A DNA stretch of 64,000 bases from a virus (lineage: Duplodnaviria > Caudoviricetes). Within the stretch, counting starts at the first letter, position 1; the number at the start of each line of letters is the position of its first letter. Location of the stretch: IMG/VR virus record IMGVR_UViG_2772190757_000004, positions 6,396 through 70,395 of that record. The stretch is one strand, 5' to 3'. The notes below the pieces were generated by a model that was not told where the DNA came from, ran no database searches, and saw only the letters and a list, made by a program, of their open reading frames with translations. A program made the translations under genes and the position numbers. Shown piece after piece: positions 1 through 64,000 of this stretch.

Positions 1-715
1 CGACGGGGCCGTCCAACAGAGCAACGGCCTTGATGCGGACAGGTTCTTGATAGGCAGCTTCCATGCCGGTGGTGCCGCCGTAGCTGTGGCCGACGACCGC
101 GACCTTGTCGACGTCGGCCTGCGCTCCGATCCCGTTCGGCAGGGCGGAGATCTGGCCAAGCAGGCAGCGGACGTCCGCGACCCGGGCGGCTAGGGTCTTG
201 GCCCACTGGTTCCCGACGTAGCCAGCGTTCTGGTTGATCACGCCGTTGGACCATTCCGTGCACACCGATTCGTAGGTGCACGACGTGGTCAGCACCAGGT
301 AGCCGTGCGAGGCCAGTTCCTGGGCGAGGATCGAGGAGCAGTTGCCGGGGACACCGAACCCAGGCGAGAAGATCACCACGGGCAGTAGGCCGAGGTCGGT
401 GCGCACGTCCCCGTTCAGCACCGCTCGGGTGTCGCGCTGGTTGACGTTCGGGTACATCGTCTGGCTTTGCGGGGTGAACCAGCCAGGCACCTCGATGCCG
501 TTGGTGATTTGGCTGGCCATCGTGTTGTCGTAGGCGTTGACCGCCGACAGGTACCTCGCGACGGGACCGGTCGTGGAGGTCGGATACCAGGCGGTGACGG
601 AGATCTTGCGCGGCGCGACGTTGGTGAAGTTGTCCTTGCGCGGGTCGCTGATGAACAGCCTGCGGTTGCCGACCGGGTTCGGTCCGGTCATTGCAGGCAG
701 AAGTGTCACGGCCAC
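1..715 (-). CDS. Alpha/beta hydrolase (PAF-acetylhydrolase-like lipase), truncated by window edge
   Basis: Manual translation from GTG at 715 after RBS AAAGGAG: VTAWYP, PVVIFSPGFG, LAQELASHGY, nucleophile motif GHSYGG, LLDG; not in the ORF track because the stop is outside the window. Confidence 0.85.
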   Translation of the reverse strand, partial: MAVTLLPAMTGPNPVGNRRLFISDPRKDNFTNVAPRKISVTAWYPTSTTGPVARYLSAVNAYDNTMASQITNGIEVPGWFTPQSQTMYPNVNQRDTRAVLNGDVRTDLGLLPVVIFSPGFGVPGNCSSILAQELASHGYLVLTTSCTYESVCTEWSNGVINQNAGYVGNQWAKTLAARVADVRCLLGQISALPNGIGAQADVDKVAVVGHSYGGTTGMEAAYQEPVRIKAVALLDGPV

Positions 716-747
716 AGCGGGCTCCTTTGTGCAGAAGGGGAAACGGA

Positions 748-2853
748 TCACCGGATGGCGACGGTCAGCGCGAGCCACGCGCCGGAGGCCGAGGTGAAGG
801 TGGGCGGATCCATGGAGGTGCCGGCGGCGATCGTCCATGCGTCGCCGTGCCCGATGTGCGTGGAGCCCGCGGAGGAGTTGCAGCGGACGTTGACGAAGTT
901 GCCCCACGACGCGGGCGGCACGGTCGGGTACGTCGAGTTCTGGCTGCCCACGCCGATCGCGCCCCACAACCAGTTCCTCGACCCCGCAGCGGGGGTCAGA
1001 GACGGCGGGTTCATGTTCGTGCCCGAGCCAGTCGTCGACCCGACCTCGATGTCGGCGATGGTGCCGGACCAGTTCTTGATCACGCGGACGGTCCACGCCC
1101 GGTGCAGGCTGGTGGTGTTGGTGATCGTCAATGCCGCGGCGGTGCCCTGGATTCCAGCGAACAACGCGAACGTCGACACTGTCGAGTTGGCGTATTGGCC
1201 GATCTTCGTCCACCCGCTCGAGCTGGTACCGATCGTCGTTTGCGATCCATCGGCTTGGAATTCGACCAGCAGCAGGTCACCGGTCGCGGCGGTAGGCATG
1301 GTGATGTTGGTGCTGGTGCCGTTGGAGTCGGCGAAGTCGGTGAGATACGCGGCGAGCCTGGGGAAGGTCGTGATCTGCGGGCGGATCACGTGCGCCGCAG
1401 CGACCTTACCCGCCGAGGTCGCGCTCGGAGTGGCCGTGTACGTCGTGGTCGTGGTGGCGGTTGGTTGGACGTCGTAGGCCGCGGAGTGCTGGAAGTTCGA
1501 GGTTTGCGCAGACACCCATTCGCGGGAGTCGAGGATTTCGGCGTCGGCGTTGGTCCATGTGGTGGTGAGGGCTGTATCGGTGGCGTTGGACGAGGTGCTG
1601 AACAGCAATACCTCGGTGTTGTCCAGCCCGGTAGCGACCGCGGGGGCGGCGATACCGGTGGTGTTGTTGGTGAGCAGGTAGCCGTTGCTGTAATCGCCGA
1701 TCGGCATCCCGTTGTCCACGGTCGCGCCGACGTAGGCGACGATCGTGGTGATGATCGCGCGGATGCTCGTCGTCGGCGACGGGGTGATCGTCACCGAGGT
1801 CTCCGAACCGCGGATCGTCCAGAAGTAGGCCATGTAGACGCCATTGCTGGCGCTGTCGTCGCGCTGCTGGATGAAGTTCCATTGCGCACCGCCGGTCAGC
1901 CCGTCCGGCGTGACCGCCACCGCGGCCGCGGCCGACTTGCTGATGTGGACCTGCATGACCAGCAGATCGCCGCTGGCGCTACCGGACGGGTAGTTCGAGG
2001 TGAAGCTCGTCGGCGCCGAAGGCGAGGCGTCGAAGATCGCTCCATTGGAGGCAACCCTGGTCGGCGCGGCAGGCGCGGCATTCACCACCGCGGTGCCGGA
2101 CCCGGAAGCGGCGATGGCGGTCTGCGCGACCGAGGTGACCGTGGCGGTGCCCGAGCCGGACGCGGCGATCGCGGTCGCCGCCGACGCGGTCACAGCGGAT
2201 GTGCCGGTGCCGCTGGCGCTGATCGCGGTCGCCGCTCCTGCCGTGACAATCGCCGTGCCCGACCCCGAGGCGGCGATCGTGGTCTGTGCGACCGGTACCA
2301 CTGCCGCCGTGCCCGACCCCGAGGCCTGCATGTCGGTGAGTAGCCCGCCGACCGTGGCGGTGCCCGAGCCGGACGCCTGAATGTCGACTACCGCCTGCGG
2401 GGTGACCGCCGCGGTCCCGGAGCCTGTCGCAGCGATGGTCGTGGTGGTAGTCGTCGGCACCGTCGCCGTTCCCGAGCCGGTTGCCTGTGCGGTGCAGTGC
2501 GCGGCCGCGGTCACTGCCGCCGTGCCGGAACCTGAGGCGGCGATAGAGGTGGTGAAGAGTTCGAACGCTGTGACAGTCGACGTGCCGGACCCGGAAGCGG
2601 CGATGGCGGTCTGCGCGACCGAGGTGACTGTGGACGTCCCGGCGCCGGAGGCTGCGATGGTTGTGCGCGCGCTCGTAATGACCGTTGCCGTGCCGGTCCC
2701 GCTGGCGTCGATGAACGCCGGCAGCGGATAGAACGGCACCCACTCTCCGCCACTGACGAACGTCTGCCCCGTCGGCGCGGTCGACAGCAGCGTCGCCGGG
2801 ACTGGAGCCTTCGAGGTCAGCGCCTGAGCGGCGGGAGCGCTCGACAACACCAT
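748..2853 (-). CDS. Tail fibre/adhesin-like protein with IAASGSGTA repeats
   Basis: 701-aa Thr/Ala/Ser-rich ORF, more than ten xAxGSGTA repeats followed by two beta-rich domains each containing SGDLL/TGDLL. Confidence 0.75.
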   Translation of the reverse strand: MVLSSAPAAQALTSKAPVPATLLSTAPTGQTFVSGGEWVPFYPLPAFIDASGTGTATVITSARTTIAASGAGTSTVTSVAQTAIAASGSGTSTVTAFELFTTSIAASGSGTAAVTAAAHCTAQATGSGTATVPTTTTTTIAATGSGTAAVTPQAVVDIQASGSGTATVGGLLTDMQASGSGTAAVVPVAQTTIAASGSGTAIVTAGAATAISASGTGTSAVTASAATAIAASGSGTATVTSVAQTAIAASGSGTAVVNAAPAAPTRVASNGAIFDASPSAPTSFTSNYPSGSASGDLLVMQVHISKSAAAAVAVTPDGLTGGAQWNFIQQRDDSASNGVYMAYFWTIRGSETSVTITPSPTTSIRAIITTIVAYVGATVDNGMPIGDYSNGYLLTNNTTGIAAPAVATGLDNTEVLLFSTSSNATDTALTTTWTNADAEILDSREWVSAQTSNFQHSAAYDVQPTATTTTTYTATPSATSAGKVAAAHVIRPQITTFPRLAAYLTDFADSNGTSTNITMPTAATGDLLLVEFQADGSQTTIGTSSSGWTKIGQYANSTVSTFALFAGIQGTAAALTITNTTSLHRAWTVRVIKNWSGTIADIEVGSTTGSGTNMNPPSLTPAAGSRNWLWGAIGVGSQNSTYPTVPPASWGNFVNVRCNSSAGSTHIGHGDAWTIAAGTSMDPPTFTSASGAWLALTVAIR
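2093..2628. repeat. 47-bp perfect direct repeat (2093-2139 and 2582-2628) inside the fibre repeat region
   Basis: GTGCCGGACCCGGAAGCGGCGATGGCGGTCTGCGCGACCGAGGTGAC present twice. Confidence 0.9.
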
Positions 2854-2862
2854 CGCGCGCGT

Positions 2863-3210
2863 TTAGGTCTGGGTGTAGGTGATCGGGGCGACGATCTGGG
2901 ATTGCGCGCCGGGCGACTGGCTCGCGGACAGGGCGCCGCCATCGAGGTAGGTGCCGCCCGAGGACGCGGTCCACAGGCCCCAGTGGGTGTAGGTGCCCGC
3001 GGCGACGTCGAAGGTGACCGAGGTGCCGGTGACGGCGCCGCCGCTGGAGGTGCCCCAGGTGGTTTGCTTGCGCGCGTACGCGGGGCTGCCGCCTGTCGCT
3101 TCGTTCGCGCCGGTCGAGCCAGGGCTGCTGGTGTGCAGCGACAGCCACGTGCCAGCGCCCTTGTAGGCGTCACACATCGTGTTCTTCAGGCCGGTGGTGG
3201 CGATGGCCAT
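2863..3210 (-). CDS. Small tail fibre/structural subunit
   Basis: 115 aa with LSLHT..PG.TGANE..GGSPAYARK and THWGLW motifs typical of small actinophage fibre proteins. Confidence 0.75.
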   Translation of the reverse strand: MAIATTGLKNTMCDAYKGAGTWLSLHTSSPGSTGANEATGGSPAYARKQTTWGTSSGGAVTGTSVTFDVAAGTYTHWGLWTASSGGTYLDGGALSASQSPGAQSQIVAPITYTQT

Positions 3211-3211
3211 C

Positions 3212-3246
3212 GTTGTGTCCCTTCAGGATTCGCAGGCCCTGAATGG
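3212..3246 (-). promoter_or_regulatory. 35-bp leader hairpin with RBS, identical to the leader of the major tail gene
   Basis: mRNA CCATTCAGGGCCTGCGAATCCTGAAGGGACACAAC; stem TTCAGG/CCTGAA; exact copy at 15733-15767. Confidence 0.85.
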
Positions 3247-3254
3247 GGGTTAGG

Positions 3255-3566
3255 TCAGCCGATGCGGCGGAGGGTTCCGTAGAACCACAGGTAGTCGTCG
3301 GGGGTGTTCGGAAACTTCACGTAGCACCGGTAGTGGGGCCGGTCCGGCAGGGCGTCCATCGTGGTGGAGGTTTCAGCCCACGAGAACGAGGTGGTGTCGT
3401 ACGTGCCGTCGAAGGTGTCGAGGATGGTGGTGTTGTCGGTGTCGTACACCTCGATGCGCGCTTCGGTGTCGAGCGGAAACGTCGAGCCGCTGATCGAGGC
3501 GGTGAACACGAAGTCTGCGCCGATCCCGTTGTCGAGGAGCTTGTGGAACGGCGGCGTCTTCGTCAT
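3255..3566 (-). CDS. Minor tail protein (small beta-rich)
   Basis: MTKTPPFHKLL...GADF...LWFYGTLRR; ATGA-coupled within the tail cluster. Confidence 0.65.
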   Translation of the reverse strand: MTKTPPFHKLLDNGIGADFVFTASISGSTFPLDTEARIEVYDTDNTTILDTFDGTYDTTSFSWAETSTTMDALPDRPHYRCYVKFPNTPDDYLWFYGTLRRIG

Positions 3567-3886
3567 TCGGTCACCTCGGTGACTCCGAGGCTGAGCAGCG
3601 CCCACCGCCAGCCGTCGTCATCGTCGGCCGGCGCCGCATACAGAGGCTGCGAACCGGGGAGCTTCTTCATGCTCGGCCCGACCGGCGCGCCGCGCACCGG
3701 CTCGGCCGCATACACCAGCAGTTCGGGCAGTTGGTGGCGTGGCCGGCCGGGCTGCACGCACACCGCGACGTACTCGAATTCGCCCGCACCGTCGGGGTTC
3801 GGCAGCGGAGGACTCAGTTTGTAGCAGCGTGTCGGCCCCGGATAGATCCCCTGCACGAGGGGCACATGCACTGTCGCAGTTCGCAT
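3563..3886 (-). CDS. Phage hypothetical protein (tail region)
   Basis: 107-aa ORF tightly coupled to neighbours; YKLSPPL...EYVAV motif. Confidence 0.6.
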   Translation of the reverse strand: MRTATVHVPLVQGIYPGPTRCYKLSPPLPNPDGAGEFEYVAVCVQPGRPRHQLPELLVYAAEPVRGAPVGPSMKKLPGSQPLYAAPADDDDGWRWALLSLGVTEVTE

Positions 3887-4801
3887 TTACGCTCCCGCCG
3901 ATTGAATGACATACACCCGCCCCGAACCACCGACGCCGAAAGTGCCTGCGCTACCGCCGTCGCAGTTGCCTCCTGCGCCGCCGCCACCGCCCGGGCTGCC
4001 GCCGTTTCCGCCGTCGCCGCCGGAGCCGAAGATTCCGACGTCCCCGCCACCGGCGCCACCGCCGCCTCCCCCGCATGGGGTCAGCGATCCCGTCGAGACG
4101 CTGCCGCCGTCACCGCCGTCACCGGCCGCGCCGCCGCCGCCACTGCCGTCCGCGCCACCGGCGCCGCCCGCGGCGAGCGCCGTTGCGCCGCCGGGGAGTC
4201 CGCTGCTCGCGAATGCGCCGCCGTTGTTGCCGCCCGCGCCTGGTGCTGATGAGGACGACACCGCGCCGCGTGAGGTGAGGATCGCGCCGATCGTGCCCGC
4301 CGCCCCGACGAGGTAGGAACCGAACGACGACACGCCACCCGCTTGCCCGGCCGAGGTGCCCGGCGCGCCGACGGTGATCGCCACGGTGGACGGCAGGTCT
4401 GCGGCGTTGAATTCCTGGTAGGCATATCCGCCGTGTGTGCCGCCGAGCTTCTGACTGCTCGCGCCGCTGCCCGCCTGGCCTGCCTGGCCGCCGTTGATCA
4501 CCGCCACACCGATCCGGCCGCCTTGATTGACCCAGGTGTCATTGCCGGAGTAGACGGTCATGGTGCCGCCGTCTTCGAGTGCGACGATGCGGGTTTCGTG
4601 GTTGGTGATCGATCCGGCGTAGCCGGTGATCGGGGCCTTCACGTCGTTCTCGTAGATCTGGCGCGCGCCGCCGTAGGAGCCCTGCACGCCGCCATTCATG
4701 ATCGATTTCGCGGAGGCTTCGGTGAGGTCTTGGCCGTATCGCCACTCGCCACCGCCGCGGACCCACGCCTGATCTGGAGGGACGCCGCCAGGAGTTGTCA
4801 T
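3887..4801 (-). CDS. Glycine-rich minor tail protein
   Basis: MTTPGGVPPD N-terminus, ITVGAPG and long Gly-rich C-terminal tract ending GRVYVI. Confidence 0.8.
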   Translation of the reverse strand: MTTPGGVPPDQAWVRGGGEWRYGQDLTEASAKSIMNGGVQGSYGGARQIYENDVKAPITGYAGSITNHETRIVALEDGGTMTVYSGNDTWVNQGGRIGVAVINGGQAGQAGSGASSQKLGGTHGGYAYQEFNAADLPSTVAITVGAPGTSAGQAGGVSSFGSYLVGAAGTIGAILTSRGAVSSSSAPGAGGNNGGAFASSGLPGGATALAAGGAGGADGSGGGGAAGDGGDGGSVSTGSLTPCGGGGGGAGGGDVGIFGSGGDGGNGGSPGGGGGAGGNCDGGSAGTFGVGGSGRVYVIQSAGA

Positions 4802-5260
4802 TCACCCTCCGCCGCAGACTGGGTCACCGATCGGATTCGCGGCACGCTGTTGGTCCGCCGACACAGACCACACGCGATAGTCGAGAATTGCCTTCTGCGT
4901 TCGCTCACGGGAATCCGATTGAGGGTTTGAAATAGAGTCCGCGATGACACCCATCATTGTGTCGAGCTGCCGCTGGTTCTCCGTGGAGATCTTCGAGCGC
5001 GCGACAAGGGACTCACGAAATTCCCGGTTGCATTCAGCCTGTGCGGCGGACTGCATTCCGCCGTAGGCGACGCTCGCGACGCTCAGCACGCCGACGACCA
5101 CGAGCACGTAGGCTTGCTGCCGATCTGTGTGCGGCAAGGTCGGTGCGGCGATGTGCTTGTCGCCGAACTTGTACTCGCGCCACGACATCGACAGGCCAGC
5201 GAAGAACCCTATTCCGATGCAAGCTGTCCCGAAAAGCAATTGCAGAATCACGCTATTCAC
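4802..5260 (-). CDS. Lysis-cassette membrane protein (2 TM plus Cys-containing extracytoplasmic part)
   Basis: GTG start at 5260; hydrophobic VILQLLFGTACIGIGFFAGL and AYVLVVVGVLSVASVAY. Confidence 0.6.
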   Translation of the reverse strand: MNSVILQLLFGTACIGIGFFAGLSMSWREYKFGDKHIAAPTLPHTDRQQAYVLVVVGVLSVASVAYGGMQSAAQAECNREFRESLVARSKISTENQRQLDTMMGVIADSISNPQSDSRERTQKAILDYRVWSVSADQQRAANPIGDPVCGGG

Positions 5261-5480
5261 TGGGATCTGCCTTCTTCTTAGGCTCCTTGTTTCGGCTTGC
5301 CTGGTAGCGTGCGGCGCCCAAGAGCCCGAGTAGTGCGCCCATGATTCCATTCGCGCCCGTATTGCTCTCGTATGCTTGGAAAAGCAACGGGGCGACGATA
5401 TTCACTGCCCAGACAACGGTGACGATATAGACCAGAACTGTGAGCGTTCGCGTGGAGACGCCGTATTCAGGCGCGCCCAT
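5253..5480 (-). CDS. Small 2-TM membrane protein (holin-like)
   Basis: 75 aa, two hydrophobic helices, basic C-terminal tail. Confidence 0.6.
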   Translation of the reverse strand: MGAPEYGVSTRTLTVLVYIVTVVWAVNIVAPLLFQAYESNTGANGIMGALLGLLGAARYQASRNKEPKKKADPSE

Positions 5481-5537
5481 TTACCCCTCCTCGTAAGCCA
5501 CCTCCAGCCGAGCGCCTGGAGTAATCGAGTAGGGGCG

Positions 5538-5792
5538 TCAGTCCTCCAGGCGGCCAGCGGCGTCGCCAGCAGCATCGCCGCCCAACAGGCTCGGAGTGCT
5601 CCGGTTACCGAATCCGCTGGAGGCCATTGAAATCAGAACGCTGGCCAATGTCGCCGTCCCCGCGATGCTGAGCGCCGACGCCCAGTCGATGTCTGTGATC
5701 GCGACGCCAACCGTCATCGACGCCAGCAGTGCCTGCGCGAACGTTTTCCCGGCACGCTCCGCCGTGTCGGTCCAAAACTTTGCAGTCCTCAT
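5538..5792 (-). CDS. Holin (r1t-like)
   Basis: MRTAKFWTDTAERAGKTFAQALLA...IDW...ATLASVLIS; ATGA-coupled to lysin. Confidence 0.85.
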   Translation of the reverse strand: MRTAKFWTDTAERAGKTFAQALLASMTVGVAITDIDWASALSIAGTATLASVLISMASSGFGNRSTPSLLGGDAAGDAAGRLED

Positions 5793-6712
5793 TTCCCACC
5801 TCGCAGCAGGGAAAGGATCTCGTCGAGCTTGGACTCGCATGCGCGGACGCGGGCATCGGTGTCGAGCACCCAGCCGACGAGGGTCTTTTTCTCCGCGTTG
5901 TCGCCGACGCCTTCGAGGGTGAAGCCATCCCAGACGACGTTGTTCCACAGGTCGACCCACATGTCGTAGGGCCACGGCTGTTCCGGTGTCCGCGTCGAGG
6001 GTTGGACGTGCTGCTCGTTCTCGATTTGGCGAATCTTGTTGGGGAACGGATGCAGCTGCCCCGCCCCTTCGGCGACGATGTCTACCACGGGTGTTCCTCC
6101 TTGGATTCCGAACGAAGCCAGCAGATCTGGTAGTTCGAGGTCGGTGAAGTTCAGATCGACGCCACCCGGCCAGGGCGCGCACCGTCCGGAGTCGGTGTGC
6201 TGGTGCGCGAAATACCCGGAAGGCTTCTTCGCGGGGCTGCCCGGGGTGCGGCCGTAGGACGGCACCACCAGACGCATCCACGCCGGTCGGGTCGGCCAGA
6301 GGTCGAAGTTCGAAACGGGGTTCCAGTAGCCGATGACACGGCGGTTGTCGCCGTGCCAGCGAGCCAGCCGCTCGGCTTCGTCGTTCACTTCCGCGGACTG
6401 GTCACCGCGGATCACGCCGCCGGCGTCTTCGACGTCGATCATCGTGACCAGCCGCGGGTGCCCCCACAGTCCGGCTTCGGTGAGCTGATCTCTGTGGAGG
6501 TCACAGTTCATCTGCCCGGGCCGGAAGAAGTAGTAGGCGATGACCGCCTGCAGCTTCCCGCTGTCGAGCATGTCGCGGGCGCGGCGGGCGTTGACCTGAC
6601 CGAGGGTGTCTACTCGGTCTCCGGAGTTCGTGCGGAAGCAGAACAGCGGATGCGGGTAGGTGTCGTCGACCGGGATCCCTTGGTATTGGCTGACGTCGGC
6701 CCAGGCGGTCAT
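5789..6712 (-). CDS. Endolysin, GH25-like glycoside hydrolase gene
   Basis: WADVSQYQ, AYYFFRP, MIDVE, AHQHTD, GVDLN motifs. Confidence 0.8.
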   Translation of the reverse strand: MTAWADVSQYQGIPVDDTYPHPLFCFRTNSGDRVDTLGQVNARRARDMLDSGKLQAVIAYYFFRPGQMNCDLHRDQLTEAGLWGHPRLVTMIDVEDAGGVIRGDQSAEVNDEAERLARWHGDNRRVIGYWNPVSNFDLWPTRPAWMRLVVPSYGRTPGSPAKKPSGYFAHQHTDSGRCAPWPGGVDLNFTDLELPDLLASFGIQGGTPVVDIVAEGAGQLHPFPNKIRQIENEQHVQPSTRTPEQPWPYDMWVDLWNNVVWDGFTLEGVGDNAEKKTLVGWVLDTDARVRACESKLDEILSLLRGGK

Positions 6713-7269
6713 CGGGGCCACCTGGATGGCGGGATGAGCTGCATGAATCCTTCGACTACTCGCTGGCTGTACTGTGAGGCTGGCTCGGGCCCGTAGATGC
6801 CGAGGTGTCCGTCACGCAGACGGGCTGCGAATTCGGCGATCCACGGGTAGCCCTCTTCGTAGCCGATCTGGTAGTGCATCTCATCGGCTCGGTTCCAGTC
6901 GGCGCCCCAGAAGACGGTGCCTTCGAACAGCTTCAGTCCTGCACGGACTTTCGCGATCCGGGCTTGCGGCATCACCCGGCGGCCCCACGGATATTGCGGG
7001 GCGTTGAGGTCGATCGCCGTGCCTGAGAGGTGGTTGGAGTTGGGGACGTCGTTGGTGGCCGACCAGCCCCACACCGGGGAGACGATCTCCTCGACGTTGC
7101 GGTCGTACCAGACCATCCACGCGCCGAGGATGGTGCTCACGTCGCCCTTGCGGAGCGGGGCGGTATCGATGAAATGCAGAGGGACGGAAGCGATTTCGCA
7201 TTCGTTACGGTTGCACATCCGCCAGCCGTTTTCGCTGTGGGTGTTGCCGTAGACGGTGCGGAAGCTCAT
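6709..7269 (-). CDS. Endolysin, M15-family L-Ala-D-Glu peptidase gene
   Basis: MSFRTVYG..SENGW, SNHLSGTAID, WGADW..DEMH motifs. Confidence 0.85.
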   Translation of the reverse strand: MSFRTVYGNTHSENGWRMCNRNECEIASVPLHFIDTAPLRKGDVSTILGAWMVWYDRNVEEIVSPVWGWSATNDVPNSNHLSGTAIDLNAPQYPWGRRVMPQARIAKVRAGLKLFEGTVFWGADWNRADEMHYQIGYEEGYPWIAEFAARLRDGHLGIYGPEPASQYSQRVVEGFMQLIPPSRWPR

Positions 7270-7349
7270 CGCGGCCACCGAGCAAGCTGCAGCGCGAGCG
7301 AGACGATGGCCAGGATGAGCAGGACCAGGGTCATGGTGTCGTGATTCAT
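7266..7349 (-). CDS. 27-aa single-TM peptide
   Basis: MNHDTMTLVLLILAIVSLALQLARWPR; starts directly after the upstream stop and overlaps the lysin start (ATGA). Confidence 0.5.
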   Translation of the reverse strand: MNHDTMTLVLLILAIVSLALQLARWPR

Positions 7350-7757
7350 CTATGCGTCTCCGTTCACTACGCGCGCATGGTTCGGCGGTTCGGGGATCTC
7401 GGGGACGGCGCCGAGCGCGCGGGCTTGCTGGACGATGTCGTCGACCTCGTGCGGGGTCATCTCGGCGAGGTTCGGCAGGATCGGCAGGTCGGGTTCGGGG
7501 GTGTCGATCGGCACCCAGCGACCCATGCCGTTCATTGGATGCTGCTGCCCCCGGAAGGGACGCTGGAACTTCACGGTCTGCAACTCGGGATGGTGCCGGA
7601 ATCCGCAGTTCCACAATGCTTTTGCGAGATTCTTGGCCACGAACAGCGGCAGCAGTATCGGCGTCTGACCGGTCGCCGGCGGGCACACGAGCGCCCACAG
7701 GGCGTGCTCCTCGGGGTCGTCCATGTTGCATTCGGATTGGTGCGGGATGCGGGTCAT
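7350..7757 (-). CDS. Minor tail protein (DUF2744-like)
   Basis: IPHQSECNMDDPEEHALWAL...LWNCGFRHHPELQ motif. Confidence 0.8.
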   Translation of the reverse strand: MTRIPHQSECNMDDPEEHALWALVCPPATGQTPILLPLFVAKNLAKALWNCGFRHHPELQTVKFQRPFRGQQHPMNGMGRWVPIDTPEPDLPILPNLAEMTPHEVDDIVQQARALGAVPEIPEPPNHARVVNGDA

Positions 7758-7765
7758 GTCACCTC

Positions 7766-9946
7766 CTAGAGCACGCCCAGATCTTGGGCAATCGAGAGGA
7801 CGTCCTGGAGAACTTCGAGCGCCTTCAGGACGGGGTCTTCGAACTCCCGCTCGCCGACCTGAATCTTCCAAGCGGGCGCTTCGTCACGTGACGCCGCGAG
7901 GGTGAGTTCGGTGATGCGGTCGACGAACACCCGTCCGGCGGGCATACCCTTGACGGTGGTGCCGACGCGGTCACCGATGTCCATGTGCCCGAACCCGCGC
8001 GCCCCGACGAGGTACGGCGCGCCGTCAGCGACGACCACACTGTGGGAGGTCTGCTCGCGGGTCAGCCAGAACCCGGTCCGCAGAGCGATCAGGGCAGCGA
8101 GGCTGTAGGCGCGGTCAGCGCCGTCGCCCCACTTCTCGTGATAGTGGCTCCACCCCAACCGTTGTGCGCGCTCGGGCGACTTCCAGGACATGAAGGCCAA
8201 CAGGACGTCGGTGTAGAGCGGCTTGAGGATCGCGTCGAGGGTACCGCCGATGGGCGGGATGAACACCGCTGCAGCGATGAGGTCTCCGGCCGTGTTGTGC
8301 GACCAAACGCCGTTGCCCGAGTAAGTCACCCAGCCCGGAACGTGCATGTCGTAGAAGTCCTGGACCCCGACCGACCTAGCCGATACAACCGGTGAGTACT
8401 CGACAGCTCCCCCATCGGGCACTCCGATCCAGGCCGCGTCCGGCAGGTCGTCGTTGGGCGGGGCGATGTCGACCGCCGTCGCCGGACTTACTGCGGCTAC
8501 TTCGGTCCCGATCGCAGTCGCCCCGGCTTCTGCCCAGCCCGCCCGGGTCAGCCAGCGGTGCCGCGTCGTCGCGGTGATCGTCTGGCCGTTCGCGAGCGTG
8601 TACTCGAAGAGTTCGGTGCGGCCCTTCTTGAATGCGAAATCTGCTGTCGCGCCTACTCGCTCGCCATTGGGGGTCAACGCCCAGACGCGGAACGGGGTCC
8701 CTCGCGCGGCGAGCGCATCGATGCGCTCCTTGCCGTCGGGGCCATCGATGATCGTCTCCCCGGCCACGCATTGGATCGCTGCGCTGATGAGCTCGTTGAC
8801 GCCGGGCATCGAGTGCCCGCCCGTTGTCACTTGGACATCCGTCGCGGGCCGTTGCTTGAAGCTGGATGATTGCACGCCGATGCCGTGGCGCAGGATCACC
8901 CACGGCGCTTCGGGGAGGGTGCCCATCCATCCGGGCTGGGTGTACTCAACCGGGAACGACGGGTCGTTGATGATGTCGACACCCTCGGTGAGGCCGTCGG
9001 ATTCAATCGTGGTGAACGCCCGCACCAGCCCGGTGAGGAGGTTCCCGCCGAAGGATGTGCCGGTAGTCCAGCCGGACTTGTCGACGATGTCCCACACCAG
9101 GCAGCCGTGGCGCAGGTTCGCGCCCGGCCACGGTGGCGGGTCGCCGTCGAGGTAACGCCTCGCCACCCAAGACAGTTGCCCGTCCTGCATGATCCGCTTG
9201 GACATGTCGTAGGCGGATTTCATGCGCGAGAACGGGATCGCGAACGGGGAGTTGTCCTCGTCGATCGCGCCCGGCGCGACGACCATGCTCCAGGTGGAGA
9301 TGTCGAAGTTGAACCACTGCGAGGGGTCGAGCGGGTCGTCGGGGAGCATCCACAGCGACGACTCCAGGCGCATGATGTTCACCGCGAGGGTCAGCTTCAC
9401 CGCCCACTTCGCCGGCCCGAACATGAACCACAGCCGCGGGAACTGGATCTCGGCCGGTAAGAAAGGATTCGGCCAGCACCGGATGTGCTTGAGTTCTTCC
9501 AGGTCGTGCTTGAAGGTGATCTTCACCGAGGCGGTGCCCTGGTCGGTGAAGATCGTGTCGACCTCTTCCATGCGCCCGCCCCACCGCAAGCCGTCTTTGT
9601 CGACGGTGACGTGGATGCCGTACGGGTCGCGGTCGGGGTCCATCGCCCACTCGGCGAGGTAGTACTTCTCGCCCTTCGGCGTGTACATGGGGATCTCGAG
9701 GACGCCGATACCGGTCTCGTTGTCGAGGAGCTGCCACTCGCTACGGATCTCGTTGCGGACCACACCACGCAGCACCCAGTCGCCATCCCACAGCCGGATC
9801 AGCGGAGGCCGGATGCGGCGGAGTCTGCGCTCCCGTCGCTCGGCGACAGCTTGGGCGTGCACCGCGGTGAGGTCCTGCGGCGGGACCGAGGGAAACACCG
9901 ACTCCCCCGGGTAGACGTTCTCCCCAGGGTAGAGATAGGTGGGCAT
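7766..9946 (-). CDS. Minor tail/baseplate hub protein containing a mini-intein
   Basis: PPLIRLWDGDW, NPFLPAEIQFP, GGHSMPGVNE, GDRVG motifs; intein at residues 393-551. Confidence 0.9.
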   Translation of the reverse strand: MPTYLYPGENVYPGESVFPSVPPQDLTAVHAQAVAERRERRLRRIRPPLIRLWDGDWVLRGVVRNEIRSEWQLLDNETGIGVLEIPMYTPKGEKYYLAEWAMDPDRDPYGIHVTVDKDGLRWGGRMEEVDTIFTDQGTASVKITFKHDLEELKHIRCWPNPFLPAEIQFPRLWFMFGPAKWAVKLTLAVNIMRLESSLWMLPDDPLDPSQWFNFDISTWSMVVAPGAIDEDNSPFAIPFSRMKSAYDMSKRIMQDGQLSWVARRYLDGDPPPWPGANLRHGCLVWDIVDKSGWTTGTSFGGNLLTGLVRAFTTIESDGLTEGVDIINDPSFPVEYTQPGWMGTLPEAPWVILRHGIGVQSSSFKQRPATDVQVTTGGHSMPGVNELISAAIQCVAGETIIDGPDGKERIDALAARGTPFRVWALTPNGERVGATADFAFKKGRTELFEYTLANGQTITATTRHRWLTRAGWAEAGATAIGTEVAAVSPATAVDIAPPNDDLPDAAWIGVPDGGAVEYSPVVSARSVGVQDFYDMHVPGWVTYSGNGVWSHNTAGDLIAAAVFIPPIGGTLDAILKPLYTDVLLAFMSWKSPERAQRLGWSHYHEKWGDGADRAYSLAALIALRTGFWLTREQTSHSVVVADGAPYLVGARGFGHMDIGDRVGTTVKGMPAGRVFVDRITELTLAASRDEAPAWKIQVGEREFEDPVLKALEVLQDVLSIAQDLGVL
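8294..8770 (-). other. Mini-intein (159 aa, no homing endonuclease)
   Basis: Starts CVAGET (block A), TTRHRW (block B TxxH), FYDMHV (block F), ends WSHN with +1 Thr. Confidence 0.9.
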
Positions 9947-10399
9947 TTACGCGTAGGTCCCGGAGAACAGGATCGCCAGGCCGGTGCCGGGCGTGCCGCC
10001 TGGGGCCACGTCTGCGGTGAGGACGTCGTTCTGGGCGAGACTCACTGTGCCGGTCCAGGTTTGGTTCGTCGCCGGTTGCGCTACCGTGACCGTCGGCATC
10101 CCCGTCGCGGACCCGTTCTTCTTGATCGTGATCACCGTGGAGCCGCTGCCGTCCGCGGTGCCGAACCTCACCCGAATCCGGGTCAGCGTGATCCCCGCGG
10201 GCATCGCGATGCCCAGCGTTGCACCGTTCAACCCGGAGGCACGGGTGGCGGAGTTGGTGACGATCAGCTCATGCGCCCACGGCTTCGGCTGGGTCAGCGA
10301 CGCCTGATAGATCCCCTCCTCGATGTAGTTGAGTGCGTCGGCGTCGACCTCCGTCCCGCCGACCTCACCGTTGGCCCAGGTCTGCTTCGTGTAGGCCAT
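9947..10399 (-). CDS. Minor tail protein
   Basis: MAYTKQTWANG...ADALNYIEEGI N-terminal motif plus beta-rich domain. Confidence 0.75.
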   Translation of the reverse strand: MAYTKQTWANGEVGGTEVDADALNYIEEGIYQASLTQPKPWAHELIVTNSATRASGLNGATLGIAMPAGITLTRIRVRFGTADGSGSTVITIKKNGSATGMPTVTVAQPATNQTWTGTVSLAQNDVLTADVAPGGTPGTGLAILFSGTYA

Positions 10400-11307
10400 C
10401 AGCGCATCCCCCAGGCTCGGGTCCAGTTGCGGGCGCAGTGCACCAGCACCGTCGACCCGGTCGGCCCGTTGCAGGCGACCGGGAGATCAGTGGGCGGAGT
10501 CCACGGCGGGACGGGGAACAAGAACTGCACGCCGTTCATCAGCGACCAAAAGTTCGGTGTACCGGGCCGCACGACCTGCTCTTCGAACGGGTCGGTGTCG
10601 ATGTCGACCGCGGCACCGGAGGAGAGAGTGGGCATGACGATCGTGCGCGCCGTCGACGTGGCAGCCTGGTCTGCGATGTCGGCAGGCAGGTCATCGGCCG
10701 AGAAGGTCTCCGACCCGTACCAGGAGTAGTCCGGGAGCGTCCATGTCCCCGGCGCGGAGATGGTCCACTTCAGCCACATCGGCCGGTCGGTGGGATTGGA
10801 CACCGTCACTGTCCCGGACTGTGCGCCGGAGGCTTGCGATACCCAGGTGTCGGTGACATCGGCCTCCACGAACCACGGGATCCCCGCCCGGCACTGCATC
10901 TCCACTTCCACGTAACCGCGCTTGCCCGGGTCGCGGGCGAGCCCTACGCGGGGGGCTTCGAATGGCCGGCACGACAGGTGCCTTCGAGAGTTGGGGGTTT
11001 CGATCCACAGCTTCGAGTCCTGGCTGTAGGACCAGGCCTTGCGGAACTCCGAGTCCAGGTCCTCCCAGGTTTCGCCTTCGCCGCGGATGAACACCTTGAA
11101 GGTGACGTCGCGGGCGTCCCAGCGGACGCCGCCAGGGCTCGAGCCGAGCTGGAACGCGGTCTGGGTCCAGATGGTCCGCACTGGTGCATCGACGATGCCG
11201 TCGAGGGCGGTGAGGATAACGCCGCGGTCGCCCTGGCCAGGACCGTGCAGGCGGAACCACTCCCCGGTGTAGCTCTCGAGCTCGACAATCGTCGTAGCCA
11301 CCCTCAC
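10399..11307 (-). CDS. Distal tail (Dit-like) minor tail protein
   Basis: Immediately after TMP; VSNPTDRPMWLKW, WTLPD, IDTDP, FPVPPWT motifs. Confidence 0.85.
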   Translation of the reverse strand: MRVATTIVELESYTGEWFRLHGPGQGDRGVILTALDGIVDAPVRTIWTQTAFQLGSSPGGVRWDARDVTFKVFIRGEGETWEDLDSEFRKAWSYSQDSKLWIETPNSRRHLSCRPFEAPRVGLARDPGKRGYVEVEMQCRAGIPWFVEADVTDTWVSQASGAQSGTVTVSNPTDRPMWLKWTISAPGTWTLPDYSWYGSETFSADDLPADIADQAATSTARTIVMPTLSSGAAVDIDTDPFEEQVVRPGTPNFWSLMNGVQFLFPVPPWTPPTDLPVACNGPTGSTVLVHCARNWTRAWGMR

Positions 11308-14255
11308 CTCCTCACGAACGTGTTGGCCTGTGAACTACGGCGCCGGATCTCTTCCTGGATCGCCTTGGTCGTCCAGTCGAAGACGGCCTGCCCGATCGCC
11401 TGGATCGCGCCGCCACTGCGGCGCGCACCGAGGTCGGACAGGAACTGGTCGATGTTGGCGTTGACGAAGTCCGTGCCTGCCTGACTCATTCGGCCCGCGG
11501 CGTCGACCTGCTCGAGGGTCTGCACCCCCGGCGCCGAGGACGGCGGCGCTGATGACTGAGGCGCGAACGACTCCGCCGGCGCGGGCGTCACCGGGTTCGC
11601 ACCCCCGCCGCCGCTGCCGACGACCCACACCGGCACGACGCCAGCGGGTACCGCCACACCCCCGTAGGTGCCGCCGCTGGACGGCGCCGCGCTACCTCCG
11701 AGGCCGCCCGTACCTGCACCGGATCCGGGACTTCCCGCCCTGCTGCCCTGCGGGGTGTTGAACCCAGGTGCGCCGGACTGCCTGCTTGGGTCGTCAGTTT
11801 CTGGTGGAGACCACAGCTCGCGCGGCAGGTGCCAGACCTTCGGGAACGCGGCCGCCCCGTCCGCGCTGCCGCCGAACTGGATGCCGTTGGATCCGTCGGA
11901 TTCGACGTTGGTTCCGAGCAGTGTGCCGGCCATGTGGCCGTTGGTGCCGACGCCGCCGTTGGTGCCAATACTGAACCCGCCGGGGTCCATGCCCGGTTTG
12001 AAACCCAGGGCTGCGAAGTCCGATGCGGTGGTGAATCGCACAGACTGGCCCGTGAGCTGGTTGTAGATCCCCGAGAGGTAGCCCGAGCAGTCCAGCCCTC
12101 CATAGACGTACGGTTCGCCGTCGTGCGAACGGGCATAGTCCAGCGCGCGTTTGGATGCCAGGCCGCCGCCAGCGAACCCGGGGACCATCCCGTGCAACAA
12201 CTCGGGCGGAGGCACCCAGCCGCTGTTGATGGCGTCGAGGAACGGAATGGTTGCTGGGTTCGCGGCTTGGGCACGGGTGATGTACGCCAAATGCTCCCGG
12301 TTGGAGATGGCAATGATATTCGCGTCGTCGGTAGGGCCGCCGCGCCCATAGAACAGGCCACCGGCGGCGTACCGGCCACGGGGGGTGTTGCCGACGGTGA
12401 CCTGGTTGGTTTGCTGCGCGGGGTCGTTCGTGGTGTTGCCGTAGATGTCTACGAAACGGACCGTTACCTTCTGCTCGAGCGGGCGTCCGGTATTGGCGAC
12501 GATCCAGGCGTCGAGTTTTGCTTGAGCGTCTGCTGTCGCGGCGTTGACGACCACATCCTTGGTGCCAGGGATTTGGGTGACCTTGAGTCCCAGCGCCTCC
12601 AGACGGGCCGTTACCTCAGGGGTGTTCTCTTTGACGATGATGTCGTGGCCGTCAGGAAGCGCCGTGACCTGATCGCCGAGTGCCCTGAATACCTCCTGGG
12701 CGGCAACCGCCTGCTCGATATTGGAGGCGACCGAATCTCGCATTCGGTCCAGGCCGGGGCGGGTGGTGTTGTCGATCCCGTCTGCAAGGCCGATCGCGGC
12801 GTCGGCCGCTCCGTCCATCGTCGATTCGAGGTTTTGAAGCGTGTGGCCAAGATCTTCGAGGCCCTCGTTGCGGGTGAGCTTGCCGATGACCTCGGCGACT
12901 TTCCCGACAGGGTCGAGTAGGTGCTCGAGCAACGGTCCCACGCCCTCGGCGAGGGTCGCGAACGCGCGCAGGCTGATCGAACTGAATGACAGGAACGCGT
13001 CTGCCGTCGCGAACGCCCCGTCGGCGAGTTTCGCGAGGAAGGCCAGGATCTCCGGCTGGTGCTGGGTAACCCAGTCCGCAACTTTGGCCAGCTCCGGGCC
13101 AAACGCCTTCGCGAGCGCGGAACCGATCGCGTCGGTGCTTATTTGGATGGATCGCTTCGCGGATTCGATCGACGACGCAGCGTTGCCGCCCATGGTGTTC
13201 AGTGCGGATTGAGCGGCACCTTCCACCTTGCCCAGCGACGCAGCGGCGTCATCAAGGTTGAACTGGTTCAGCGCGTCGCCGAGGTCCTCGAACTGGGTTC
13301 CGAACAGCGCGAGAGCGATCGAATTCTTCTCGACCGGGTCTTCGATCTTGTTGATCTCGCCGAGGAGATCTCCGACTGCCGCGCGCGCGGTGGCGCCGCC
13401 GGTCGCGAATCGTTTCGTCAGGTCGTCGGCGTTGAAGCCGAGGGTTTGGAACGCCTCGACCGTGGATTTCGAACCGTCCACGACGCGGATGCTGAACTCC
13501 TTGATCGCGTCCGCAGCAACGTCGGTGTCGCGAGCGCCGGCGAGAACCGCCTGGTTGATCAGGCCGATCGCCTCGGGACCGCTTAGGCCCAGTTTGCGGA
13601 ACTGCGTACCGTATTCGGTGATGGTGTCGAGGAAGTCCTCGCTGACGTTCAGGCCGTTCTGTTCGGCCGCGGCGAACAGGTCGAAAGCCTCGGTGGCCGA
13701 CCCGGCGATGCCGGTCTTGATCGCTTGGCCTGCGGCGCGGGCGACCGCGGGGATCTCCTCGCCCATCAGGTCCGAGATGCCGCTCAGCTGCGAAATGACC
13801 GCTTGGGTCTCCTGCGCGGTGGCCGAGGAGTCCAGCAACCCACTGTTGATCGCGCGGCGAGCGGCATCGATGTTCTCTTCGACGCTGTTACCGAAGTTCG
13901 CGGCGTAAGCGCGCCCGGCCGCAGTGCCGATCTTGGCCATGGTCGCGTCGTCGATGCCCAACCGTGCTTGGGTGAGATCCAGGGCCTTTTCGCGCCGCAG
14001 GCCGTCGCTTAGCGCTTTGACGAACAGTCCGCCAGCGCTGACGCCTGCCACTGCCATGGCCGTGCCGAGTACCGCGCCGAACGCACCCGCCTTGCCCTGT
14101 AGGCCCTCTAGGATCCCCCCGCCGGCGGCCTCGCCGCCGGCGCGGCCCGCGCGCTCGCCCGCCCGGCCGAACGCCTGGTCCAGTTGGCGTGGGATCCCCG
14201 CCGTTTCGGCGCTGACGGTGACGTACCCGTGGGCTAACTGCACGCCACCGGCCAT
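11304..14255 (-). CDS. Tape measure protein with C-terminal NlpC/P60-like domain
   Basis: 983-aa Ala-rich helical protein; FLDTITEYG, DVAADAIKEF, ALFGTQFEDLG; YVYGGLDCSG...GHMAGTL. Confidence 0.92.
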   Translation of the reverse strand: MAGGVQLAHGYVTVSAETAGIPRQLDQAFGRAGERAGRAGGEAAGGGILEGLQGKAGAFGAVLGTAMAVAGVSAGGLFVKALSDGLRREKALDLTQARLGIDDATMAKIGTAAGRAYAANFGNSVEENIDAARRAINSGLLDSSATAQETQAVISQLSGISDLMGEEIPAVARAAGQAIKTGIAGSATEAFDLFAAAEQNGLNVSEDFLDTITEYGTQFRKLGLSGPEAIGLINQAVLAGARDTDVAADAIKEFSIRVVDGSKSTVEAFQTLGFNADDLTKRFATGGATARAAVGDLLGEINKIEDPVEKNSIALALFGTQFEDLGDALNQFNLDDAAASLGKVEGAAQSALNTMGGNAASSIESAKRSIQISTDAIGSALAKAFGPELAKVADWVTQHQPEILAFLAKLADGAFATADAFLSFSSISLRAFATLAEGVGPLLEHLLDPVGKVAEVIGKLTRNEGLEDLGHTLQNLESTMDGAADAAIGLADGIDNTTRPGLDRMRDSVASNIEQAVAAQEVFRALGDQVTALPDGHDIIVKENTPEVTARLEALGLKVTQIPGTKDVVVNAATADAQAKLDAWIVANTGRPLEQKVTVRFVDIYGNTTNDPAQQTNQVTVGNTPRGRYAAGGLFYGRGGPTDDANIIAISNREHLAYITRAQAANPATIPFLDAINSGWVPPPELLHGMVPGFAGGGLASKRALDYARSHDGEPYVYGGLDCSGYLSGIYNQLTGQSVRFTTASDFAALGFKPGMDPGGFSIGTNGGVGTNGHMAGTLLGTNVESDGSNGIQFGGSADGAAAFPKVWHLPRELWSPPETDDPSRQSGAPGFNTPQGSRAGSPGSGAGTGGLGGSAAPSSGGTYGGVAVPAGVVPVWVVGSGGGGANPVTPAPAESFAPQSSAPPSSAPGVQTLEQVDAAGRMSQAGTDFVNANIDQFLSDLGARRSGGAIQAIGQAVFDWTTKAIQEEIRRRSSQANTFVRR

Positions 14256-14268
14256 GTGATCACCTCAC

Positions 14269-14831
14269 TCACTGGTCCCAGCCGAGCCAGGCATCCATCT
14301 CGTCGATTGGGAGCGGATCTGATCCGATGGCGCGAAGGTCTTCAGGTATCGAGTCCGCGGCCATTCGCTCTCGCCGGACTCGCACGACGGCCGAGGGGTC
14401 GTGCAGGTGCTTGAGCCAGCATTTGAACTCGAACCACGACAGGCGGTCTCCCAGGTCGTAGAGATGTAGGCCGCGGTCGAGCAGGTCGGCGACGATCGCC
14501 TCCTCGTGTCCGTTTATGAACTCTCGGAGGCCGAGGATTCCCCCGTGCTCACCTTCGAGGACGCACCCCAAGCCGCGTAGAGGTCGGTGATCTGGTCGCG
14601 CGAGAGACGTGCCTCGTGCAGTTTCTTGCCCAGGTCGGGGTCGAAGCTGGCGATGAATCCGATGACGAACCGGTACATCGACAGGCCTTTGCCGTTGACC
14701 TCTTCGAGGTAGTCCTCTGCTTCGGCGGGAATGAATTCCAGCTTCGGCACGGAGACGGTCTCGTCTCCGAGTTTGAACTCGAACCGGTTCTTCTTCAGTC
14801 GAGCACCGGCTGCGGGGATTTCGAACACCAT
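14269..14831 (-). CDS. Tail assembly chaperone G (14514-14831) and G-T fusion via -1 frameshift
   Basis: 105-aa ORF between major tail and TMP; slippery GGGGGAA at 14538-14544 leads into GILGLREF...WLGWDQ ending at 14269. Confidence 0.88.
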
Positions 14832-14834
14832 TGG

Positions 14835-14911
14835 CTCGCAGGCCCTTTCCTTGTCGCAGGCCCGAGGGCCCGGTGGCGCGGCGGGCCTGCGAGGTAGACC
14901 GCGCCACCGGG
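14835..14911 (-). promoter_or_regulatory. Structured intergenic RNA element (13-bp hairpin whose loop complements two downstream repeats)
   Basis: Stem 14869-14881/14899-14911; loop motif 14882-14893 complementary to 14854-14864 and 14835-14845, which flank RBS AAGGAAAG. Confidence 0.75.
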
Positions 14912-14918
14912 GTTTTCG

Positions 14919-15728
14919 TTACGCGTAGGTGACCGAGAGGCCGGCGCTGGGACCGGTCGCGTTGGTCACGACGACGTTGTAGGAGCCCGCGCTCTTCGCG
15001 GGGGTGATGATCGCCAGCGTCTGGTCGTTGTAGATCTGGAAGTCGCCCACCGCGGTGCCACCAACCGTGGCCGCAGTCGTTCCGACGAAGCCGGTGCCGG
15101 TGAGGATCAACAGCTCACCGCCTGCGGTGGCGAGGTTGCCCACGGGTTCGCGCGAGGTGATGGTCGGAGCCGCCGCCGCCGCGCCGTTGTCGTAGTAGCG
15201 GTAGACCTTGACGCCGTTCTCGTCCTTGTAGCATTCGAGGGTCACGTCGAAAGCCATCAAACCGTTGCGCACGATCGGGTCTTCAGCGACGCCGGTGATC
15301 TGGCCGAGGGGAACAGCGAATCGGGCGCGTTTGCTGCCGTCCTTGATATCGAAGACCCAGGGGTGGATTTCGAGGGGTTCGCCGGTTTCCTCGACGGTGG
15401 TCAGCGACCCAACGGTCGTTACGTTGTCCTCGTGGAAGACCTCCGACAGGACGTCAGGGTCGTAGACGGCGTACAGCTTGAACTGGAACTGGGCGGAGTG
15501 GTTCTCTTGCGGGCTGGCGATGAGGTCGCCTGCCCAGTCGTAGATAGGTGTCGAGCTGCGTTCACCGGACGGGCGCAGGCCATCGTCTGCGACGTAGCCG
15601 AGCTTGGTGTAGCTCGCGGTTGATCCCGTGACGCCGGTGGGGAGCGCGGTCCCTGCGGCGGCGACCAGGACACCGCCGGTGGCCAGCGGTGCGCCTACGC
15701 CGATTCTGGCAACGGAGTTTCCGGCCAT
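14919..15728 (-). CDS. Major tail tube protein with C-terminal IPT/TIG Ig-like domain
   Basis: LGYVADDGL, IYDWAGD, GQIT motifs; C-terminal PTITS..GG..LILTGTGF...NVVVTN. Confidence 0.9.
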   Translation of the reverse strand: MAGNSVARIGVGAPLATGGVLVAAAGTALPTGVTGSTASYTKLGYVADDGLRPSGERSSTPIYDWAGDLIASPQENHSAQFQFKLYAVYDPDVLSEVFHEDNVTTVGSLTTVEETGEPLEIHPWVFDIKDGSKRARFAVPLGQITGVAEDPIVRNGLMAFDVTLECYKDENGVKVYRYYDNGAAAAAPTITSREPVGNLATAGGELLILTGTGFVGTTAATVGGTAVGDFQIYNDQTLAIITPAKSAGSYNVVVTNATGPSAGLSVTYA

Positions 15729-15732
15729 TGTT

Positions 15733-15767
15733 GTTGTGTCCCTTCAGGATTCGCAGGCCCTGAATGG
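15733..15767 (-). promoter_or_regulatory. 35-bp leader hairpin with RBS of major tail gene
   Basis: Identical to 3212-3246. Confidence 0.85.
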
Positions 15768-15799
15768 ATAACTTGCTGACCCTCCGTTGCCGGGGGAGT

Positions 15800-16198
15800 T
15801 CAGATCAGTACGCCGCCGATGAGCAGGTCGAGCGTGAATTGGTATCGGGGGCCGACGTCATCGGGGAAGTTCGCCGGTCCCGACACGGTGACGACATGGG
15901 CGACCCACGCTGGTCCCGCCGATTCGCCTTCGGCGGCACGCATAAGCGCGTACGAGAGCCTGGCCAGACTCGCGCAGGCCGGTTCGTCCGCCGCCCAGCA
16001 CTCGAAGATCAAGCGTGAGTAGAAATGACCTCGCGTCTGCTCAAGTGTGTCGGCAAGAGAGACGCGGACCATGCGCTCCGGGCGGACCGGTGGCACCTTG
16101 GTGGCGACTTTCGCCGTCTCGCTGCGCACAGCGAAGGCGGCTTTCAGGTAGGCGACCGCGGCGGCCTCGGCGTCAGCAGGTGCGACGACCTCACCCAT
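15800..16198 (-). CDS. Tail terminator
   Basis: Position before major tail; LIFECWA, GPANFPD..PRYQFT. Confidence 0.8.
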   Translation of the reverse strand: MGEVVAPADAEAAAVAYLKAAFAVRSETAKVATKVPPVRPERMVRVSLADTLEQTRGHFYSRLIFECWAADEPACASLARLSYALMRAAEGESAGPAWVAHVVTVSGPANFPDDVGPRYQFTLDLLIGGVLI

Positions 16199-16460
16199 TT
16201 GCGGCACCGAACGCCCGCACGAGCGTGTTGTCTTGCGCGTTCTGTCTCATCGCCACTGCGGTAGCCGCGAAAACAGACACCTGCCACCGGCCTTGGGGGC
16301 TCTTAGCTCCCTGACGAGACGACATCATGTATCCCGCAGCTTCGCCGCCCGCAGCCCCCAGAATTGCGCGACCGCGCCGCTCGAGGTCCTGCCGGACGCC
16401 GGGTTCGCTGCGGATCTTGTAGAGGGCGTCCCGTTTCATGACCAGGCGGAAGTTAGCCAT
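16191..16460 (-). CDS. Head-tail connector (HK97 gp10-like position)
   Basis: 89 aa, NAQDNTLVRA C-terminal motif. Confidence 0.7.
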   Translation of the reverse strand: MANFRLVMKRDALYKIRSEPGVRQDLERRGRAILGAAGGEAAGYMMSSRQGAKSPQGRWQVSVFAATAVAMRQNAQDNTLVRAFGAANG

Positions 16461-16656
16461 CGCTGATCACCTCGCTCGGTTTGATGACCTGCACCTCCGC
16501 GCAGGCGATCGTGATCGTGACCCCCGGATAGACACGTCCATCCGGGGCTTCGGCGATCGTCGGCTCCACCCCCGCGTACGAGAACGGGAACGGCTCACCA
16601 TCGAAGAACATCTCGTTGGTGTCGAGGTCGATCAGGACCCGCGGTAGCCCGCTCAT
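16453..16656 (-). CDS. Hypothetical protein, paralogue of 24636-24830
   Basis: RVLID..DGEPFPF..P.IAEA..VTITI pattern. Confidence 0.6.
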   Translation of the reverse strand: MSGLPRVLIDLDTNEMFFDGEPFPFSYAGVEPTIAEAPDGRVYPGVTITIACAEVQVIKPSEVISDG

Positions 16657-16988
16657 CCGTCCACCCGTTGCAGGTTCACCGGTTTACGGCCGGGCTTCCA
16701 CCACGGGCCGTGATCGTAGTCCTCGGGGAAACCGATCACATCGAACTCCTCGCCGTCGATAACGAGCAGATCGTGAGGCCCGATCTGCTCGTCCGAATCG
16801 ACGACAGCGACCATGTCGACAACGACACGGTCGTGTCCTGCCACGGCTGGTTCGGTGGACGAGGGCGAGTAGTAGAACGCCTGGATGTCCACCGCCGCGG
16901 CGTGGGAGCCGATCTCGTTGCCGTGCGCGTCCTCCCCCGACCCGGAGTACGCGCGATGACCAATCGTGAACGGCAACGGGATCGTCAT
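16653..16988 (-). CDS. Head-to-tail stopper
   Basis: GEDAHGN, IDGEEFDVIGFPEDY.HGP motifs. Confidence 0.8.
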   Translation of the reverse strand: MTIPLPFTIGHRAYSGSGEDAHGNEIGSHAAAVDIQAFYYSPSSTEPAVAGHDRVVVDMVAVVDSDEQIGPHDLLVIDGEEFDVIGFPEDYDHGPWWKPGRKPVNLQRVDG

Positions 16989-17371
16989 GACATCGGCACG
17001 TTGAACGCCGCCGAAGACCCCGCACACAGGGTCCGCAACAGTGAACGGTCGGTCTTGTTGATCCACGGCCCGCCCTGCGAGGAGCTCGCCGAGTAGCTAC
17101 GGCTCATCGAGAACGGGCCCGCGGTGACGCTGGAGGAGTCCACACCAGGCTGCTGCTGGTCGGTTACCTGCAGCACTCGGGCCGCCATTCGCGACACCAC
17201 CAACGTCACATTCGACGGAGTGGGATCGGCGATGGTGCAGCCACCCTCGTGGAACCAGGCTTCGACCAGCGCCGAGGCTTCATCGAGGAGCCCCGGCAAC
17301 CGGCCTTCTTCCTCAGTCGTCAGACTTCGACCGAGACGCGCTTCGACGTCGGCCTGTGCTGCCAGTGCCAC
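16985..17371 (-). CDS. Head-to-tail adaptor
   Basis: ALAAQADVEARLGRSLT, LLDEAS, VTAGPFS. Confidence 0.8.
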   Translation of the reverse strand: MALAAQADVEARLGRSLTTEEEGRLPGLLDEASALVEAWFHEGGCTIADPTPSNVTLVVSRMAARVLQVTDQQQPGVDSSSVTAGPFSMSRSYSASSSQGGPWINKTDRSLLRTLCAGSSAAFNVPMS

Positions 17372-17531
17372 CAGTCGACTCCTTCTCAGCGCCCTCGTCC
17401 GGATCCTCGGCCCACGCCTTGGGGTTGGTGATCGCCTGGGCCGCCCAGTCCGGCACCTCATCGTTTGGTCCGAACCACACCGACCCTTCAGGGCCGTCCA
17501 CGTTCACATATCGCGTCAGTTTCTTGGTCAT
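17313..17531 (-). CDS. Small post-capsid phage protein
   Basis: WFGPNDEVPDWAAQAITNPKAW motif. Confidence 0.65.
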   Translation of the reverse strand: MTKKLTRYVNVDGPEGSVWFGPNDEVPDWAAQAITNPKAWAEDPDEGAEKESTGGTGSTGRRRSASRSKSDD

Positions 17532-18571
17532 CACGCCGCCACATCCGCCACGAGGAGTTTCTTCGCGTCCGACAGGACCGGTTGCCCGACCGCATCGACA
17601 TAGGTCGTCTGCCGGAACGGAGGACCGTCCTTGATGACGACGCCGACGATGCCCGGCGCGTCGGAGAACGACAGGTCGGTCTTGCGGGAATCCAGCAGCT
17701 CGAGCGCGGTGGCGGTCAGGCCGTAGGCCATGAAACCCAGCTCGCCGAGGTTCTCCGGCAGGAAGATGACCTTGTCGTCCGCGATGACCCGGGTGTCGAC
17801 GCCGTCGACGTTCAGCTGCGTGTCGTACGGCGGACGCACGGTCGGCAGGGACTCGGACTCCAACAGGTCGTTGAGTTCGGTCACGGTGACGCGGGTGCGA
17901 CCTTGGGTCGCGCCGTGCACTGCGTCGATGACCTCCTTGTTGCGCTGCATCAACCGCAGCACCCGCAGCGAGGTCAGCATCGACGCCGGCCGAGTGCCGT
18001 TGGTGGTGTTCCAGACATCCGACCACGCCAGCAAATTCGTCAGGGGCGTGGCGTTGGTCAGATCGGTCCATGCCGTTCCTGGGGCGACCGCGTGGTTTGC
18101 GGGCATGCCGTAATCGGCGGTGGACTCGAACCCGTCATCGTTGATCGACAGGATGCCGTCGGTCAGGACGTCGCCCCACGCCAGTTCGACACGGTTAAGA
18201 ACCTCGCGGGTCAGGTTCTCGCCGTCGTTGTAGATGGCGTTCGCCAGGGCCTGCTTGAAGGTGCCGCCAGTGCGCGCGAACTCGAGCTGGAGTCGCTCGT
18301 ACTCGCCGACGCCGATCGAGGACGACAGCGGAGCGAGCGGGACGCGCTTCTCCGAGCCCACGTCGCGCTCGGAGACGTGGATGCGGCCATCGAAGCTGCG
18401 GTACTTCGCGGTGCGGTTCTTCTGCACGATCTCCGCGAAATCGATGGTGTTGGTGTCCTTGTACACCGTCGGGAACAGCGTCGACAGGGTGTTCACCGCG
18501 GGGGTGGGGACACGGCGGACGAACGTGGTGAGTGCGTCGGGAACGACCGGCGCGTCGAAGAGAATGGTCAT
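17531..18571 (-). CDS. Major capsid protein (lambda gpE-like family)
   Basis: 346 aa after decoration gene; GEYERLQL, DYG.PANH, VIADDKVIFLP, PVL. Confidence 0.9.
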   Translation of the reverse strand: MTILFDAPVVPDALTTFVRRVPTPAVNTLSTLFPTVYKDTNTIDFAEIVQKNRTAKYRSFDGRIHVSERDVGSEKRVPLAPLSSSIGVGEYERLQLEFARTGGTFKQALANAIYNDGENLTREVLNRVELAWGDVLTDGILSINDDGFESTADYGMPANHAVAPGTAWTDLTNATPLTNLLAWSDVWNTTNGTRPASMLTSLRVLRLMQRNKEVIDAVHGATQGRTRVTVTELNDLLESESLPTVRPPYDTQLNVDGVDTRVIADDKVIFLPENLGELGFMAYGLTATALELLDSRKTDLSFSDAPGIVGVVIKDGPPFRQTTYVDAVGQPVLSDAKKLLVADVAA

Positions 18572-18585
18572 TACTCCGGTCCTTC

Positions 18586-19302
18586 CTAGCTGTAGTGGAT
18601 GAGCTTGAGGTCAGTTTTCGCGTTCGCGTCGAGCCCGTGGTTGGTGGGCAACTTCGCCTCACGTACGAACCCGTGCACGACCAGGGCGCCACCAACGGTG
18701 GTCAGACCGGTCACACTCAGAGAGCTGAACAGATGCCCCGCGGCGACCTCGCGGCCATCGCTGGCCGAGTTGTCGTAAGGGCCATACCGTCCGGTCGCGG
18801 TGACCTTGCCGAGCACCACTCCGGAGGGGATGAACCCGTTGGGGTAGTGCGAGGTCGTACCGCCAGTGGCGGTCGCGACGTTCACCGACGGCGACGAACC
18901 GCCCGTAAGGCTGGCGCCGGATGCCGTCATCTGAGCGACATTCTGGTCAGCCAGCGCGCCAGCGAAGGTGACGGTGTACGGCCCACCGGCACTGCCAGTG
19001 ACGGTCACGTCACCGGTGCCGATGTTCGACAGAGCCACCAGCGCGGACTGCACCGCAGATGCTGCGGCGTTGAACGCGATGCCCGCGGTGGTTTGGCCGC
19101 TGTAGGTGAGGGTGAATGTTCCGCCGGTTGGAGATCCGGTGATAGTGACCGTCTGAACTTCGTCGACGTTCAGCTCAGTGAACAGCGAAACATCCAGGGT
19201 GATGGAGGGGTTCGCGCCCGGATCAATGCCATGGCTCGGCACGAGCCACGACCGGTTCTCAGCCTGGTATGAACCAGTCTGGGTGACCGCAATGGAGGTC
19301 AT
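18586..19302 (-). CDS. Head decoration protein with internal accessory domain
   Basis: NRSWL, SITLDVSLF, HYPNGFIPSGVVLGKVTATGRYGPYD, HGFV..AKLP; ~100-aa EVQTVTITG...GGTFTL insert. Confidence 0.8.
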   Translation of the reverse strand: MTSIAVTQTGSYQAENRSWLVPSHGIDPGANPSITLDVSLFTELNVDEVQTVTITGSPTGGTFTLTYSGQTTAGIAFNAAASAVQSALVALSNIGTGDVTVTGSAGGPYTVTFAGALADQNVAQMTASGASLTGGSSPSVNVATATGGTTSHYPNGFIPSGVVLGKVTATGRYGPYDNSASDGREVAAGHLFSSLSVTGLTTVGGALVVHGFVREAKLPTNHGLDANAKTDLKLIHYS

Positions 19303-19321
19303 TGCAGTTCCTTTCGTGTCG

Positions 19322-19927
19322 TCATGTCATCGCGCCGAATCGCCGGTCGGCTTCGGCTGACCCCTCGCTACGGCCGGACGTGCGCGTCGATGACGCGGTG
19401 CCCTGCTGTGGGTTGGGTTTCGGTCCCGATGGAGTGACCGCTGCATCCTGGATCGCTTTCAGCTCCAGCACGTCGGCGCGGATCTCTTCCTCGGTGGCAC
19501 CCGTGACACGCTTGACCAGCTTTGCGTCGGTCAAGCCCTCGTCGGATGCAATGGTGCGGCGCAGCAAGCCCAACTCTGCTTCTGCTGCCCTGGTTTCCGC
19601 CTCAGCCAGCTTGGTAGTCAGCTGCTCGGCCCGGCCGGTAGCTTTCTCCAGTTCGGACTTCTGCCCGTCCTCGAGTTGGGCCAGCTTCTCGGCGGCCGCC
19701 TTGTAGGCGTCGTAGTCCTTGTACTTGTCGGCGGCCCGAGCCAGACGGTCCCGAACGATGCGATCGACATCGTCTTGGCTGAACGATGCTGGTTTGTCGT
19801 CGGGGTTATCAGCTGGCGGTTTTTCGTCGCCGGATCCTCCCAGCACTGGCCAAATGGGCCCGCGCCGTCCGATGCCGATCGCCTGCAGACCAGTGGTCGG
19901 GTGGACAGGCAGTATCGTTGTGTTCAT
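19322..19927 (-). CDS. Capsid scaffolding protein
   Basis: FSQDDVDRIV..RLAR, KYKDYD, KSELEKA, GATEEEI coiled-coil pattern. Confidence 0.85.
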   Translation of the reverse strand: MNTTILPVHPTTGLQAIGIGRRGPIWPVLGGSGDEKPPADNPDDKPASFSQDDVDRIVRDRLARAADKYKDYDAYKAAAEKLAQLEDGQKSELEKATGRAEQLTTKLAEAETRAAEAELGLLRRTIASDEGLTDAKLVKRVTGATEEEIRADVLELKAIQDAAVTPSGPKPNPQQGTASSTRTSGRSEGSAEADRRFGAMT

Positions 19928-20004
19928 GCGTTTCTCCCGTGAGCCCGTCGGCATGCCATCCGTTTGAGCGCTGGATGTAGGCGCGTATCCCCTTGTTGGG
20001 GAAG

Positions 20005-20679
20005 CTATTTCGTGTCGTTGACCCGCATCGCGGTCAAAATCCCTGCGGTAGATCCGTCCGTTGCCTTGCGGGCGGCCTTGTATTCATCCGCCCACTTCTC
20101 GACGTACGAAGGCACCACGATGGGGCTGTCCGGTCGATCTGGCACGGCCATGCACCGGTCCCGGTCGTGAAAGTTCTCAGCGCTTCGCCGGTCGCGGTAA
20201 ACCGCACCCCGAATCGCCATCAGTCGGCAGAACGCGCACGCCGTCCCCGACGCGTAACGGGCGAATCGCACCCCTTCGGCCTCAGCGTTGAGCCGGATCG
20301 TGTCCCGAGATCCGTTGTAGATGTGACGTTGCCCAGCGCCGGTCAAGAGATCCAGAGGCGACGCATCGCCGACGCCGAACAGCGGGCCCGCCGCCCACCG
20401 TGCGGTAGCTTGCAGCTGCTCGATGGCAGCAGGCGCCGCAGCCACCGCTTGGAAGGGGGCACCTGGCGCGAGGTCGTCGTACCACACCGCGGCAACGTCA
20501 GCTGCTGCTGCCGAGTACGGCGTAACCACCTCCGGGTAGGCCTCTGCAAGCTCACGCATGGCCCGAGCCGGTTCCATGCCGTCGACGAGCCGCCAGAGTT
20601 CGCTGATGTCGGCTGCCGCGGCACGGGCGAGTTCGTCCAGGACTTCACGCAGGGCGTGTATTTCAGACGTTGTCGGCAT
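20005..20679 (-). CDS. Capsid maturation / MuF-like minor head protein
   Basis: After portal; WYDDL, ACAFCRLMAIRGAVY, FHDRDRC. Confidence 0.75.
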   Translation of the reverse strand: MPTTSEIHALREVLDELARAAAADISELWRLVDGMEPARAMRELAEAYPEVVTPYSAAAADVAAVWYDDLAPGAPFQAVAAAPAAIEQLQATARWAAGPLFGVGDASPLDLLTGAGQRHIYNGSRDTIRLNAEAEGVRFARYASGTACAFCRLMAIRGAVYRDRRSAENFHDRDRCMAVPDRPDSPIVVPSYVEKWADEYKAARKATDGSTAGILTAMRVNDTK

Positions 20680-22090
20680 CGGTGCCTACCGGCGCCGGGG
20701 CGGGTTGGGGCAGCCTGGAAAGCAACGTCGCCATTCCCGCGCGCCGCTTGTCGGCCGCTAGCCTTTTCTGGTCCTGCTGCGACAGGCCGATCCGGTCGTA
20801 CGTCACCGACGAGTCCGCTGGAAGCACGCCCGCGCCAACCAGTTTCGTAGCCTCGTCCGCCGCAGCGGCGCGCGTCGGGGTGGCTGGGTCCTGCCACTTC
20901 ACCGAGATCTTCCGCATGGCGTCACGGTCAGGCGCTGTTCCGTCGCGCCATGTCAGCGCCAGGGAGGCGACCTCCAGATACGCCCGGCTGAACGCACGCT
21001 GCCGGAACTCTGCCCGGGAGATCAGCCGCCGCTCCTCCCGGATGATCGCGTCGGCCGATGACGGATTGTCGGTGTGCACGCCCAGGCTCGCTGCGGGCAC
21101 GCCGGCTTCGGATGCAAGCCACAGTGCGTATGCGCGGATCTGCTCGATGTACGGAGTTGGCGGGGACGGGTTGAACTGCATCATCTGCGGCAGCGTGCCG
21201 TCCTCGGTGGCGGGAACGATGTTGAACCGGCCCATCATCGCCGACCACCCGGCTTGCTTCTTCTTCCAGTCCGGGTCGTCTTCCTTCACCCCGAACTGCT
21301 CTGGTGTCGCGCCCAGCGCGGCACGTTGGGGTGCGGTGTAGAACTCGCGGTTGACCTCCATGCCCAACAGGGTCCGTTGCGCCGCGTCGGTCAGGTAGCG
21401 GACAGCCCGGGTGATCTCAGAGCGGCCCATGATGTCGGAGGGACGCTCCAGGTTGACGAATCGGACTACTGGAACTCGATGAAGGCCGTGCCGGTCGCGG
21501 TCCACGATCGTGGACCGTCCCGTCTTCGGATCCGACTCCATCCGAATTGTGACGTCCGGCAGATACAGGGTCTCCAGCTTCAGCAGACCGCGATCGTCCA
21601 AGGTCTGCGAGATCGCCGAGACGAGCCTGCGCCGGCGCCGGTCGTACTCTCCGGTGGTGGTCGAGGCCGACTCTGCGGTGATGAGCACTGGCGGCTCGTC
21701 TACGTCCCCGCGGCCGACGATCGCGAACCCGACGCCGTTGGTCAGCGACTCGATGTTGATCTGACCCGACTCGACCTCGAGCTGGTTGTCAGCGTAGATC
21801 TCGTCCAACCCCATCGAGTCGCCGGTGGACGTCCACTCCAGAAAGTCCAGCCGCTCTCCTAGAGCGTTAACTACCGTCGACGGCCAACCCATCACCGTCT
21901 CCAGGTCCTTCAGCTGCGGGGGGATGGAGATGTCGAGCTGCCTCGGCCAATGGGTACCGTCGTAGTACTGCTGTTTGATCTCGTTGACGCCCCGCACGTA
22001 CTGCAGGCGCGCGCGCAGGTATCCCAGCGTCTCGCTCTCGTCTTCGCTGAGGCCCAGCGTCGGCAGGGCGATCGCGACAGCCAAGGTCAA
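20663..22090 (-). CDS. Portal protein
   Basis: TTG start overlapping terminase stop; YYDG, GWP, VPVVRFVN, GRSEIT, EFYTAPQR, NPSSADAI, WQDPATPT. Confidence 0.9.
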   Translation of the reverse strand: MTLAVAIALPTLGLSEDESETLGYLRARLQYVRGVNEIKQQYYDGTHWPRQLDISIPPQLKDLETVMGWPSTVVNALGERLDFLEWTSTGDSMGLDEIYADNQLEVESGQINIESLTNGVGFAIVGRGDVDEPPVLITAESASTTTGEYDRRRRRLVSAISQTLDDRGLLKLETLYLPDVTIRMESDPKTGRSTIVDRDRHGLHRVPVVRFVNLERPSDIMGRSEITRAVRYLTDAAQRTLLGMEVNREFYTAPQRAALGATPEQFGVKEDDPDWKKKQAGWSAMMGRFNIVPATEDGTLPQMMQFNPSPPTPYIEQIRAYALWLASEAGVPAASLGVHTDNPSSADAIIREERRLISRAEFRQRAFSRAYLEVASLALTWRDGTAPDRDAMRKISVKWQDPATPTRAAAADEATKLVGAGVLPADSSVTYDRIGLSQQDQKRLAADKRRAGMATLLSRLPQPAPAPVGTDADNV

Positions 22091-23508
22091 AGGGTCACCG
22101 CCTTCCGAACTTCGCTGCTGCGGCTGCGTTTCGTCGCTGTGGCCCCGAAAAGCGCCAACGTCATGGACACGATCGGGGCCAGAAGCACGGCGTCGTCGCG
22201 TCGATCCCAACCCCACCCGCCAGCGGTGCCGATCGCTCGTTTGCGCGCACCCTGCAGGGCTTGGTTCACCGATTCCTGGTTCGCGTGGGTGAAACGGCCA
22301 GCGTCGAACTTGCCGACGAACAAGCCGCAGGCCTTCGCCATATCCGGCGCGCTGGTCGTGATGACCCGCACCTTTCGGGCTCGCAGCGCCGGAGCCAATG
22401 AGGCCGCCGGGGAGGCGTTGTCGATCACCACCGGCGTCCGCCGCCCCGCCCGCTCGACGATCCAAGCCAGCGCAGCGTCCTCATCCACCCCGGCCCAGAC
22501 TTCTTCGCCGTGCGCATTATCGTCCTCGAGCCAACACGCTGACACGGAGAGTTCGCGACCGTGGGACATATCAACGCCCAGCGCGTCCGGCTTAACACCG
22601 TCCGCCGGACCGACGTCGGAGAAGTCCCGCCATGCTGACGCCTTGATAACCGCCTGATGCCGGGATACCTCGTCCCAGATCCCGAGGGCCTCACGAACGA
22701 ACGATGCCTCCGACAGGTTCTTCAGCATCCGCAACATCGCGCGCTCCGAAGTGCGGTGCGGGTACGAAGGGTTCGCTTTGCGCCACTGCTCCCGGTCGCG
22801 TGGATCACAACCGCGGTCGGCCGACAGCTCGATGTAGAGCGTGTCCTGCGATTCCCCATCGAGGGCTTCCTGGCGGAGCATCGTGAACACTTCACCGGGA
22901 TCGGTGGGCTTCGGCGGGGTGCCTACGATCAGGATCAGCGGATTTGCTGACACGTTCGTCGCCGGGGTCATGTCGTCCATCGCGGCCTCGGTGAGGATCT
23001 GCCCCTCGTCGAGCACCAGCACGTCGACCTTCGAGAAACCTCGGCCGAAGCCGCGTTCGCGTGCACCGAACAGGATCCGGGAGCCGTTACGGAACTCGAT
23101 CGCCTCGTCCCCGGCACCACGCAGGACTCGTTCGACGTAGGGTCTCATCGCCTTCCGGCGCGCCAACCCCTGCATCGTGGAGAAGACCTCCCGGGCGGTC
23201 TTGAACCGGTGCGCCGTCCACACCACCGTCAGGTTCGGGATGATGATGCACAGCGCGAACACGATCGCGCCCACCAGGTAGGTCTTGCCGACTTGCCGCG
23301 GGATCGAAATCACCACGGTATCCGCGGCGTACAGGCCATCGGCCCGCTTCGCCAGGATCAGCCGGCCCCCACCGTCTTGCCAGCCGTCGAAGCCAAGCCC
23401 GAGCCGGCCGCACGTATCCCGGACCGCTGGCCAACCCGTCGAAACGACACCCTTCGGCGCCACGACGTGGCGGGCGACCTCAGATAGCCGACTCGTCCCA
23501 GTCCTCAT
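22087..23508 (-). CDS. Terminase large subunit
   Basis: Walker A IPRQVGKT, Walker B VLVLDEGQ, GTPP, KANPS, REALGIW. Confidence 0.93.
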   Translation of the reverse strand: MRTGTSRLSEVARHVVAPKGVVSTGWPAVRDTCGRLGLGFDGWQDGGGRLILAKRADGLYAADTVVISIPRQVGKTYLVGAIVFALCIIIPNLTVVWTAHRFKTAREVFSTMQGLARRKAMRPYVERVLRGAGDEAIEFRNGSRILFGARERGFGRGFSKVDVLVLDEGQILTEAAMDDMTPATNVSANPLILIVGTPPKPTDPGEVFTMLRQEALDGESQDTLYIELSADRGCDPRDREQWRKANPSYPHRTSERAMLRMLKNLSEASFVREALGIWDEVSRHQAVIKASAWRDFSDVGPADGVKPDALGVDMSHGRELSVSACWLEDDNAHGEEVWAGVDEDAALAWIVERAGRRTPVVIDNASPAASLAPALRARKVRVITTSAPDMAKACGLFVGKFDAGRFTHANQESVNQALQGARKRAIGTAGGWGWDRRDDAVLLAPIVSMTLALFGATATKRSRSSEVRKAVTL

Positions 23509-23785
23509 CGGGTGTGGCTGCCGCCCGACCGACCGGGTCGTCGGTTGACGCCGAGTCGATCACCTCGATCTCTTTCGACAGCAGCGACAGTTGTCGGTGC
23601 AATGCCGCCTTCGCCGGGCCGTTCGCATCCTTCATGTCGACCACGATCTGCCGCCGTTGGGCCAGCAGGATCTGATAGTGGTCGCCATTCTCGACAGCCT
23701 CGGCCAGCGACATCGGTTTCTTCGCAGCGGGCGGCCGCTCATCATCGGCCACCGCTCGCAAGGGGCGCTTCGCCAACTCGGCCAC
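23480..23785 (-). CDS. Terminase small subunit
   Basis: 101 aa immediately upstream of TerL with RBS AGGAGG. Confidence 0.75.
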   Translation of the reverse strand: MAELAKRPLRAVADDERPPAAKKPMSLAEAVENGDHYQILLAQRRQIVVDMKDANGPAKAALHRQLSLLSKEIEVIDSASTDDPVGRAAATPDEDWDESAI

Positions 23786-23789
23786 CTCC

Positions 23790-23890
23790 TAGCGGAAACA
23801 GAAAAATCGTGGTGGGTAGATGGCCGCCTATGCCCGGAGCGGCGGATGGAGGCTAGAGGGAGGGTGGTGGCCCCTGGGCGGGATGCGGTG
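23790..23890. other. Probable cos/genome-end region
   Basis: Noncoding gap between packaging HNH and TerS, the usual position of cohesive ends; exact site not determinable. Confidence 0.45.
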
Positions 23891-23891
23891 A

Positions 23892-24188
23892 TCACCACGT
23901 TCGGGTTGTGACGAAGGTGCGTGGCGCGTTGGCTGCCGCAGTCTCTTCGTTGGTGGTGTCGGACTTCGCTCGGTTGCAGGCTCGGTGTGCTGGCTGCTTG
24001 TTGGCGAGGTCATCGGTGCCGCCCTTGTTGAGCGGGATGATGTGGTCGACGACGTACTCGCCTGGATCGAGGTGCGGGAGTGTGTAGTCGATGTCCTGCT
24101 TGCAGATGGCGCAAGGTGGTCGGCCGCGGCGAAGCAGTGCCCGGTGTTTATCGCGGGTTGCGGTGTTGCGAACGGTAACTGCAGCGAC
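23892..24188 (-). CDS. HNH endonuclease (terminase-associated), lacking a canonical start codon
   Basis: Manual translation: RNTATRDKHR..PPCAICKQDID..VVDHIIPLNKGGTDDLANKQPAHRACNRAKSD; preceded by an in-frame TAG. Confidence 0.8.
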   Translation of the reverse strand, partial: VAAVTVRNTATRDKHRALLRRGRPPCAICKQDIDYTLPHLDPGEYVVDHIIPLNKGGTDDLANKQPAHRACNRAKSDTTNEETAAANAPRTFVTTRTW

Positions 24189-25690
24189 CTATCCCGCGGA
24201 GCCGCTGCTGATCGCGCCCCACAGCAGGCGGGGCAGCATGAAGTCGTTGTAGCTGATGATGGTCCAGAGCAGCGGGAGCAGGGCGGTCACTGTTCACTCC
24301 TGTCACAAAACATACCGGCGAATCGAGGCTCACCGGGCGTTTCCCGAGCCTCAGTGGATGCCGAGGCGGTAGATCAGGTACTGCACGAGGCGGACAATCC
24401 ACCGGTCCAGCAGGTCAGGCATCGCCTTCGCCGGTCGCTGCGACGTGGGCGACGCCGATCATCGGGCCGAGGTCGCCGGTGGCGAGGGTGCGGCGCTGCA
24501 CGCCTGCCAGGACTGTTCCGGCAGGGACGCAGGCCAGGGCTTCGTCTACTGCTTGGCCGGCATCTTCGGCGGTGGCGGTGGAGTAGACGACATTGGTGTT
24601 GGAGTCGTAAACATCCCATACGGATTCAGGCTGGGTCATTGCTTCGCCTCCTGGATGATCTCGACGTTCTCGGCGAGGATGGCTACCGTGACGAGTTTCA
24701 GGGGCCAGCCCGGCACAGCCTCGGCGACGACGGGTCCTTGTTCGGTGATCTGCCAGGGGAATTCGACGCCGTCGATGTAGAGCTTGCTCTTGTCGTGGTC
24801 GATGGTGACGCGCTTGGCGAGTTCGGGCATCAGTTCCATCCTCGGGATTCGCGGCGCTCGGGCGGCAGGACACCGCGGCCGCCGGTGCCCCATCCACCGA
24901 CTACTCGGCCCGCTCGGTCGCGGATGGTGTGGTCCGGCATGGTGGTGTAGTGGGCCTCTTCCGTCACCCGTGGCCGGTAGATGCGGTGGGCCAACCGAAT
25001 CAGCTTGCCCGCCAATGCCTTACGCATCGACCTTGCCCAACCGATTGAAGGCCGCCACGACCACCGCCACCCGGCTACGCTGCTCCTGGCTGAGCGGCCC
25101 GTCCATGTCCGCAAAGGCGAACGCGGCGTCGAGTTCCGCGTCACTGAACGGCTCAGCGGCATCGAGGCGACGCGGGTCTGGAAACTGGAACATCGGCGGC
25201 AGGAACGGATTCACCACGTCCACTCCAGCATCGGTGTGACGTAGACCTGCTCGAGGGTCTTCGGGGGCGGGTGGCACCAGGAGCGGATGAGGGCGGCGAG
25301 ATCGAACATCAGGACTCCCTCGCGTAGAAGCGTCGGCATTCGGCAACGAACAGCCGTCTCAACCAGTGCCTGGCGCGCGAATTGCAGTAGAAGTGCCAGG
25401 CGCCTGCCGGGCGGAACTGCTGGCATTTCCAGCACCAAGCCCTCCGCGCTTCGACCATCAGGACCGGCTGGCCCAGTGCTCGTAGGCCGCCTGGATGTCG
25501 TCGGCGAGCGGGGCGAGGATCTGGTCGATAACGGCGTACAGGTCCATCAGGACTCCTCGGTGAGGTAGCGGTCGGCCCAATGCTCGGGGCACAGCCAGCC
25601 GCGCCGTTTGGGGTTCATGGCCGGGTCCATCAGCTCATGGAACGACAGATTCGCGCGGCGCCAGCAGTCCGAGCAGACAGGATCGGCCAC
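24189..25690 (-). CDS. Array of ten translationally coupled micro-ORFs (23-74 aa)
   Basis: 25547-25690, 25458-25547, 25309-25458, 25211-25309, 25020-25214, 24830-25027, 24636-24830, 24415-24639, 24351-24422, 24189-24290; mostly TGATG/ATGA/GTGA overlaps. Confidence 0.6.
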
Positions 25691-25720
25691 GGCACCTCCC
25701 TGCACTTGCCAGCTCGCATG

Positions 25721-25749
25721 CTCTATCGCATCTCTATCAGGGCTCTATC
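25721..25749. promoter_or_regulatory. Three phased CTCTATC direct repeats (11-bp period)
   Basis: CTCTATC at 25721, 25732 and 25743, upstream of the late micro-ORF/terminase operon. Confidence 0.65.
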
Positions 25750-25776
25750 GAACGTCTGTAGGGGCCGGTTTACAGA

Positions 25777-25992
25777 TCAGGAACGGCCCGCCGCGCGGCG
25801 GGTTTCCTTCTCGTAGCGGGCGAGGTCGATCAGCCGGTACAGCTTGCGGTGCTGCCGGTCCTCCCCCACGGCCTGAATCTTGCCCAGGGACGCCCATTTA
25901 CGGATCGTGGCTGCCTGTACCCCGAAGATCGCTGACGCTTCCACGGCGGAGAGTTTCTGGTCGAGGCCGTCGGTGGCGAGGATGGCGGTCAC
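25777..25992 (-). CDS. MerR/BldC-like winged HTH DNA-binding protein
   Basis: LSAVEASAIFGVQAATIRKWASLGKI...RKLYRLID. Confidence 0.8.
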   Translation of the reverse strand: MTAILATDGLDQKLSAVEASAIFGVQAATIRKWASLGKIQAVGEDRQHRKLYRLIDLARYEKETRRAAGRS

Positions 25993-26100
25993 AGCACCTC
26001 CCCAGAAACGACGAAACCCCCTCTGCGCTGGGCGAAGAAGGGGTGTAGGCATACGGGTAGTACTGCTTAGGTGTGAAAGTACCAGGTCACCCACCGGATG

Positions 26101-26775
26101 TCATGCTGCGGTGTCGCTGGCCAGCAGCGTGTCCAGCACGACGCGTGTGTAGAAGGGGTAGTGCTCTTCGCGGATGGTGTGACCGCAGGAGCCGCAGTCG
26201 ATGCTGTCGTAGGACTCGTGGCCTTCGGAGCGGCGTTGGACATCCAGCGCCCGGAACAGGGTGCGCAATTCGCAGGATGGGCATGGGGTGGGCAGGAGTT
26301 GGCGGGGGCGGGTGAGGCCGAGGCGGGAGCGGACCAGGCCGTGTAGGTCCCGCATCTCCACCGCCGTATCGCCACCGAACCCTGAGGCGGCGAGCCGGTC
26401 GATGCGGCACTCCAGATACGTCCAGGCGGCCCGTACGCGGGCGCGTTCGGCGACGCCGAGGTGTGGAGGTGGGGTGTCCCCGAGGTGGTCGGCGAGGGCA
26501 TCGTGGGTCCAGTTCAAGCTGGTCGCGATCTGAGCGGCCATATCGGACGCCCATTCCGCGGGGTGTCCGAAGACTTTGTCGGCGGTGCGGCGTTCCTGGC
26601 GTCCGCGGGCGGCCGGCAGGGGCAGGTTGGTGGTGAGGTTCACCCAGTCCATGACCAGCCAGCCGAGGAGGCGGGTGAAGCGGCGCTGGCATGGCTCGCA
26701 CATGCCGAGGGAGGTGAGGACGGGGTCGCCGTGCTGGTCGGCGCATCCCGGGTATGTGCATGGACTGATCCCCAT
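26101..26775 (-). CDS. Zn-finger protein, probable late-gene regulator
   Basis: CxxxxC/CxxC at N-terminus, PCPSC..CGSC at C-terminus; position before late operon. Confidence 0.6.
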   Translation of the reverse strand: MGISPCTYPGCADQHGDPVLTSLGMCEPCQRRFTRLLGWLVMDWVNLTTNLPLPAARGRQERRTADKVFGHPAEWASDMAAQIATSLNWTHDALADHLGDTPPPHLGVAERARVRAAWTYLECRIDRLAASGFGGDTAVEMRDLHGLVRSRLGLTRPRQLLPTPCPSCELRTLFRALDVQRRSEGHESYDSIDCGSCGHTIREEHYPFYTRVVLDTLLASDTAA

Positions 26776-26872
26776 CGAACCCCACCTCACAACTCGATTG
26801 CCGATCAGTTGCGAGTGTAGGGAAACCGGCTGTGGAACTCGAGCCGCCGCGCGATGCCGTTCAGCCCGGCCG

Positions 26873-27292
26873 CTACCGCTTCCCCTGCCACTTGCGGACC
26901 GTCATCCGGTCGACGCCGAGTTCGCGCGCGACGTGCGATTCGGATTGGCCGGCGCGAAGTGCCTTGATGCCGAGCGTTTCGGCTTCGAGCATCACCTCGT
27001 CGACGGCGCGGCGGGCATCGGCGAGCCTGCGCCCCGCTGTAGAGAGGTCTGCGCGGGCCCACATCGCGGCGTCGAAATCGCGTCGTTCGCCATCGATGAG
27101 GGTGGCAGTGTATTGGTGTCCGCGCTCCGTGCGGCCCCAGTGGATGCCGCGGTCGGTGTCGGTGGGTACGTTGAGGCGCTGAGCCTCGAGTCCTCGGGCG
27201 GCGTTTTCGTAGCTGCTGTAGGTCTGTTCGTCGGGCTCGGGCGGGGTGAATCCGGGGCGGCGCGATGTGACTGTGATGGCGACGGTGATCAT
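26873..27292 (-). CDS. HTH protein (self-contained cassette)
   Basis: C-terminal GQSESHVARELGVDRMTVRKW. Confidence 0.75.
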   Translation of the reverse strand: MITVAITVTSRRPGFTPPEPDEQTYSSYENAARGLEAQRLNVPTDTDRGIHWGRTERGHQYTATLIDGERRDFDAAMWARADLSTAGRRLADARRAVDEVMLEAETLGIKALRAGQSESHVARELGVDRMTVRKWQGKR

Positions 27293-27324
27293 GTGAATTC
27301 CCCTTGTGCCGATGCGTTCATTGT

Positions 27325-27363
27325 TGTAGACCAGTCTACATACCGTCTGTAGATTCGTCTACA
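27325..27363. promoter_or_regulatory. Two palindromic operators TGTAGA-N4-TCTACA overlapping a promoter
   Basis: TGTAGACCAGTCTACA (27325-27340) and TGTAGATTCGTCTACA (27348-27363); minus-strand -10-like TAGACT. Confidence 0.7.
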
Positions 27364-27396
27364 ATTCGAACTTGACGCGGTGGCGACACTCAGAAC

Positions 27397-27597
27397 GTGA
27401 GAACACAGCAATGCCCCGTTTGCTGGCAAACGGTAGAAGTACGCAATAACGGTCTGCGGCCGATCAACGACGACGGCCGGACCAGCCCATGGGTCTACGT
27501 GTCACATCTGCGCGACGATGTCCGCGGTGGAGTCACGTTCCGGGTCGAATGCCCAGGCAGCGGCAAGAACCGATACATGGCCGAGAACAGCTGGTAG
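27397..27597 (+). CDS. Small Zn-ribbon protein
   Basis: CPVC...H...CPGSG; only plus-strand gene in this part, followed by a hairpin. Confidence 0.55.
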   Translation: MRTQQCPVCWQTVEVRNNGLRPINDDGRTSPWVYVSHLRDDVRGGVTFRVECPGSGKNRYMAENSW

Positions 27598-27605
27598 TCC
27601 GACAA

Positions 27606-27640
27606 CTAAGGCCACCCCAACCTAGGAGGGGTGGCCTTAG
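27606..27640. terminator. 13-bp stem hairpin between convergent genes
   Basis: CTAAGGCCACCCC / GGGGTGGCCTTAG. Confidence 0.7.
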
Positions 27641-27876
27641 GATCTGCGCGCGCGAGGCTCGCTGGTAGTGCACTTGCGGGTTGCAGATCCAGGGTAGCGG
27701 GGTTACACCGACGAACTCGAGCCGCCGCGCATGATGCCCTCGACCACTCGCATCAGCAGCGGGGATCGACTTCCCCAGCCACGCTCGATCTCGAGGTAAC
27801 CGCGCTTATCGGCTGCGACGTCATCCCAGCTGCATTCGCCGCGAAGGAAACGGGCGGTAATCGCGTCAGGCTTGCC

Positions 27877-28077
27877 GCTCATGGGTTCGATCCTCCCGTC
27901 TTGGCCACGGCAGCTAGCACTGCCGCAACGATCGCTGGCCGCGCCTGCGCGAGCGAAGCTCCGGGCCACTTCCGCTCCAGATCATCGAGTGCGCGGACAG
28001 CAGCAGCGGGAACCTCACGGCCATCTGCGAGAGTCAGCATTTCCTGATTGCCGGTGCTCATGGGTTCGATCCTCCCG
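27877..28077. repeat. 22-bp direct repeat flanking a 60-aa gene
   Basis: GCTCATGGGTTCGATCCTCCCG at 27877-27898 and 28056-28077. Confidence 0.85.
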
Positions 28078-28711
28078 CGTCGATGACCGCGACAACAGCT
28101 TCAGCGATCTTGCCCCATCGGGGTTCGCCATCAACACGACCCCATTCCCGATCCCAGTAGCCGTTGCCGTCGATCTCGCCGGTCTCGTGCTGGCGGTCGA
28201 GTTCATCGAAGATCGCGGTGCAGACCTGGCGGGCTCGTTCGTCGCTCACGCTGTTCCTCTCGATCGTCCGTCGGCAGCCAATACAGTCGCAACATGCTGC
28301 GCCCACTGCTTCGGCTCGTCATCGAACCGGTAGCCGCACGCACACTCACGCCATTCGCGCCCCGTGTCCACATCGAGCATGTCGTACGGGTAGTGGCCTT
28401 CCAGTAACTCGGCCAACGCTTCGATGCGGAATCGCCATGTACGTATCCGCTCCGCGCCGCTCTTGATGAGCATCTGGAGGATCGGGACGCCAGCCTCTAT
28501 GTACCGCTGGATAACTGCTCCGAAGCGGCTCATGGCTTCTCCGTCTCGTCGGCTCGCCATTCGGACTCGTGACGCTCGTACAAGCGCTCGACCGGCCAGC
28601 CGGTGCGCTGCGACTCCCGGTGTACCTCGTCGGGGTCGCTGGTCTCCATCCAAAGCTCGCCGTCCGGTTGGAGGATGCGGTACCAGCGGCCGGGCTGGAA
28701 GCCGTCGTCGC

Positions 28712-29061
28712 TCACGGTGCTCCTCTTCCGGCTGATTCGAAGGCGGGCTGATACGCCCGCGCATAGTCGCCCCATCGCTCCTCGTACTCGAAGGTAGGGC
28801 GAATCACCTCCGTGGCGAAGCGTTCGCCGCAGGCGATCAGCACCACCCGGTCGGGGTGCCTCCACTGGACCGAATCCATCAGCGCTTGCAATTCGCGTAG
28901 ATGGCGCCCGTGTAGTTGCGGGTGCCACCCGCCTCGCTGGTGTCGATTTTTTGGAGGGTGTCGTGGAACCGTTCGATGCCAGCGATCTTCTCCAGGAACG
29001 GTTCCAGGCCCTTATCGCCTGAATAGTCGATACACAACGTCAAGGCGGTGACGTGGCTCAT
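28712..29061 (-). pseudogene. Frameshifted hypothetical gene
   Basis: MSHVT...AGGTRNYTGAIY stops early; another frame continues LRELQALMDSVQWRHPDRVVLI and couples to the next gene. Confidence 0.5.
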
Positions 29062-29350
29062 GCGGGTGTCCCTCCCTCGGTGTCGGTGGGCTGGGGTAGT
29101 CCCCTCGCCTCGGCAGTCAACATCAGCAGCTGCTTCACCGTGGGCGAGGTGTCGCGCGTAATCGTCGCCTCGACGCTCCATCGGCATTCGTCGCAGCCGC
29201 CGATCATGCGCATGTCGTTGCGGCCGCGCATCACATCCACGACGAGAACCGTGTCGAGGGTGCAGCCCGCGTCCTTCGTCTGCCAATCCAGGTCTCCACC
29301 GCATCCAGGGCAGGACATGGCCCGGCACAGCACGTTGTCGAACATGCCCA

Positions 29351-30241
29351 TCAGGTCGCCTCCGTCTCGTCGGCGGGCTCGGATGGATTGGCCAGTGGCG
29401 GCACACTTGCTCGCTGCCGCACCTCATTCAGCTCCTCTACAAGCCATACGAACAGGTCGCTGGTTGCACGTCCGGCTAGATAGTTGGCCGTTTGCAAGTC
29501 GACCTCACCGCCCTCGTATACGACCTTCATGATCGCGCTGACGAGCTTGTTCGGATCGACGCCGCCGACCGCGCGGCGCGGGAAACTGTTCAGACCCGGC
29601 GGCGGGCTCACTGCGGCCCCTTCGGCGGGCTCGGTGTAGATACCGGCCAGGATCGCCAGGGCAATTTCGATGCCGTCGACAGTGGCCTCAGCGAAGGCGT
29701 TATCGCGCGCCGCCCCTTCAGCGGCCAGCCGATCACGCTCGGCGATCACCTTCCGTATCGCCTCTACGTGACGGAGGACGCGATCAGGGTCATGGCGGGC
29801 AATATGTACACCGTCTCGTGGATCGTGCGTTTCCGCGTGCAGTCCGCCGTACTCGCCGGTGTCTGAGACCCGGCCTTCTGCGTACACCCATTCGCGTTCG
29901 GCCGATGTGCCGCTGGTGGCCGTCGCGATTCGTTCGTCCTTTTCGAGTCCGGCCAACAGCCGGGCGAGGACATCCTCGATGGTCACGATTTGGATCCTTC
30001 CACTGCCGCTCCGGTGGGTCCGTTGAATTCGGTCACCGCCGTACCGCCAGGCTGATCGCGCGGACCAGGGTCGCCCAGTCCCCACCCGATCCCGCAACGA
30101 CCGGCGCTCGGGCTTGTCGGGTTCGATCGGCGGGGCCGCGACGACCGGCCGCGCCGCGGCGGAACGCTCGGCGCGCTTCTTCTCCAGCAGCTCCTCGTGG
30201 TCGACGAAGGCCTGCCAGAACGGCGGCCTGGTAGCGGTCAT
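29351..30241 (-). CDS. Fused ORF including a DUF6221-like module
   Basis: LLAGLEKDERIA...HIARHDPDRVLRHVEA...LAILAGIY; internal RBS+GTG at 29986. Confidence 0.55.
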   Translation of the reverse strand: MTATRPPFWQAFVDHEELLEKKRAERSAAARPVVAAPPIEPDKPERRSLRDRVGTGRPWSARSAWRYGGDRIQRTHRSGSGRIQIVTIEDVLARLLAGLEKDERIATATSGTSAEREWVYAEGRVSDTGEYGGLHAETHDPRDGVHIARHDPDRVLRHVEAIRKVIAERDRLAAEGAARDNAFAEATVDGIEIALAILAGIYTEPAEGAAVSPPPGLNSFPRRAVGGVDPNKLVSAIMKVVYEGGEVDLQTANYLAGRATSDLFVWLVEELNEVRQRASVPPLANPSEPADETEAT

Positions 30242-30621
30242 GTGTCCTCCTCGGCGACTGGCTGGCCGTATCCGGCTCGGCGCAGTAGGTGCAGGAACTC
30301 CCACATCGGCATCACGGCCAGTTGTTCGCCGGCCTCGCCGACGCCGCGGCGTTTCACCGCCAGGAATCCCACCTCCGCCCGGGCGGTCTTGACCTGCTGG
30401 CGGAGATCGTGGATCCACTGTGTCCAGTTCGTGGCACCCCAGTTCTTAGCTTGGGCGATCACGCCGGGTGCGACACCGACGACGGGGTCGAGGTGGATGT
30501 CCCCGCCGTCGCGCTGATAGCCGGCTCGGGTGGTTTCGGCGTGCGGGAACCCTGTGAGGCGGTAGTAGTCACGCTGGGAGCGCTCGAACTCAGATCCCTT
30601 GCGTTTGTTGCTATTCGCCAT
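30238..30621 (-). CDS. Holliday junction resolvase-like PD-(D/E)XK nuclease
   Basis: KRKGSEFER, GGDI, QAKN motifs. Confidence 0.7.
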   Translation of the reverse strand: MANSNKRKGSEFERSQRDYYRLTGFPHAETTRAGYQRDGGDIHLDPVVGVAPGVIAQAKNWGATNWTQWIHDLRQQVKTARAEVGFLAVKRRGVGEAGEQLAVMPMWEFLHLLRRAGYGQPVAEEDT

Positions 30622-32251
30622 CGGTCGCCTCGATTCGTCCAGTGTCGTAGAACGCCTTCAGCACTGCCGCGTCGAATACGTCGTAGCCACGGTCAACGTC
30701 GTCTTGCGGCCAGCGGCCGATGCGACACAGATAGAGTCCGCCATCTGCTTCGATGGTGGCGAAGAACGAGAGCCGTCCGCGCTCCCATTCCAGGGCGATG
30801 CCGCCATCGTGGTCGGCTAACGGCTCAAGGTCGGCCGGAATGGCGCCGTTGAACTCGGCCGCCAGGCTGGCGTACGCGGCGAACACGCGCGGCGGGATCG
30901 CCTTGCTAGCAGGCCCGTCCCAGCCATCCTGTAGTTGTTCGAGGTCAGACAGTTTTGCCATCGGTCACCTCCTGCCATGCCGTGAGGTACCGCTCCAGCT
31001 CGGCTGGGCGTCCGCGAATGAACCCGGTGACGCGCTGGCTGTGGTCCGGGAGCAGTCCCGCCTGTTCGATTGCGTCGGTCAGGATGACAGCGAGGGCCTT
31101 GTGCCGCGGGGACAGCGGCGCCAGTCCACTGGGCAGGGTGACGGTTCCTGTCGCGGCGTCGACCGTCAGGTCGCCGTACAGTGCCAGCCCGGTAGCCAGG
31201 GTCTCGATGTGGACAGCCCGGATCCGTTCGGCAGGAGCCATGGCGGCGGTCGAGTTGCTGTCGGTAGGTTCAGGCATGATGATCGGCCCCTATCCGTACG
31301 AGCAGTTCAGATGCCAGCCGGGACCACCCTCAGGCACCTTCAGCTCAAGTAGTTCGACGAACCGATTAAGTTGATCAACCCATTCCGGATCAGCGACAAG
31401 CGGCTTTAACTGCGTGGAACCGTAGGTCGTTTGAACCGATGCCTTCACGCGTACGCAATTCAGCTCGTATTCGTAACCGAAGCTATCGATCTCGATCGTG
31501 AGGTCGGCCAGCAACTCCCGTCGGCGCTCGCGGCTCGCCTCATATTCCTGGTACGCAGCTGAGGACTTCTCGTAGTCTGCCTCGATCCGCTGCCGTTCGT
31601 CGTCCGGCAGGGCGTAGTCAGTCTCCGGGTAGTCTGCCGGAAATGGGACGCTCACCCAGCCGAGGCGAGCCGCGTACGCGTCTTCCCAGTCGAATTCGCC
31701 GTCTTCGTCTTGTTCGAGCCACCAGTCCGGCTCGTATTCGTCGCCGAGGTCGTATCCGAAATACACGTCAGCGCTGAGCGATCTACCCATGTCATTCCCT
31801 CCTGGATTGATGTGCCGCTTCGGCGGCGGCGATGCGTTCTTGGTGTGGTCCGCCGAGGCGGATGATCGGCGAGTACACGCCAAGGGTGCAGCGACGCCCA
31901 GGCGGTGCCTCGCACTGCGGGCACAGCACCGACAGCGGGTCAGGGCGGTAGTCGTCGAGGCGGTAGACAGTGGCGGTCATCGCGGCATCCCTTTCCAGCT
32001 GCGTTCGTAGTCTTCTTGCATGAACCACAGTGGGCAGCCGGGCATCTCGGAATCCCCTGGACGAACTTGGATGCCATCCGTCTTGGTAATGACGATGCCG
32101 TCCGGCGTGAGATTCCAATAGGCGGCGAACGGTCGCGGCCCTATGGAGGGGTCGACCAGGTAGGCGAGGTGTCGGATTTTCTTCGCGGTGCCCGTCCTCG
32201 CGACCTCAAGCTTCTCGGCTAGGCGGTGCAGGCTCCACATGATCTTCGCCG

Positions 32252-32788
32252 TCACGGCTGTGCCTCCCGGACCTCGGCCAAAACACGGGCCAGGGTGTCG
32301 ATCACGTCCACCAGGCCGCCATCAGCCTGCGAGACGACGCCGCGGACCCAGTCGCTATTGACGACCTTCGGCGGCTCGCCCGCCTCGTAGCTGAACAGGG
32401 TGGCGGCGCGTAGCTCGGCGACTTCGTCTGGCGTCGGGTACCCGAGTGGGGGACGCTGCGCGGCCTCCAGCTCGGCGACGCGGCACTCCATGGCGAGCAC
32501 CGCTGCGGCCGCCTTGGCTCTATCGGATTCGACCTGCGCCTCCATCTCGGCGAGCCGCTCGAGGATCAGCGGGAACAGGTTCCGCATCCGGGCGATCAGC
32601 CGTGCGTCCTCGTCGCGGAGGACCATGTCCACGACCGCCGCGCCGGGTTCGGCTTGCGACGCTGGAACGTCCGCCGTTTGGATACACCGGCCACCGATCA
32701 TGTCGTTCAGGCACGAGTACCACAGGCCTGGTGTGAGGGCGGCGTCGATCGCTTTCCCCTCGGCGATCAGGTCACGGTCAGTGGGCAT
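32252..32788 (-). CDS. Ead/Ea22-like protein
   Basis: AALTPGLW...EDARLIARMRNLFPLILERL. Confidence 0.55.
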   Translation of the reverse strand: MPTDRDLIAEGKAIDAALTPGLWYSCLNDMIGGRCIQTADVPASQAEPGAAVVDMVLRDEDARLIARMRNLFPLILERLAEMEAQVESDRAKAAAAVLAMECRVAELEAAQRPPLGYPTPDEVAELRAATLFSYEAGEPPKVVNSDWVRGVVSQADGGLVDVIDTLARVLAEVREAQP

Positions 32789-34685
32789 CGGACACCTCCG
32801 AGATGATGAACTCCCTGATATGGGTCCTCATCCGGAAAGACCCCGTCGCTACCTCTCTGCCATCCCGCTCGTCGTCCCATTCAAGGCTGCCGCCGCATTC
32901 GTGGTCGGCAGCCCCCTTCGCTTCGTCTATCGAGTCATAGACGCCGATCCTCCAGCTGCCGGGGTCGATAAAGTATTCGCGAAGTTCGAATCTGACCGGT
33001 TCAGCGGTCGCCCGCTCGTCACTCATCGCGGCTCTCCGTCCCCGGCGACCAGCTCGCTCAGTGAGGCCGAGATCTGGTCCAGCCGCTTCATGTCGCAGTC
33101 TGGACACCAATGCGGTCCCCACTTCGTCCCGGCAGGTTGGCCGCAGTCAACGCATGGCTGTCCTGATGGCACTTGGCACACATGACCCTGCGTCCCTTGA
33201 CAATTCGGGTGGCTCATTCGGCACCGTCCTCGAGGAGCGGGGCCGGGCTGATCGGCACGCCTTTGCAGGTGTCGCAGTCCGGCTGACGTCCTTCGGGATA
33301 CCCGCAGTCCGAACAGCGGACAGGTGCGGGCTCGGCCGGGTGTGGTGTCCACGGGCTACTCCACGTCTCCCGTGACACCACCGGCCGTCCACTCCAGATC
33401 CGCTCCGATCGGTAGCGGGCGACGTCCTCGCTTCTGCACACCTCGACGAGAGTCGTGTCGGTCCAGTGGGTTTGGACGCCGTACTCGGTGACGATGTCGG
33501 AGCGGGGGATCACCAGATGCTCGGCTTCGACGGCTTCGGCGACATGCCACGCCCACGAGGAGATTGAGATGTAGGTCTCCCCGCACGCGCATTCGAGGCG
33601 GTCCTCATCGACGTCTGGGGTCTCGGTCGTGTGTGCGGCGAGAACCGCCATCAATGTGTTCGACGGGTCGCTCATTCGGTGTCCGCCTTCTCGGCTGGGA
33701 TGGCGAGGACCTCGGCAGGCCAGGCCAGGTACTCGATGTCCCGAACTCCCTGCATGTTCGTGAGGCACGCACCCCTGAGGCCACTCTCATGAGTGGCGAG
33801 GAATCCCGCCCAGCCCATTCGGTCGCGGAACACCGTGCCGTCCGGGAACGCCAGCAGTTCTTCGAGATTCCCCGCCTTGAGGGCGGGGCGCCGGTAGGCG
33901 ACGAGAGCATCGAGGAGTTCGGTGTCGGCGAGCAGGCGCTCGGCGATCGGCACGTAGTGGTCGGCGAGCCGGAACCCATGGGAGGTCCGCCGGTCACCTT
34001 CCCGCTTCAGCGCGGCGGCGAGCCGATCCACGATCCCCGCATTGCCGCCTGCTGCGTCCACTGACGAACGATCGGGCATGGTCTCGAGTCCTTGGGTGGG
34101 GCGGTGACATTCGCAGCGGCAGGGACGCGCACAGGTCTTGCATGTCTTGCGGCAGTCGTCGTGGTTCTCGTGCCAGCAGTACGTCGACAGGTAGTCGTGC
34201 ACGCCACGGTTCGTCGTCTGTGTCATGCCGCACCGTCCTCGACGAGCCGGTACCCGGTAGAGGTCGGATGCAGACGGTCGAGTTTGATCCGGACCGTCCG
34301 CCACCGCTTCGCGCGCTCGCCGCCAGGCTCGGTCTCCACCGAGCAGACCGCGCGGGGCTCAACGTCGTCCGTGAACGACAAGACGCGCAACGTGCGGCCC
34401 GCGCTACGCGGATCGTTGTCCGCCCAGGTTTGCCCGACACGGATCTCCGTGCCGTACTTGTTGACCGGCGCGTTCATGCCACACGCTCCGGGGTGATCGC
34501 CGCCAGGTACTCCGCGAACAACTCGTGCACCCGATCCCGCACCTGCCGCAACTCCTCCACCGACCACTCCCGCGCACCAGGCGGGCCGTTGAGGATCAGC
34601 TCCACCTCGACGTGCGAGACGCCGCGGTCGAGTTTCTCGCGCACCACCTTCAGGGCGGCGGTGTCGGTTTCGTTCCGCGACAGCG

Positions 34686-35012
34686 TCATTCGCCCGCCTC
34701 CGCATCACGCAGCGCCTGCATGTCGGCGATGAACCGGATCGCCATCGCCGCCACCTGCTGCGCCTCGGCCATCGCCTCCGCCCACCGGTCGGCCTTGATG
34801 TCGTCCCACATCTCGTCGACCTCCTCCCGGAGGATCGCCCAACCCTCGTGCATGGAGTTCATCGGCGGGAACTTTGTGATCGCGCGATTGAGTTCGCCGA
34901 GGACATCACCGGCGATGCCGTGGTGTGCCACCGACAGCCGGGTGAATTCGCTCTCGGGCGCGGACTCGGTGATGCCGTGCATCAGACGGGCGCCCATTCC
35001 TGGTGTGCTCAT
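34686..35012 (-). CDS. MazG-like nucleotide pyrophosphohydrolase
   Basis: HEGWAILREEVDEMW...EAQQVAAMAIRF. Confidence 0.65.
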   Translation of the reverse strand: MSTPGMGARLMHGITESAPESEFTRLSVAHHGIAGDVLGELNRAITKFPPMNSMHEGWAILREEVDEMWDDIKADRWAEAMAEAQQVAAMAIRFIADMQALRDAEAGE

Positions 35013-35197
35013 TGCTGGTTCTCTCTTTCGTCAGCGTCGATTGCTGCTTGCGCACGGGCGGAAGGGGTCCGCTCGGCGAAGTCGTTGTCGTGCACCGTCC
35101 CCGCGATCAGGTGCGGTTTGTGCTCCAGGCACGGGATCGCCAGCCACGGCGACAGCGCGGGTCGCGGCATGTCGGGCTTTCGGGCTCCCCATAGCGG

Positions 35198-35707
35198 TCA
35201 GGCATCGCCGATCACCTCGTTCAACGGGCGAGCGAAGCCCGGCATCTCCACCGCGCGCCGCACCTTCGGCAACTGCTGGCGCTCCTGTAGGCGGCGCCGG
35301 AACTCCGTGGCCTGCTGCTCGGTCAGCTGGAGTTGCGGCTCGCGGCCCAACGCCACCCGGCGAGCGAACCGATGCGCCTCCGGAGGTGAGATCCCCATGT
35401 CCTGCAGGACGTAGTTCGCTTCCTCCATCAGCTCGCGTTGCTCGTCGGTCAGTGCCTTGAGCTGCTCGAAGTAGGCGGCGCGGGCATGGCGCACGATCGA
35501 GGCCGGCAACGGCCGGAACCCTTCCTCGGCCATCCGGTAGGCGCGGGCCACGCCAGACAGGAGGTCTTCGCGGGAAAGCCCTGATTCGCCGAACACCTCC
35601 GCCCAGGCCAGGACGGTTGATTCGCCACCGTGCGGAAACCACGGGTCGTTCGCGGCGCACTTGGCCAGGACGAGCGCCGCGGTCGCCCGATCGTCGTCGC
35701 TGATCAT
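35198..35707 (-). CDS. Helicase loader/inhibitor-like replication protein
   Basis: Follows initiator; LAKCAANDPWFP, VLAWAE, RPLPASI. Confidence 0.55.
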   Translation of the reverse strand: MISDDDRATAALVLAKCAANDPWFPHGGESTVLAWAEVFGESGLSREDLLSGVARAYRMAEEGFRPLPASIVRHARAAYFEQLKALTDEQRELMEEANYVLQDMGISPPEAHRFARRVALGREPQLQLTEQQATEFRRRLQERQQLPKVRRAVEMPGFARPLNEVIGDA

Positions 35708-36552
35708 GAGATGAGTTCCTTCTGCTGGTCTGGGCGGTCTTTGCCGAGGTCGAGCCACCCTTGGACCTTCTGGTCGGCGCGGGATGGACCGGGTTGCGAC
35801 TCGGCTGGGCGGGCGCGAGCGTGGACGTTTTCGCCGGCGCGGCGGATCCAGTTGCGCCATGTGGCAGTCCAATCCGCCTTGCATCCCCTGCTGCCGGGTT
35901 GGGACTTCCAGTGGTCGACGAACTTCGCGTGCTCGGCACGGAGATCGACGCTCGGGCATTCCTCACGCATCTGCCGGATCACCTCGGTGTCCGGTTCCCA
36001 ACCGTCGGGGAGTCGATGCCCTCGGGCAGCGGCGGCGCGCGTTCGCGCCTCTCCCTTATTGCTCCCTTTAGGGAGCGGTCGGGTCGGGTCGGGTCGGGTC
36101 GGGTCGGGGGTCTCGGACTCCGGTTGTGACACCGGCGGGACGGACGGGGTTGTCCCCGTGGGACATGCCCCGGACGCGGTGTCGTCTGCCTGCGCAGACT
36201 TACCGGACGCTGACGCCTTTCGGGATTCGCGCCACTTTCGTTTGCGCTCGGCTTCTTTCGCTCTTTCGTCGAGTACCTCGGCGCGAGTCGGCTGGTACTT
36301 CCCCCATCCGAGGAATTGCCAACCGCCCTCGACCGTTTCCCACAGCCCCGATTGCACGAGATGTTCGGCCAGTGACGGCGTCCCGCCGAGGTCTTCGAGA
36401 ACATAGGCGGGCACGAATCCGTCGGTCAGTTCCTTGGCGCACCAGGTCCCAGCGATCGTCCACAGCCCAACGGCTTGGCAGCGGTACCGGCGGGGAATGC
36501 GGAGGACGGCCTTTGAAGTAGCGAATCCGTCGTCGACCTTGAACCAAGGCAC
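35704..36552 (-). CDS. Phage replication initiator (RepA-like)
   Basis: PWFKVDDGF, AVGLW..AGTW..KELTDGFVP, PDPTRPDPTRP, KFVDHW..KADWTATWRNWIRRA. Confidence 0.8.
   Translation of the reverse strand: MPWFKVDDGFATSKAVLRIPRRYRCQAVGLWTIAGTWCAKELTDGFVPAYVLEDLGGTPSLAEHLVQSGLWETVEGGWQFLGWGKYQPTRAEVLDERAKEAERKRKWRESRKASASGKSAQADDTASGACPTGTTPSVPPVSQPESETPDPTRPDPTRPLPKGSNKGEARTRAAAARGHRLPDGWEPDTEVIRQMREECPSVDLRAEHAKFVDHWKSQPGSRGCKADWTATWRNWIRRAGENVHARARPAESQPGPSRADQKVQGWLDLGKDRPDQQKELIS
36076..36170. repeat. (GGTCG)n tract and GGGAC/GTCCC motifs within rep gene (candidate origin)
   Basis: GGTCG repeated six times at ~36076-36106; TGTCCCCGTGGGACA inverted repeat near 36151. Confidence 0.55.
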
Positions 36553-36691
36553 TAGGCCACCTCCTGGTTGACGACCTCGGCGAGCTGCCGGGCGAGACCG
36601 CGGCTTATCAACGCCTCCATGAACGCTCGGCTGATGCCGTCGACGTTGCCGTTCGAGAAGCCCGTGCCGGGTAGCAGGATGCAGGTGCGGG

Positions 36692-38320
36692 TCATGGTGC
36701 GGCTCCTTCAGTCGAGGCGTCCGGTTCGGCGTGCAGGACGGCGCGCAACCTCGCTCCAATCCATGCACCGACGGCGGGGCTCACAGCGTTGCCGAACCCA
36801 TCGCACTGATCGCGGGCGCTGCCCCACACCACGAACTCGCCCGGCCGATCAGGGAAGGTGGTGTCGAATCCGCAGCCGCGGCCCACCTCGTGCGGGGCGA
36901 GCATCCGGAAGTGGCAGTCCTCCACCGCCAGCTCCGCGAGCGCGGCCGCCCACTCGGCGGTGAGCAGTCCTGGGATCTGATCTGATGTCACGGTCGGCAT
37001 CGGCTCACTGCTGATCGTCGGGGTTGTGTTGCGCCGGAACGGTACGACCCCGGCCATCAAGCTCAGGGTCTCGGACCCGACGGCGGTCGGCAGCGGGTCG
37101 CCGAGGCTGCGCGGACTGCCCTGATAGTTGTTGACCGCGGCGAACAGCATCGCCAGCTCATGGGTCGAGGTGACCGTGTCCATCGGCTGCGAGAAATGTT
37201 TGCCGTCGCCGTTGTGCCGGTGCGCGGCGAACACCGCCCCGGTCGACAGGATCGCGGTCTCCTGCTGGCTGGTCTGCGTGGCCAAAGGCTGCCACGGATG
37301 GCGTTCGCTGCCGTGCATGCTCTTGGCGGGCATGAGGATCGCGGGGAACTCGGCGAACCGTTGACGGCACCGTTCGATCCGCGCCATCGTTGCCGGCTTG
37401 AGCGGCTTCGTCCGGTCCCCGATCCGGGCGCCCAGCGTGCTCAAGTCCAACGCGGTCAGCGACGGGCTCATCGGCGGCACGACCTCTCTGCGGCACCGCG
37501 GGCACCGGTAGTCGTACTGGCGTCCGTAACTCACCGACCCGCTCGCGGGTACGCCGGTACGCCACGACCACACCGCCTGGACGGCTTGGTCGCAGTGCGC
37601 GCACCATGACAACGGCCGATGCTCGAGATCCGGTTCAGGCAGCCGTCGGTCCCACAGGGCGAGGTAGTACCGGTTGCGGGACTGGGGCACGCCGAAGAAC
37701 ATCGAGTTCAGGTACAGCACCTTGTGCCGGTAGCCCTCGTTCTCGAACTGCTTGAGCCAATACCGATACGTCGAACCGTCGCCGACCTTCGGCCGTCCGG
37801 GAAGCCCCGGCCCCCATGAGGTCAGCTCGGTGGTGCATTCGACCAGGATCAACCGAGGGTGGTGGCGTGCTGCGTAGTGCAGCACGCAATTGGCGGTGGC
37901 GCGGTCTCGTTCCGAGCGAGTGACCCGCTCGTCGAAGTCCGGGTCGTCCAGATCGAACAGCGACAGCCCTTGCTCGTACGCCTTCTTCGTGTTGGCCTGC
38001 GAATGATTCACACACGACACACCAGCGACGAGCAGGTCGGCCGCGGGCAGGTCGCGCGCCGAGTGGTAGTCCGAGGATTCAGGGTCGACGAGGTCGGCGA
38101 TCCAATGCTCGGCGTCGGGATGGTTGGCCTCGTGGACCTCGACCTTGTAGGCGTTGTGGTTCGCGGCCATGATCGTGGTGAACCCGGCCATCTCGATGCC
38201 GCGGGTGAGGCCACCGAACCCGGAGAACAGGTCTACTGCGACGAGGTCATCGTGGCGGAACCGGCGCCGCCGCGTGGCCGGCCTGTGCGTCGCGGTCCGG
38301 CTCGCCGTCGGCGCACTCAT
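36692..38320 (-). CDS. DNA (cytosine-5) methyltransferase, variant motifs
   Basis: Motif I DLFSGFGG, motif IV GVSC, motif VI LVECT, motif VIII VPQSRNR, motif X GNAVSP. Confidence 0.85.
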   Translation of the reverse strand: MSAPTASRTATHRPATRRRRFRHDDLVAVDLFSGFGGLTRGIEMAGFTTIMAANHNAYKVEVHEANHPDAEHWIADLVDPESSDYHSARDLPAADLLVAGVSCVNHSQANTKKAYEQGLSLFDLDDPDFDERVTRSERDRATANCVLHYAARHHPRLILVECTTELTSWGPGLPGRPKVGDGSTYRYWLKQFENEGYRHKVLYLNSMFFGVPQSRNRYYLALWDRRLPEPDLEHRPLSWCAHCDQAVQAVWSWRTGVPASGSVSYGRQYDYRCPRCRREVVPPMSPSLTALDLSTLGARIGDRTKPLKPATMARIERCRQRFAEFPAILMPAKSMHGSERHPWQPLATQTSQQETAILSTGAVFAAHRHNGDGKHFSQPMDTVTSTHELAMLFAAVNNYQGSPRSLGDPLPTAVGSETLSLMAGVVPFRRNTTPTISSEPMPTVTSDQIPGLLTAEWAAALAELAVEDCHFRMLAPHEVGRGCGFDTTFPDRPGEFVVWGSARDQCDGFGNAVSPAVGAWIGARLRAVLHAEPDASTEGAAP

Positions 38321-38736
38321 TCGACACCGCCGATTGGTCGGATACCGCCGGCGTCGTCGAGCAGCACGAACTCCCCGCGGTACAGCACAGGAATATCGGC
38401 GGCACGTTTGCGGCCCAGCCGGGATACCAGCCAGCCGTTCATGTACGCGAGGGTGCGGTTCAGCTCGATCCGCAAGTGGCAGGCGTCGGCTACGACGAGT
38501 CCGTTCGCCGGCTGGTTCACCCACTCCTCGCGGGTGCCGCCGATTTGCCTCGGACCGCGGTGGTGACAGGTTGATGCGGGACCGCAATCGTCGATCTCGC
38601 AGCGTCCGCCCGAGCGGCCGAACATGATGCCCTTCGCAGCCTTCGAGAATCCGTCAGGGTTCGGTTTCGTCTTGCGTGGCTGCCGTTTCGGCCACGACTG
38701 CCGAACCACGTCACGGACGCGCGGATTAACGCTCAC
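38317..38736 (-). CDS. HNH endonuclease
   Basis: RSGGRCEI..C, HHR.PR..GG, NGL..CH. Confidence 0.75.
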   Translation of the reverse strand: MSVNPRVRDVVRQSWPKRQPRKTKPNPDGFSKAAKGIMFGRSGGRCEIDDCGPASTCHHRGPRQIGGTREEWVNQPANGLVVADACHLRIELNRTLAYMNGWLVSRLGRKRAADIPVLYRGEFVLLDDAGGIRPIGGVE

Positions 38737-39309
38737 GACGCCCCCTCAGCCAACACGGCATACACGTAGGTCTCGACCGCGAGTTGCTGATCCGAGGTGA
38801 ATGCGAGGCCGACATCGATAGCCGCGATCATGTTCGCCATCCGCTGCTCGTCGGCGAGGTAGAGCAGGGCGTGTACGTTCGCCGCGGCGAAGTCGCGCTG
38901 ATTCATAGCGGTCTGGGCCGCTTCTCTGTGATCGCTCATGCGCCATCGCCGCCGTAGCCGGACAGGCGCATCGCCTCGATCGCCAGCTTGGCGCGGGTCT
39001 GCAACGACGACCGCTCCGAACGACGCTCCTCGACCATGTCCGCGCCGTACTTCACCTCGATCTCAGCCAGCTCCGCCTGGTACTGGACCTCATTGGTTTG
39101 GTCGTCGACCCACTCCGACCGCGCCTTGTCTGAGCTGCGTGGCGCCGCGGCGCGCGCGGCGGCCTTGGCTTGCCGCAGCGCCTTCTTCGCGTCGGCCTGC
39201 TGCACGCGCAGCCGCTTCAGCTCCAGCGCCGCCCGACCGCCCGTGGACTCCAACCGGCGCAGGTTGCGGGCGATGTCGACCAGGTTGAACGCTTCGTCGA
39301 GTTCGTCGC

Positions 39310-39936
39310 TCACGGCTGCACCTCGCCCGACACCTCGCGGTAGTGCGTCGTCAGCGCTTTGATCGCGGCAACGTCCCTGGACCGGCCGATCTCGCCGTGC
39401 CCGTCGGCGGCGAACCGTTCGGCCGCCTCACCCGGAGAGATCCCGATACGGTTGAGCAACTCCAGCAGTTCGGTGCGCGCAGTCACCGCCGGATCCGGTG
39501 CGGGTTCGGACCGCTCGTAGGTGTCCTGCTCCGGGTCGCGCTCGTCGGTCGGCAGGCAGAGTGTTTGGATGAGCGCCGTCCGATACGCCACCGAGTGCGC
39601 TTTCGCTGTGGCCTTGTCTCCCGAATCGAAGCTTTCGGCGGCCACAGACGCCACCACCTCGTCGCCTTCGGGGCCGAACCAGTGGAATTTGACCTGGAGT
39701 CGCACAGAGGACATCTCCGTACGGTTCTTTCCGACGGTGACGATTTCGTAGTCGGCAGTCACCAGCTCGGGCACGACGATAACGCCGTGCTTCCTGAGGA
39801 TGGGGCCTACCGCGTTAATAACGTCATCGACGCCGCGGAAGTTGTATTTGGCCCCCGGAGCGTCGTTCCAGCCACCTTTGCCAACGGCTCCGACATCGTT
39901 CATTACTGCGCTCAGGGCCTGGTAGATAGTGGTCAT
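39310..39936 (-). CDS. ERF-family ssDNA annealing protein
   Basis: YNFRGVDDV, DSGDKATAKAHSVAYR..LPTD. Confidence 0.85.
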   Translation of the reverse strand: MTTIYQALSAVMNDVGAVGKGGWNDAPGAKYNFRGVDDVINAVGPILRKHGVIVVPELVTADYEIVTVGKNRTEMSSVRLQVKFHWFGPEGDEVVASVAAESFDSGDKATAKAHSVAYRTALIQTLCLPTDERDPEQDTYERSEPAPDPAVTARTELLELLNRIGISPGEAAERFAADGHGEIGRSRDVAAIKALTTHYREVSGEVQP

Positions 39937-40445
39937 GCCGTCGCCTTCGATCGAATCCGGTTCTTGTAGGCGGCTTTCTGCCTGCGCAAGCAGGTTCGGC
40001 AGTCGCGGCCACCGTTGGTCCTGATATAGGTATTGACGGGCGTGAACTCATGCCCGCGGACGCAGTGCGTCTTCGATCCGTTGTGGTGCGTGCCGTGCTG
40101 CACGGCGTCTCGGTTGTTGTCGGACCGAGTCCCCCAATACAGATTTGCCACGCGATTGTTGCTGGGGTCGCCATCTCGATGGCACGCCTCCATGCCGACG
40201 TCGGGTGGGCCAACGAACACCTCCAGAACCAGGCGGTGCACGGCACGGTGGGTGCGCCTCCGTCCGCGGTAGAGATGAAACTGAACGTGCCCCGATTTCT
40301 GAGTCGATCCGCGTAATGGTCTGCCCTGCAACGTCTTCGCACGGTTTCCGTGCGCAACAACCCGGTCGATTGAGCGCACATGGCCGCAATCGCTGACCTG
40401 GTACAGCCCTTCGAAACCAGGGACATCGCGCCATTGTTCTGTCAC
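39933..40445 (-). CDS. NUMOD4-HNH homing endonuclease
   Basis: EQWRDVPGFEGLYQVSD.G.VRS, VHRLVLEVFVG, CHRDGDPSNN..NL, KTHCVRGHEF. Confidence 0.88.
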   Translation of the reverse strand: MTEQWRDVPGFEGLYQVSDCGHVRSIDRVVAHGNRAKTLQGRPLRGSTQKSGHVQFHLYRGRRRTHRAVHRLVLEVFVGPPDVGMEACHRDGDPSNNRVANLYWGTRSDNNRDAVQHGTHHNGSKTHCVRGHEFTPVNTYIRTNGGRDCRTCLRRQKAAYKNRIRSKATA

Positions 40446-41362
40446 GAAAGCAGCTCCTCAGCGAAGTAGCGCGCCCGAGCGGTCAGGCGCATTGAATGGA
40501 TGTGGTCGCCGTAGCCGGGCCAGTAGTCCTCGGCGACGCAGGCGGCGTAGATGTCGATGGCGAGCCGGTTGAGTCGCCGGCCGAGCGCGACATCGTCATC
40601 GCTGAACTCGTGCACCGAGATCAGGTATGGCGGGGTCTTCTCCTGGACGACGAAGATGAAGCGGTCGATCTCGATTCCGCAGGCGGCGAACACATCCCGG
40701 TACCAGGGGTCCTGGCAGTGATATCCGATCCCCGACGCGGACACTCTGAACAGCGAGGGATCGGCGTTCTTGCTGGTTTTGTAGTCGACGATGGTCGGCT
40801 GGCCGCGGAAGGCGGTGCGCCAGTCCGCGCGGGCACGCAGCCTGGTCCACGTCGCGGGGTCCAGGCAGTAGGCGGAGGTCTCGGCCACGCCGTCGGCGAG
40901 CAGTTCGGCGGCGAGCGGGTGGTCGGCTATCGCGGCTGCCATCGCTTTGATCTCGGAGACCTTCGCGCTCAGCAGCGGCACCTTGCCCGCGTCGTAGGCG
41001 GCTTGGCGCTCCTCCCGAGCGGCTTTGGTTTGCCACGATTCCGCGGCCACTTCCACGATGTCGAGGCCGACGCCGAGCACCAGCGAGTGCGCGGCGTGGC
41101 CCTCGTCGAAGTGGGCCGCGGTGACCTTGCCGTGGTCTCGTTCGTGTTTGAACGCCGCCGGGCATCCGGGCGGCAGGATTTTGCGGGCACCCGAGGACGA
41201 CAGGCTGCTCGTGTCGCCGTGATACTCCGTGTCGGTGACGTCGTCGTATACACCCGGCTCCCGGATGCGCAGCTCCCGGTCGTCGACCTCGCCGCCGCCA
41301 CAATGCGAGCACCCCGCGCCGCGGCAGATCGGGCAGTCGTGCACAGCAGGCGCGTCAGTCAT
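40442..41362 (-). CDS. RecE/ExoVIII-like PD-(D/E)XK exonuclease
   Basis: YH..SLSSSGAR, GHAAH, RARADW..IVDYKT, YHCQ..WY, FVVQEKTPPY. Confidence 0.85.
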   Translation of the reverse strand: MTDAPAVHDCPICRGAGCSHCGGGEVDDRELRIREPGVYDDVTDTEYHGDTSSLSSSGARKILPPGCPAAFKHERDHGKVTAAHFDEGHAAHSLVLGVGLDIVEVAAESWQTKAAREERQAAYDAGKVPLLSAKVSEIKAMAAAIADHPLAAELLADGVAETSAYCLDPATWTRLRARADWRTAFRGQPTIVDYKTSKNADPSLFRVSASGIGYHCQDPWYRDVFAACGIEIDRFIFVVQEKTPPYLISVHEFSDDDVALGRRLNRLAIDIYAACVAEDYWPGYGDHIHSMRLTARARYFAEELLS

Positions 41363-41540
41363 GAACCCTCCGTGATGAATTCGCCGATCTCATCCAGGTC
41401 GGTGCCGGTGAATTTCGCGACGTAGCCGTACTCGACGACGTCACCGCGGCGGTCCAGCCCATGCACCGCAAACCGGATCCCGCCGTCGGGATCACGCTCG
41501 ATGTCCAGCCGGGACAGGCCGTTGGTCCAGGTACGGATAC

Positions 41541-42206
41541 TCACGCCGCCTCCCGGGGATGCCGCCGGGCCCAAGCGGCTTTCGTGCCCGGCTCATCGAT
41601 GGAGTCTTCGTCCCACTCGAACGGCAGCGGCCACATCCGCTCCAGCCCATACGCGGCGGCGTCATCCGACGGCCCCTGCTCGAACTGCAACCTGTTGAAC
41701 AGGGCGACCACCTCGTGGTGGCGGTAGGCACGGATCCGGATGCTGCGATGGATGAGCCGGTCCATACCGGCGCGCCTCATCCCGAGGTCGTAGGCCATCG
41801 TGGCCATGGGCCATCCGGCCGATACCAGCGCCCGCAGCCTGCGCGTGGACCCTAGCGCCGGAACAACCTCATGCCCTTGAGCGGACGCCACGAGTGCCGC
41901 CACGGTCTGCGGTACCGGCACCGCTGCAATGCGCTGCGCAGTGAGCCGGCCGATCTGCGGGGGACGCTCCCGGAGCAGTCTGCTGAACGTCGCCGCTGGC
42001 ACCGCCGACAGCCGTCGGATCTGCAGGTGCCCCATCGCGGCGTCGGTCAGCGCGTCGATGTGCGCGAAGGTATCCGCCGCCGGTACCAGTTCGGATTCCC
42101 AGCGCCCGTAGGCGAGTTCCTTGTTGCGCAGCGCCGAGTAGCACGTGCCGCACAGCCCCCTCTTCAGGTCGGTTACGACGGGGCACCGCGTACACCGGCT
42201 CATCAC
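41541..42206 (-). CDS. Zn-knuckle plus tandem HTH-like domain protein
   Basis: CTRC..RGLCGTC; RRLRALVSAGW; WPLP.EWDE..ID. Confidence 0.6.
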   Translation of the reverse strand: MMSRCTRCPVVTDLKRGLCGTCYSALRNKELAYGRWESELVPAADTFAHIDALTDAAMGHLQIRRLSAVPAATFSRLLRERPPQIGRLTAQRIAAVPVPQTVAALVASAQGHEVVPALGSTRRLRALVSAGWPMATMAYDLGMRRAGMDRLIHRSIRIRAYRHHEVVALFNRLQFEQGPSDDAAAYGLERMWPLPFEWDEDSIDEPGTKAAWARRHPREAA

Positions 42207-42781
42207 GCCACCCCCTCAGCGGCACGCTGCGGGACAGCCACGGCCATAATGCGTTTCGCCGCGACAGCCGAGATGAACTGCTGCAGCTTGCCGTACTTCG
42301 GTGTGACCAACCGCCACAGCAGCTGCGGTGACACCGACGCCGCTTCCGCAACCACCGGTCGTGGCATGCCCGCGGCCTCCAGTTCGGCCAGGTGCGCACG
42401 CACAGGGTCGGCGTCAGCCAAGCCCCGGCAGGCCGGGCACAGCTGCCGCATGTACCGGCCAGGCCGGAACCGCCCGCCGCACTTGGCGCAAATCCCCGGC
42501 GCGGACGGGGCCGCCCTGCCCAGGCTCTTCTTCAGCAGGATCCGGTCGACCGGATCGGACAAGTCGAATCCTGCGCGTATCCCGAACTGCTCACCGGAGT
42601 CGTCGGCGACCTCGCCGCATTCCCGCCGCACTGGGCAGTCGCTGCAGGTCTCCTTCGCCAGCGCAGCGTAAGAGGAGTCGAACCATATGTCGGCGTCATC
42701 GCCCGCGCATTTGGCGCGTTGCCGCCAATGCCCGCTGACCCCGGTTCGGTATGAGATCCGGTCGACTTTCACCCCGGTCAT
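42203..42781 (-). CDS. whiB: WhiB-family transcription factor with C-terminal extension
   Basis: WRQRAKC..D.DIWF..AKETCSDCPVRREC..FGIRAG. Confidence 0.8.
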   Translation of the reverse strand: MTGVKVDRISYRTGVSGHWRQRAKCAGDDADIWFDSSYAALAKETCSDCPVRRECGEVADDSGEQFGIRAGFDLSDPVDRILLKKSLGRAAPSAPGICAKCGGRFRPGRYMRQLCPACRGLADADPVRAHLAELEAAGMPRPVVAEAASVSPQLLWRLVTPKYGKLQQFISAVAAKRIMAVAVPQRAAEGVA

Positions 42782-45700
42782 GCGGTCACTCCTACGCAGT
42801 GGTCGCAGCGGATCCGGCAGCCCAGAGCATCGAGCGCGGCGACGGTGGCGTCGACTTCGCGTTCGCACCCGCCGCAGCGCGCGAGGACCGGCGCCGCGGC
42901 ACGGCGCGCGCTGTTGTCGGCGACGATGTCGGACTCCGAGCATCGCGCGCAGCGCTCCACGGGACTGGGCGCCGACTTGGACTGGTACGAGTGGCCGAGC
43001 GCGACGCGCCGGATCGTGTCGACCCGCCGCCCGTACTGTTTGGCCAGCGCCTCCACTGACGCCCCGGCGCCGTACCGGGTGCGGATATTGGCCACCTGAC
43101 GAGGAGTCAGGCGCGGCAAGTACTGCTTGCCCCTATTGCTGCTCAAAGTCCCACCTGCCGATCAACCCACTGGTCGTGCCCGCGGTCGGCGGCGCCGTCG
43201 TCTGGATCGACCGGTTCTTCGGTGGCGGTGAGGGTCTCGAGTAGCCACTCCGCCAGATACGACGTCGGGGCACCCATCCACGGGGCGGGCGCCGCGCCCG
43301 TGCACCGCCCGGTGGTCAGGTCCCAGAACGCCCGGAACTGCCGATCGCCGCGGGTGAATTCGGTGCGGAAGCCTTCTCGGTTGATCACCCAACCGTGTTC
43401 CAGCGCAGCCTGTTCCACGACAACGCGCTCGGTCAGGTCAGTCGCAGTCATAGATTCCCTGCTTCCGGTAGGGCCAGGTTTTCTCCGGGTCTCGGCGGTT
43501 GCAGTCCAGGCAGCAGCAGAAGCCTTTGCCGGTGTGCATGTGCGCCGGATGGCGGGTGGTGCGTTCGAAGAACTCGAACCATCGCTCCCTCACGGCTCCG
43601 TCCTCCCGTCGTGTTCGTGCTCCCAATCGGCCTCGGCTGGAGCGAAATGCCAGTCGTCCCAGTCATGCCCGTCGGCGACGAGCGGGGCCTCGCGGTGGTG
43701 GAACGCGGCCGCGAACGCGTCGGCCAGATGCTGGGCGATATGCGGGTGAGGCAGATGCGCGCGCGGGAACAGATGCCGTGTCATGACGGCACCTCGGCGA
43801 ACTCCCACTCGATGTACTCGTTGTTGAAGTGCGTCGTGATCGGACCGCTCATCCCGACGAAAATGTCGCTCTCGGCGAGCATCTCCGGCATCGGATCGAC
43901 CGCGCCTTGTTCGGCGTTGTCGAAGAAGGACTTCATCCAGCACTCGTCCTGCTGGACGTACGGATGCTCGTGGTCCCGATCCCAGGTCTCGCAGTCGCAA
44001 TCCGGATAGCTGTGACATTCCGCGCCGATCGTGCCGTGGCAGGCGAACTCGATGCGCGGGTTGTCCTCGGTGCCGGTGATGGTGACCGTGTGCAGGAGCG
44101 CGGTCATGCCGCAGCCTCCTGATCGCCAACGACGATGCGCTGCAACGCCACAACCGTCTCGTGCTCAGGCGTCCCCGCCGGGAACGCCACCGACATCTGC
44201 CGCAAGAACTTCGCCCACCGCCGCTCCGGCGTCAGCAACAACGCCCGCCCGATCTCGAACGCCGTCGACGGGACCGGCAGCGACGCGATGTAGAGGCAGG
44301 ACCGGAACACGGCCTTCGGGTCGACGGCGCTCATGCCGCCGCTCCCCTACCGCCGAGGAGCAGCCAGATGTCGTACGCGACCTCGAATGTCCTGGACTGC
44401 GGCGGGTTGTTGGCCATGACCGCGGTCACCGACTCCATCACCTGATCGCGGGAACCGTCGCCGAGGATCTCCCACACCCAGCGGCCAACGCGATGCTCCA
44501 TCGACTCGGCCGGGGTGCGCAGCAGGTCGGCGACGAACGCGACCGCTGCCTCCGGAATCGCCGCCTCCGGAATCGCGCTCATGACGGCACCGCCTTCGGG
44601 AACAGCTTCGACAGCAGGTAGCCCGCGATCTGACTCTCCCGGCTGCCACGGTCTTCGAGGTACATCTCGACCAGCAGCGTCAGCAGCGCATCGTCGTCGG
44701 AGATCGCCTGGACGGCATCAGCCATGTGGTGTTCGATGGAATCGATTGGGGTGCGCAACATTTGCGCGACGTACTGCTCGTACGCGTCAGGATGAACGGC
44801 CATCGGGTAAACTCGTTTCTTGCGTTGTGAAATTCGCTGGCCGGTAGGAGTGGGCGCTCCTCCGGCCGATCCCCGTTTCAGGGGACGTTTGGGACACCCC
44901 CCGGACCGCTTGCATCGCCATGTAGCGGTCCGGGGGATGTGGCCTCACCGCACGGAGACTCGTCGTCATGCGATGAGGGGGCATGGAGGGCGCCGGCCGC
45001 GACACACGACGAACACCAGTCGCCCGGAAACAGCCACTTCAGGTCACGGCAGGACGCCCCACCACACACGCAACCCCGGGCGGCGATCAGCGCCAGCGCA
45101 CCTCGCCATTGCAGGGCCAGGTCAGCATCAATCGGGGCATGCCGGGTCTGATCTCGTTCGGCCGCGCGACGGACAATCTCCTGCCCGACCTCAACCGGTA
45201 CCGACTCCCGCAGTGCACGAGCCTCCGGAGCGCCGAGGGACGACGCCTCGATCAGTTGGTGGATGTCGGCCGTCAGACTCGCGTCGGCCGCCGCAGCGGA
45301 CTCAGCGAAGAATTCCCCGAAGTCATCCTCGATGCTATGGCTCATCGCTGATCACCAGCCTCGACCGGGACGACGCGGTCGTCGTCATCGAACAGCGCCG
45401 CGATCGGCCACACGCATTCGGTCATCGGCTCAGTCGCCTCACCGTTGTGCTCACGGCGGATGATGGTCAGTACGACATGTAAACCACTGCGGCGATAGTC
45501 ACGGATCGCCTTCACCCGATACATGTCCCGGATCGAACTGTTGTCGTTGTCACGGAACAGATCACCGACACGCAGTACCTGACCTGTCGCGAAGCGATGC
45601 TCCGTCCGCACCCTGTAGGACTCGCTCATGACAGCTCCTCCCCGTAGTAGCCGGTCGACTCGATCTGCTCGGCCATCTGCCTGCGGTAGTCCCGCACTGC

Positions 45701-46749
45701 GCTGTCGACGCCGACGATCGGCAACTGCGCCGCCGTCCGCGCCGCGTCTTGCCGGGCAGCCTCCGCTGCCATTTCATCGAGCAGTGCCCGGAGTACCGCC
45801 TCAGCGATCCGCGTGAGCCCCGCCTCGTCGCCTGCACAAATCGGGCAACCCGGGTAGTAGCCGTGGTTTTCGTGGGCCGACATCACCGCCAGTTCGGGCG
45901 TATCGGCGCGTGATTCCCACGGGCGTGTCAGCAGCAGCTCGCCCAATTGCTCGGCGGTCAGCGGGAGCGCGTCCCGTCGCGGCGCAAGCGGCCGAGGGGT
46001 CCGCTGCGGATCACGACGACGGGACGCACCCCGCACCCCGGCCCGGCGCACAGGACCGAGGGGACTGATACCGCGCGCCAACACGGCATACACGGCAGAC
46101 ACCAGCAGCGCGAGGACAACGAGAGCGATCAGGAAGGTGCTCATGCGCGCCCCCGAAGCTTGGTCACGGTGACTCGGAACCGGTCACCGTTGGGCATGGA
46201 GTAGATGAATTCGCGTCCGGACCACGGGCAGCAGTCGCAGCGCTGGACCTTGAACCCATCGGCGATCAACGTGTCCCGGATGTCACGGGCCGCATCGTGG
46301 GCGGTGAACGGAACGGCGGGGCGCATCACTGCTCTCCACCTCCCCGCACCACACGCAGACGGGGTTGGGGTGCACCCGGTGACTGCACCGAGGGGGGATC
46401 GGCGACCACAGGGTCTACCGGGTGCACCCCGCCCTCGGGGGCTGCAGGGGACGCCACACCGAGGGAGATAGAGAGCCCGCCACGAATGCGGGCAATGAGA
46501 AGGACGACACCGATGGAGATCAGGCACCAGCCACCGAACACGGCAGCGACGATCAGCAGCGCGTTCATGCCGCACCGCCGATCGAGATCTCGAACGGGAG
46601 CTTGGGCATACGCCCGTCACGCCCGCGTGCGTACCAGACCGGATTCCAGTTCGCGTCCCACAGGACGATCAACGGAGGTCGGCGACGGTGCGCGCGGCGG
46701 ACCTTCATGCGAGGGAAGAACGTACGGACGCGGGGCTTCTGACCGCTGC

Positions 46750-47514
46750 TCATGACGCCACCACCTGCATGCTCAGACGGCGGCGGATAAAATCCACCCC
46801 GGACGGCTTCACCCGAGTCGTGTACGAGACACCCTCGCTACCGTCCGACCGCTCGAAATGTGTAGCCTTCACCGTGAAGTGCTGCATGTACCGCTGATAC
46901 GGGGTATTTCGCATCGCACCCTTCGCGATGAACACGCCGCGCTCGCGCAGCTCCTTGAACAGCTTGTTCTGCGACGAGCCGAGCATCCGCGCCACCGTGC
47001 CGACGAGATACGTGCCGTCGGCCTCCATGAACTGCTCGTAGGCTTCGACCTTTGGCGCGTCGACGGCGGCCTTCGCCTCCAGCTCGCCGTTACGCGCCGT
47101 CAACTCCGCGACTCGGCGCGCCGATACTTCGAGCGCGCGGTGGATCAACTCGTCCTCGGTCAGCGCAGGCACTGCGGCCTCGGCCTCACGAGTCTTCACC
47201 GCGAAATACGCCTGCGCAGCAGCGACCTCCTCCTTGCGGGGATCCCCGTTCATCGCCACGAGATAGCAGGCGAAGCGGGTGAGGTGCAGATCTTCACGCG
47301 GGCGCCCACCGGAGTTTTCGGTGACGCCAACGAAAAGGGCTACTACGTCGAATCCTTGGTTAGCCGCCGCAGCCTTCGCGCGGTCAATCGCCGCGACGAA
47401 GTTGCGCCAGTCCGCGCCGTAGCCGAGCAGCGGCATCAGCGCGCGGGCGGACCAGCGTTCGCCGGGGAGCATGATCGCGTCGAACGGCGAGGCCGCGCGG
47501 GTGAGTTCAGTCAT
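46750..47514 (-). CDS. Antirepressor (DinD/BRO-like N-terminus plus KilA-C/ANT domain)
   Basis: WSARALMPLLGY..WRNF, LTRFACYLVAMNGDPRKEEVAAAQAYFA, DAPKVEAYE, NTPYQ. Confidence 0.85.
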   Translation of the reverse strand: MTELTRAASPFDAIMLPGERWSARALMPLLGYGADWRNFVAAIDRAKAAAANQGFDVVALFVGVTENSGGRPREDLHLTRFACYLVAMNGDPRKEEVAAAQAYFAVKTREAEAAVPALTEDELIHRALEVSARRVAELTARNGELEAKAAVDAPKVEAYEQFMEADGTYLVGTVARMLGSSQNKLFKELRERGVFIAKGAMRNTPYQRYMQHFTVKATHFERSDGSEGVSYTTRVKPSGVDFIRRRLSMQVVAS

Positions 47515-47679
47515 GGGAGAGGAGCCCTTCCATGTAGTCGGCGGCGGCGTCCTCGCATCCGGGAAACGCTTCGAACGACGCCCCATCGGCGATGCCGAAC
47601 CCGGCCTTCTCTGTCTCGTGGAACAGCCATGCCAAGAACCGGTTCGGGTTGAACCCCAGCGCCGAAAGTTCCCCGGACA

Positions 47680-47898
47680 TCAGACGGTCCCGTACGCGGG
47701 CAGTGACTTGATGTAGCGGTCGAGGCTCTCGCGCTCGTAGAGAGTCTTTGCACCTTCTTTGCGGCCGCAGATCACCTCTTCACGCAGAAGCGTCTCCAGC
47801 TTCCACTTCGACAGTCCCGTATAGGCTTTCGCGCCTTCGAGATCGAAGGTGATCGGCCGGATGTCGACCGCCGCGGTGGGCGTCAGGTCGTCGCTCAT
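47680..47898 (-). CDS. Excisionase-like HTH protein
   Basis: AKAYTGLS...GRKEGAKTLY.RESLDRYI. Confidence 0.75.
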   Translation of the reverse strand: MSDDLTPTAAVDIRPITFDLEGAKAYTGLSKWKLETLLREEVICGRKEGAKTLYERESLDRYIKSLPAYGTV

Positions 47899-48134
47899 GA
47901 CGCCTTCTTCCACAGCTCGGGATCCAGGAAGGCGTTGGGCGTGACGCCGAGCGTGCGGGCAATCGCCGCCAGCTCGTCGGTGTTGAAGGGGTTCACGCCG
48001 CGGAGGCGTCGATCCAGGGTCACCCTGGGGATCCCTGAAAGCTCGCCGACTTTGCTCACCGAGTACTCGGAGTCTTCGATCAGGGAATTGACTCGGGCTG
48101 ATATCTCCCGCGACCAAACTTCGCAGCCGTCCAT
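47895..48134 (-). CDS. Cro-like XRE protein
   Basis: SGIPRVTLDRRLRG..PFNTDELAAIARTLGV; divergent from repressor. Confidence 0.8.
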   Translation of the reverse strand: MDGCEVWSREISARVNSLIEDSEYSVSKVGELSGIPRVTLDRRLRGVNPFNTDELAAIARTLGVTPNAFLDPELWKKAS

Positions 48135-48267
48135 ATGGACGACTGTACGCCTATATGGACGGTTTGCAAGAGGGTAACGGCTTTGCATTTGGCACAGTTC
48201 GGTCAAGGCAGGCGACCAAGGACGCCCTAACGTCCTCTTGGGATCTGCCCATATGGGCGGCTAGCCT
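48128..48267. promoter_or_regulatory. Lysis-lysogeny switch: three operators and two leaderless promoters
   Basis: CGTCCATATGGACG 48128-48141, CGCCTATATGGACG 48148-48161, TGCCCATATGGGCG 48246-48259; minus-strand TTGCAA-16-TACAGT; plus-strand -10 TAGCCT. Confidence 0.8.
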
Positions 48268-48273
48268 GAATGC

Positions 48274-48708
48274 ATGGCCACCAACGCCCGCCCCGTAGGC
48301 GATCTCACCCGAGTGATCGCAGCCCACATACGGGCCACGCGCGCGGCGATCCCCATGCGCCAAGACGCCCTCGCCGCCGCCGCGGACATTCCCGTCGACA
48401 CCCTCAGCAAGATCGAGCGGGGGCTCGCCGCAATCGACATGGAGCAGCTAGCGCGGATCGCGGCGGCCTTCAAGCTCAGCCCCGACGATTTCATCGGGAC
48501 TGCGCTCAGCAGGGCCAACTGGCATCACGGAGGGCGCGCCCGCCACCTCCACCAAGTGCAGACCGCCGATCAGGAAGCCCACCCGAAGAACACCGGCAAC
48601 GGCGCCCTCCTCACCCCCAACGACGAGGAGGACGACGAAGTCGGAACCCCGTCCGAGGAGACGCTGCGGATCTTGCGCGCCGACGCCGAGGTGAACCCCG
48701 ACTCCTGA
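48274..48708 (+). CDS. Immunity repressor (XRE HTH)
   Basis: IRATRAA..MRQDALAAAADIPVDTLSKIERG...LARIAAAF. Confidence 0.85.
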   Translation: MATNARPVGDLTRVIAAHIRATRAAIPMRQDALAAAADIPVDTLSKIERGLAAIDMEQLARIAAAFKLSPDDFIGTALSRANWHHGGRARHLHQVQTADQEAHPKNTGNGALLTPNDEEDDEVGTPSEETLRILRADAEVNPDS

Positions 48709-49004
48709 CGCGTGTAGACCTCCGCGCACCAACCCAAATCGGGCACCAGTTTCCAGTGATGGTCACGCGGGCCGCGCGCCCAGACCCTATCGACCTTCGA
48801 TAAGAGCCGGCGCATCTGCTTCGGCGTCAGTCCGCAGCGCGGGATCACGGTCAGTCCCCGCGCGGTGATGCGTAGTCCGCCAATCACCAGCCGGCCGCCG
48901 CGGGACTCGATGTCCCCCTTCGGCTGGAGGATGCGGACGCCGATCGCCTGCATCAGCGCGGGATCGTAGAGCGGCCAGTCGGTTTGAGGTACTTCCTCTT
49001 TCAT
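48570..49004 (-). CDS. Hypothetical protein, weak resemblance to ImmA/IrrE N-terminus
   Basis: YDP...IGVRIL...GLTPKQMRRLL; no HEXXH; 3' end overlaps repressor. Confidence 0.35.
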   Translation of the reverse strand: MKEEVPQTDWPLYDPALMQAIGVRILQPKGDIESRGGRLVIGGLRITARGLTVIPRCGLTPKQMRRLLSKVDRVWARGPRDHHWKLVPDLGWCAEVYTRQESGFTSASARKIRSVSSDGVPTSSSSSSLGVRRAPLPVFFGWAS

Positions 49005-49762
49005 TGGTGAATCTCGGTTCGTCTGCCCCGAACCGCTGCGGTGAGCCCCGACAGACCCGCTGCGCCCGGTGTTCGCTGTATGTAACTGTGCATACGCGGG
49101 CACACAGCCGCTATCGACGGGCCGCTCCCACGCCATGCCGGGTACGTCCGATGCGCGACCCGCTCGAGCGCCCGGCTTCGTGAGCTGCTCCGCGGTCGCC
49201 GTCCCGGCGACAACACTTCACGTCGTTCGGTCAGCTACCAATGGGTGCTCGGTAGTTGAGGCGGTGAACTAGGTGAAGCCCCGACTATAGTCACGCCTGG
49301 CCGGGGCCTTCCAGCAGTTCGGAGGGTTTCGGCCCGGTTTATTGGATTGTGACCGGCGGTCATCGTATGCGCTAATCCTCAGCAAGCCTTCGTGTTTCGG
49401 ATGGGCAGTGGCACTACTGCGTCAAACGCGTTGACCCACCAGGGAAATCAGAGCCGACCGGGTCGTCTGTTGAGATGACGCCGATACCGACATGACGTGT
49501 CTTGTTAGCCACAGCAGCAACATTGCAGGCACGATCAGGTTTGCACGCTACGCGAGAAGTCTTGGAGCAGTGCACATTCAAACCAACCCCCCGGTTCATT
49601 CAACTTGGAGGGTTCGATCCGAAGCACGCAGTGCGCCAGGAGCGCGCCCGGGGCAACCGCGCGGCCGAACGCCCCCGCCCGCGACAGCGGCGTGTCCCAA
49701 TGAGCGACACCAGCACGCGCGTACCAACGGCTCCGTTTTCGATAGCTGGAGGAGCGCGGTCG

Positions 49763-49784
49763 TTTGGCTACAGTTTTGGCTACA
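49763..49784. repeat. Tandem TTTGGCTACA repeats (tyrosine integrase arm-type-like sites)
   Basis: 49763-49772 and 49775-49784, ~60 bp inside the tRNA 3' end. Confidence 0.6.
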
Positions 49785-49816
49785 CGTGACCGATCGGTCC
49801 GATTTCGATGCTCCTC

Positions 49817-49840
49817 CCCTCCCTGGTCAGGGAGGGTTTT
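49817..49840 (+). terminator. Hairpin with T-tract at tRNA 3' flank
   Basis: CCCTCCCTG-GT-CAGGGAGGG-TTTT. Confidence 0.65.
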
Positions 49841-49842
49841 CG

Positions 49843-49916
<74 letters not shown>

Positions 49917-50818
49917 AGGCATACGACATCTATGGGATCGCCACGATGTCGTGTGCGTTGAGACTGTACCGAACCCGGCTTCCCAAACGCCAATCAGCCC
50001 CCCGCGCAGTGCGATCACGCGGGTGCCGGGACGGTCGTCGTCGCAACGCCCGGCAGGAGTCTCGCACGGTACCGCCCCGGTCAACGCAGGGCGCGCAGAA
50101 CAGAACTAAATGAAATTAAAAGGGATCTCTTCCTTGAAACTCGGGCGTGTCGGACCGGAAACGGGGAGCATATGGTTCGCGTGACGACTCCTGTCGGGGG
50201 GAGCCGTGGCCCACGGGGTGGCCATTTGTCACGCTCGACCGGTCGCGGAGAGGATGCCACCCATGGGGACATCACGACTCGCCGCAAGGGCAGCAGCAGT
50301 TTCTTGTCAGCTGCCACCGACCGCCGAGTGTGCTACTGGCAGGAAAATCCGGCCCAACACCCTTACCGGGTCGAAGACTCGCGCATCCTCGGCTACTCCT
50401 CCGGCTACTTCGATGTCGAGGTCCGAAACATGGACCGGCGGCCGGCCAGCCCGGCCCCACGGCATCGAGGCATCGCGAGGGGTCGCGAGGACCCGTTCGG
50501 CGTGGCGCTACAGCGTGTCGCCAGCGGGTCCTGGCGCGACTTCACAGCGAACGAAATCCTGGTGTAACACTGGCGCGGCTGCTGCGATCACATACCCGAT
50601 CGCCATTCGCGAGGGATCGAGAACACGTTGTAAAACAGCGTTTTTCGATGCCGGGTGGCTTGCTAGGATCCTTTTTGCCGGACGGGGGTATCTGGAAAGG
50701 GGGCGGTGAGCGTGCACCGAGCGAGGTGGACCCAACCGCGTAGCAGTGCGAAGGATCGGGGTGAAACCGGCACCTGTGCCGGCGCCGTGCCGCAAGGCAC
50801 CGACGTTACCTGCGTCGG

Positions 50819-51778
50819 GTGAGTTCGATGTCGATCGATATCGAGCCCCCCGTCGCCGCGATGGCGCGCGCCTGGGCTCGTGCGGTGTGCGCCGAGCCGG
50901 GTTCCGGCGCGGCGCCGCAACAGCTGGAACCGGTACTGATCGAAATCGTCGACCGGCTGCTCACCCTGGCCCGGTCCGAGCCGTTCCCCGTGCCCGAGGC
51001 GCGGATGCTCGGCGCCCGGCTCGCCGAGGCGCCGTTCGACCGCATCCGGATGCTCGCGCAGGCCACCCGCTGGCTGCTCGGCTTCCCCTCCGGCGCGCCG
51101 GGCTCGCTGGTCGCCACCCGCTGGCCGTTCGTCGCGAGCCAGGCCATCGACAGCTACGCCCAGGCGCTGCAGGAGCGCGCGCTGGCACAGCAGGAACAGA
51201 ACCTGTCCGCCAAGGTGTCGCTGCGGGTCCAGGAGATCGCGGCGCTGCAGCATCGGCTGCGGCACGAGGCGACCCACGACGCGCTCACCGACCTCGCCAA
51301 CCGGACCCTGCTCCAGGATCGGGTCCGGTTGATGTCCACCGACCCGAACCGCGGCGTCGGCCTGCTGCTGATCGACCTCGATCGCTTCAAGCAGATCAAC
51401 GACGGCTACGGGCACGCGATCGGCGACGAGGTACTGGTCGAACTGGCCAACCGGCTACGCGAGGTGTGCCCGCCCGACACCGTGATCTGCCGGTACGGCG
51501 GCGACGAATTCGTGCTCGCCGTGAATCCGCCGCACAACACCCTCGGCGACCTCGCCCATCGGATCGTGGCCGCCCTGCGCGACCCCGTCTGGTCGACGGC
51601 GGGCCCGGTCCCGGTCTCGGCGAGCGTCGGCACTGCGTACTGCCCGCCCGGAAGTTCCTGCGATTTCAGTGATCTGCTGCGTCGCGCGGACCGCGCGATG
51701 TACTCGGCCAAGACGGCAGGCGGACGCCGCTTCGCGCTCGCCGACGAACCGGAGATCGACACGGCCGTCGCCGGATAG
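50819..51778 (+). CDS. Diguanylate cyclase (GGDEF)
   Basis: ATHDALTDLANR, IDLDRFKQINDGYGH..GDEVL, RYGGDEF, SASVG, ADRAMY.AK. Confidence 0.92.
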   Translation: MSSMSIDIEPPVAAMARAWARAVCAEPGSGAAPQQLEPVLIEIVDRLLTLARSEPFPVPEARMLGARLAEAPFDRIRMLAQATRWLLGFPSGAPGSLVATRWPFVASQAIDSYAQALQERALAQQEQNLSAKVSLRVQEIAALQHRLRHEATHDALTDLANRTLLQDRVRLMSTDPNRGVGLLLIDLDRFKQINDGYGHAIGDEVLVELANRLREVCPPDTVICRYGGDEFVLAVNPPHNTLGDLAHRIVAALRDPVWSTAGPVPVSASVGTAYCPPGSSCDFSDLLRRADRAMYSAKTAGGRRFALADEPEIDTAVAG

Positions 51779-51793
51779 GACGGCCGTGCCCGG

Positions 51794-52117
51794 CTAGTCC
51801 GGCTGGCAGGTGGGGCACCAGAAGAGATTTCGTGCTTCCATGACGGCATGGGCTACGGGGGTGCCGCAGCGACGGCAGGCAGCGCCCTGGCGACGATAGA
51901 CGTAGGTGCGCGGGCGGTCCGGGGCGTAGGACGGTTCCCCGTGATCGTCCTCGGGCCGGACCACGACCATCTTGCCGACCCGCACGCCCACCTTCATCAA
52001 CGCGACCAGATCGGCCCACATCGCGTCCCACTCGTCGGCGGACAGCGCGGTGCCCGGCCGGAACGGCGAAACGTGGTGCCGGAACAGCAGTTCCGCCCGG
52101 TACACGTTGCCGACCCC
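51794..52117 (-). pseudogene. nei: 3' half of host Fpg/Nei DNA glycosylase gene, interrupted by element
   Basis: GVGNVYRAELLF...CRRC...WCPTCQ; homology stops abruptly at 52118. Confidence 0.9.
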
Positions 52118-52123
52118 GGTCGG
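52110..52123. other. Serine recombinase att junction
   Basis: CCGACC-CC-GGTCGG inverted symmetry around a central dinucleotide exactly at the nei breakpoint. Confidence 0.75.
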
Positions 52124-52542
52124 TATTGAATTAGTTCACCCTATCTGACCAGCGGAAATGATGCAACAGCGACCGGGCTCCCCGGATTGGACGCCGCGCG
52201 GCATCCAAGGAGTTCAGGGTTGGAAGAAGTTGGCGATAACAGCAAGCAGTTGATGTCATACCTACCGCAGTCCACGGAACCGGAACTACAGGCAACCGAC
52301 GGTGGAACGACGGTAGGATGCTCGCCAGCTCGTGCCGCGCGTCGCTCACCAGGCTAGACCGTTCCCGTATCCGATACTGATGGTCGCTCCATCGCTTCGA
52401 CGAGCAAGCGGTGACACCAGACAGCGCTGCCGCATGTTTCGCGATAGACCACGATCCGGCTACAAGGAGGACCATCATCTACGAAACGTCCGCAGTCGTG
52501 GTACCAGACCTGACTGAGAACGCTCCCGATACTATCACTGCC

Positions 52543-54876
52543 GTGGCTAACGAGCGCATCACCGAGGACATGGTCGACGGCATCCTCCGCAAGCTAGGCT
52601 TCTACGACCAGCCAGAGGAAGTATTTGTAGAGAAGCAGCAGAGCGAGGTGGCTGCGATTCGAGCAATCTTAGCCAAAGCAAGCAAGACCGGCAAAGGTGG
52701 AGCTGGCTATCCTGAGTTCATCATCACTGAAGCGGCCACTCCGGACGTAGTTGTCGTCATCGAGTGCAAAGCCTCCACTCGTCAACATGTATCAAAAGAC
52801 CGGAATCGTCCAGTAGATTACGCCGTTGATGGCGTACTTCATTACGCCCTGGCATTAAGCAGCAAGTACTCCGTAATCGCAGTTGCGGTAAGTGGAACCC
52901 CGCAATCTAACCGCTGGTCGACGTTCCTAATCCCCCAAGGACAACAGGAGCCACGATCTTTGATCTCCCCCACCGGGGCGGAAATCAATGAACTGGTTCC
53001 CATGCACGATCTCGTAAAGGCGGCCGCATACGACCCCGCCGTCAGATTAAAACGGTCTTCAGACCTGATTGCATTTAGCCAAGAAATGCATCGGTTCATG
53101 CGCGACGAAGCCGAGCTTGAGGAAAAAGAGAAGCCACTCACCGTTGCGGGCACGCTCCTCGCATTATCCAATAGGACATTCGCGCGCACCTATCAGGAGT
53201 ATCCAGCACACGAACTGCCAGGCTACTGGATGGAAACTATCATCAAGGAAGCCAAGGCAGCGAAACTCCCGGTGCCGAAGATCAAGAACATGACGCAACC
53301 CTTCAGCGCAATCGAAGTGCACCCGGAGTTGCGTAAATCATCAAAGACTTACCCCAAGGGTCTGCTAAACGCGATCATTACGATGTTGGCGGATCAGGTT
53401 CTCCCATTTCTCACCATTTATCACGATTTCGATGTCGTGGGCCAGTTCTACGGCGAATTTTTGAAGTACACAGGTGGAGATGGCAAGGGTCTCGGCATCG
53501 TTCTGACTCCGCGCCATCTCACCGAGCTTTTCGTTCTCATCGCCAATGTAGACAAGAGCGATATCGTCCTTGATACATGCGCGGGTACAGGTGGATTTCT
53601 AATCAGCTCAATGATGAAGATGATCGGAAATGCTACAACCGAAGCCGAAGTCGAAGACATCAAAAAGAACCGTTTGATCGGCATCGAGCAACAGGCAACG
53701 ATGTATGCACTTGCGGCATCGAATATGATTCTTCGTGGCGACGGAAAGGCCAACCTTCATCAAGGATCCTGCTTCGATAAGGGAATAACCCAGGAAGTAC
53801 AGTCTCACAAACCTACGGTTGGCCTCATAAACCCGCCTTACGCAAAATCAAAGGCCGACCTTCATGAGCTGCGATTCATCGAGCATATGCTGGACTGCCT
53901 AGAGCCGCACGGGCGCGGTGTGGCCATCGTGCCAGTCTCATGCGCTACGACGCCGAGTATCCATAAATCCAATCTCATGAAGAAGCATACGCTGGAAGCT
54001 GTCATGAGCATGCCACCGGAGATATTTCACCCCGTTGGCGTAATTACTTGCGTCATGGTTTTCACTGCAGGAGTCCCACACGAAAGGTCGGGCAGAAAGA
54101 CTTGGTTCGGCCTTTGGCGCGAGGACGGATACGTCAAGGTAAAGAACCATGGCCGGATCGATCGCGATCACCAATGGCCGAAGATTCGCGATCGTTGGAT
54201 CGAGATATTCCGCAATCGAGAGGTTCACGATGGTGAATCCGCAATGCGCCGAGTGGGCCCAGACGATGAGTGGATCGCTGAAGCATACCTGCAGACAGAC
54301 TACACCACCCTTTCAAAAGGGGAAATCACCTCCGTACTACGAGATTACGCAATGTTCGCGCTGGGCGGAGACGAAGAGCATGACTCGGACCCAATACGCG
54401 GAAACTCCGACAAATGGCTACAGTTTAAACTTGGAGACATCTTCGAGATCCACAAAGGTCGTCGGGTTACAAAAGCAGACCGGAGTTCTGGAACAACACG
54501 CTTTATTGGCGCATCCGAAAGGAATAATGGCGTTACCGATATGGTCAGCCTGGCTCCGATTTTTGATTCAGGAGCGATCACAGTGCCATACAATGGCGCT
54601 TCGGTCGGATGCGCCTTCTATCAGGATAAACCGTTCTTCGCCTGCGACGATGTCAATGTCTTGGTTCCCAAGGATGAACAGGATAAGTTGGCCTTGCTAT
54701 TTGTGGCAGGAGTAATTCGACATGGCAGAGGTCGATTTACGTATGGGTACAAGTGGACGCTCGAAAGGATGAAGGAGAGCACCGTACTTCTTCCGTCGAC
54801 AAATGATGGCAAGCCCGACTGGAAGAGAATGTCGCAGATTGCACGAGAGTTGCCCTTCGGTGGTGCAATCTCGTGA
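52543..54876 (+). CDS. BcgI-alpha-like restriction-modification enzyme (REase + N6-adenine MTase) fused to one TRD
   Basis: MANERITE, GYPEFII..IECKA, DVVGQFYGEFLKY..LGIVLTP, DTCAGTGGF, NPPY, C-terminal FKLGDIFEIHKG TRD; -10 TACTAT shortly upstream of GTG. Confidence 0.85.
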   Translation: MANERITEDMVDGILRKLGFYDQPEEVFVEKQQSEVAAIRAILAKASKTGKGGAGYPEFIITEAATPDVVVVIECKASTRQHVSKDRNRPVDYAVDGVLHYALALSSKYSVIAVAVSGTPQSNRWSTFLIPQGQQEPRSLISPTGAEINELVPMHDLVKAAAYDPAVRLKRSSDLIAFSQEMHRFMRDEAELEEKEKPLTVAGTLLALSNRTFARTYQEYPAHELPGYWMETIIKEAKAAKLPVPKIKNMTQPFSAIEVHPELRKSSKTYPKGLLNAIITMLADQVLPFLTIYHDFDVVGQFYGEFLKYTGGDGKGLGIVLTPRHLTELFVLIANVDKSDIVLDTCAGTGGFLISSMMKMIGNATTEAEVEDIKKNRLIGIEQQATMYALAASNMILRGDGKANLHQGSCFDKGITQEVQSHKPTVGLINPPYAKSKADLHELRFIEHMLDCLEPHGRGVAIVPVSCATTPSIHKSNLMKKHTLEAVMSMPPEIFHPVGVITCVMVFTAGVPHERSGRKTWFGLWREDGYVKVKNHGRIDRDHQWPKIRDRWIEIFRNREVHDGESAMRRVGPDDEWIAEAYLQTDYTTLSKGEITSVLRDYAMFALGGDEEHDSDPIRGNSDKWLQFKLGDIFEIHKGRRVTKADRSSGTTRFIGASERNNGVTDMVSLAPIFDSGAITVPYNGASVGCAFYQDKPFFACDDVNVLVPKDEQDKLALLFVAGVIRHGRGRFTYGYKWTLERMKESTVLLPSTNDGKPDWKRMSQIARELPFGGAIS

Positions 54877-54921
54877 CCTACCGTGCGGGCCACGCGTCAG
54901 GATGTGATGTGACGGACACTC

Positions 54922-55734
54922 ATGCCTGAGGGCCATACCCTGCACCGCTTAGCGAAACTGCACCACAGACGATTCGCTGGCGGAGTGGTTCGAATATCGA
55001 GCCCCCAAGGGCGTTTCGCCGACGGCGCAGCGTTGATCGACGGGCAGATGCTGACCCAGGCTGACGCCTGGGGTAAGCATCTCCTGCACCATTACGCATC
55101 GGGGCTGGTCGTGCATGTACACCTCGGGCTGTACGGCAAGTTCACCGAATCTACTGCACCCTTTGGCGATCCGGTCGGGCAAGTGCGTATGCGGATGATT
55201 GGCGCGGGCCGGTCCGGCGAGGTCTTCGGTGCCGATTTACGTGGCCCTACCGCGTGCGAGATCTTGCATGAATCTGAGGTGGAAACCCTCGTCGCCCGCC
55301 TCGGCCCGGATCCGTTGCGCCGTGATGCCGACCCGGACCTCGCCTGGCAGCGCATTCGCCGCTCTCAGCGTCCCATCGGCGCACTGCTCATGGACCAAGG
55401 CGTCATTGCTGGAGTTGGCAATGTATATCGCGCTGAGCTGCTGTTCCGGCATGGTATTTCCCCGCATCGTCCCGGCCGTGAGGTGTCGACGGGAGAGTGG
55501 GGCGAGCTTTGGGCCGACTTGGTGGAGTTGATGCAGGTTGGAGTGCAACGCGGCAAGATGCACGTGGTTCGGTCCGAACACGACCATGGCGCACCGTCCT
55601 ACGCCGCTGACCGACCGCGCACCTATGTATACCGCCGTGTCGGCGAACCCTGCCGCCTGTGCGGGACGACAGTCCTCCACGCGGTGATGGAGAGCCGAAA
55701 CCTGTTCTGGTGCCCCACCTGCCAGCCCTGCTGA
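54922..55734 (+). CDS. nei: Fpg/Nei family DNA glycosylase (element-borne intact copy)
   Basis: MPEGH catalytic N-terminus, GKHL, HLGLYG, LGPDPL, GVGNVYRAE, C4 zinc finger. Confidence 0.93.
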   Translation: MPEGHTLHRLAKLHHRRFAGGVVRISSPQGRFADGAALIDGQMLTQADAWGKHLLHHYASGLVVHVHLGLYGKFTESTAPFGDPVGQVRMRMIGAGRSGEVFGADLRGPTACEILHESEVETLVARLGPDPLRRDADPDLAWQRIRRSQRPIGALLMDQGVIAGVGNVYRAELLFRHGISPHRPGREVSTGEWGELWADLVELMQVGVQRGKMHVVRSEHDHGAPSYAADRPRTYVYRRVGEPCRLCGTTVLHAVMESRNLFWCPTCQPC

Positions 55735-55767
55735 ACCTACAACGAGCGCCCGCCTTGGCGCTGGGCA

Positions 55768-56250
55768 TCAATTGCGGGCCGCACCGCTCGGCCAGACGAT
55801 ATCGACGGGAAGGTTCTTCCCCCTCGCGAGTTCCACGACTGTGGCGGTGCCGCCTTGCTCGCTGGGCTGACCGTCCCATACCGCGATCAGCCGGTCGCAC
55901 GTTCCTACGACGGCCTCGTTGGCTGCCTCGTAGGCTTGCGTGCCCGCATCGTCGAAGTCCATTACGCGCACGGTTTCCGCGCGCGACATCAGAGTGTCGA
56001 ACTGTTCGGCGTGGTCCGGCTTGACCTTGCGCTCCCGGTAGTTGCGGGACGGCAGAACAACTTCCAGTCGCCCACCGGCATCGAGCACGGCTTGCGCGAA
56101 GACGCTGTCGGCCCCGCGCGCGATACAGCTGACACCGATCAGTTCGGCTGGATCTCCTGCGGCGGCCAGGATGCGGGTGATCTCCGCGTAGACCAGCGGG
56201 ACCGAATCCGCGGTGATGTTCATGTGCCCGGTGACGCCGATGCGAGTCAT
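55768..56250 (-). CDS. SLOG-superfamily (YpsA-like) protein
   Basis: IGVTGH, SCIARGAD..FAQAVL, AYEAAN, LIAVWDG..GGTA.VV. Confidence 0.8.
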   Translation of the reverse strand: MTRIGVTGHMNITADSVPLVYAEITRILAAAGDPAELIGVSCIARGADSVFAQAVLDAGGRLEVVLPSRNYRERKVKPDHAEQFDTLMSRAETVRVMDFDDAGTQAYEAANEAVVGTCDRLIAVWDGQPSEQGGTATVVELARGKNLPVDIVWPSGAARN

Positions 56251-56258
56251 GCCCTTCT

Positions 56259-57667
56259 CTATACCGGGTCGGCGACCAGCACGCGCATCCTGTCCCGCAA
56301 CTCGGCCACCGCGCGAACGTCCGCCACATACTCGGTGCGCGCGAACATCTCCCGCAGTTTGACCCGCACGCGATCGGAGGCGGTCTGTTCGACGGTGGAC
56401 AGGGCGGCGTGCCCCAGTCGGCACGCTTCCTCGAGCTCGCCCTGGATCAGACGGGCCTCCGCCAGTCCGAGTTGGTCCAGTGCAGTACTGCGCAACCGGT
56501 TGGGTTGCCGCAACACGATCGCCTTGTCGATCTGCTCGGCAGCCTCGCTCGCGAATTCTGGTGCGCGCTGCGCCATTTCGAGGAGACGACCGCCGATGGT
56601 GCCTGCCATTTCCGAGGCGTCGAAGTAGCCGATCCAGTAGGGGTCGATCGTCGGTGTTGCCTCGGCCATGGTCTCCTGGGCTCGATCGCAGGCGCGGTGG
56701 AATGCCGAGGGGCGATCGAGGTGGGCATAGGCCCACGCTTCGCGGGTGCGCAGCATGGCTTGGACAGTCGGTGTCGCCGCAGCTGCCTGATCCTGTGCCA
56801 GGCGCACGAGTTCCAGAGCATCGGCGGTTCGGCCGAGATACAGCAGTTGTCGCGCCATGCCCGCGAGAGAGTTGGCGGCGAAGGCCGAATCACCTGCCGC
56901 GCGTGCAGCCCGGACTGCGAGCACGTAGTAGCGCTGGGCAGCGGCTTGCTGTCCGGAATCCCACGACATCGTCGCCACGGTTTCGGCGAGATGAGCAAGC
57001 ACACCTGTGAGACGACGGCGAACTTCCGGCGGCTGAGTCTGCGTGAGCAGTTCGTTGACCTCGTTGAGTTGGCCGATGACGGCTTTGCGTCGCAGTCCCC
57101 GCCGTACTGGTCATCCCACTCGCGAAATACTCGGGCGGCCATCTCCAACTGCTCGACTTCCTGCACCCCGATTCGGCACGCCGAAGTCACTGTCGGAGTG
57201 GCGGACTGGCCGGTTCCATAGAGCAGCCAGCGTTCGAGCGGTTCAAGCAGGTTGGCTCCGACGACTACCCCAAGCAGAGCGCGGGTGGCTTGGCGGCGAT
57301 CCACCATCAGGTCCTTTCGGGTGAGGTCATCGGCAATCGCCGTGCAGTCGGCGGTCCACACGCCCGGTTCCCACTGTGCGGCAATGGAATCGGCCGGATC
57401 ATCGGTATCACCGGGGAGAACGATCTGAATGCGATTCTTCTTGGCGGCCAGGAATTTGGCGCGCTGCTGTGGGGTAGCGCGCGTGAGGTGGGTTTCCATC
57501 AGCTCGCCGAAGAACGACGGCAGCGTAACCGTGGTCCCGCGTCGCGCCCACTTCTTTACCGTGCTCAACGCGACGCCGGTGCGCTCGGCGAACTCGGGTT
57601 GGGTGACCCCGAGCGCTATGCGCAGCGCGGTTGCGTCGGCACCTGTCCATGCCTCTTGCATACCCAT
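56259..57667 (-). pseudogene. XRE-HTH plus TPR-like regulator, frameshifted in a G-run
   Basis: WTGADATALR..TQPEFAERTGV; adding one G at 57097-57100 gives DDQYGGGLRRKAVIGQL, joining the TPR-like C-terminal ORF. Confidence 0.75.
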
Positions 57668-57803
57668 TACCTCACCTGTGCGGGGAGATGCGTGAACCGA
57701 GCGTATACCCGCGTGCACTGGCGTCACCTTCAATCACGGCAAACCCGGAGACACGCTGGTCACAGCGCCAAATCTGACCGAGCAGAATCCGAAGGAGCCC
57801 GAC

Positions 57804-57977
57804 ATGGAAGTCATCCTCGCCATCACATTGGCTGCCATGGTGATGCTCGCGGCAGCTCTATCATCCAGCCGCGCAACCCATCCGGCGCAGCACCGAGCCG
57901 GGGCCAGCGTTGCCGACATACAGGCACGCCTTGCAGCAGAGCGCCGACGTGCATATGAGCCAACCAGGCGGTGGTGA
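57804..57977 (+). CDS. Small membrane-anchored protein
   Basis: RBS AAGGAG; MEVILAITLAAMVMLAAAL...SVADIQARL. Confidence 0.55.
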   Translation: MEVILAITLAAMVMLAAALSSSRATHPAQHRAGASVADIQARLAAERRRAYEPTRRW

Positions 57978-57979
57978 CG

Positions 57980-58324
57980 ATGTTCGAAACCCCGAGGGCC
58001 ATAGGCTATTTGCGCAGCGATGTGTCCGGAGCACGCCAGCAGTGGGAAGAAATGCAGAACCGCAGCCTCGCCAAACGGCTCGGCTACACGCTCGCGAAAA
58101 CCGTCGTGTTCAGCGAGCACATCGAAGACCCCATCCAACGGCTGATCAACGTCGTCCGCCGGATGCGCGCGGAGGCGGTGGTCGTGCCGAATCTGGAGCA
58201 CTTCGGCGGAACGGTGCCCGACGAGCTGGTGCGGGTGGTCGATGTGATCACCGTCGATCCGCACGACACCTACGCACGCTGGATCATTCCGCCGGACACG
58301 ACCATTGAAATGCGGTCACGGTGA
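57980..58324 (+). CDS. Resolvase N-terminal-like small protein
   Basis: AIGYLRSDVSG...LAKRLGY...EAVVVP.LEH. Confidence 0.6.
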   Translation: MFETPRAIGYLRSDVSGARQQWEEMQNRSLAKRLGYTLAKTVVFSEHIEDPIQRLINVVRRMRAEAVVVPNLEHFGGTVPDELVRVVDVITVDPHDTYARWIIPPDTTIEMRSR

Positions 58325-58734
58325 CGGCCGCCTTGGTCCCGATATCGCCGCCGCGCGGTACCTACGATGTCGGTGTCCGCTGCTTCCTCGGGCTGCGCCG
58401 ATTCGCGCGAGAGGCGGGCGTGCCCTATGACCGGCTCCAGCGATGGCGCGTGCACGGCCCGTACTGGGTGCCGCCGCCAGTAGTCATGATCGGCCGTTGG
58501 CCGGGATGGACGCTGCCCATGATCCAGACGTGGGCACCGATCGTCGTAGCCGGTGCCGGACCAGTTCCACCGGAATGGCGCTGGCCTGAGCCGACGATCG
58601 ATGCGGCGGACTCGGTGACCATGTGCCGCCGCCATGGGATCGCGCACGCGGGGCTCTGGCTGCGGATCAGTCGCGGCGACATTCCGCGCCCGGACATCTG
58701 GGTTGATGACAAACCCGGCTGGATCACCCAGTGA
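58321..58734 (+). CDS. Hypothetical protein with duplicated AlpA-like motif
   Basis: VPPPVVMIGRWPGW and IPRPDIWVDDKPGW repeats. Confidence 0.5.
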   Translation: MTAALVPISPPRGTYDVGVRCFLGLRRFAREAGVPYDRLQRWRVHGPYWVPPPVVMIGRWPGWTLPMIQTWAPIVVAGAGPVPPEWRWPEPTIDAADSVTMCRRHGIAHAGLWLRISRGDIPRPDIWVDDKPGWITQ

Positions 58735-59440
58735 GCCGGGGCTAGTTCACGCGGTCACAGCCCGTCCTGCACCGGAATCCGACACTGCGACGGTCCCCCG
58801 ACACCTCGGGGTTCCGCTGACCTCGACCGAGAGGTGCTCGAGCAGCACCGCAAGATGTACTGCCACAACCGAATGAATCCGGACGAGAACTACCGGGTTC
58901 TACGCGAGCCCCCAGCCTCGAGGCTGGGGGCTCGCCCCATGTGTAGGTCATACCAACCGGTGTCCCGATCGTTTTGTGATCCGGTGTCGCAAAACAGGCC
59001 CCCCCCCGTGCAACTACCGGGCGAGAGGACTTAGCGAATTCGCCGGGAAGGAGGACCGCTGTGTCATATCGCGCGAGAAGTCGGACGCCGTGGTTAGGAG
59101 CAGGTCAGGAGGGGTGTCCCGCACCCTTCCGATCGGTTGTCGAACGTTGGGGAGCTCCTGCCTTTGCTGAGGACACGAGGAGAAAAGAATGCCGACGAGC
59201 CGAGGAGGTTGCGATGCGTGAAGTTCGGCGCAGCGTTCGGTGCCGGTGGTCGATGGGCCGCCCGGCGCGCGGTGGTGGGGCGGGCGCTATCCCAATCTTT
59301 ATCCCGTCCTACCCGGATTTTCAGGCAGCGGGGTGCCAGTACTGGGTGCACGAGAAATCTACGGCCACGATCCGAGGAGTAGCCATGAGCAAGGTCCCTC
59401 CGTCTATCCCGTGTCAGGTGCGCTGGCGGGAGGCATTCGC

Positions 59441-60607
59441 ATGATCATGCAGCTCGGTCGGAATCTCGATGCGTTCGTCCAGGGACTGTCCGCCGGAGTC
59501 TGGCGGCTGATCAACCTGGGCTGGCGGTGGCTGGTCATCGCCGCCGTGGTTTTCGTTCTCGCGCGGCTGGTGCTGGGCTGGCTGGTCGGCTGGTACCGCT
59601 GCCGGGAGGCGCGGGAGGCGGTGTGGTTGCAGGTCACCGTGCCCGCGACGATGGGCCGGGATGCGGGCGAGCGGTTCGCCCGGTCGCTGGCCGGCATGCT
59701 GCACCGGACTCACCGCCGGCCGTGGCGGGCGCGGCATGTGGCGTGTGAGTTCTTCGCCACCGACGACGCGACGACGGTAGGGCTGTGGGTGCCGCCCGCG
59801 TTCGCGCCGAAAGACGTTCTTGCCGCCATTCTCGGCGCGTGGCCCGGCGCGCAGGTCGAACAGGTGACCCCACCGCCGACGCTGGAGGGACGCGGTGGGG
59901 TGTGCGGGCGAGAGATCGCGCCGCGCGCTGGGGAATGGTCACCGCTGGTGGACGCGACCGCCAGGCGGGTGGTGGACGCGGACGACTACGACCCGTTGGG
60001 GCAGGTGCTGACCGCACTGGCCGAACGCGGGCCGGGTGAGACCGCCGTCGTTCAGGTGATCGTGGCCGCGCAGCGCGGCACGGGTTCCCGCGGCTTGGGT
60101 GTGCGGGTGCTCGACGGTACCGGCGGGCTGTGCCTGTGGCTGCTGCGGGAACTGCTGGACTTCCTTCAGCCCGGCCCGGCCCCTGCCCGCACCGGTTATC
60201 GTGCGCGGAGTACGCAGGATCCCGATCCGGTTGCCGCGCAATGGTTTCGAGACGTCGTGGTCAAGAAGACGGATCGGCAGCATCTGCGGGTGACCGTGCG
60301 TGCGGGTGTGGCGGGGTCGGTCCCGGCCCGCTATCGGCGCGGTGCGGTCACGCGGCTGACCGATGGCTATGACCAGGTTGTCACCGCTGGTGACGGCCTG
60401 ATCACGCGCAGGGTCGCGCGCGCCGCGCGGCGTATCGCCGCCCGGCGGCCGGGGCCGGGATTCGTCGCCACGGTCGCCGAACTCGCCGCGCTGTGGCATC
60501 TCCCGGCCCATGGCGGCACCTACGGCATGGACACCAGCCCCGCCCGCACCCGCGCCGCCGGACGCCGCGCCCCGCGCATCCCCGACTGGAAGGACGATCA
60601 GCAATGA
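59441..60607 (+). CDS. Membrane protein associated with coupling ATPase
   Basis: N-terminal TM, WLQVTVP, HVACE, AWPGA, DPL..VL.AL, ELAALWHLP; ATGA-coupled to T4CP. Confidence 0.65.
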   Translation: MIMQLGRNLDAFVQGLSAGVWRLINLGWRWLVIAAVVFVLARLVLGWLVGWYRCREAREAVWLQVTVPATMGRDAGERFARSLAGMLHRTHRRPWRARHVACEFFATDDATTVGLWVPPAFAPKDVLAAILGAWPGAQVEQVTPPPTLEGRGGVCGREIAPRAGEWSPLVDATARRVVDADDYDPLGQVLTALAERGPGETAVVQVIVAAQRGTGSRGLGVRVLDGTGGLCLWLLRELLDFLQPGPAPARTGYRARSTQDPDPVAAQWFRDVVVKKTDRQHLRVTVRAGVAGSVPARYRRGAVTRLTDGYDQVVTAGDGLITRRVARAARRIAARRPGPGFVATVAELAALWHLPAHGGTYGMDTSPARTRAAGRRAPRIPDWKDDQQ

Positions 60608-62034
60608 ACGACTCGCCACGCTTCGACAAGCCCGCGAATCCCGATGACAACACGCAGCCTTCGGGCGATCACCCGTTGGTGAACCGGCTACGGCTGGCCA
60701 CACCAGACGACGTGCGCCGCCAGTCACCCAAGCCGCTGGGACTGGCCACCGATGGCGACATGATCGGGTTGACGGTGGCGGGCGCACGCCATCACGTCCA
60801 TGTGCCGGGGGTGACCGGTTCCGGGAAATCGACGTGGCTGGCCAACCTGACGCTGGCCGAGGCCGCCGCCGGGCGTGGGGTGGTGTTGCTGGACTGCCAG
60901 GGCGATCTGGCCAACAACGTGCTCGCGCGGCTGCCCGCGTATGCGGCCGAACGGCTGGTGATCTTGGACCCGGCCGAACGGGACGCGCCCCCGGCGTGGA
61001 ACGTGCTCGCCGCCCCCGCCGGGCTGGCCGATGACCTCGAGGGCCGCGAGTTCGCGGCCGAGACCGTGATCGGCACCTTCCGCAAACCCCACGCCCAATG
61101 GTGGGGACCGCGTATGGAGGAGATCTTCCGGGCGGCGTGCTTGACTGCGGCCCGCCGTCCGGGCTCCACCCTGGCCGATGTGATACCGCTGCTGACCGTG
61201 CGCGGCCATCACCGCGCCATCACCACCCGCTACGGGGAACCTGGTGGGTTCGAAGGGTTTTGGAGCGGCTACGACGCTTTGAGCGACCCGCAACGCCAAC
61301 AGCTGTACGGGCCGGTGGTCTCACGGTTGCGGTCGGTGCTGTCGCACCGCTTCGCCGGGGATCTGCTCGCGGCCCCGGCTTCCACGTTCGACCTGACCGA
61401 AATCCTGAACGGCGGAATACTCATCGCCCGAATCCCCAAGGGCGAGATCACCGACTACGGCAGTCAACTCGTCGGGTCGCTGCTGTTGTCGGGGTTGTGG
61501 TCGGCGATCACCCGCCGCGCCGGACTATCACCCGATCAGCGGCTCGACGCGACCATCATCGTGGACGAATGCCACAATTTCCTGCATTTACCGATCGGCG
61601 TCGATGACGCCTTGGCCGAGGCGCGCGGCTATCGGGTGTCGCTGGTCCTCGCGCACCAGCACATGGCGCAATTGCCGCCGGAAATGCGGGAAGCGATCGA
61701 CGCGAACGCCCGCAATAAGATCGTGTTCACCGTGTCTCCGGACGACGGCCGGAAATTCGGGCCGCATTTCGCGCCCTATTTTCAGCCAGCGGATCTGTCG
61801 AACCGGCCCGGCTACGAAGTGACCGCGCGTATCATTCATGACGGCAGAGCCTTTCCGCCGTTCAGCCTGGACACCGTGCCATTACCGTCCGAAATAGCGG
61901 GACGCGCGGACGAGTTACGGACTGCGGCACGGAATTTGACCGGCCTCTCACAGCAACAGCGGACGCTACTTAAACACCGGACCGAATTGTCGGACGCGTA
62001 TAAACGCAAATTCGATCCAGGGTCGGCAGCGTGA
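60604..62034 (+). CDS. VirD4/TraD-like type IV coupling ATPase
   Basis: HVHVPGVTGSGKST, LLDCQGDL, IIVDECHNF, EARGY..LAHQ. Confidence 0.85.
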   Translation: MNDSPRFDKPANPDDNTQPSGDHPLVNRLRLATPDDVRRQSPKPLGLATDGDMIGLTVAGARHHVHVPGVTGSGKSTWLANLTLAEAAAGRGVVLLDCQGDLANNVLARLPAYAAERLVILDPAERDAPPAWNVLAAPAGLADDLEGREFAAETVIGTFRKPHAQWWGPRMEEIFRAACLTAARRPGSTLADVIPLLTVRGHHRAITTRYGEPGGFEGFWSGYDALSDPQRQQLYGPVVSRLRSVLSHRFAGDLLAAPASTFDLTEILNGGILIARIPKGEITDYGSQLVGSLLLSGLWSAITRRAGLSPDQRLDATIIVDECHNFLHLPIGVDDALAEARGYRVSLVLAHQHMAQLPPEMREAIDANARNKIVFTVSPDDGRKFGPHFAPYFQPADLSNRPGYEVTARIIHDGRAFPPFSLDTVPLPSEIAGRADELRTAARNLTGLSQQQRTLLKHRTELSDAYKRKFDPGSAA

Positions 62035-62036
62035 GG

Positions 62037-62111
62037 CCATTGGGTTTCCCAATGGGTGTCCCACAGCCCTCCCGTTGGGTGTCCCGCTTAAGAGTGGGAC
62101 ACCCAACGGGA
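62037..62111. promoter_or_regulatory. Inverted-repeat cluster, candidate oriT/nick site
   Basis: 16-bp perfect IR 62070-62085/62096-62111; 8-bp IR 62037-62055; TGGGT(G/T)TCCC iterated. Confidence 0.6.
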
Positions 62112-62159
62112 CACTCCCGGTCAACCATCACCCCAGCTCGGCAACGGAGGCGGCTCGCC

Positions 62160-63023
62160 ATGACGAAACCCCCACTGGCTTCTATAGCCACCCGACACAG
62201 GATCACCACCGCCGACGCCATCACCACCCAACGACAACTCACCTCCCGCGATATCGAGCTATTGGAATTGCTCGACACTCATCACGTTCTCACTTCCACG
62301 CAGATCGCGCGGTTGCTGTTCGCCAGTGAGAACGTGGCACGGAAACGGCTTGCCAAGCTCACCGCACGCGGCGTGATCGGGCGCTTCCGGTCATGCCCCG
62401 GCCCCGGCACCCTGCCGTGGCGCTACACCCTCGGACCGCTCGGCGCGATGATCATCGCCGCCAGCCACGGGCACACGCTGCCCACCGCCAGCAAAACACA
62501 CGAGAAAATGCTCCGACTATCCCGATCCCAGCGACTCGATCACCTGCTCGGCATAAATGAATTCTTCTCACACCTGAAATTCGACGCGCGAAACAAGGAC
62601 GGCCAGGAGCTTCTGGAATGGTGGAACGAACGCGACACGGCCGAAATCTGTGCGAACATCGTGCGGCCTGACGGATACGGCCACTGGGAAGAACACGGAA
62701 AACGGATACGCTTCTTCCTCGAATACGACAACGGCACCGAGACGATAGAAGAACTCGTAGGCAAGCTCGGCCGATATCGAGAATTGGCACAAGCAGGAAT
62801 GAACCTGCCGGTGCTCTTCGTATTCACCGGAGAGCTGCGGCAGAACAACTTTCATCGCCACCTCAGCGCACAACCCGCGCTCACCGCCGGACTCGCCGTG
62901 GCGAGCACGGCAACCGGCGATATCGACGCCATGAGCCCAGCGGGGCCCGTGTGGCTGCCCGCTGGCAGCCACGACCGCCAACGGCTGATCGCACTCACCG
63001 AACCCACGGCACTCGCCGCCTGA
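62160..63023 (+). CDS. Replication-relaxation family protein
   Basis: LTSRDIELL..H.VLTSTQI, HLLGINEFF, VRPDGYG, FFLEYDNGTE..L.GKL.RY. Confidence 0.85.
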   Translation: MTKPPLASIATRHRITTADAITTQRQLTSRDIELLELLDTHHVLTSTQIARLLFASENVARKRLAKLTARGVIGRFRSCPGPGTLPWRYTLGPLGAMIIAASHGHTLPTASKTHEKMLRLSRSQRLDHLLGINEFFSHLKFDARNKDGQELLEWWNERDTAEICANIVRPDGYGHWEEHGKRIRFFLEYDNGTETIEELVGKLGRYRELAQAGMNLPVLFVFTGELRQNNFHRHLSAQPALTAGLAVASTATGDIDAMSPAGPVWLPAGSHDRQRLIALTEPTALAA

Positions 63024-63041
63024 TCGAAAGGGACAGCGACT

Positions 63042-63236
63042 ATGCCCGAGGACACCCCCGCACAGAACGAAGGCCCGGCCGACCAGCCGGGCACCGAACC
63101 CGATCAGCTCAGCTTCGACGCCGAACTCATCGACTACTGGCGGGGAATCACCTCCCGATTCCCCGCCATGAACGACGAACACTTTGCCGCCGTCGCCGCC
63201 ATAGTCCGCAAAATCGACGAGCGTCGGGCAGCCTAG
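63042..63236 (+). CDS. Small hypothetical protein (possible recombination directionality factor)
   Basis: 64 aa with RBS, convergent with and overlapping the recombinase stop. Confidence 0.45.
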   Translation: MPEDTPAQNEGPADQPGTEPDQLSFDAELIDYWRGITSRFPAMNDEHFAAVAAIVRKIDERRAA

Positions 63237-64000
63237 CTCTTCCCTCTGTTCTTCTTCTTGACGTCCTCGATCGCAATCCGGCCCGGGTCGAAATGAGCGC
63301 GCCCATTGCGTACGGCTGTCTTGATCACGACTCGCTTCCCGGTAAGCGCTTGGCGGAACATTCCCCGTTTCTCGGTTGTGGTAGCCGCCTTCCATCGGGC
63401 CGTCCATTCATCAAGCGATGCCTTTGCGTCTTCCGCGGATACAGGACCGTCCGGGACGGTGCCGATCTCGTCGAGCTTGGCATTCAATTCGGCAATCTGC
63501 TGTTCCAAGGGGTCCATGGCCGCGTCGTACCGGGCCACGGTTATCTGGCGGCGGCCCAACCTCTTTGAGAGCTCGAGGGCCAACTGCTCGCACTCAGCGC
63601 GTTCCGCCATGAGGGGTCGGCGCGCTTCCTCGATGGCTTTGGATGCTGCCTCCACCGCCTCGGCGTGACGGGGGTCTGCCAGGATGCCAACAACGATCGC
63701 GCCTATGTGCTTGTCCAATTCGCGCTGGTCGATGGTGATCTTGCCGCAGCCGCCATTAATCGCACGCTTCTGACACCAGTATTGCCGCCGCATCTTTCCA
63801 TCCGGGTAGGGCCGCAGATTGGCTTTGGGCCGCCCGCTGAGGTGATGCCCGCAGAGGTCGCAGAACACGAGCCCCGAGCACAGATAGGTTTCCGAGTTCG
63901 GTCGGCCCCGTTGCCGGGATGCGAACAGCGCCATGAGCCTGTCCCAGTCCTTTTCGGCAACGATGGGCGTGCCCGCTGCCTTCGCAACGATCTCACCCAT
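63233..64000 (-). CDS. Large serine recombinase, C-terminal part
   Basis: PIVAEKDW, YLCSGLVFCDLCG, YWC..GGCGK zinc ribbon, coiled coil, W..ATTTEKR. Confidence 0.88.
   Translation of the reverse strand: MGEIVAKAAGTPIVAEKDWDRLMALFASRQRGRPNSETYLCSGLVFCDLCGHHLSGRPKANLRPYPDGKMRRQYWCQKRAINGGCGKITIDQRELDKHIGAIVVGILADPRHAEAVEAASKAIEEARRPLMAERAECEQLALELSKRLGRRQITVARYDAAMDPLEQQIAELNAKLDEIGTVPDGPVSAEDAKASLDEWTARWKAATTTEKRGMFRQALTGKRVVIKTAVRNGRAHFDPGRIAIEDVKKKNRGKS

Follow-up and report, generated by a model that had tools for sequence, protein, structure and literature searches.

A shared leader at two tail genes

How the dosage of tube, chaperone and fibre proteins is set from one long late transcript is, to our knowledge, poorly understood beyond the G/GT frameshift. 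The question is raised by a Nocardia siphophage-type prophage (IMGVR_UViG_2772190757_000004, positions 6,396 to 70,395; this whole stretch of 64,000 nt is called the window below), in which two tail genes are preceded by the same 35 nt. The fibre copy lies 12.5 kb downstream of the tube copy, and both contain the sense motif M, GGGCCUGCGA:

15733..15767, minus strand: 35-nt leader module of the major tail tube gene (hairpin 15740-15767, M 15751-15760, Shine-Dalgarno (SD) sequence GAAGGGA 15739-15745 in the 3' arm); homologous leaders in 29/30 related loci
14919..15728, minus strand: major tail tube protein gene, 269 aa (phrog_117, E 8e-37; Pfam Phage_TTP_17 and TIG)
3255-3605: LtfC-like gene preceding the fibre gene (PF23926; phrog_240 is listed with the fibre/LtfC-like pair)
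3212..3246, minus strand: identical 35-nt leader before the gp80-like fibre gene (hairpin 3219-3246, M 3230-3239, SD 3218-3224); absent in 29/29 homologous genes elsewhere
2863..3210, minus strand: gp80-like small fibre protein gene, 115 aa (PF23140 'Podophage GP4 fiber I protein gp80', E 5.9e-14)

The leaders are identical at 35/35 nt, as an earlier note on this DNA had reported, and its naming of the two genes agrees with their Pfam and PHROG matches. At up to three mismatches the 35-nt sequence matches the window twice, with 0 matches expected (100 shuffles). Both copies read CCATTCAGGGCCTGCGAATCCTGAAGGGACACAAC in RNA sense, followed by the ATG at 3210 or 15728. RNAfold predicts the same hairpin in each: a UUCAGGG/UCCUGAA stem with a CC/GG extension, an 8-nt loop CCUGCGAA, and the SD GAAGGGA in the 3' arm. 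A UUCAGG/CCUGAA stem overlapping this ribosome-binding site (RBS) had already been described in the note. The stability of the hairpin is modest (-12 to -13 kcal/mol) and only moderately above that of shuffled sequences: 5/200 and 9/200 shuffles fold equally well, and in longer contexts the z-scores are only -0.46 and -0.51. M occupies the apical part of the tube-leader hairpin, about 8 nt upstream of the SD, which it does not cover. A GNRA hairpin is found upstream of the tube leader, outside the copied 35-nt unit.

GGGCCTGCGA occurs exactly five times in the window, on the minus strand at 3230, 14836, 14854 and 15751 and on the plus strand at 14883, against 0.51 copies expected, and 0/100 shuffles reach five. 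In the mRNA four copies are sense, at three translation starts, and one is antisense, in a hairpin loop. One-mismatch variants show no enrichment (10 vs 11.7 expected). The host genome (9.38 Mb) contains 43 copies vs about 86 expected from base composition, and the 38 beyond the window are scattered at a density at or below chance. The prediction that a genome-wide count would place the motif only at tail leaders thus holds within the prophage. Related prophages carry 2-4 copies, around the tube gene only. Two known kinds of repeat were considered for this set and set aside: a SAS-type motif (about 13 bp, at the RBS of at least about ten genes), compared with five copies at three genes and one-mismatch variants at chance level, and a stoperator or operator array (many asymmetric sites dispersed over the intergenic regions of an entire phage genome, all oriented alike relative to transcription), compared with five copies at three tail-gene leaders only, one of them inverted.

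A hairpin with an antisense loop before the chaperone gene

The antisense copy and the two remaining sense copies are located between the tube gene and the tail assembly chaperone gene:

14869..14911, minus strand: intercistronic hairpin with a 14-bp stem, directly after the tube stop; the stem covaries in relatives (10/13 pairs)
14882-14898: 17-nt loop of this hairpin, with anti-M, UCGCAGGCCC in RNA, at 14883-14892, abutting the 3' arm
14854..14863, minus strand: M1, the first sense copy of GGGCCUGCGA, 6 nt after the hairpin
14836..14845, minus strand: M2, the second sense copy, overlapping the 3' end of the chaperone SD AAGGAAAGGG
14514..14831, minus strand: tail assembly chaperone G gene, 105 aa (phrog_8595 aligned from residue 1)
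down to 14269, minus strand: frameshift extension of the chaperone in an overlapping frame (phrog_3656/1326 in the second frame)

The claim that the leader motif is complementary to the loop at 14883-14892 is borne out: the plus-strand copy sits in the loop of the 14869-14911 hairpin and is complementary to the leader motif at every position. The note had missed the two sense copies on either side of the chaperone RBS (14836-14863). M2 ends 4 nt before the chaperone ATG (14829-14831), and the loop is complementary to it, which gives a segment of the same RNA that could mask the downstream RBS, as in MS2. Anti-M itself is within an untranslated loop past the tube stop codon, not inside an upstream reading frame. 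A Rho-independent terminator was also considered for this hairpin; the sequence after the stem, read in the sense direction, is GCCCUCGGG, which has no U-tract, and no terminator-like site was called there.

Elements of 10-13 nt on the 5' and 3' sides of the tube gene are complementary to each other, an arrangement of the icaR/hbs type that in this prophage takes the form of a 10-nt exact complement. The predicted energy of the loop-leader duplex is -22.3 kcal/mol vs -12 to -13 kcal/mol for the leader hairpin; pseudoknots and kissing loops are outside the predictions of the folding tools used.

Putative pairing device

Judging from the sequence, we lean towards reading the element as an RNA-RNA pairing device that acts in cis within the late (tail) transcript of the Nocardia prophage. 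The very stable hairpin between the tube and chaperone genes would display the 10-nt anti-motif on the 3' side of its loop to four M sites of the same transcript, two at the chaperone RBS (M1 and M2) and one in each leader (tube and fibre). Together with M2 the loop would most likely form an H-type pseudoknot stacked on the hairpin stem, and with the chaperone start hidden in this way the chaperone would be made in smaller amounts than the tube protein. The loop would also be contested by M1 and by the copies in the leaders. A leader that paired with it would lose the top three base pairs of its own hairpin, and its SD could thereby become accessible. The fibre gene, having the duplicated leader, would come under the same control or would at least use the same translation start region.

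Pairing in vivo and the direction in which it moves translation are what we infer here. Such a device would co-regulate the translation of tail genes and probably sets the amount of each tail protein made. The loop may also act in trans after transcript processing.

Conservation and concerted change

Thirty related Nocardia prophage loci were collected by the tube protein alone (41-69% identity). In 29/30 of them the leader has GGGCCTGCG(C)A and an antisense copy is present in the loop of a post-tube hairpin; the sole locus without the leader motif, L035, lacks the antisense copy too. A 5'-3' complement of 9-13 nt was registered in 24/30 loci over the 130 nt tested, and further comparison extended this to 29/30. 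One locus (L184) has an extra gene inserted after the tube gene, and its hairpin still adjoins the chaperone gene.

The motif is invariant within a lineage and changes in concert between lineages, as the earlier note had asked of related phages. The leader, the loop and the first chaperone-leader copy of G497 read GGCCCGCGA, and the second reads GGGGCCCGCAA, so that the T->C change is found in all four. GCGA stands in both the tube leader and the loop of G000 and G486, and GCGCA at both places in the 26 other motif-bearing loci. Distant Nocardia tube lineages have other pairs: CAGGCCCGGTCC / GGACCGGGCCTG, GGTYYGGTC / GACCGGACC and GCCAGG / CCTGGC. Further pairs are found in Mycobacterium phages Jolie2 and Mercurio (CCCACCAG / CTGGTGGG), Arthrobacter phages Abidatro, Andrew and LittleTokyo (GGCCCCCG / CGGGGGCC) and Microbacterium phage Icarian (GGCTCCCG / CGGGAGCC). 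Of the cultured actinobacteriophages examined, seven have a spacer between the tube and chaperone genes, and six of these show the layout. At the corresponding position Gordonia phage Keelan has a plain terminator. The loop (antisense) copy is the best conserved copy of the motif, and the loop-chaperone pairing is the most widely conserved part, with the tube-leader partner present in some lineages only.

The sequences, their complementarity, their conservation and their concerted change are established, and the architecture conserved across Nocardia prophages and Mycobacterium, Arthrobacter and Microbacterium phages looks like one device, re-coded in each lineage. Of the two halves of the earlier proposal, a kissing-loop or an RNA-binding-protein network, the first is favoured because the loop and its targets change together, and the second is argued against because the hairpin copy is antisense in the mRNA.

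Energy, covariation and geometry of the proposed pairing

Cognate loop-target duplexes are predicted to be stronger than cross-lineage ones. The duplex of the loop with the chaperone leader beats loop shuffles in 14/14 lineage representatives (0-24 of 1000), and that with the tube leader does so in the eight representatives that make up groups A, A' and B (0-29 of 1000). If the loop is defined more generously, the test weakens for Jolie2 (227/1000) and Abidatro (129/1000). A strict test of Watson-Crick-only runs finds the match between hairpin and RBS significant in only 12/41 loci. In the large group of 41-48% identity the M2 pairing needs a G.U, and the start-proximal copy often departs from the perfect complement by a C->U change that retains a G.U pair (24/29 rows at one column, and also groups B and C, Abidatro and Andrew).

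In 14/14 representatives 0-2 nt separate the end of the anti-motif from the stem's 3' arm, as required by an H-type pseudoknot. Compensatory changes in 10/13 pairs of the hairpin stem, with 98.4% of cells paired, indicate that the stem is under structural selection. For the two-helix structure (stem and loop-M2), 0/500 shuffles reach the observed covariation score. Within the 41-48% identity group two-sided change is seen in only 1/9 pairs of the loop-M2 helix, and in the leader hairpin in 1/6 pairs, so the covariation rests mainly on comparison between lineages that are unalignable. Concerted change of all copies would also be expected if a protein co-evolved with its binding sites.

Origin of the fibre-gene leader

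In other Nocardia genomes 0/29 homologous fibre genes have a tube-type leader; plain AGGAG leaders are found there instead. No homologue of the fibre gene was found in the 20 and 40 kb examined of the two closest prophages (G486 and G497). The copied unit is exactly the hairpin, SD and spacer, without coding sequence and without the upstream GNRA hairpin. Both genes begin with ATGGCC, a possible recombination junction. The fibre-gene leader looks like a recent, lineage-specific duplicate of the tube leader. The alternative offered in the earlier note, a copied leader, was right about its origin, and since no homologue carries it, the fibre-gene leader does not count as a conserved part of a network.

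The link of the fibre gene to the pairing device may be neutral. The second copy could lack regulatory meaning and be a mosaic by-product of acquisition of the fibre module by an illegitimate recombination in which the tube leader was used by chance; the copy would then be too recent to have diverged and would serve only as an ordinary RBS. The perfect identity, the shared ATGGCC start, the plain leaders of the homologues and the absence of the gene from the regions examined in the closest prophages all fit such an origin, and we regard this account as possible, if doubtful. The copied unit, however, resembles a functional module, and there would be little sense in taking over a leader with a hidden SD if no opener were present; neither point is decisive.

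Alternative explanations of the motif and hairpin

The post-tube hairpin might instead be a U-less protective or terminator-like stabiliser of the tube message, giving more tube protein than downstream products, with the leader hairpin as a 5' stabiliser and the loop complementarity incidental or secondary. Strong GC-rich hairpins are commonly placed 6-25 nt past the stop of the most abundant tail protein, compensatory change conserves the stem and not the loop alone, and Keelan has its terminator at this very place. However, invariance is not expected of the loop of a protective hairpin, and neither is complementarity to 2-4 leader sites close by in at least eight sequence versions; the stem also lacks a U-tract and a terminator call. 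As a full explanation this is unlikely; as an added role, stabilisation is compatible with the pairing device.

Less probable still is that the copies are double-stranded DNA sites of a sequence-specific protein (operator- or stoperator-like, or a late-gene regulator) forming lineage-specific pairs, with orientation irrelevant. Several copies clustered within 60 bp, a distal copy about 0.9 kb away and concerted change between lineages, as with operators between immunity groups, would suit such a protein, which could also tolerate one inverted copy. Yet the inverted copy always adjoins the 3' arm within the loop of a long hairpin whose stem covaries, and the sense copies are on ribosome-binding sites, with the leader copies inside SD-sequestering hairpins. 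The start-proximal deviations are C->U changes that keep G.U pairs. We found no copies of M at promoter-like sites, and the prophage has only the five.

Autoregulation of translation by a sequence-specific RNA-binding protein (e.g., the chaperone or tube protein) on the sense leader motif would account for four sense copies at three translation starts and for invariance within a lineage, but it is very improbable, as the best conserved copy, in the loop, is antisense and would escape recognition, and homologous tube and chaperone proteins are accompanied by very different motifs.

Comparison with known systems

In the kissing loops of plasmid copy-number and toxin-antitoxin systems, a structured loop of at least about 7 nt pairs rapidly near a translation start. 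The putative device likewise would present an antisense in a structured loop to a target near the start; those antisense RNAs are separate transcripts acting in trans, whereas the loop described here is part of the same polycistronic message. Searches of Rfam gave 0 matches at E<=1 for positions 2500-17000 of the window and one unrelated sub-threshold match (E 0.99) for 7 related loci, and no report of a tube-chaperone antisense-loop device was found in the literature searched.

The proposed pairing of the loop with M2 resembles the Min Jou interaction of MS2, in which, as described, the RBS of the next cistron is covered by a complementary stretch far away in the same RNA and masking sets the ratio of an abundant structural protein to a scarcer product (PMC11339067). 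In that description the MS2 segment is inside the coat reading frame and is opened by translating ribosomes, whereas here the candidate segment is an untranslated hairpin loop past the stop, with up to four partners, in the late operon of a dsDNA phage.

The complementary elements on both sides of the tube gene are similar to those of icaR (Staphylococcus aureus) and hbs (Bacillus subtilis), where a 3'-side motif is reported to pair with its own 5' leader, affecting translation initiation, RNase III cleavage (icaR) or RNase Y access (hbs, a 14-bp interaction) (PMC3868564, PMC5737220). The icaR motif, according to its report, pairs with the SD itself, whereas M is upstream of it; as the hairpin that sequesters the SD carries M near its apex, opening of the site, not closure, would be the likelier effect of pairing. 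Unlike the 3' elements described for icaR and hbs, the one found here also targets the next cistron.

SAS/ESAS motifs of Cluster K mycobacteriophages and Cluster EF Microbacterium phages are described as conserved short motifs at or near the RBS of a subset of genes, SAS at about ten genes per genome and aligned with the 16S rRNA 3' end (PMC7302621). M is likewise an unusually conserved short motif at the RBS of some actinobacteriophage genes. It differs from SAS in its few copies at few genes and in its antisense partner, a complementary hairpin loop not being part of the SAS description drawn on here.

Implications for tail-protein dosage

We tentatively speculate, and the odds are against it, that actinobacteriophage tail operons use a lineage-specific RNA 'address code'. 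One structured antisense loop after the tube gene would serve as a hub, reciprocally masking the chaperone start and unmasking hairpin-locked starts of high-copy structural genes; stoichiometry would be set without a protein factor, and new genes, such as the fibre gene here, would be plugged in by copying the 35-nt leader. The identical second leader may show such wiring of a newly acquired gene into the circuit. If true, RNA pairing that needs no protein would explain tail-protein dosage in general, directly testable by compensatory mutations in phages that grow on laboratory strains, and the device would also offer actinobacterial synthetic biology a compact, orthogonal part for controlling translation.

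Motif copies in the tail operon

The genome containing the window is 9.38 Mb long and has 68% G+C. According to the gene annotation, its structural genes form a siphophage-type operon:

748-23508, minus strand: the whole operon, opening with terminase, portal, scaffold, capsid, connectors and tail terminator
14919-15728, minus strand: major tail tube protein gene, after the tail terminator
14514-14831, minus strand: tail assembly chaperone gene, after the tube gene, with a second frame down to 14269
Past the chaperone, minus strand: tape measure, minor tail proteins, lysin A and B, then the last module
3255-3605, minus strand: LtfC-like gene, last module
2863-3210, minus strand: gp80-like fibre gene (115 aa), last module
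748-2853, minus strand: 701-aa repeat protein gene, last module, directly after the fibre gene, no Pfam/PHROG match

The two identical 35-nt leaders to which the earlier note had drawn attention (3212-3246 and 15733-15767) are unique in the window and occupy, on the coding strand, most of the short gaps preceding the ATG codons of the fibre and tube genes. As the note had proposed, both fold into the same hairpin, with the SD in the 3' arm and CCUGCGAA as the loop. With up to three mismatches allowed, the 25-nt core of the leader has two copies in its own genome; across 401 family genomes, only four further hits were found, all with three mismatches and at a chance-like level.

The motif GGGCCTGCGA within the leaders occurs five times in the window (0.5 expected). 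The whole genome holds 43 copies, about half of the number predicted from base composition, 38 of them scattered outside the window, and the clustering inside it is real and non-random. The complementarity to a hairpin loop that the note had seen was also found: the fifth copy is inverted (the anti-motif, 14883-14892) and sits in the loop of a 14-bp hairpin which begins a few bases past the tube gene stop. The leader and loop copies thus stand as described earlier, while two more sense copies had gone unmentioned: M1 (14854-14863) and M2 (14836-14845) lie directly past the hairpin and flank the chaperone SD, the second ending 4 nt before the ATG.

Neither a sigma-70-like promoter nor a U-tailed terminator was called at any of these elements. 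The opposite strand of the hairpin has a weak U-run, but most of it is complementary to the stop codon and an A-run, and it varies among relatives, so an antisense terminator was rejected. A separate small hairpin with a GCAA (GNRA-type) tetraloop, CCCGGCAACGGG, is located at 15780-15796 (minus strand), between the tail terminator stop and the 35-nt leader. It is retained in the two nearest prophages, G486 and G497; the other lineage has a different covarying hairpin (GACUCC..GGAGUC) in the same place.

Conservation in Nocardia prophages

The tube protein, used as the sole query against 151 Nocardia genomes, found matches in 56 of them, from which 30 loci were retrieved. In 29 of these loci the tube ATG is preceded at 25-35 nt by GGGCCTGCG(C)A, with CCC..GGG and CCC..GGGAG segments on its sides that can form the same SD-hiding hairpin; past the tube gene, a long hairpin carries an antisense copy of the motif in its loop. 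L035, the sole exception, has neither the leader motif nor the antisense copy. The post-tube stem is maintained by compensation: in the alignment of relatives, two-sided changes are seen at 10 of its 13 pairs, with 98.4% of cells paired. The covariation score of the two-helix structure as tested was matched by none of 500 shuffles, and the loop segment is invariant. In 20-40 kb contexts of seven relatives, all exact matches to the motif pattern that have this leader or loop context are located around the tube gene; a few further pattern matches are in unrelated contexts.

A conserved CAACTGAATA box is found about 15-25 nt upstream of the leader hairpin in loci L011-L037 and also in L198, L211 and L218; in related prophages it precedes many tube leaders and some leaders of gp80-like genes. 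It may serve as a promoter or as a signal for processing. No repeats of it were found elsewhere in the 20-40 kb prophage contexts, and a wider role was rejected.

No isolated phage is close (best tube protein identity 35%), the IMG/VR search for close tube protein relatives gave a single weak locus, a peptide-pattern search of genome contigs gave none, and DNA megablast of positions 2800-16300 against phages matched lysin A fragments only. Residues 183-269 of the tube protein, its C-terminal TIG/Ig-like domain (14919-15200, minus strand), are 56-76% identical to the tube C-termini of loci L189-L195, while the N-terminal parts of those proteins align much more weakly, which suggests domain exchange. 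The G+C content falls to 0.55-0.59 at 52001-56000 from about 0.65 elsewhere in the window; this stretch could mark the end of a prophage or be inserted foreign DNA.

Re-coding between lineages

Whether related phages change all copies in concert had been put forward as a check, and they do so: loop and targets change together in G497, G000, G486 and the distant lineages. In G497 (65% identity) T->C is shared by leader, loop and both chaperone leader copies. GCGA is present in both tube leader and loop of G000 and G486, and GCGCA at both places in the 26 other motif-bearing loci. More distant Nocardia tube lineages keep the architecture with other sequences:

First distant lineage: leader CAGGCCCGGTCC, loop GGACCGGGCCTG, and GGCCCTGTCC / GGTCCGGTCC before the chaperone ATG
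Second distant lineage: loop GACCGGACC, GGTYYGGTC at the chaperone start
Third distant lineage: loop TTTCCTGGC, two GCCAGG copies, the second inside the SD

In one locus (L184, genome G493) the tube gene is followed by an additional stretch of about 1.1 kb, apparently one more gene, and only then by the hairpin and the chaperone gene, which remain adjacent. Seven of the nine cultured phages examined have a tube-chaperone spacer; in Cracklewink and prophiT37-1 the two genes overlap. In six of the seven (Jolie2, Mercurio, Abidatro, Andrew, LittleTokyo, and Icarian) the chaperone start is preceded by between one and three copies complementary to the loop, and Keelan has a plain U-tailed terminator instead.

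Energies of loop-target duplexes are block-diagonal by lineage. The loop-chaperone leader duplex was reached by 0-24 of 1000 loop shuffles in all 14 representatives. For the duplex with the tube leader the figure is 0-29 of 1000 in eight representatives (lineage groups A, A' and B); of the other six, one gave 16 and five gave 225-617 of 1000. A strict test, which scored nothing but unbroken runs of Watson-Crick pairs joining the hairpin part to the final 35 nt of the spacer (significance at no more than 25 of 500), could be applied to the 41 of 57 loci with a definable spacer and was significant in only 12. It is weak because the start-proximal copy of the large group (41-48% tube identity) reads GGGUCUGCG and requires one G.U pair. 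Groups B and C share this C->U deviation, as do two Arthrobacter phages (Abidatro and Andrew), and Icarian has A-U at the corresponding position; the recurrent G.U is informative in its own right. With looser loop definitions, Jolie2 and Abidatro lose significance. Since two-sided changes within the large group are few (just one in the loop-M2 helix and one in the leader hairpin), the case for pairing rests mostly on re-coding between lineages.

The second leader at the fibre gene

Homologues of the fibre gene are present in 42 of the 151 Nocardia genomes, including the window's own. None of the 29 fetched from other genomes is preceded by the motif or by the hairpin; all have ordinary AGGAG leaders. 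G486 and G497 have no fibre gene homologue in the 20 and 40 kb examined, and their tube leaders differ from that of this prophage at many positions. The fibre gene leader is thus likely to be a recent copy of the prophage's own tube leader, which bears out the copied-leader alternative of the earlier note in the form of a lineage-specific duplication. What was duplicated is precisely hairpin, SD and spacer. The copy may be functionally linked to the loop; that it is a neutral by-product we consider less likely than not.

The terminal fibre module is set apart from the other tail genes: the lysin A / lysin B cassette (5789-7731, minus strand) and a membrane protein gene (4802-5350) come between it and the minor tail genes. 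The 701-aa protein contains at least seven tandem 54-nt repeats (18 aa, IAASGSGT..VT-like) and is probably a repeat-built fibre or adhesin.

Comparison with known systems

Rfam has no family matching positions 2500-17000 or the seven related loci, and a literature search found no description of such a device. The closest principles are the Min Jou interaction of MS2 and the 5'-3' UTR pairing of icaR and hbs, and the closest descriptive class is the start-associated sequences of actinobacteriophages, whose function is unknown; the device lacks defining features of each. It is therefore classed as cis-acting long-range RNA pairing belonging to none of them, and is putatively a new form of it.

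Proposed mechanism

The anti-motif adjoins the 3' arm of the stem with a gap of 0-2 nt in all 14 representatives, and, when the loops are compared by inspection, a longer complementary run tends to go with a longer 5' remainder of the loop. This arrangement corresponds to H-type pseudoknot geometry, with the second helix stacked on the first. M1 would be a competing site for the loop. The tube leader would join as an additional partner in groups A, A' and B, where the motif spans the loop and the three uppermost pairs of the hairpin that has the SD as its 3' arm. At a predicted -22 kcal/mol, the loop-leader duplex is stronger than the leader hairpin (-12 to -13 kcal/mol), so pairing could open the tube start or bring the two ends of the tube cistron, 5' and 3', together.

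The network co-regulating tail subunits envisaged by the earlier note survives in part: the RNA-pairing reading is well supported by the comparative evidence, and the conserved target is the chaperone start rather than the fibre gene. Pairing with M2 would bury part of the chaperone SD and spacer, so the device can be read as a built-in attenuator of chaperone versus tube translation, the directions of both effects being what we infer from the model.

Follow-up and report, generated by a model that had tools for sequence, protein, structure and literature searches.

We consider it likely that a large serine recombinase (LSR) element split the rpiB-linked nei gene of its host, brought along a complete, inverted and respelled nei gene as compensation, and later decayed. 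The host belongs to a genus of actinomycetes, apparently Nocardia, and the evidence lies in and just beyond a 64,000-nucleotide stretch of DNA (the window). An integrative element of the conjugative or mobilisable type would have inserted by LSR-mediated recombination of attP with attB into Ala-Gly-Val codons, a clean cut that left nei as separate 5′ and 3′ halves. The cargo nei, probably taken from the chromosome of another species, most likely supplies the lost Nei activity. The site in the cargo gene that is equivalent to att is written in other synonymous codons and would thereby escape cutting by the element's own recombinase, and the inverted orientation relative to the two halves should keep the element from being deleted by homologous recombination. 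Frameshifts in the integrase and in a regulator gene would have come later.

The interrupted gene and the element within it

The empty site can be seen in the closest sampled relative, G023, which has an unbroken GGDEF-nei-rpiB arrangement, and nei is present in 266 of 267 genomes of the genus. In the window, the displaced native 3′ half lies on the minus strand at 51794-52111 (ORF 51794-52117) and comprises codons 164-270 and the stop codon, with H2TH positions 38-88 and the Fpg zinc finger. The G023 gene matches this half at 92% nucleotide identity, in an alignment that ends at window position 52114. The host flank carries a GGDEF diguanylate cyclase gene (50819-51778, plus strand; Pfam GGDEF, E 2e-38) that is 95% identical to the GGDEF gene adjoining the intact nei of G023. 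A first-pass annotation had predicted that the 5′ half would be found beyond the recombinase, and it is indeed there, 740 bp past the window end, where residues 1-165 are encoded on the minus strand of contig C4 at 105417-105911 (window-equivalent 64740-65234), directly adjoining rpiB (window-equivalent 65247-65828, minus strand). Among nine genomes with multiple nei matches (E <= 1e-30), only this one, G000, has a lone 5′ half among its extra matches.

The crossover fell in the codons Ala-Gly-Val (GCC GGG GTC), immediately before GNVY of the H2TH motif. The position of the 3′ half had been recognized correctly; as to the motif GVGNVY, in which the cut had been placed, its GV is the repeated core. 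An 8-bp core, CCGGGGTC, is common to both junctions, and the insert between the nei halves measures 12,628 bp. The attR site (52112-52141, minus strand) consists of this core (52112-52119) and the element-side P arm GGGTGAACTAATTCAATACCGA, and the attL junction beyond the window (window-equivalent 64720-64747) consists of a P′ arm, which is non-coding, and the core. As it stands, the 5′ half continues into the P′ arm as ..AGV-S-V-stop and so ends in two foreign codons; in-frame restoration at the junction, as in Islander-type islands, is absent in G000 and occurs only in congeners. At the ends of the element, AACTAATT and AATTAGTT, 24 nt apart, make up an imperfect inverted repeat, with the core 47 bp upstream of the start of int. 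This short core with imperfect inverted arms beside int and no long direct repeats has the build of an attP site, and a viral contig, L115, contains an attP built in this way that is not integrated.

The LSR reported for the far end of the window is represented there by its C-terminal part (63233-64000, minus strand; Zn_ribbon_recom), and the gene runs off the window to window-equivalent 64692. It is not one intact frame of ~490 codons. Instead, ORFs of 329 and 276 codons, which overlap and are joined by a single frame change near window-equivalent 64050, together match 488-aa homologues from end to end. The upstream ORF holds the resolvase catalytic domain (PF00239, E 3.7e-16, residues 8-153), the YARVSR stretch of the recombinase aligns with homologues, the PF07508 Recombinase domain is matched at profile positions 3-52 only before breaking at the frameshift, and the second ORF matches the PF13408 zinc ribbon. 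Frameshifts are unlikely to be assembly errors, because reading frames as long as 15,688 codons run through the assembly without a stop and 40 homologous recombinases are each encoded in a single frame.

The remaining genes of the element are a mixture of recognizable and family-less types. A type IIG restriction enzyme-methyltransferase of 821 aa (52411-54876, plus strand; PADLOC PDLC03608, E 2.3e-103) combines REase_MTase_IIG over residues 48-650 with a fused specificity domain at 668-810 and matches Pfam N6_Mtase and Methylase_S, which places nuclease, N6-methyltransferase and specificity parts in one chain; the gene has a low GC content (about 0.52), and no homologues were found in related loci. 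A 164-codon ORF (55768-56260, minus strand) has no match in Pfam, NCBIfam, PADLOC or PHROG, and G012 and G153 have homologues of it (71-73% identity) adjacent to their orphan nei halves. The NsdA-family HTH/TPR regulator gene (56259-57733, minus strand; NCBIfam NF053720) is frameshifted, with the profile matched at positions 200-432 in one frame and 7-167 in another, and it aligns in two frames to a G012 homologue that is one open frame. Since both integrase and regulator gene are frameshifted, the element is probably immobile and locked in.

Family searches were empty for two small ORFs of 117 and 137 aa (57971-58734, plus strand), which have counterparts in G012 (orf117, 83% identity) and G176 (orf137, 67%), and likewise for a 455-codon ORF (59240-60607, plus strand) of the conserved backbone, whose homologues in L018 and L065 (38-50% identity) keep the gene order. 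There follow genes for a coupling-protein-like ATPase resembling TrwB/VirD4 (60493-62034, plus strand; TrwB_AAD_bind E 3.9e-08, TraG-D_C E 4e-04, phrog_5156 E 5e-37) and a Replic_Relax replication/relaxation protein (62031-63023, plus strand; PF13814 E 8.7e-43), the latter with 50-58% identity to its counterparts in L018 and L065. Of the functions of a conjugative or mobilisable element, the broken integrase, Replic_Relax and the TrwB-like ATPase were recognized, but no VirB4-type or FtsK-type transfer gene, and four ORFs are family-less. Rfam and tRNA scans of positions 46000-64000 returned a tRNA-Gly outside the element and nothing else.

The cargo nei gene and its counterparts in related elements

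A full-length nei gene on the strand opposite to the split copy had been proposed at 54922-55734 (plus strand), and this assignment is upheld by a 270-aa product with all three Fpg/Nei domains above cut-offs (PF01149, N-terminal glycosylase; PF06831, H2TH; PF06827, zinc finger). The protein starts with MPEGHT and has four Cys in its finger, which we take to be catalytic and structural residues, and it keeps 118 of 120 genus-invariant and 81 of 81 order-invariant residues. It is identical to the product of the rejoined host gene at 200 of 270 positions (201/271 when the stop codon is included; 568/813 nt), and the earlier manual count of 79/107 over the shared part is exact.

In a phylogenetic tree, the clade of the genus (support 100/100) includes the cargo gene, which is nested there among nei genes from the chromosomes of other species, and the split copy pairs with that of G023 (100/96) in a subclade other than the cargo's. 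This placement identifies the chromosome of a different species within the genus as the source of the cargo gene. Its GC3 is 0.71, compared with 0.87 for the host copy, and its neighbors are the type IIG gene and an element ORF. A promoter and terminator scan around it yielded counts no higher than in shuffles and was uninformative. The att-equivalent site differs from attB at 20 of 75 nucleotides, against a range of 5-19 among 28 chromosomal orthologues, and it is also the most A/T-ending 10-codon window of the whole gene (8/10), a respelling statistic that is post hoc because the window was picked after looking (Fisher p ~0.001). The core varies in chromosomal orthologues too, such that the middle codon GGG is absent from 14 of 24 same-genus nei genes. 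The cargo copy is the only predicted intact Nei1-type gene left in this genome.

Related loci were sought with an alignment built from full-length recombinase homologues, without the two broken integrase fragments. The recombinase clade apparently recognizes a DNA core, GCCGGGGTC (x-Ala-Gly-Val), that is found in some nei alleles only and also in HTH regulators. The universally conserved motif that had been envisaged as the target is therefore too broad a description. L020 has a host Nei2-like 5′ half together with the integrase and a full Nei2-like copy, which is inverted and shares 82% identity with the half, and the matching attR and 3′ half are on a different contig of the same genome. L029 and L031 each have a decayed integrase beside an intact inverted copy of the same paralogue. 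The GGGGTC core is present in every split target and in none of these three other full copies.

A full copy of the same paralogue, inverted and with a changed core, was found in 3 of 18 other LSR loci that target Fpg/Nei genes, compared with 0 of 43 loci where the LSR has a different target (Fisher p=0.023), or in 4/19 versus 0/43 when G000 is included (p=0.007); these counts are small, the loci are mutually related, and the labels of L029, L031, L083 and L088 (decayed or short loci, wrongly labeled by the automatic procedure) were reassigned by reading, with the raw automatic target labels giving a non-significant 1/14 versus 2/45. The two cargo copies of the Nei1 type do not pair with each other in the tree, which points to separate captures. 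The association between a split and a cargo nei, for which a check had been proposed, is incomplete. G043 (the isolate with the M. globbae prophage, which occupies a Nei2-like gene) and G042 (the MAG containing L013) have both target halves and no full copy of the same paralogue genome-wide; two further MAGs (G041 and G044) have the 5′ half only; and in L011, L013, L016 and L062 the 10 kb that follow the integrase contain none. A scan of Pseudonocardiaceae with the L020 integrase matched 6 of 401 genomes, from which no new cases were counted. The spare copy is facultative, not general, given that two or more elements of this kind interrupt their target without one.

Nevertheless, the recurrence of the arrangement in related elements suggests that the harm of the insertion is made good by the element itself, and the spare may keep base-excision repair intact. 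The broken integrase means that there is no present-day "strategy" in this genome. The target-and-complement idea of the first-pass annotation thus gains from the paralogue-matched, inverted and core-changed copies of independent origin in L020, L029 and L031, and is limited by the facultative nature of the spare and by the frameshifted integrase.

Other explanations for the arrangement

Compensation is not the only way to account for a complete nei gene inside the element. The cargo copy might be a mere passenger that compensates for nothing, acquired accidentally or through the recombination traffic of a hotspot, and neutral or kept for some other reason such as repair of the element's own DNA. 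The nei locus of the genus is a hotspot of moving element-borne nei sequence, since five congeners (G012, G091, G153, G170 and G176) have integrase-less islands with orphan nei 3′ halves and 3′-half swaps. The P arm of the present element precedes orphan 3′ halves in G012, G091, G153 and G176, and also in G042:C8, and the orphans form tandem arrays in G153 and G176. Two accounts of these islands were dropped: homologous recombination as the source of restored congener nei genes, because the breakpoints lie at the att core, and a P′ arm that encodes the nei 3′ half, because the orphan P arms match that of this element, whose P′ arm does not code. Furthermore, about half of the related elements that can be checked genome-wide lack a spare, and this genome has three further Fpg/Nei paralogues, so that nei loss might be tolerated without one. 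We nonetheless consider a mere passenger unlikely. Site-specific accretion moves 3′ halves only and not a full gene with its 5′ catalytic half, the paralogue carried matches the target in two families (Nei1-type and Nei2-like), Fpg/Nei genes are missing from all of the other-target loci, and the cargo gene has kept nearly all of its invariant residues.

A regulated gene-integrity switch, in which conditional excision restores nei and the cargo copy is incidental, would accord with the clean split and the undecayed state of both halves. When rejoined in silico, they give an in-frame nei of 270 codons with zero stops that keeps 120 of 122 leave-one-out invariant residues, and the best NCBIfam matches of the recombinase are of the XisF type. 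Such a switch calls for an active recombinase and conditional excision, whereas this recombinase is frameshifted, and the complete cargo gene makes restoration unnecessary; we therefore regard it as very improbable. Hardly credible is a native nei relocated by inversion or rearrangement, or an assembly chimera, because rpiB and GGDEF flank the halves as in G023, the copy at 54922 is 74% identical to the halves, belongs to another subclade and is flanked by element genes, and both junctions lie inside a 642-kb contig, with the attP arms also present in other genomes. As the first-pass annotation held, the copy is not a target-site duplication, and neither of the two findings named there as fatal to its view, a missing 5′ half or a relocated native gene, was borne out.

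Insertion with compensation, followed by decay, is thus the reading that we favor. A broader rule might also hold, although we find it rather doubtful at present: members of a clade that splits Fpg/Nei genes would repeatedly capture, from a host chromosome, a full copy of the same paralogue as they split, inverted and with a core respelled beyond the reach of their own integrase ("bring your own spare"), and, together with the 3′-half swaps, this would make a core base-excision-repair gene of Nocardia and Pseudonocardiaceae a mosaic under continual rebuilding by its parasites.

Comparison with known systems and implications

Several LSR elements are known to split genes, including the skin element (SpoIVCA), the fdxN element (XisF) and SPbeta, as well as phages that enter comK or groEL1. 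In the skin and fdxN elements, the gene is restored by excision. Such systems share with the present one an LSR acting inside a coding gene, a short core and attP inverted repeats, and related LSRs share target gene clusters; in those systems the gene is left broken or is restored by excision and a full spare has not been described, whereas a full spare is carried here. SpyCIM1 resides in mutL of Streptococcus pyogenes, where excision switches repair off and on and creates a mutator state. It is likewise a mobile element in a repair gene, but here the spare copy should prevent a repair defect. The ICE/CIME elements of Streptococcus thermophilus use a tyrosine recombinase at a gene 3′ end. Their att-flanked, integrase-less islands in tandem arrays are like the orphan arrays of G153 and G176, with the difference that an LSR needs attP and attB.

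In e14 and phage 21, which enter icd, the target is regenerated from element sequence. Islands in tRNA and tmRNA genes (Islander; PMC4383910) also regenerate a split target. In these systems, a short duplicate is joined in frame at the junction, in most cases through a tyrosine integrase. As in the present case, a conserved gene is split, the element supplies the replacement and a displaced fragment is left at the island end, a pattern that also fits the orphan nei 3′ halves of the five congeners. The difference is that Islander-type islands rely on fusion at the junction, whereas here nothing is restored at the junction and a separate, complete and inverted nei gene lies inside an LSR element.

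The main text of a survey of LSR target genes (Durrant et al. 2022; PMC10083194) contains no instance of the word "glycosylase". Serine-recombinase elements of Corynebacterineae that enter coding genes were described by Ghinet et al. 2011 (PMC3218068), in passages that mention neither a nei target nor a spare copy. The AICEs treated in those passages (PMC3218068) are similar in that a serine recombinase integrates into coding genes, and different in that the present element has Replic_Relax and a TrwB-like ATPase, not a RepSA/FtsK-type set. Our literature search turned up no paper on a serine recombinase element in nei or fpg, and none on an element that carries its target gene as a complete spare.

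Integrative elements are otherwise known to limit insertion damage in three ways: they enter at the end of a gene, they bring a short duplicate that replaces what they displace, or they excise on cue. To our knowledge, serine integrases cannot build a restoring duplicate into the att site. A complete, att-immune spare of the target gene would, if true, be a fourth way that suits serine integrases, and would make a mid-gene landing pad in a conserved repair gene usable without creating a mutator host. It would also predict a rule, with the spare inverted and its core respelled, that can be screened for among the thousands of catalogued serine-integrase elements. The recombinase clade itself provides a natural series of integrases with one core and differing flanking targets, which is of interest for studies of integrase specificity. 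For the host, the arrangement would mean that a housekeeping repair gene has been replaced horizontally through the action of the very parasite that targets it.

A native nei gene split by an insertion

The window corresponds to C4:40678-104677, part of one contig in a 9.38-Mb genome of 74 contigs (G000). Window positions 51794-52117(-) encode the last 107 residues of an Fpg/Nei glycosylase, which match H2TH profile positions 38-88 and the zinc finger. The first-pass annotation had counted 79 of 107 residues as identical between this 3' fragment and a full-length copy nearby, a figure that proved exact when the alignment was recounted, and had suggested that the 5' half of the gene should lie beyond the recombinase. 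A genome-wide tblastn search located it there: residues 1-165 are encoded at C4:105417-105911(-), equivalent to window positions 64740-65234 and 740 bp past the window end. This half shares the strand of the 3' fragment and has rpiB directly upstream. When rejoined by script, the two halves yield 270 codons with a single terminal stop, which is the length of the orthologues.

Each of the 24 congeners first sampled carries a single intact nei gene (one genome of that tally, G031, is unpublished, and no conclusion depends on it), and the gene is present in 266 of the 267 genomes of the genus set. Nine genomes gave multiple matches, and only G000 has a lone 5' half among the extra ones. Another genome (G071) carries two full matches with equal scores (C1:3248348-3249157 and C12:2889-3698), which stem from a duplication or from a repeat in the assembly. 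In G023, the closest relative sampled, the gene order GGDEF-nei-rpiB-M48-DsbA is unbroken, and its DNA aligns with the left flank of the window at 87-92% identity until the alignment ends at window position 52114. Thus, the split nei is the native gene, and the 12.6 kb between its halves is an insertion. The host genus is most likely Nocardia, because the junctions in twelve genomes or loci of the same genus are identical to those of named Nocardia records. The window also has a tRNA-Gly(tcc) gene, at 49843-49916(-) left of the GGDEF gene, where the GC content is lower (0.62-0.63) and there are no convincing open reading frames nearby.

The junctions have the anatomy expected of a serine integrase, not that of a target-site duplication. 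In the nei sense, the left junction reads GTC GCC GGG GTC followed by AGCGTATAATTAGTTACACC, the integrase start being 47 bp away from the core, and the right junction reads GGGTGAACTAATTCAATACCGA CCGGGGTC followed by GGC AAC GTG. The sequence CCGGGGTC is common to both junctions, and 12,628 bp separate equivalent bases. At its ends, the element has arms that make up an imperfect inverted repeat (AACTAATT, 24 nt, AATTAGTT). The repeat is centered on the core's first GG, which we infer to be the crossover dinucleotide. Each att arm is single-copy in the genome even when two mismatches are allowed, and an unintegrated attP built in the same way precedes a related integrase on a viral contig (L115).

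Gene content and a broken integrase

Beginning next to the nei 3' fragment, the element encodes an 821-residue type IIG restriction-methyltransferase with a fused specificity domain (52411-54876, plus strand; PADLOC, E 2e-103), followed by the cargo nei, a 270-residue gene with matches to all three domains (54922-55734, plus strand). The type IIG gene has a GC content of about 0.52, versus about 0.65 for the element, and no homologue was found in any related locus; it looks like a recently acquired defense gene. Also present are open reading frames of 164 and 455 codons without family matches, two small ones of 117 and 137 amino acids, an NsdA-family HTH/TPR regulator, and profile matches to a TrwB/VirD4-like ATPase and a Replic_Relax protein. 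At 63233-64000, on the minus strand, lies the C-terminal portion of a large serine recombinase, which runs past the window end. The order integrase, Replic_Relax, ATPase and 455-codon frame is also found at two other loci (L018 and L065). From this content we read the element as integrative and putatively conjugative or mobilizable, although no mating-pore gene was recognized among its genes.

The integrase is broken, with 214 N-terminal codons in one frame and 272 C-terminal codons in another. Together these align end to end with 488-residue homologues, and the frame changes inside the Recombinase domain near window-equivalent position 64050. The regulator is likewise split over two frames, versus one in its homologue from the congener G012, and forty related integrases have a single frame. 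Random indel errors must be rare in this assembly, since its longest stop-free frame spans 15,688 codons and 670 kb lie in frames of at least 1,500 codons. We therefore take the frameshifts in both genes as probably real, and the element would now be fixed in place.

The cargo nei and its respelled att site

The cargo nei shares 200 of 270 residues with the rejoined host gene and at most 83% identity with the chromosomal nei genes of 266 congeners. In a maximum-likelihood tree it falls within the genus clade (100/100) in a subclade other than that of the host copy, which pairs with the gene of the closest relative, G023 (100/96). It retains 118 of the 120 residues invariant among 25 genus genes and all 81 invariant among 30 genes of the order, and its GC3 is 0.71, compared with 0.87 for the host copy and an orthologue mean of 0.86. 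Where the host gene reads GTC GCC GGG GTC GGC AAC GTG TAC, the cargo gene reads ATT GCT GGA GTT GGC AAT GTA TAT. Over the whole site it differs from attB at 20 of 75 nucleotides, versus 5-19 for the 28 chromosomal orthologues compared, and in a post hoc test, codons ending in A or T peak (8 of 10) in the 10-codon window over this att-equivalent site. The cargo nei is of foreign but congeneric origin and strongly conserved, and it has a changed core and an inverted orientation.

The cargo copy probably supplies Nei activity. The respelling may shield it from the element's own integrase, since an attB within the element would otherwise be prone to recombine with the element's attP. The inverted orientation would prevent deletion of the element by homologous recombination.

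Recurrence among integrase relatives and within the genus

Scans for integrase relatives yielded loci from genomes (30), metagenomes (28) and viruses (3). Nearly all of their junctions end in GCCGGGGT(C), corresponding to codons x-Ala-Gly-Val, in a variety of target genes: rpiB-linked Nei, a Nei2-like paralogue, a C52-type Fpg-family paralogue (L003), an rnc-linked MutM/Fpg (L062), a gene ending in GFGSTARLLAGV, and MmyB-like HTH regulators (12 of 13 Nocardia loci, the remaining one being cut by a contig end). The shared junctions in varied targets indicate that the clade exploits one GC-rich core that encodes the H2TH or HTH turn. The x-Ala-Gly-Val codons (GCCGGGGTC) form a landing core common to unrelated DNA-binding folds. 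Insertions in the HTH turn, after GLRREELAxLAG, occur at L006, L014, L015, L019, L021, L023-L026 and L101-L113, with junctions about 50-70 nt before the integrase start. The integrase tree pairs the element's enzyme with the MutM-targeting one (94/82), adjoining the Nocardia HTH-targeting clade, and requires at least two origins of Nei targeting.

A spare copy of the target recurs, though not always. At L020, the 5' half of a host Nei2-like gene is followed by attL, the integrase, and then, on the opposite strand, a full Nei2-like gene with 82% identity to this half. A different contig of that genome carries the 3' half at an attR-type junction. At L029 and L031, decayed integrases adjoin intact, inverted copies of the same paralogue, and the L031 copy has 85% identity to the 55 residues left of the host gene. 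Cargo copies are inverted in all four loci, including G000, and all four lack GGGGTC, which is present in nine of ten split targets compared (the tenth, L002, has GGGATC). Separate captures are indicated by the tree, where the L031 copy falls among Pseudonocardiales host genes and the G000 cargo among Nocardia genes. A second integrase of the same clade directly follows the cargo glycosylase gene at L020 (6348-7494, truncated N-terminally) and L029 (7383-8016), and so two recombinase genes surround the spare copy at each.

With four loci relabeled by reading and the loci mutually related, a full copy accompanies 3 of 18 Fpg/Nei-targeting loci other than G000 versus 0 of 43 with other targets (Fisher p=0.023), 4 of 19 versus 0 of 43 when G000 is included (p=0.007), and 3 of 9 versus 0 of 22 when only loci with 4 kb or more beyond the integrase are counted (p=0.019); raw labels give no significant result. 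Genome-wide, no full copy of the same paralogue was found in the M. globbae prophage genome (L016; G043) or in the metagenome-assembled genome containing L013 (G042), both of which have both halves, and two other such assemblies (G041 and G044) show the 5' half alone. At L013, one open frame of 653 codons (9476-11437, plus strand) joins the nei 5' half to the integrase, uninterrupted by a stop where they meet. Another large contig (L125, about 5300-5699) bears the corresponding attR and 3' half, indicating either that the element is very large or that the chromosome has been rearranged.

Five congeners (G012, G091, G153, G170 and G176) carry rpiB and a full nei, followed by an integrase-less island of 1.5-6 kb and, on the same strand, between one and three orphan 3' halves, each of 105 residues and with its frame still open (L090 9013-9360; L091 2162-2503; L092 2366-2713 and 4000-4347; L093 2498-2845; L094 2330-2668). 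The P arm of the G000 attR precedes every orphan half, in degenerate form in G170, and no P' arm is left at these halves. Some of the islands contain homologues of element genes (in G012, orf117 at 83% and the regulator at 81-91%), and degraded pieces lie on other contigs in G161 and G175. Among close relatives, the 5' halves of nei are alike (G012/G176, 99.4%; G153/G170, 95.2%) and the 3' halves differ, with nucleotide differences rising abruptly at the att core (nt 477-495). Element-borne nei 3' sequence has thus taken the place of the host's at the core on repeated occasions, perhaps by an accretion route, and the nei locus is a hotspot in the genus. In the genome containing L011, the rpiB-linked nei (L124 4063-4874) reads in two frames, with an apparent frameshift near codon 145, and a second, partial nei (8404-8781, residues 133-258), with no recognizable P arm, is found 3.5 kb downstream.

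The regeneration of a split target by sequence that the element brings is a classical theme, as in icd, and large serine recombinase elements that split genes are well known. Such regeneration is also classical for tRNA-gene islands (PMC4383910), and large serine recombinase elements that insert into genes are treated in PMC10083194 and PMC3218068. Literature searches revealed no report of such an element in nei or fpg, nor of a complete spare of the target gene.

Follow-up and report, generated by a model that had tools for sequence, protein, structure and literature searches.

Large serine integrases are known to insert their elements inside coding genes, as is the case for phiC31, Bxb1, A118/LI, SPbeta SprA and phiRv1, and the attB sites of characterised members typically measure approximately 42 nt (14 codons). 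Other elements rebuild the end of the target gene at attP, as in the tRNA-integrating islands, e14 and phage 21 in icd, and SXT in prfC; the replacement end of icd carries many synonymous differences. In phage T4, ‘intronless homing’ and marker exclusion involve free-standing homing endonucleases linked to a resistant allele, and synthetic cleave-and-rescue gene drives carry a recoded rescue copy.

The window analysed here (the whole stretch of 64,000 nucleotides; positions beyond its end are given as window-equivalents) contains much of a 12.6-kb integrative element that encodes a large serine recombinase (LSR) and has split the chromosomal nei1 gene of a Nocardia-like genome. The inserted DNA extends from position 52118 to window-equivalent ~64739. 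Insertion is at a GG dinucleotide, and the element carries an intact replacement for the split gene, in which the stretch homologous to the landing site is exceptionally diverged. The element is probably mobilisable. The coordinates of all features are collected in Table 1.

Table 1. Features of the element, its junctions and the split host gene (window positions unless stated otherwise).
Feature	Position	Strand	Remarks
Host GGDEF gene	50819-51778	+	Directly adjoins the host nei1 3' piece, 16 nt apart
Host nei1 3' piece	51794..52117	-	Codons 164-270 + stop, 107 codons; starts at the Gly of AGVGN; by tblastn and Pfam
attR	52112..52140	-	Element P arm GGTGAACTAATTCAATACCGACC joined to host at 8-nt core; by junction comparison
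N6-adenine methylase fused to type I specificity (HsdS-like) domain	52411..54876	+	821 aa; between attR and cargo nei
Cargo nei	54922..55734	+	Intact 270-aa Fpg/Nei glycosylase, nei1 type; opposite strand to split host gene
Cargo stretch homologous to attB footprint	55393..55434	+	42 nt, codons 158-171
Three-gene module	55768..58380	-	Counterpart block in genome G021 (83% nt identity)
Module: 167-aa protein	55768-56271	-	
Module: HTH/TPR regulator	56262-57667	-	
Module: 117-aa protein	57971-58324	+	
Transfer/replication genes	59240..63023	+	455-aa protein, 513-aa coupling-protein-like ATPase, 330-aa Replic_Relax; by Pfam
LSR gene	63233..64000, on to window-equivalent 64692 (L001 13911-15370)	-	Pfam Resolvase, Recombinase, Zn_ribbon_recom
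attL	window-equivalent ~64700-64747		Host nei 5' piece, then rpiB beyond
Host nei1 5' piece	C4:105417-105911 (= window 64740-65234, ~0.7 kb beyond window end)	-	aa 1-165; adjoins rpiB

The two pieces of the host gene lie on the same strand. The 3' piece aligns with residues 159-269 of the cargo protein (71% identity by tblastn) and retains the C-terminal part of the Pfam H2TH domain together with zf-FPG_IleRS, and the 5' piece was located by a whole-genome tblastn search with the cargo protein. At the attR junction GGTGAACTAATTCAATACCGACC is followed by GGGGTCGGCAAC. At the attL junction, on the rpiB side, the host frame ...GTC GCC GGG GTC runs on into AGCGTATAATTAG, with the LSR gene within 40 nt. 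Both junctions have an 8-nt core in common, CCGGGGTC, and P arm and nei 3' piece are joined in the same way in G001, G003, G004, G005, G006, L139 and G021. A classical replacement of the 3' end at attP was ruled out, as the host 5' piece hits a stop after the junction; it is also contradicted by the cargo nei gene, which is complete and on the other strand. A search for a second internal attP or P arm that might bound a cargo bay returned one P-arm match within 3 mismatches and no second one, and the sole long inverted repeats found are the nei copies themselves (317 nt at 73% identity and 113 nt at 81%). Outside the element, window 45000-49916 contains a tRNA-Gly(TCC) gene (49843-49916, -) and, leftward of it, short open reading frames, some with helix–turn–helix-like N termini, at a slightly lower GC content; this block may be a second element, integrated at the tRNA.

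From attL to attR the gene order is LSR, Replic_Relax, coupling-protein-like ATPase, 455-aa protein, three-gene module, cargo nei and methylase-specificity fusion. The LSR matches Pfam Resolvase over residues 8-153 (3.7e-16), and its N terminus reads ...IYARVSRLGDDRQRST, which we take to be the catalytic-serine motif. The Recombinase (5.6e-5) and Zn_ribbon_recom (5.6e-7) domains are spread across two frames that are contiguous in the 483-aa L092 orthologue. By tblastn this orthologue matches frame 1 with residues 1-219 and frame 3 with residues 215-483, which places a frameshift near codon 219 (L001 14700-14745, window-equivalent ~64020-64070). The LSR of this genome is not intact, lying in two frames, unless a sequencing error is responsible. 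The HTH/TPR regulator is similarly in two frames (shift at ~57098), its intact 469-aa G021 homologue matching frame -1 with residues 1-236 and frame -3 with residues 191-469. The two frameshifts suggest that the element is decaying and immobilised, or else that they are assembly errors; since both genes are affected, the element is probably locked in.

The transfer and replication genes give Pfam matches to TrwB_AAD_bind (3.9e-8), TraG-D_C and Replic_Relax (8.7e-43), the 455-aa protein belonging to no known family, and their homologues adjoin the LSR in L096. The methylase-specificity fusion matches N6_Mtase (9e-25) and Methylase_S (4e-17), with an N-terminal part of 330 aa without assignment, which makes it a candidate single-chain restriction-modification or defence gene. 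Its GC content of ~52%, against ~65-70% in its surroundings, and a gap between attR and cargo of only ~240 bp in the related L139 suggest cargo acquired later, apparently by a recent insertion.

A query with the LSR N terminus found 49 loci in species genomes, 26 of which (L082-L107) are 68-87% identical over the best segment, and the nearest phage integrases among 50,697 phage records are <33% identical. The host side of attL in L082-L107 nearly always ends in Ala-Gly-Val/Ile/Ala codons. The gene entered is the nei1 beside rpiB in L082, L083 and L086, as for the present element, and another Fpg/Nei paralog in L084, L088, L092, L093 and L105. In L085, L087, L089 and L090 it encodes a protein ending ...GFG(T/S)TARL(L/V)AGV (form GFGTTARLLAGV), and at nine Nocardia loci the proteins end ...GLRR.E(L/V)A.LAG(V/A), endings presumed to be XRE-type helix–turn–helix regions. 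One LSR family lands at Ala-Gly-Val codons (GCC GGG GTC and variants) in at least three unrelated kinds of gene, and across L082-L107, where the junctions lie ~40-90 nt upstream of the LSR starts, the target class tracks the LSR subclade. A second LSR copy is found behind the cargo gene in L092 (6290-7500, lacking its 5' end) and in L106 (7019-8020), the latter meeting a non-nei sequence (...CTCGTCGTCGGGGTC) within the first element at an attL-type junction of its own, so these elements would be nested or in tandem.

Both junctions were obtained for six genomes. In all six attL/attR pairs the host bases end after GG in attL and begin with GG in attR, and because host and element bases differ on either side, the exchanged dinucleotide is GG. 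It forms the first two bases of the codon for Gly164, within the AGVGN of the H2TH motif. GGTG(T)AACTAATT occurs in both the P and the P' arm, in inverted orientation, which makes attP a quasi-palindrome. The GG is unchanged in the cargo copy (GGA). As a change to it would alter the protein, any immunity of the cargo copy would have to come from the flanking recognition bases.

The cargo gene contains all three Pfam domains expected of the glycosylase (Fapy_DNA_glyco, H2TH and zf-FPG_IleRS). The protein starts MPEGHTL (Pro2-Glu3) and ends in a four-cysteine CRLC...CPTC zinc finger, residues presumed to have their usual catalytic roles. It matches MutM/Nei proteins of the PDB at 5e-26 to 3e-21, residues 32-268 aligning with MutM 1ee8, and no NCBIfam equivalog reaches its cut-off. 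Its closest relatives are the chromosomal nei1 genes of other Nocardia (80% aa identity), it is 71-75% identical to the host pieces, and the other Nei paralogs in G000 are 25-31% identical to it. The best 80 genome matches are all full-length and 79 lie beside rpiB, so the rescue gene is the same gene as the one disrupted, a nei1 cargo for a nei1 target. Judged from sequence, the intact element-borne gene would be able to replace the lost function, and the cargo copy is probably now the working nei1 of the cell. Further cargo copies of this type were not found, the best matches being 80% identical among 185,579 species genomes, 79% among metagenome contigs and 78% among 24 genomes of the same genus. 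One of these 24, the unpublished G040, bears on none of the conclusions. With no closer relative in genomes or metagenome contigs, the nei1 cargo is a sample of one.

The landing-site codons of the host read GGG GTC GGC AAC GTG TAC CGG GCG GAA, a string with a single occurrence (52091-52117, -; 0 matches in 100 shuffles), and those of the cargo GGA GTT GGC AAT GTA TAT CGC GCT GAG (55411-55437, +). A first, sequence-only reading of the window had described the latter as a synonymous recoding placed precisely at the integration site, mostly with A/T-ending codons that the genome disfavours, and each element of this description holds. Eight of the nine codons are unlike and all nine amino acids alike; the host 3' piece opens at 52117 (-), i.e. 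at the junction; and family-relative usage in 1008 long open reading frames of the same genome is low for the cargo codons (GGA 0.064, GTT 0.027, GTA 0.028, GCT 0.024, ATT 0.056, AAT 0.18, TAT 0.21). Two of the eight differences, CGC and GAG, are the commoner spellings among chromosomal nei1 genes. The C-terminal identity to which the same reading had drawn attention is likewise present, 21 nt being the same at 51803-51823 (-) and 55705-55725 (+). It needs no special cause, since all the codons are preferred or sole ones for conserved zinc-finger residues.

The spelling of the landing site has to be set against the divergence of the pair as a whole. The 269 aligned codons comprise 94 that are identical, 106 with synonymous and 69 with non-synonymous differences. 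More than half (53%, 106/200) of the codons conserved in amino acid already differ gene-wide. Saturation of synonymous sites is thus almost reached from one end of the gene to the other, and this goes half way to the uniformly saturated divergence that had been named beforehand as counting against selection. GC3 is 0.71 in the cargo gene against 0.87 in the host gene. These values are what would be expected if the cargo gene had been captured long ago from another Nocardia lineage and had drifted to the lower GC3 of mobile DNA, the cluster of differences at the landing site being due to chance. Chromosomal nei1 genes vary freely at the same synonymous positions, and the AGVGN region is the longest run of conserved amino acids in nei1, which on such a neutral history would explain why a cluster is visible there.

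The 42-nt footprint itself nevertheless exceeds the prediction from saturation in three comparisons. Its location is set independently by the junction, and its size of 14 codons was chosen after the data had been seen. Third positions differ at 13/14 footprint codons against 134/255 elsewhere (Fisher p=0.0022). Among the 12 conserved degenerate codons of the footprint 11 differ, where saturation predicts ~54-57% and the cargo's own codon usage 6.5-6.8 codons (p=0.005-0.0065); in the latter test the att windows take the four most extreme places among 245. Finally, the cargo gene differs from the host attB at 16/42 nt, as compared with 4-13 (median 9) in 80 chromosomal nei1 genes, and so ranks 1/81, although several of these genes are equally diverged gene-wide. 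A/T-ending codons make up 9/14 of the footprint against 29% of the whole gene.

The sliding-window analysis that had been suggested as a check gave a different answer when applied to this pair. The maxima of the scans for synonymous, third-position and A/T-ending differences fall at codons 153-163 at most window sizes, but the permutation scans are not significant (p=0.11-0.5; window 9 p=0.33). The densest cluster of rare codons lies away from the att stretch, at cargo codons 16-25 (window 54967-54996; 7/10, scan p=0.015, against only 6/14 at the att stretch), and consists of AGA, CGA, GCT, GGA, GTT, CGA and ATA. Both results are in keeping with the neutral history. The excess over saturation and the ranking among chromosomal genes pull the other way, and we regard a purely neutral origin of the cargo spelling as a serious but somewhat doubtful explanation.

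A second system bears on the same question. In G006, a Pseudonocardiaceae MAG (L092, L135 and L136), a related and intact LSR has split another Nei paralog, which shares 28% identity with the nei1 cargo. Immediately behind the LSR, on the opposite strand, is a full copy of this paralog (82% aa identity to the host 5' piece). A decayed version of this layout is present in G007 (L106). Cargo-type copies of the second paralog are also found in L138, L139 and L140 (85-90% identity) and in L157 (76%). Remnants of a second copy are nearby in L139, L140 and L157, and in L139 the cargo gene starts only ~240 bp from a clear attR, which is joined to a deleted and frameshifted host 3' piece. The genomes of L138, L139, L140 and L157 yielded no LSR of this family. 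The clade L136-L140 has support of 100/99, and the placement of L157 in the tree is loose; the cargo label needs two changes on the tree, one being also compatible, and L157 shows no mosaic pattern. L157 was considered as a third independent cargo lineage and rejected. It has all four clade-fixed third positions in common with L136-L140, and the cargo of the second paralog is therefore counted as one lineage.

As a whole, the footprint of the G006 host–cargo pair shows no enrichment (7/14 third positions against 119/250, p=0.54; 8/42 nt differ), as the neutral history would have it. A narrower comparison, over 267 columns, considered third positions at which the cargo clade has a fixed state that none of 16 close, syntenic chromosomal genes shares; L138 (from the unpublished genome G051) was left out here and enters only the count of seven copies below. 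Three of the ten clade-fixed third positions fall within the 14-codon footprint (4 sequences, without L138; p=0.011), and two of four when L157 is added (p=0.014). The latter two belong to the codons for Val/Leu, 13 nt from the crossover, and Tyr, 16 nt from it, and at both the nei1 cargo agrees in state. In 7/7 cargo copies from the two lineages Asn, Val/Leu and Tyr are spelled AAT-NTA-TAT, a three-codon motif that was picked after the data had been seen and that rests on only two independent cargo lineages. T/A/T at +10/+13/+16 from the crossover occurs in 0/152 chromosomal copies (80 nei1 and 72 of the other paralog), and the right halves of attB sites in use read AAC-NNN-TAC in 8/8. Taken singly, TAT is found in 35/80 and AAT in 16/80 chromosomal nei1 genes, and one used attB (L139) carries A at +13. 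Drift to a lower GC3 does not account readily for the recurrence of AAT-NTA-TAT in a second cargo lineage, nor for its being kept across the divergence of that lineage.

These observations can be accommodated by the following scheme. The element entered nei1 by serine-recombinase exchange of attP × attB, with the GG of Gly164 as crossover. With an active LSR at hand, a full copy of the target beside attP would be open to intramolecular attP × attB recombination, which would invert or split the element. Only copies in which the att-homologous stretch is not recognised would therefore persist. The unrecognised spelling could arise through filtering at capture, through later selection at synonymous sites, or both. 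Such a scheme would account for 13/14 third positions differing while the functionally conserved residues are all kept, as well as for AAT-NTA-TAT in the second cargo lineage as opposed to AAC-NNN-TAC in used attB sites.

A local constraint apart from the recombinase would leave a similar mark, for instance mRNA structure, translation pausing in H2TH, an internal signal on either strand or the avoidance of long identical tracts. The inverted repeats formed by cargo and host copies could recombine homologously, the relatives G021 and L157 are rearranged, and the cargo gene has a further group of rare codons towards its 5' end. Were homologous recombination being avoided, divergence would be favoured throughout the gene and not in one 42-nt stretch, and the recoded stretch coincides with an independently mapped crossover; a constraint of this kind is highly improbable.

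We return to self-immunity, the sequence-only reading's proposal that selection destroyed attB in the cargo copy. The insertion at these codons, the full-length nei, the top-ranked divergence and the shared AAT-NTA-TAT all bear it out in part, while selection itself is not secured. Selection for self-immunity on the att-site spelling of the cargo is plausible, and we lean slightly towards it. The wider proposition, that this LSR family acquired a full rescue copy of the paralog it destroys at least twice independently and that the footprint has been held in a spelling its recombinase cannot use, we consider an even call.

Ten genomes (G000-G009) have a member of the family in an Fpg/Nei gene, and a full copy of the targeted paralog is present in three of them (G000, G006 and G007). 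In both cargo lineages the type of copy is that of the targeted paralog. No cargo copy was detected with the queries used in the other 7/10 genomes, most of which are incomplete MAGs, and from these the rescue copy appears to be optional. L139, L140, L157 and G021 contain a cargo-type or restored copy together with host remnants and without a recombinase. The cargo-type copy is intact in L139 (3400-7400), the host 5' piece is down to aa 1-43 and the LSR is gone. Here the rescue copy has outlived its element and replaced the original gene.

In G021, a complete genome of the same genus (L302 = G021:C1:2371000-2384000, 2839-12497; L303), a full nei1 lies beside rpiB, and after it come a short, inverted remnant of nei (aa 88-127) and a 5.9-kb block with a 1200-aa protein. 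Further on lies a genuine attR in which the same P arm is joined to a nei 3' piece, and then the module of 117-aa, HTH-TPR and 167-aa proteins (83% nt). The G021 genome is entirely without LSRs of this family. L157 similarly has a full-length nei followed by an inverted nei remnant. Simple inversion models were tried that would derive the G021 arrangement from one like that of the window, and none fitted.

If the att-site spelling is selected, the synonymous codons of a housekeeping gene would have been shaped by an element's avoidance of its own recombinase. This would be a discrimination between self and non-self of a kind not known to have been described for site-specific integrases, and a natural counterpart of the recoded rescue genes in synthetic gene drives. 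It would also provide a natural experiment on which attB bases are read, the native and ‘immune’ sites encoding the same peptide, from which integrase engineering would benefit. Whether or not selection is involved, insertion into a repair gene can evidently be made less costly when the element supplies a substitute, and this substitute can outlive its element, as in L139, L140, L157 and G021.

Full-text literature searches found no report of LSR elements in Fpg/Nei genes or with a recoded copy of the target. In the largest survey of LSRs the word ‘glycosylase’ occurs 0 times in the main text, and its supplementary tables may list such targets (Durrant et al., 2022; PMC10083194). In its content the element resembles those of the AICE type, being 12.6 kb in length and residing in an actinomycete host with an integrase, a Replic_Relax protein and a coupling-protein-like ATPase. 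Unlike AICEs, it has no FtsK/TraB-type translocase or Rep protein detectable with Pfam or NCBIfam.

With the large serine integrases the LSR shares the Resolvase, Recombinase and zinc-ribbon domains and a gene beside attP, as well as attL/attR hybrids around a 2-nt crossover, a quasi-palindromic attP and a conserved coding motif as target. On these features the LSR and its sites represent an ordinary, if distant, member of that group. It differs from the known members in targeting the AGV/AGI codons of Fpg/Nei genes and in that a complete second copy of the target gene is carried. As with the elements in icd, prfC and tRNA genes, the function of the target is predicted to be kept after insertion. 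Unlike in those elements, the present junctions restore nothing, attL meeting a stop after AGVSV, and rescue falls to a full-length gene of its own, located 2.8 kb within the element and on the opposite strand. Finally, in contrast to the homing endonucleases and the cleave-and-rescue drives, the enzyme is a site-specific recombinase and not a nuclease, and the target is not known to be essential. What the present system has in common with them is a selfish element accompanied by a copy of its target that preserves the protein and is putatively spelled to evade the element's own enzyme.
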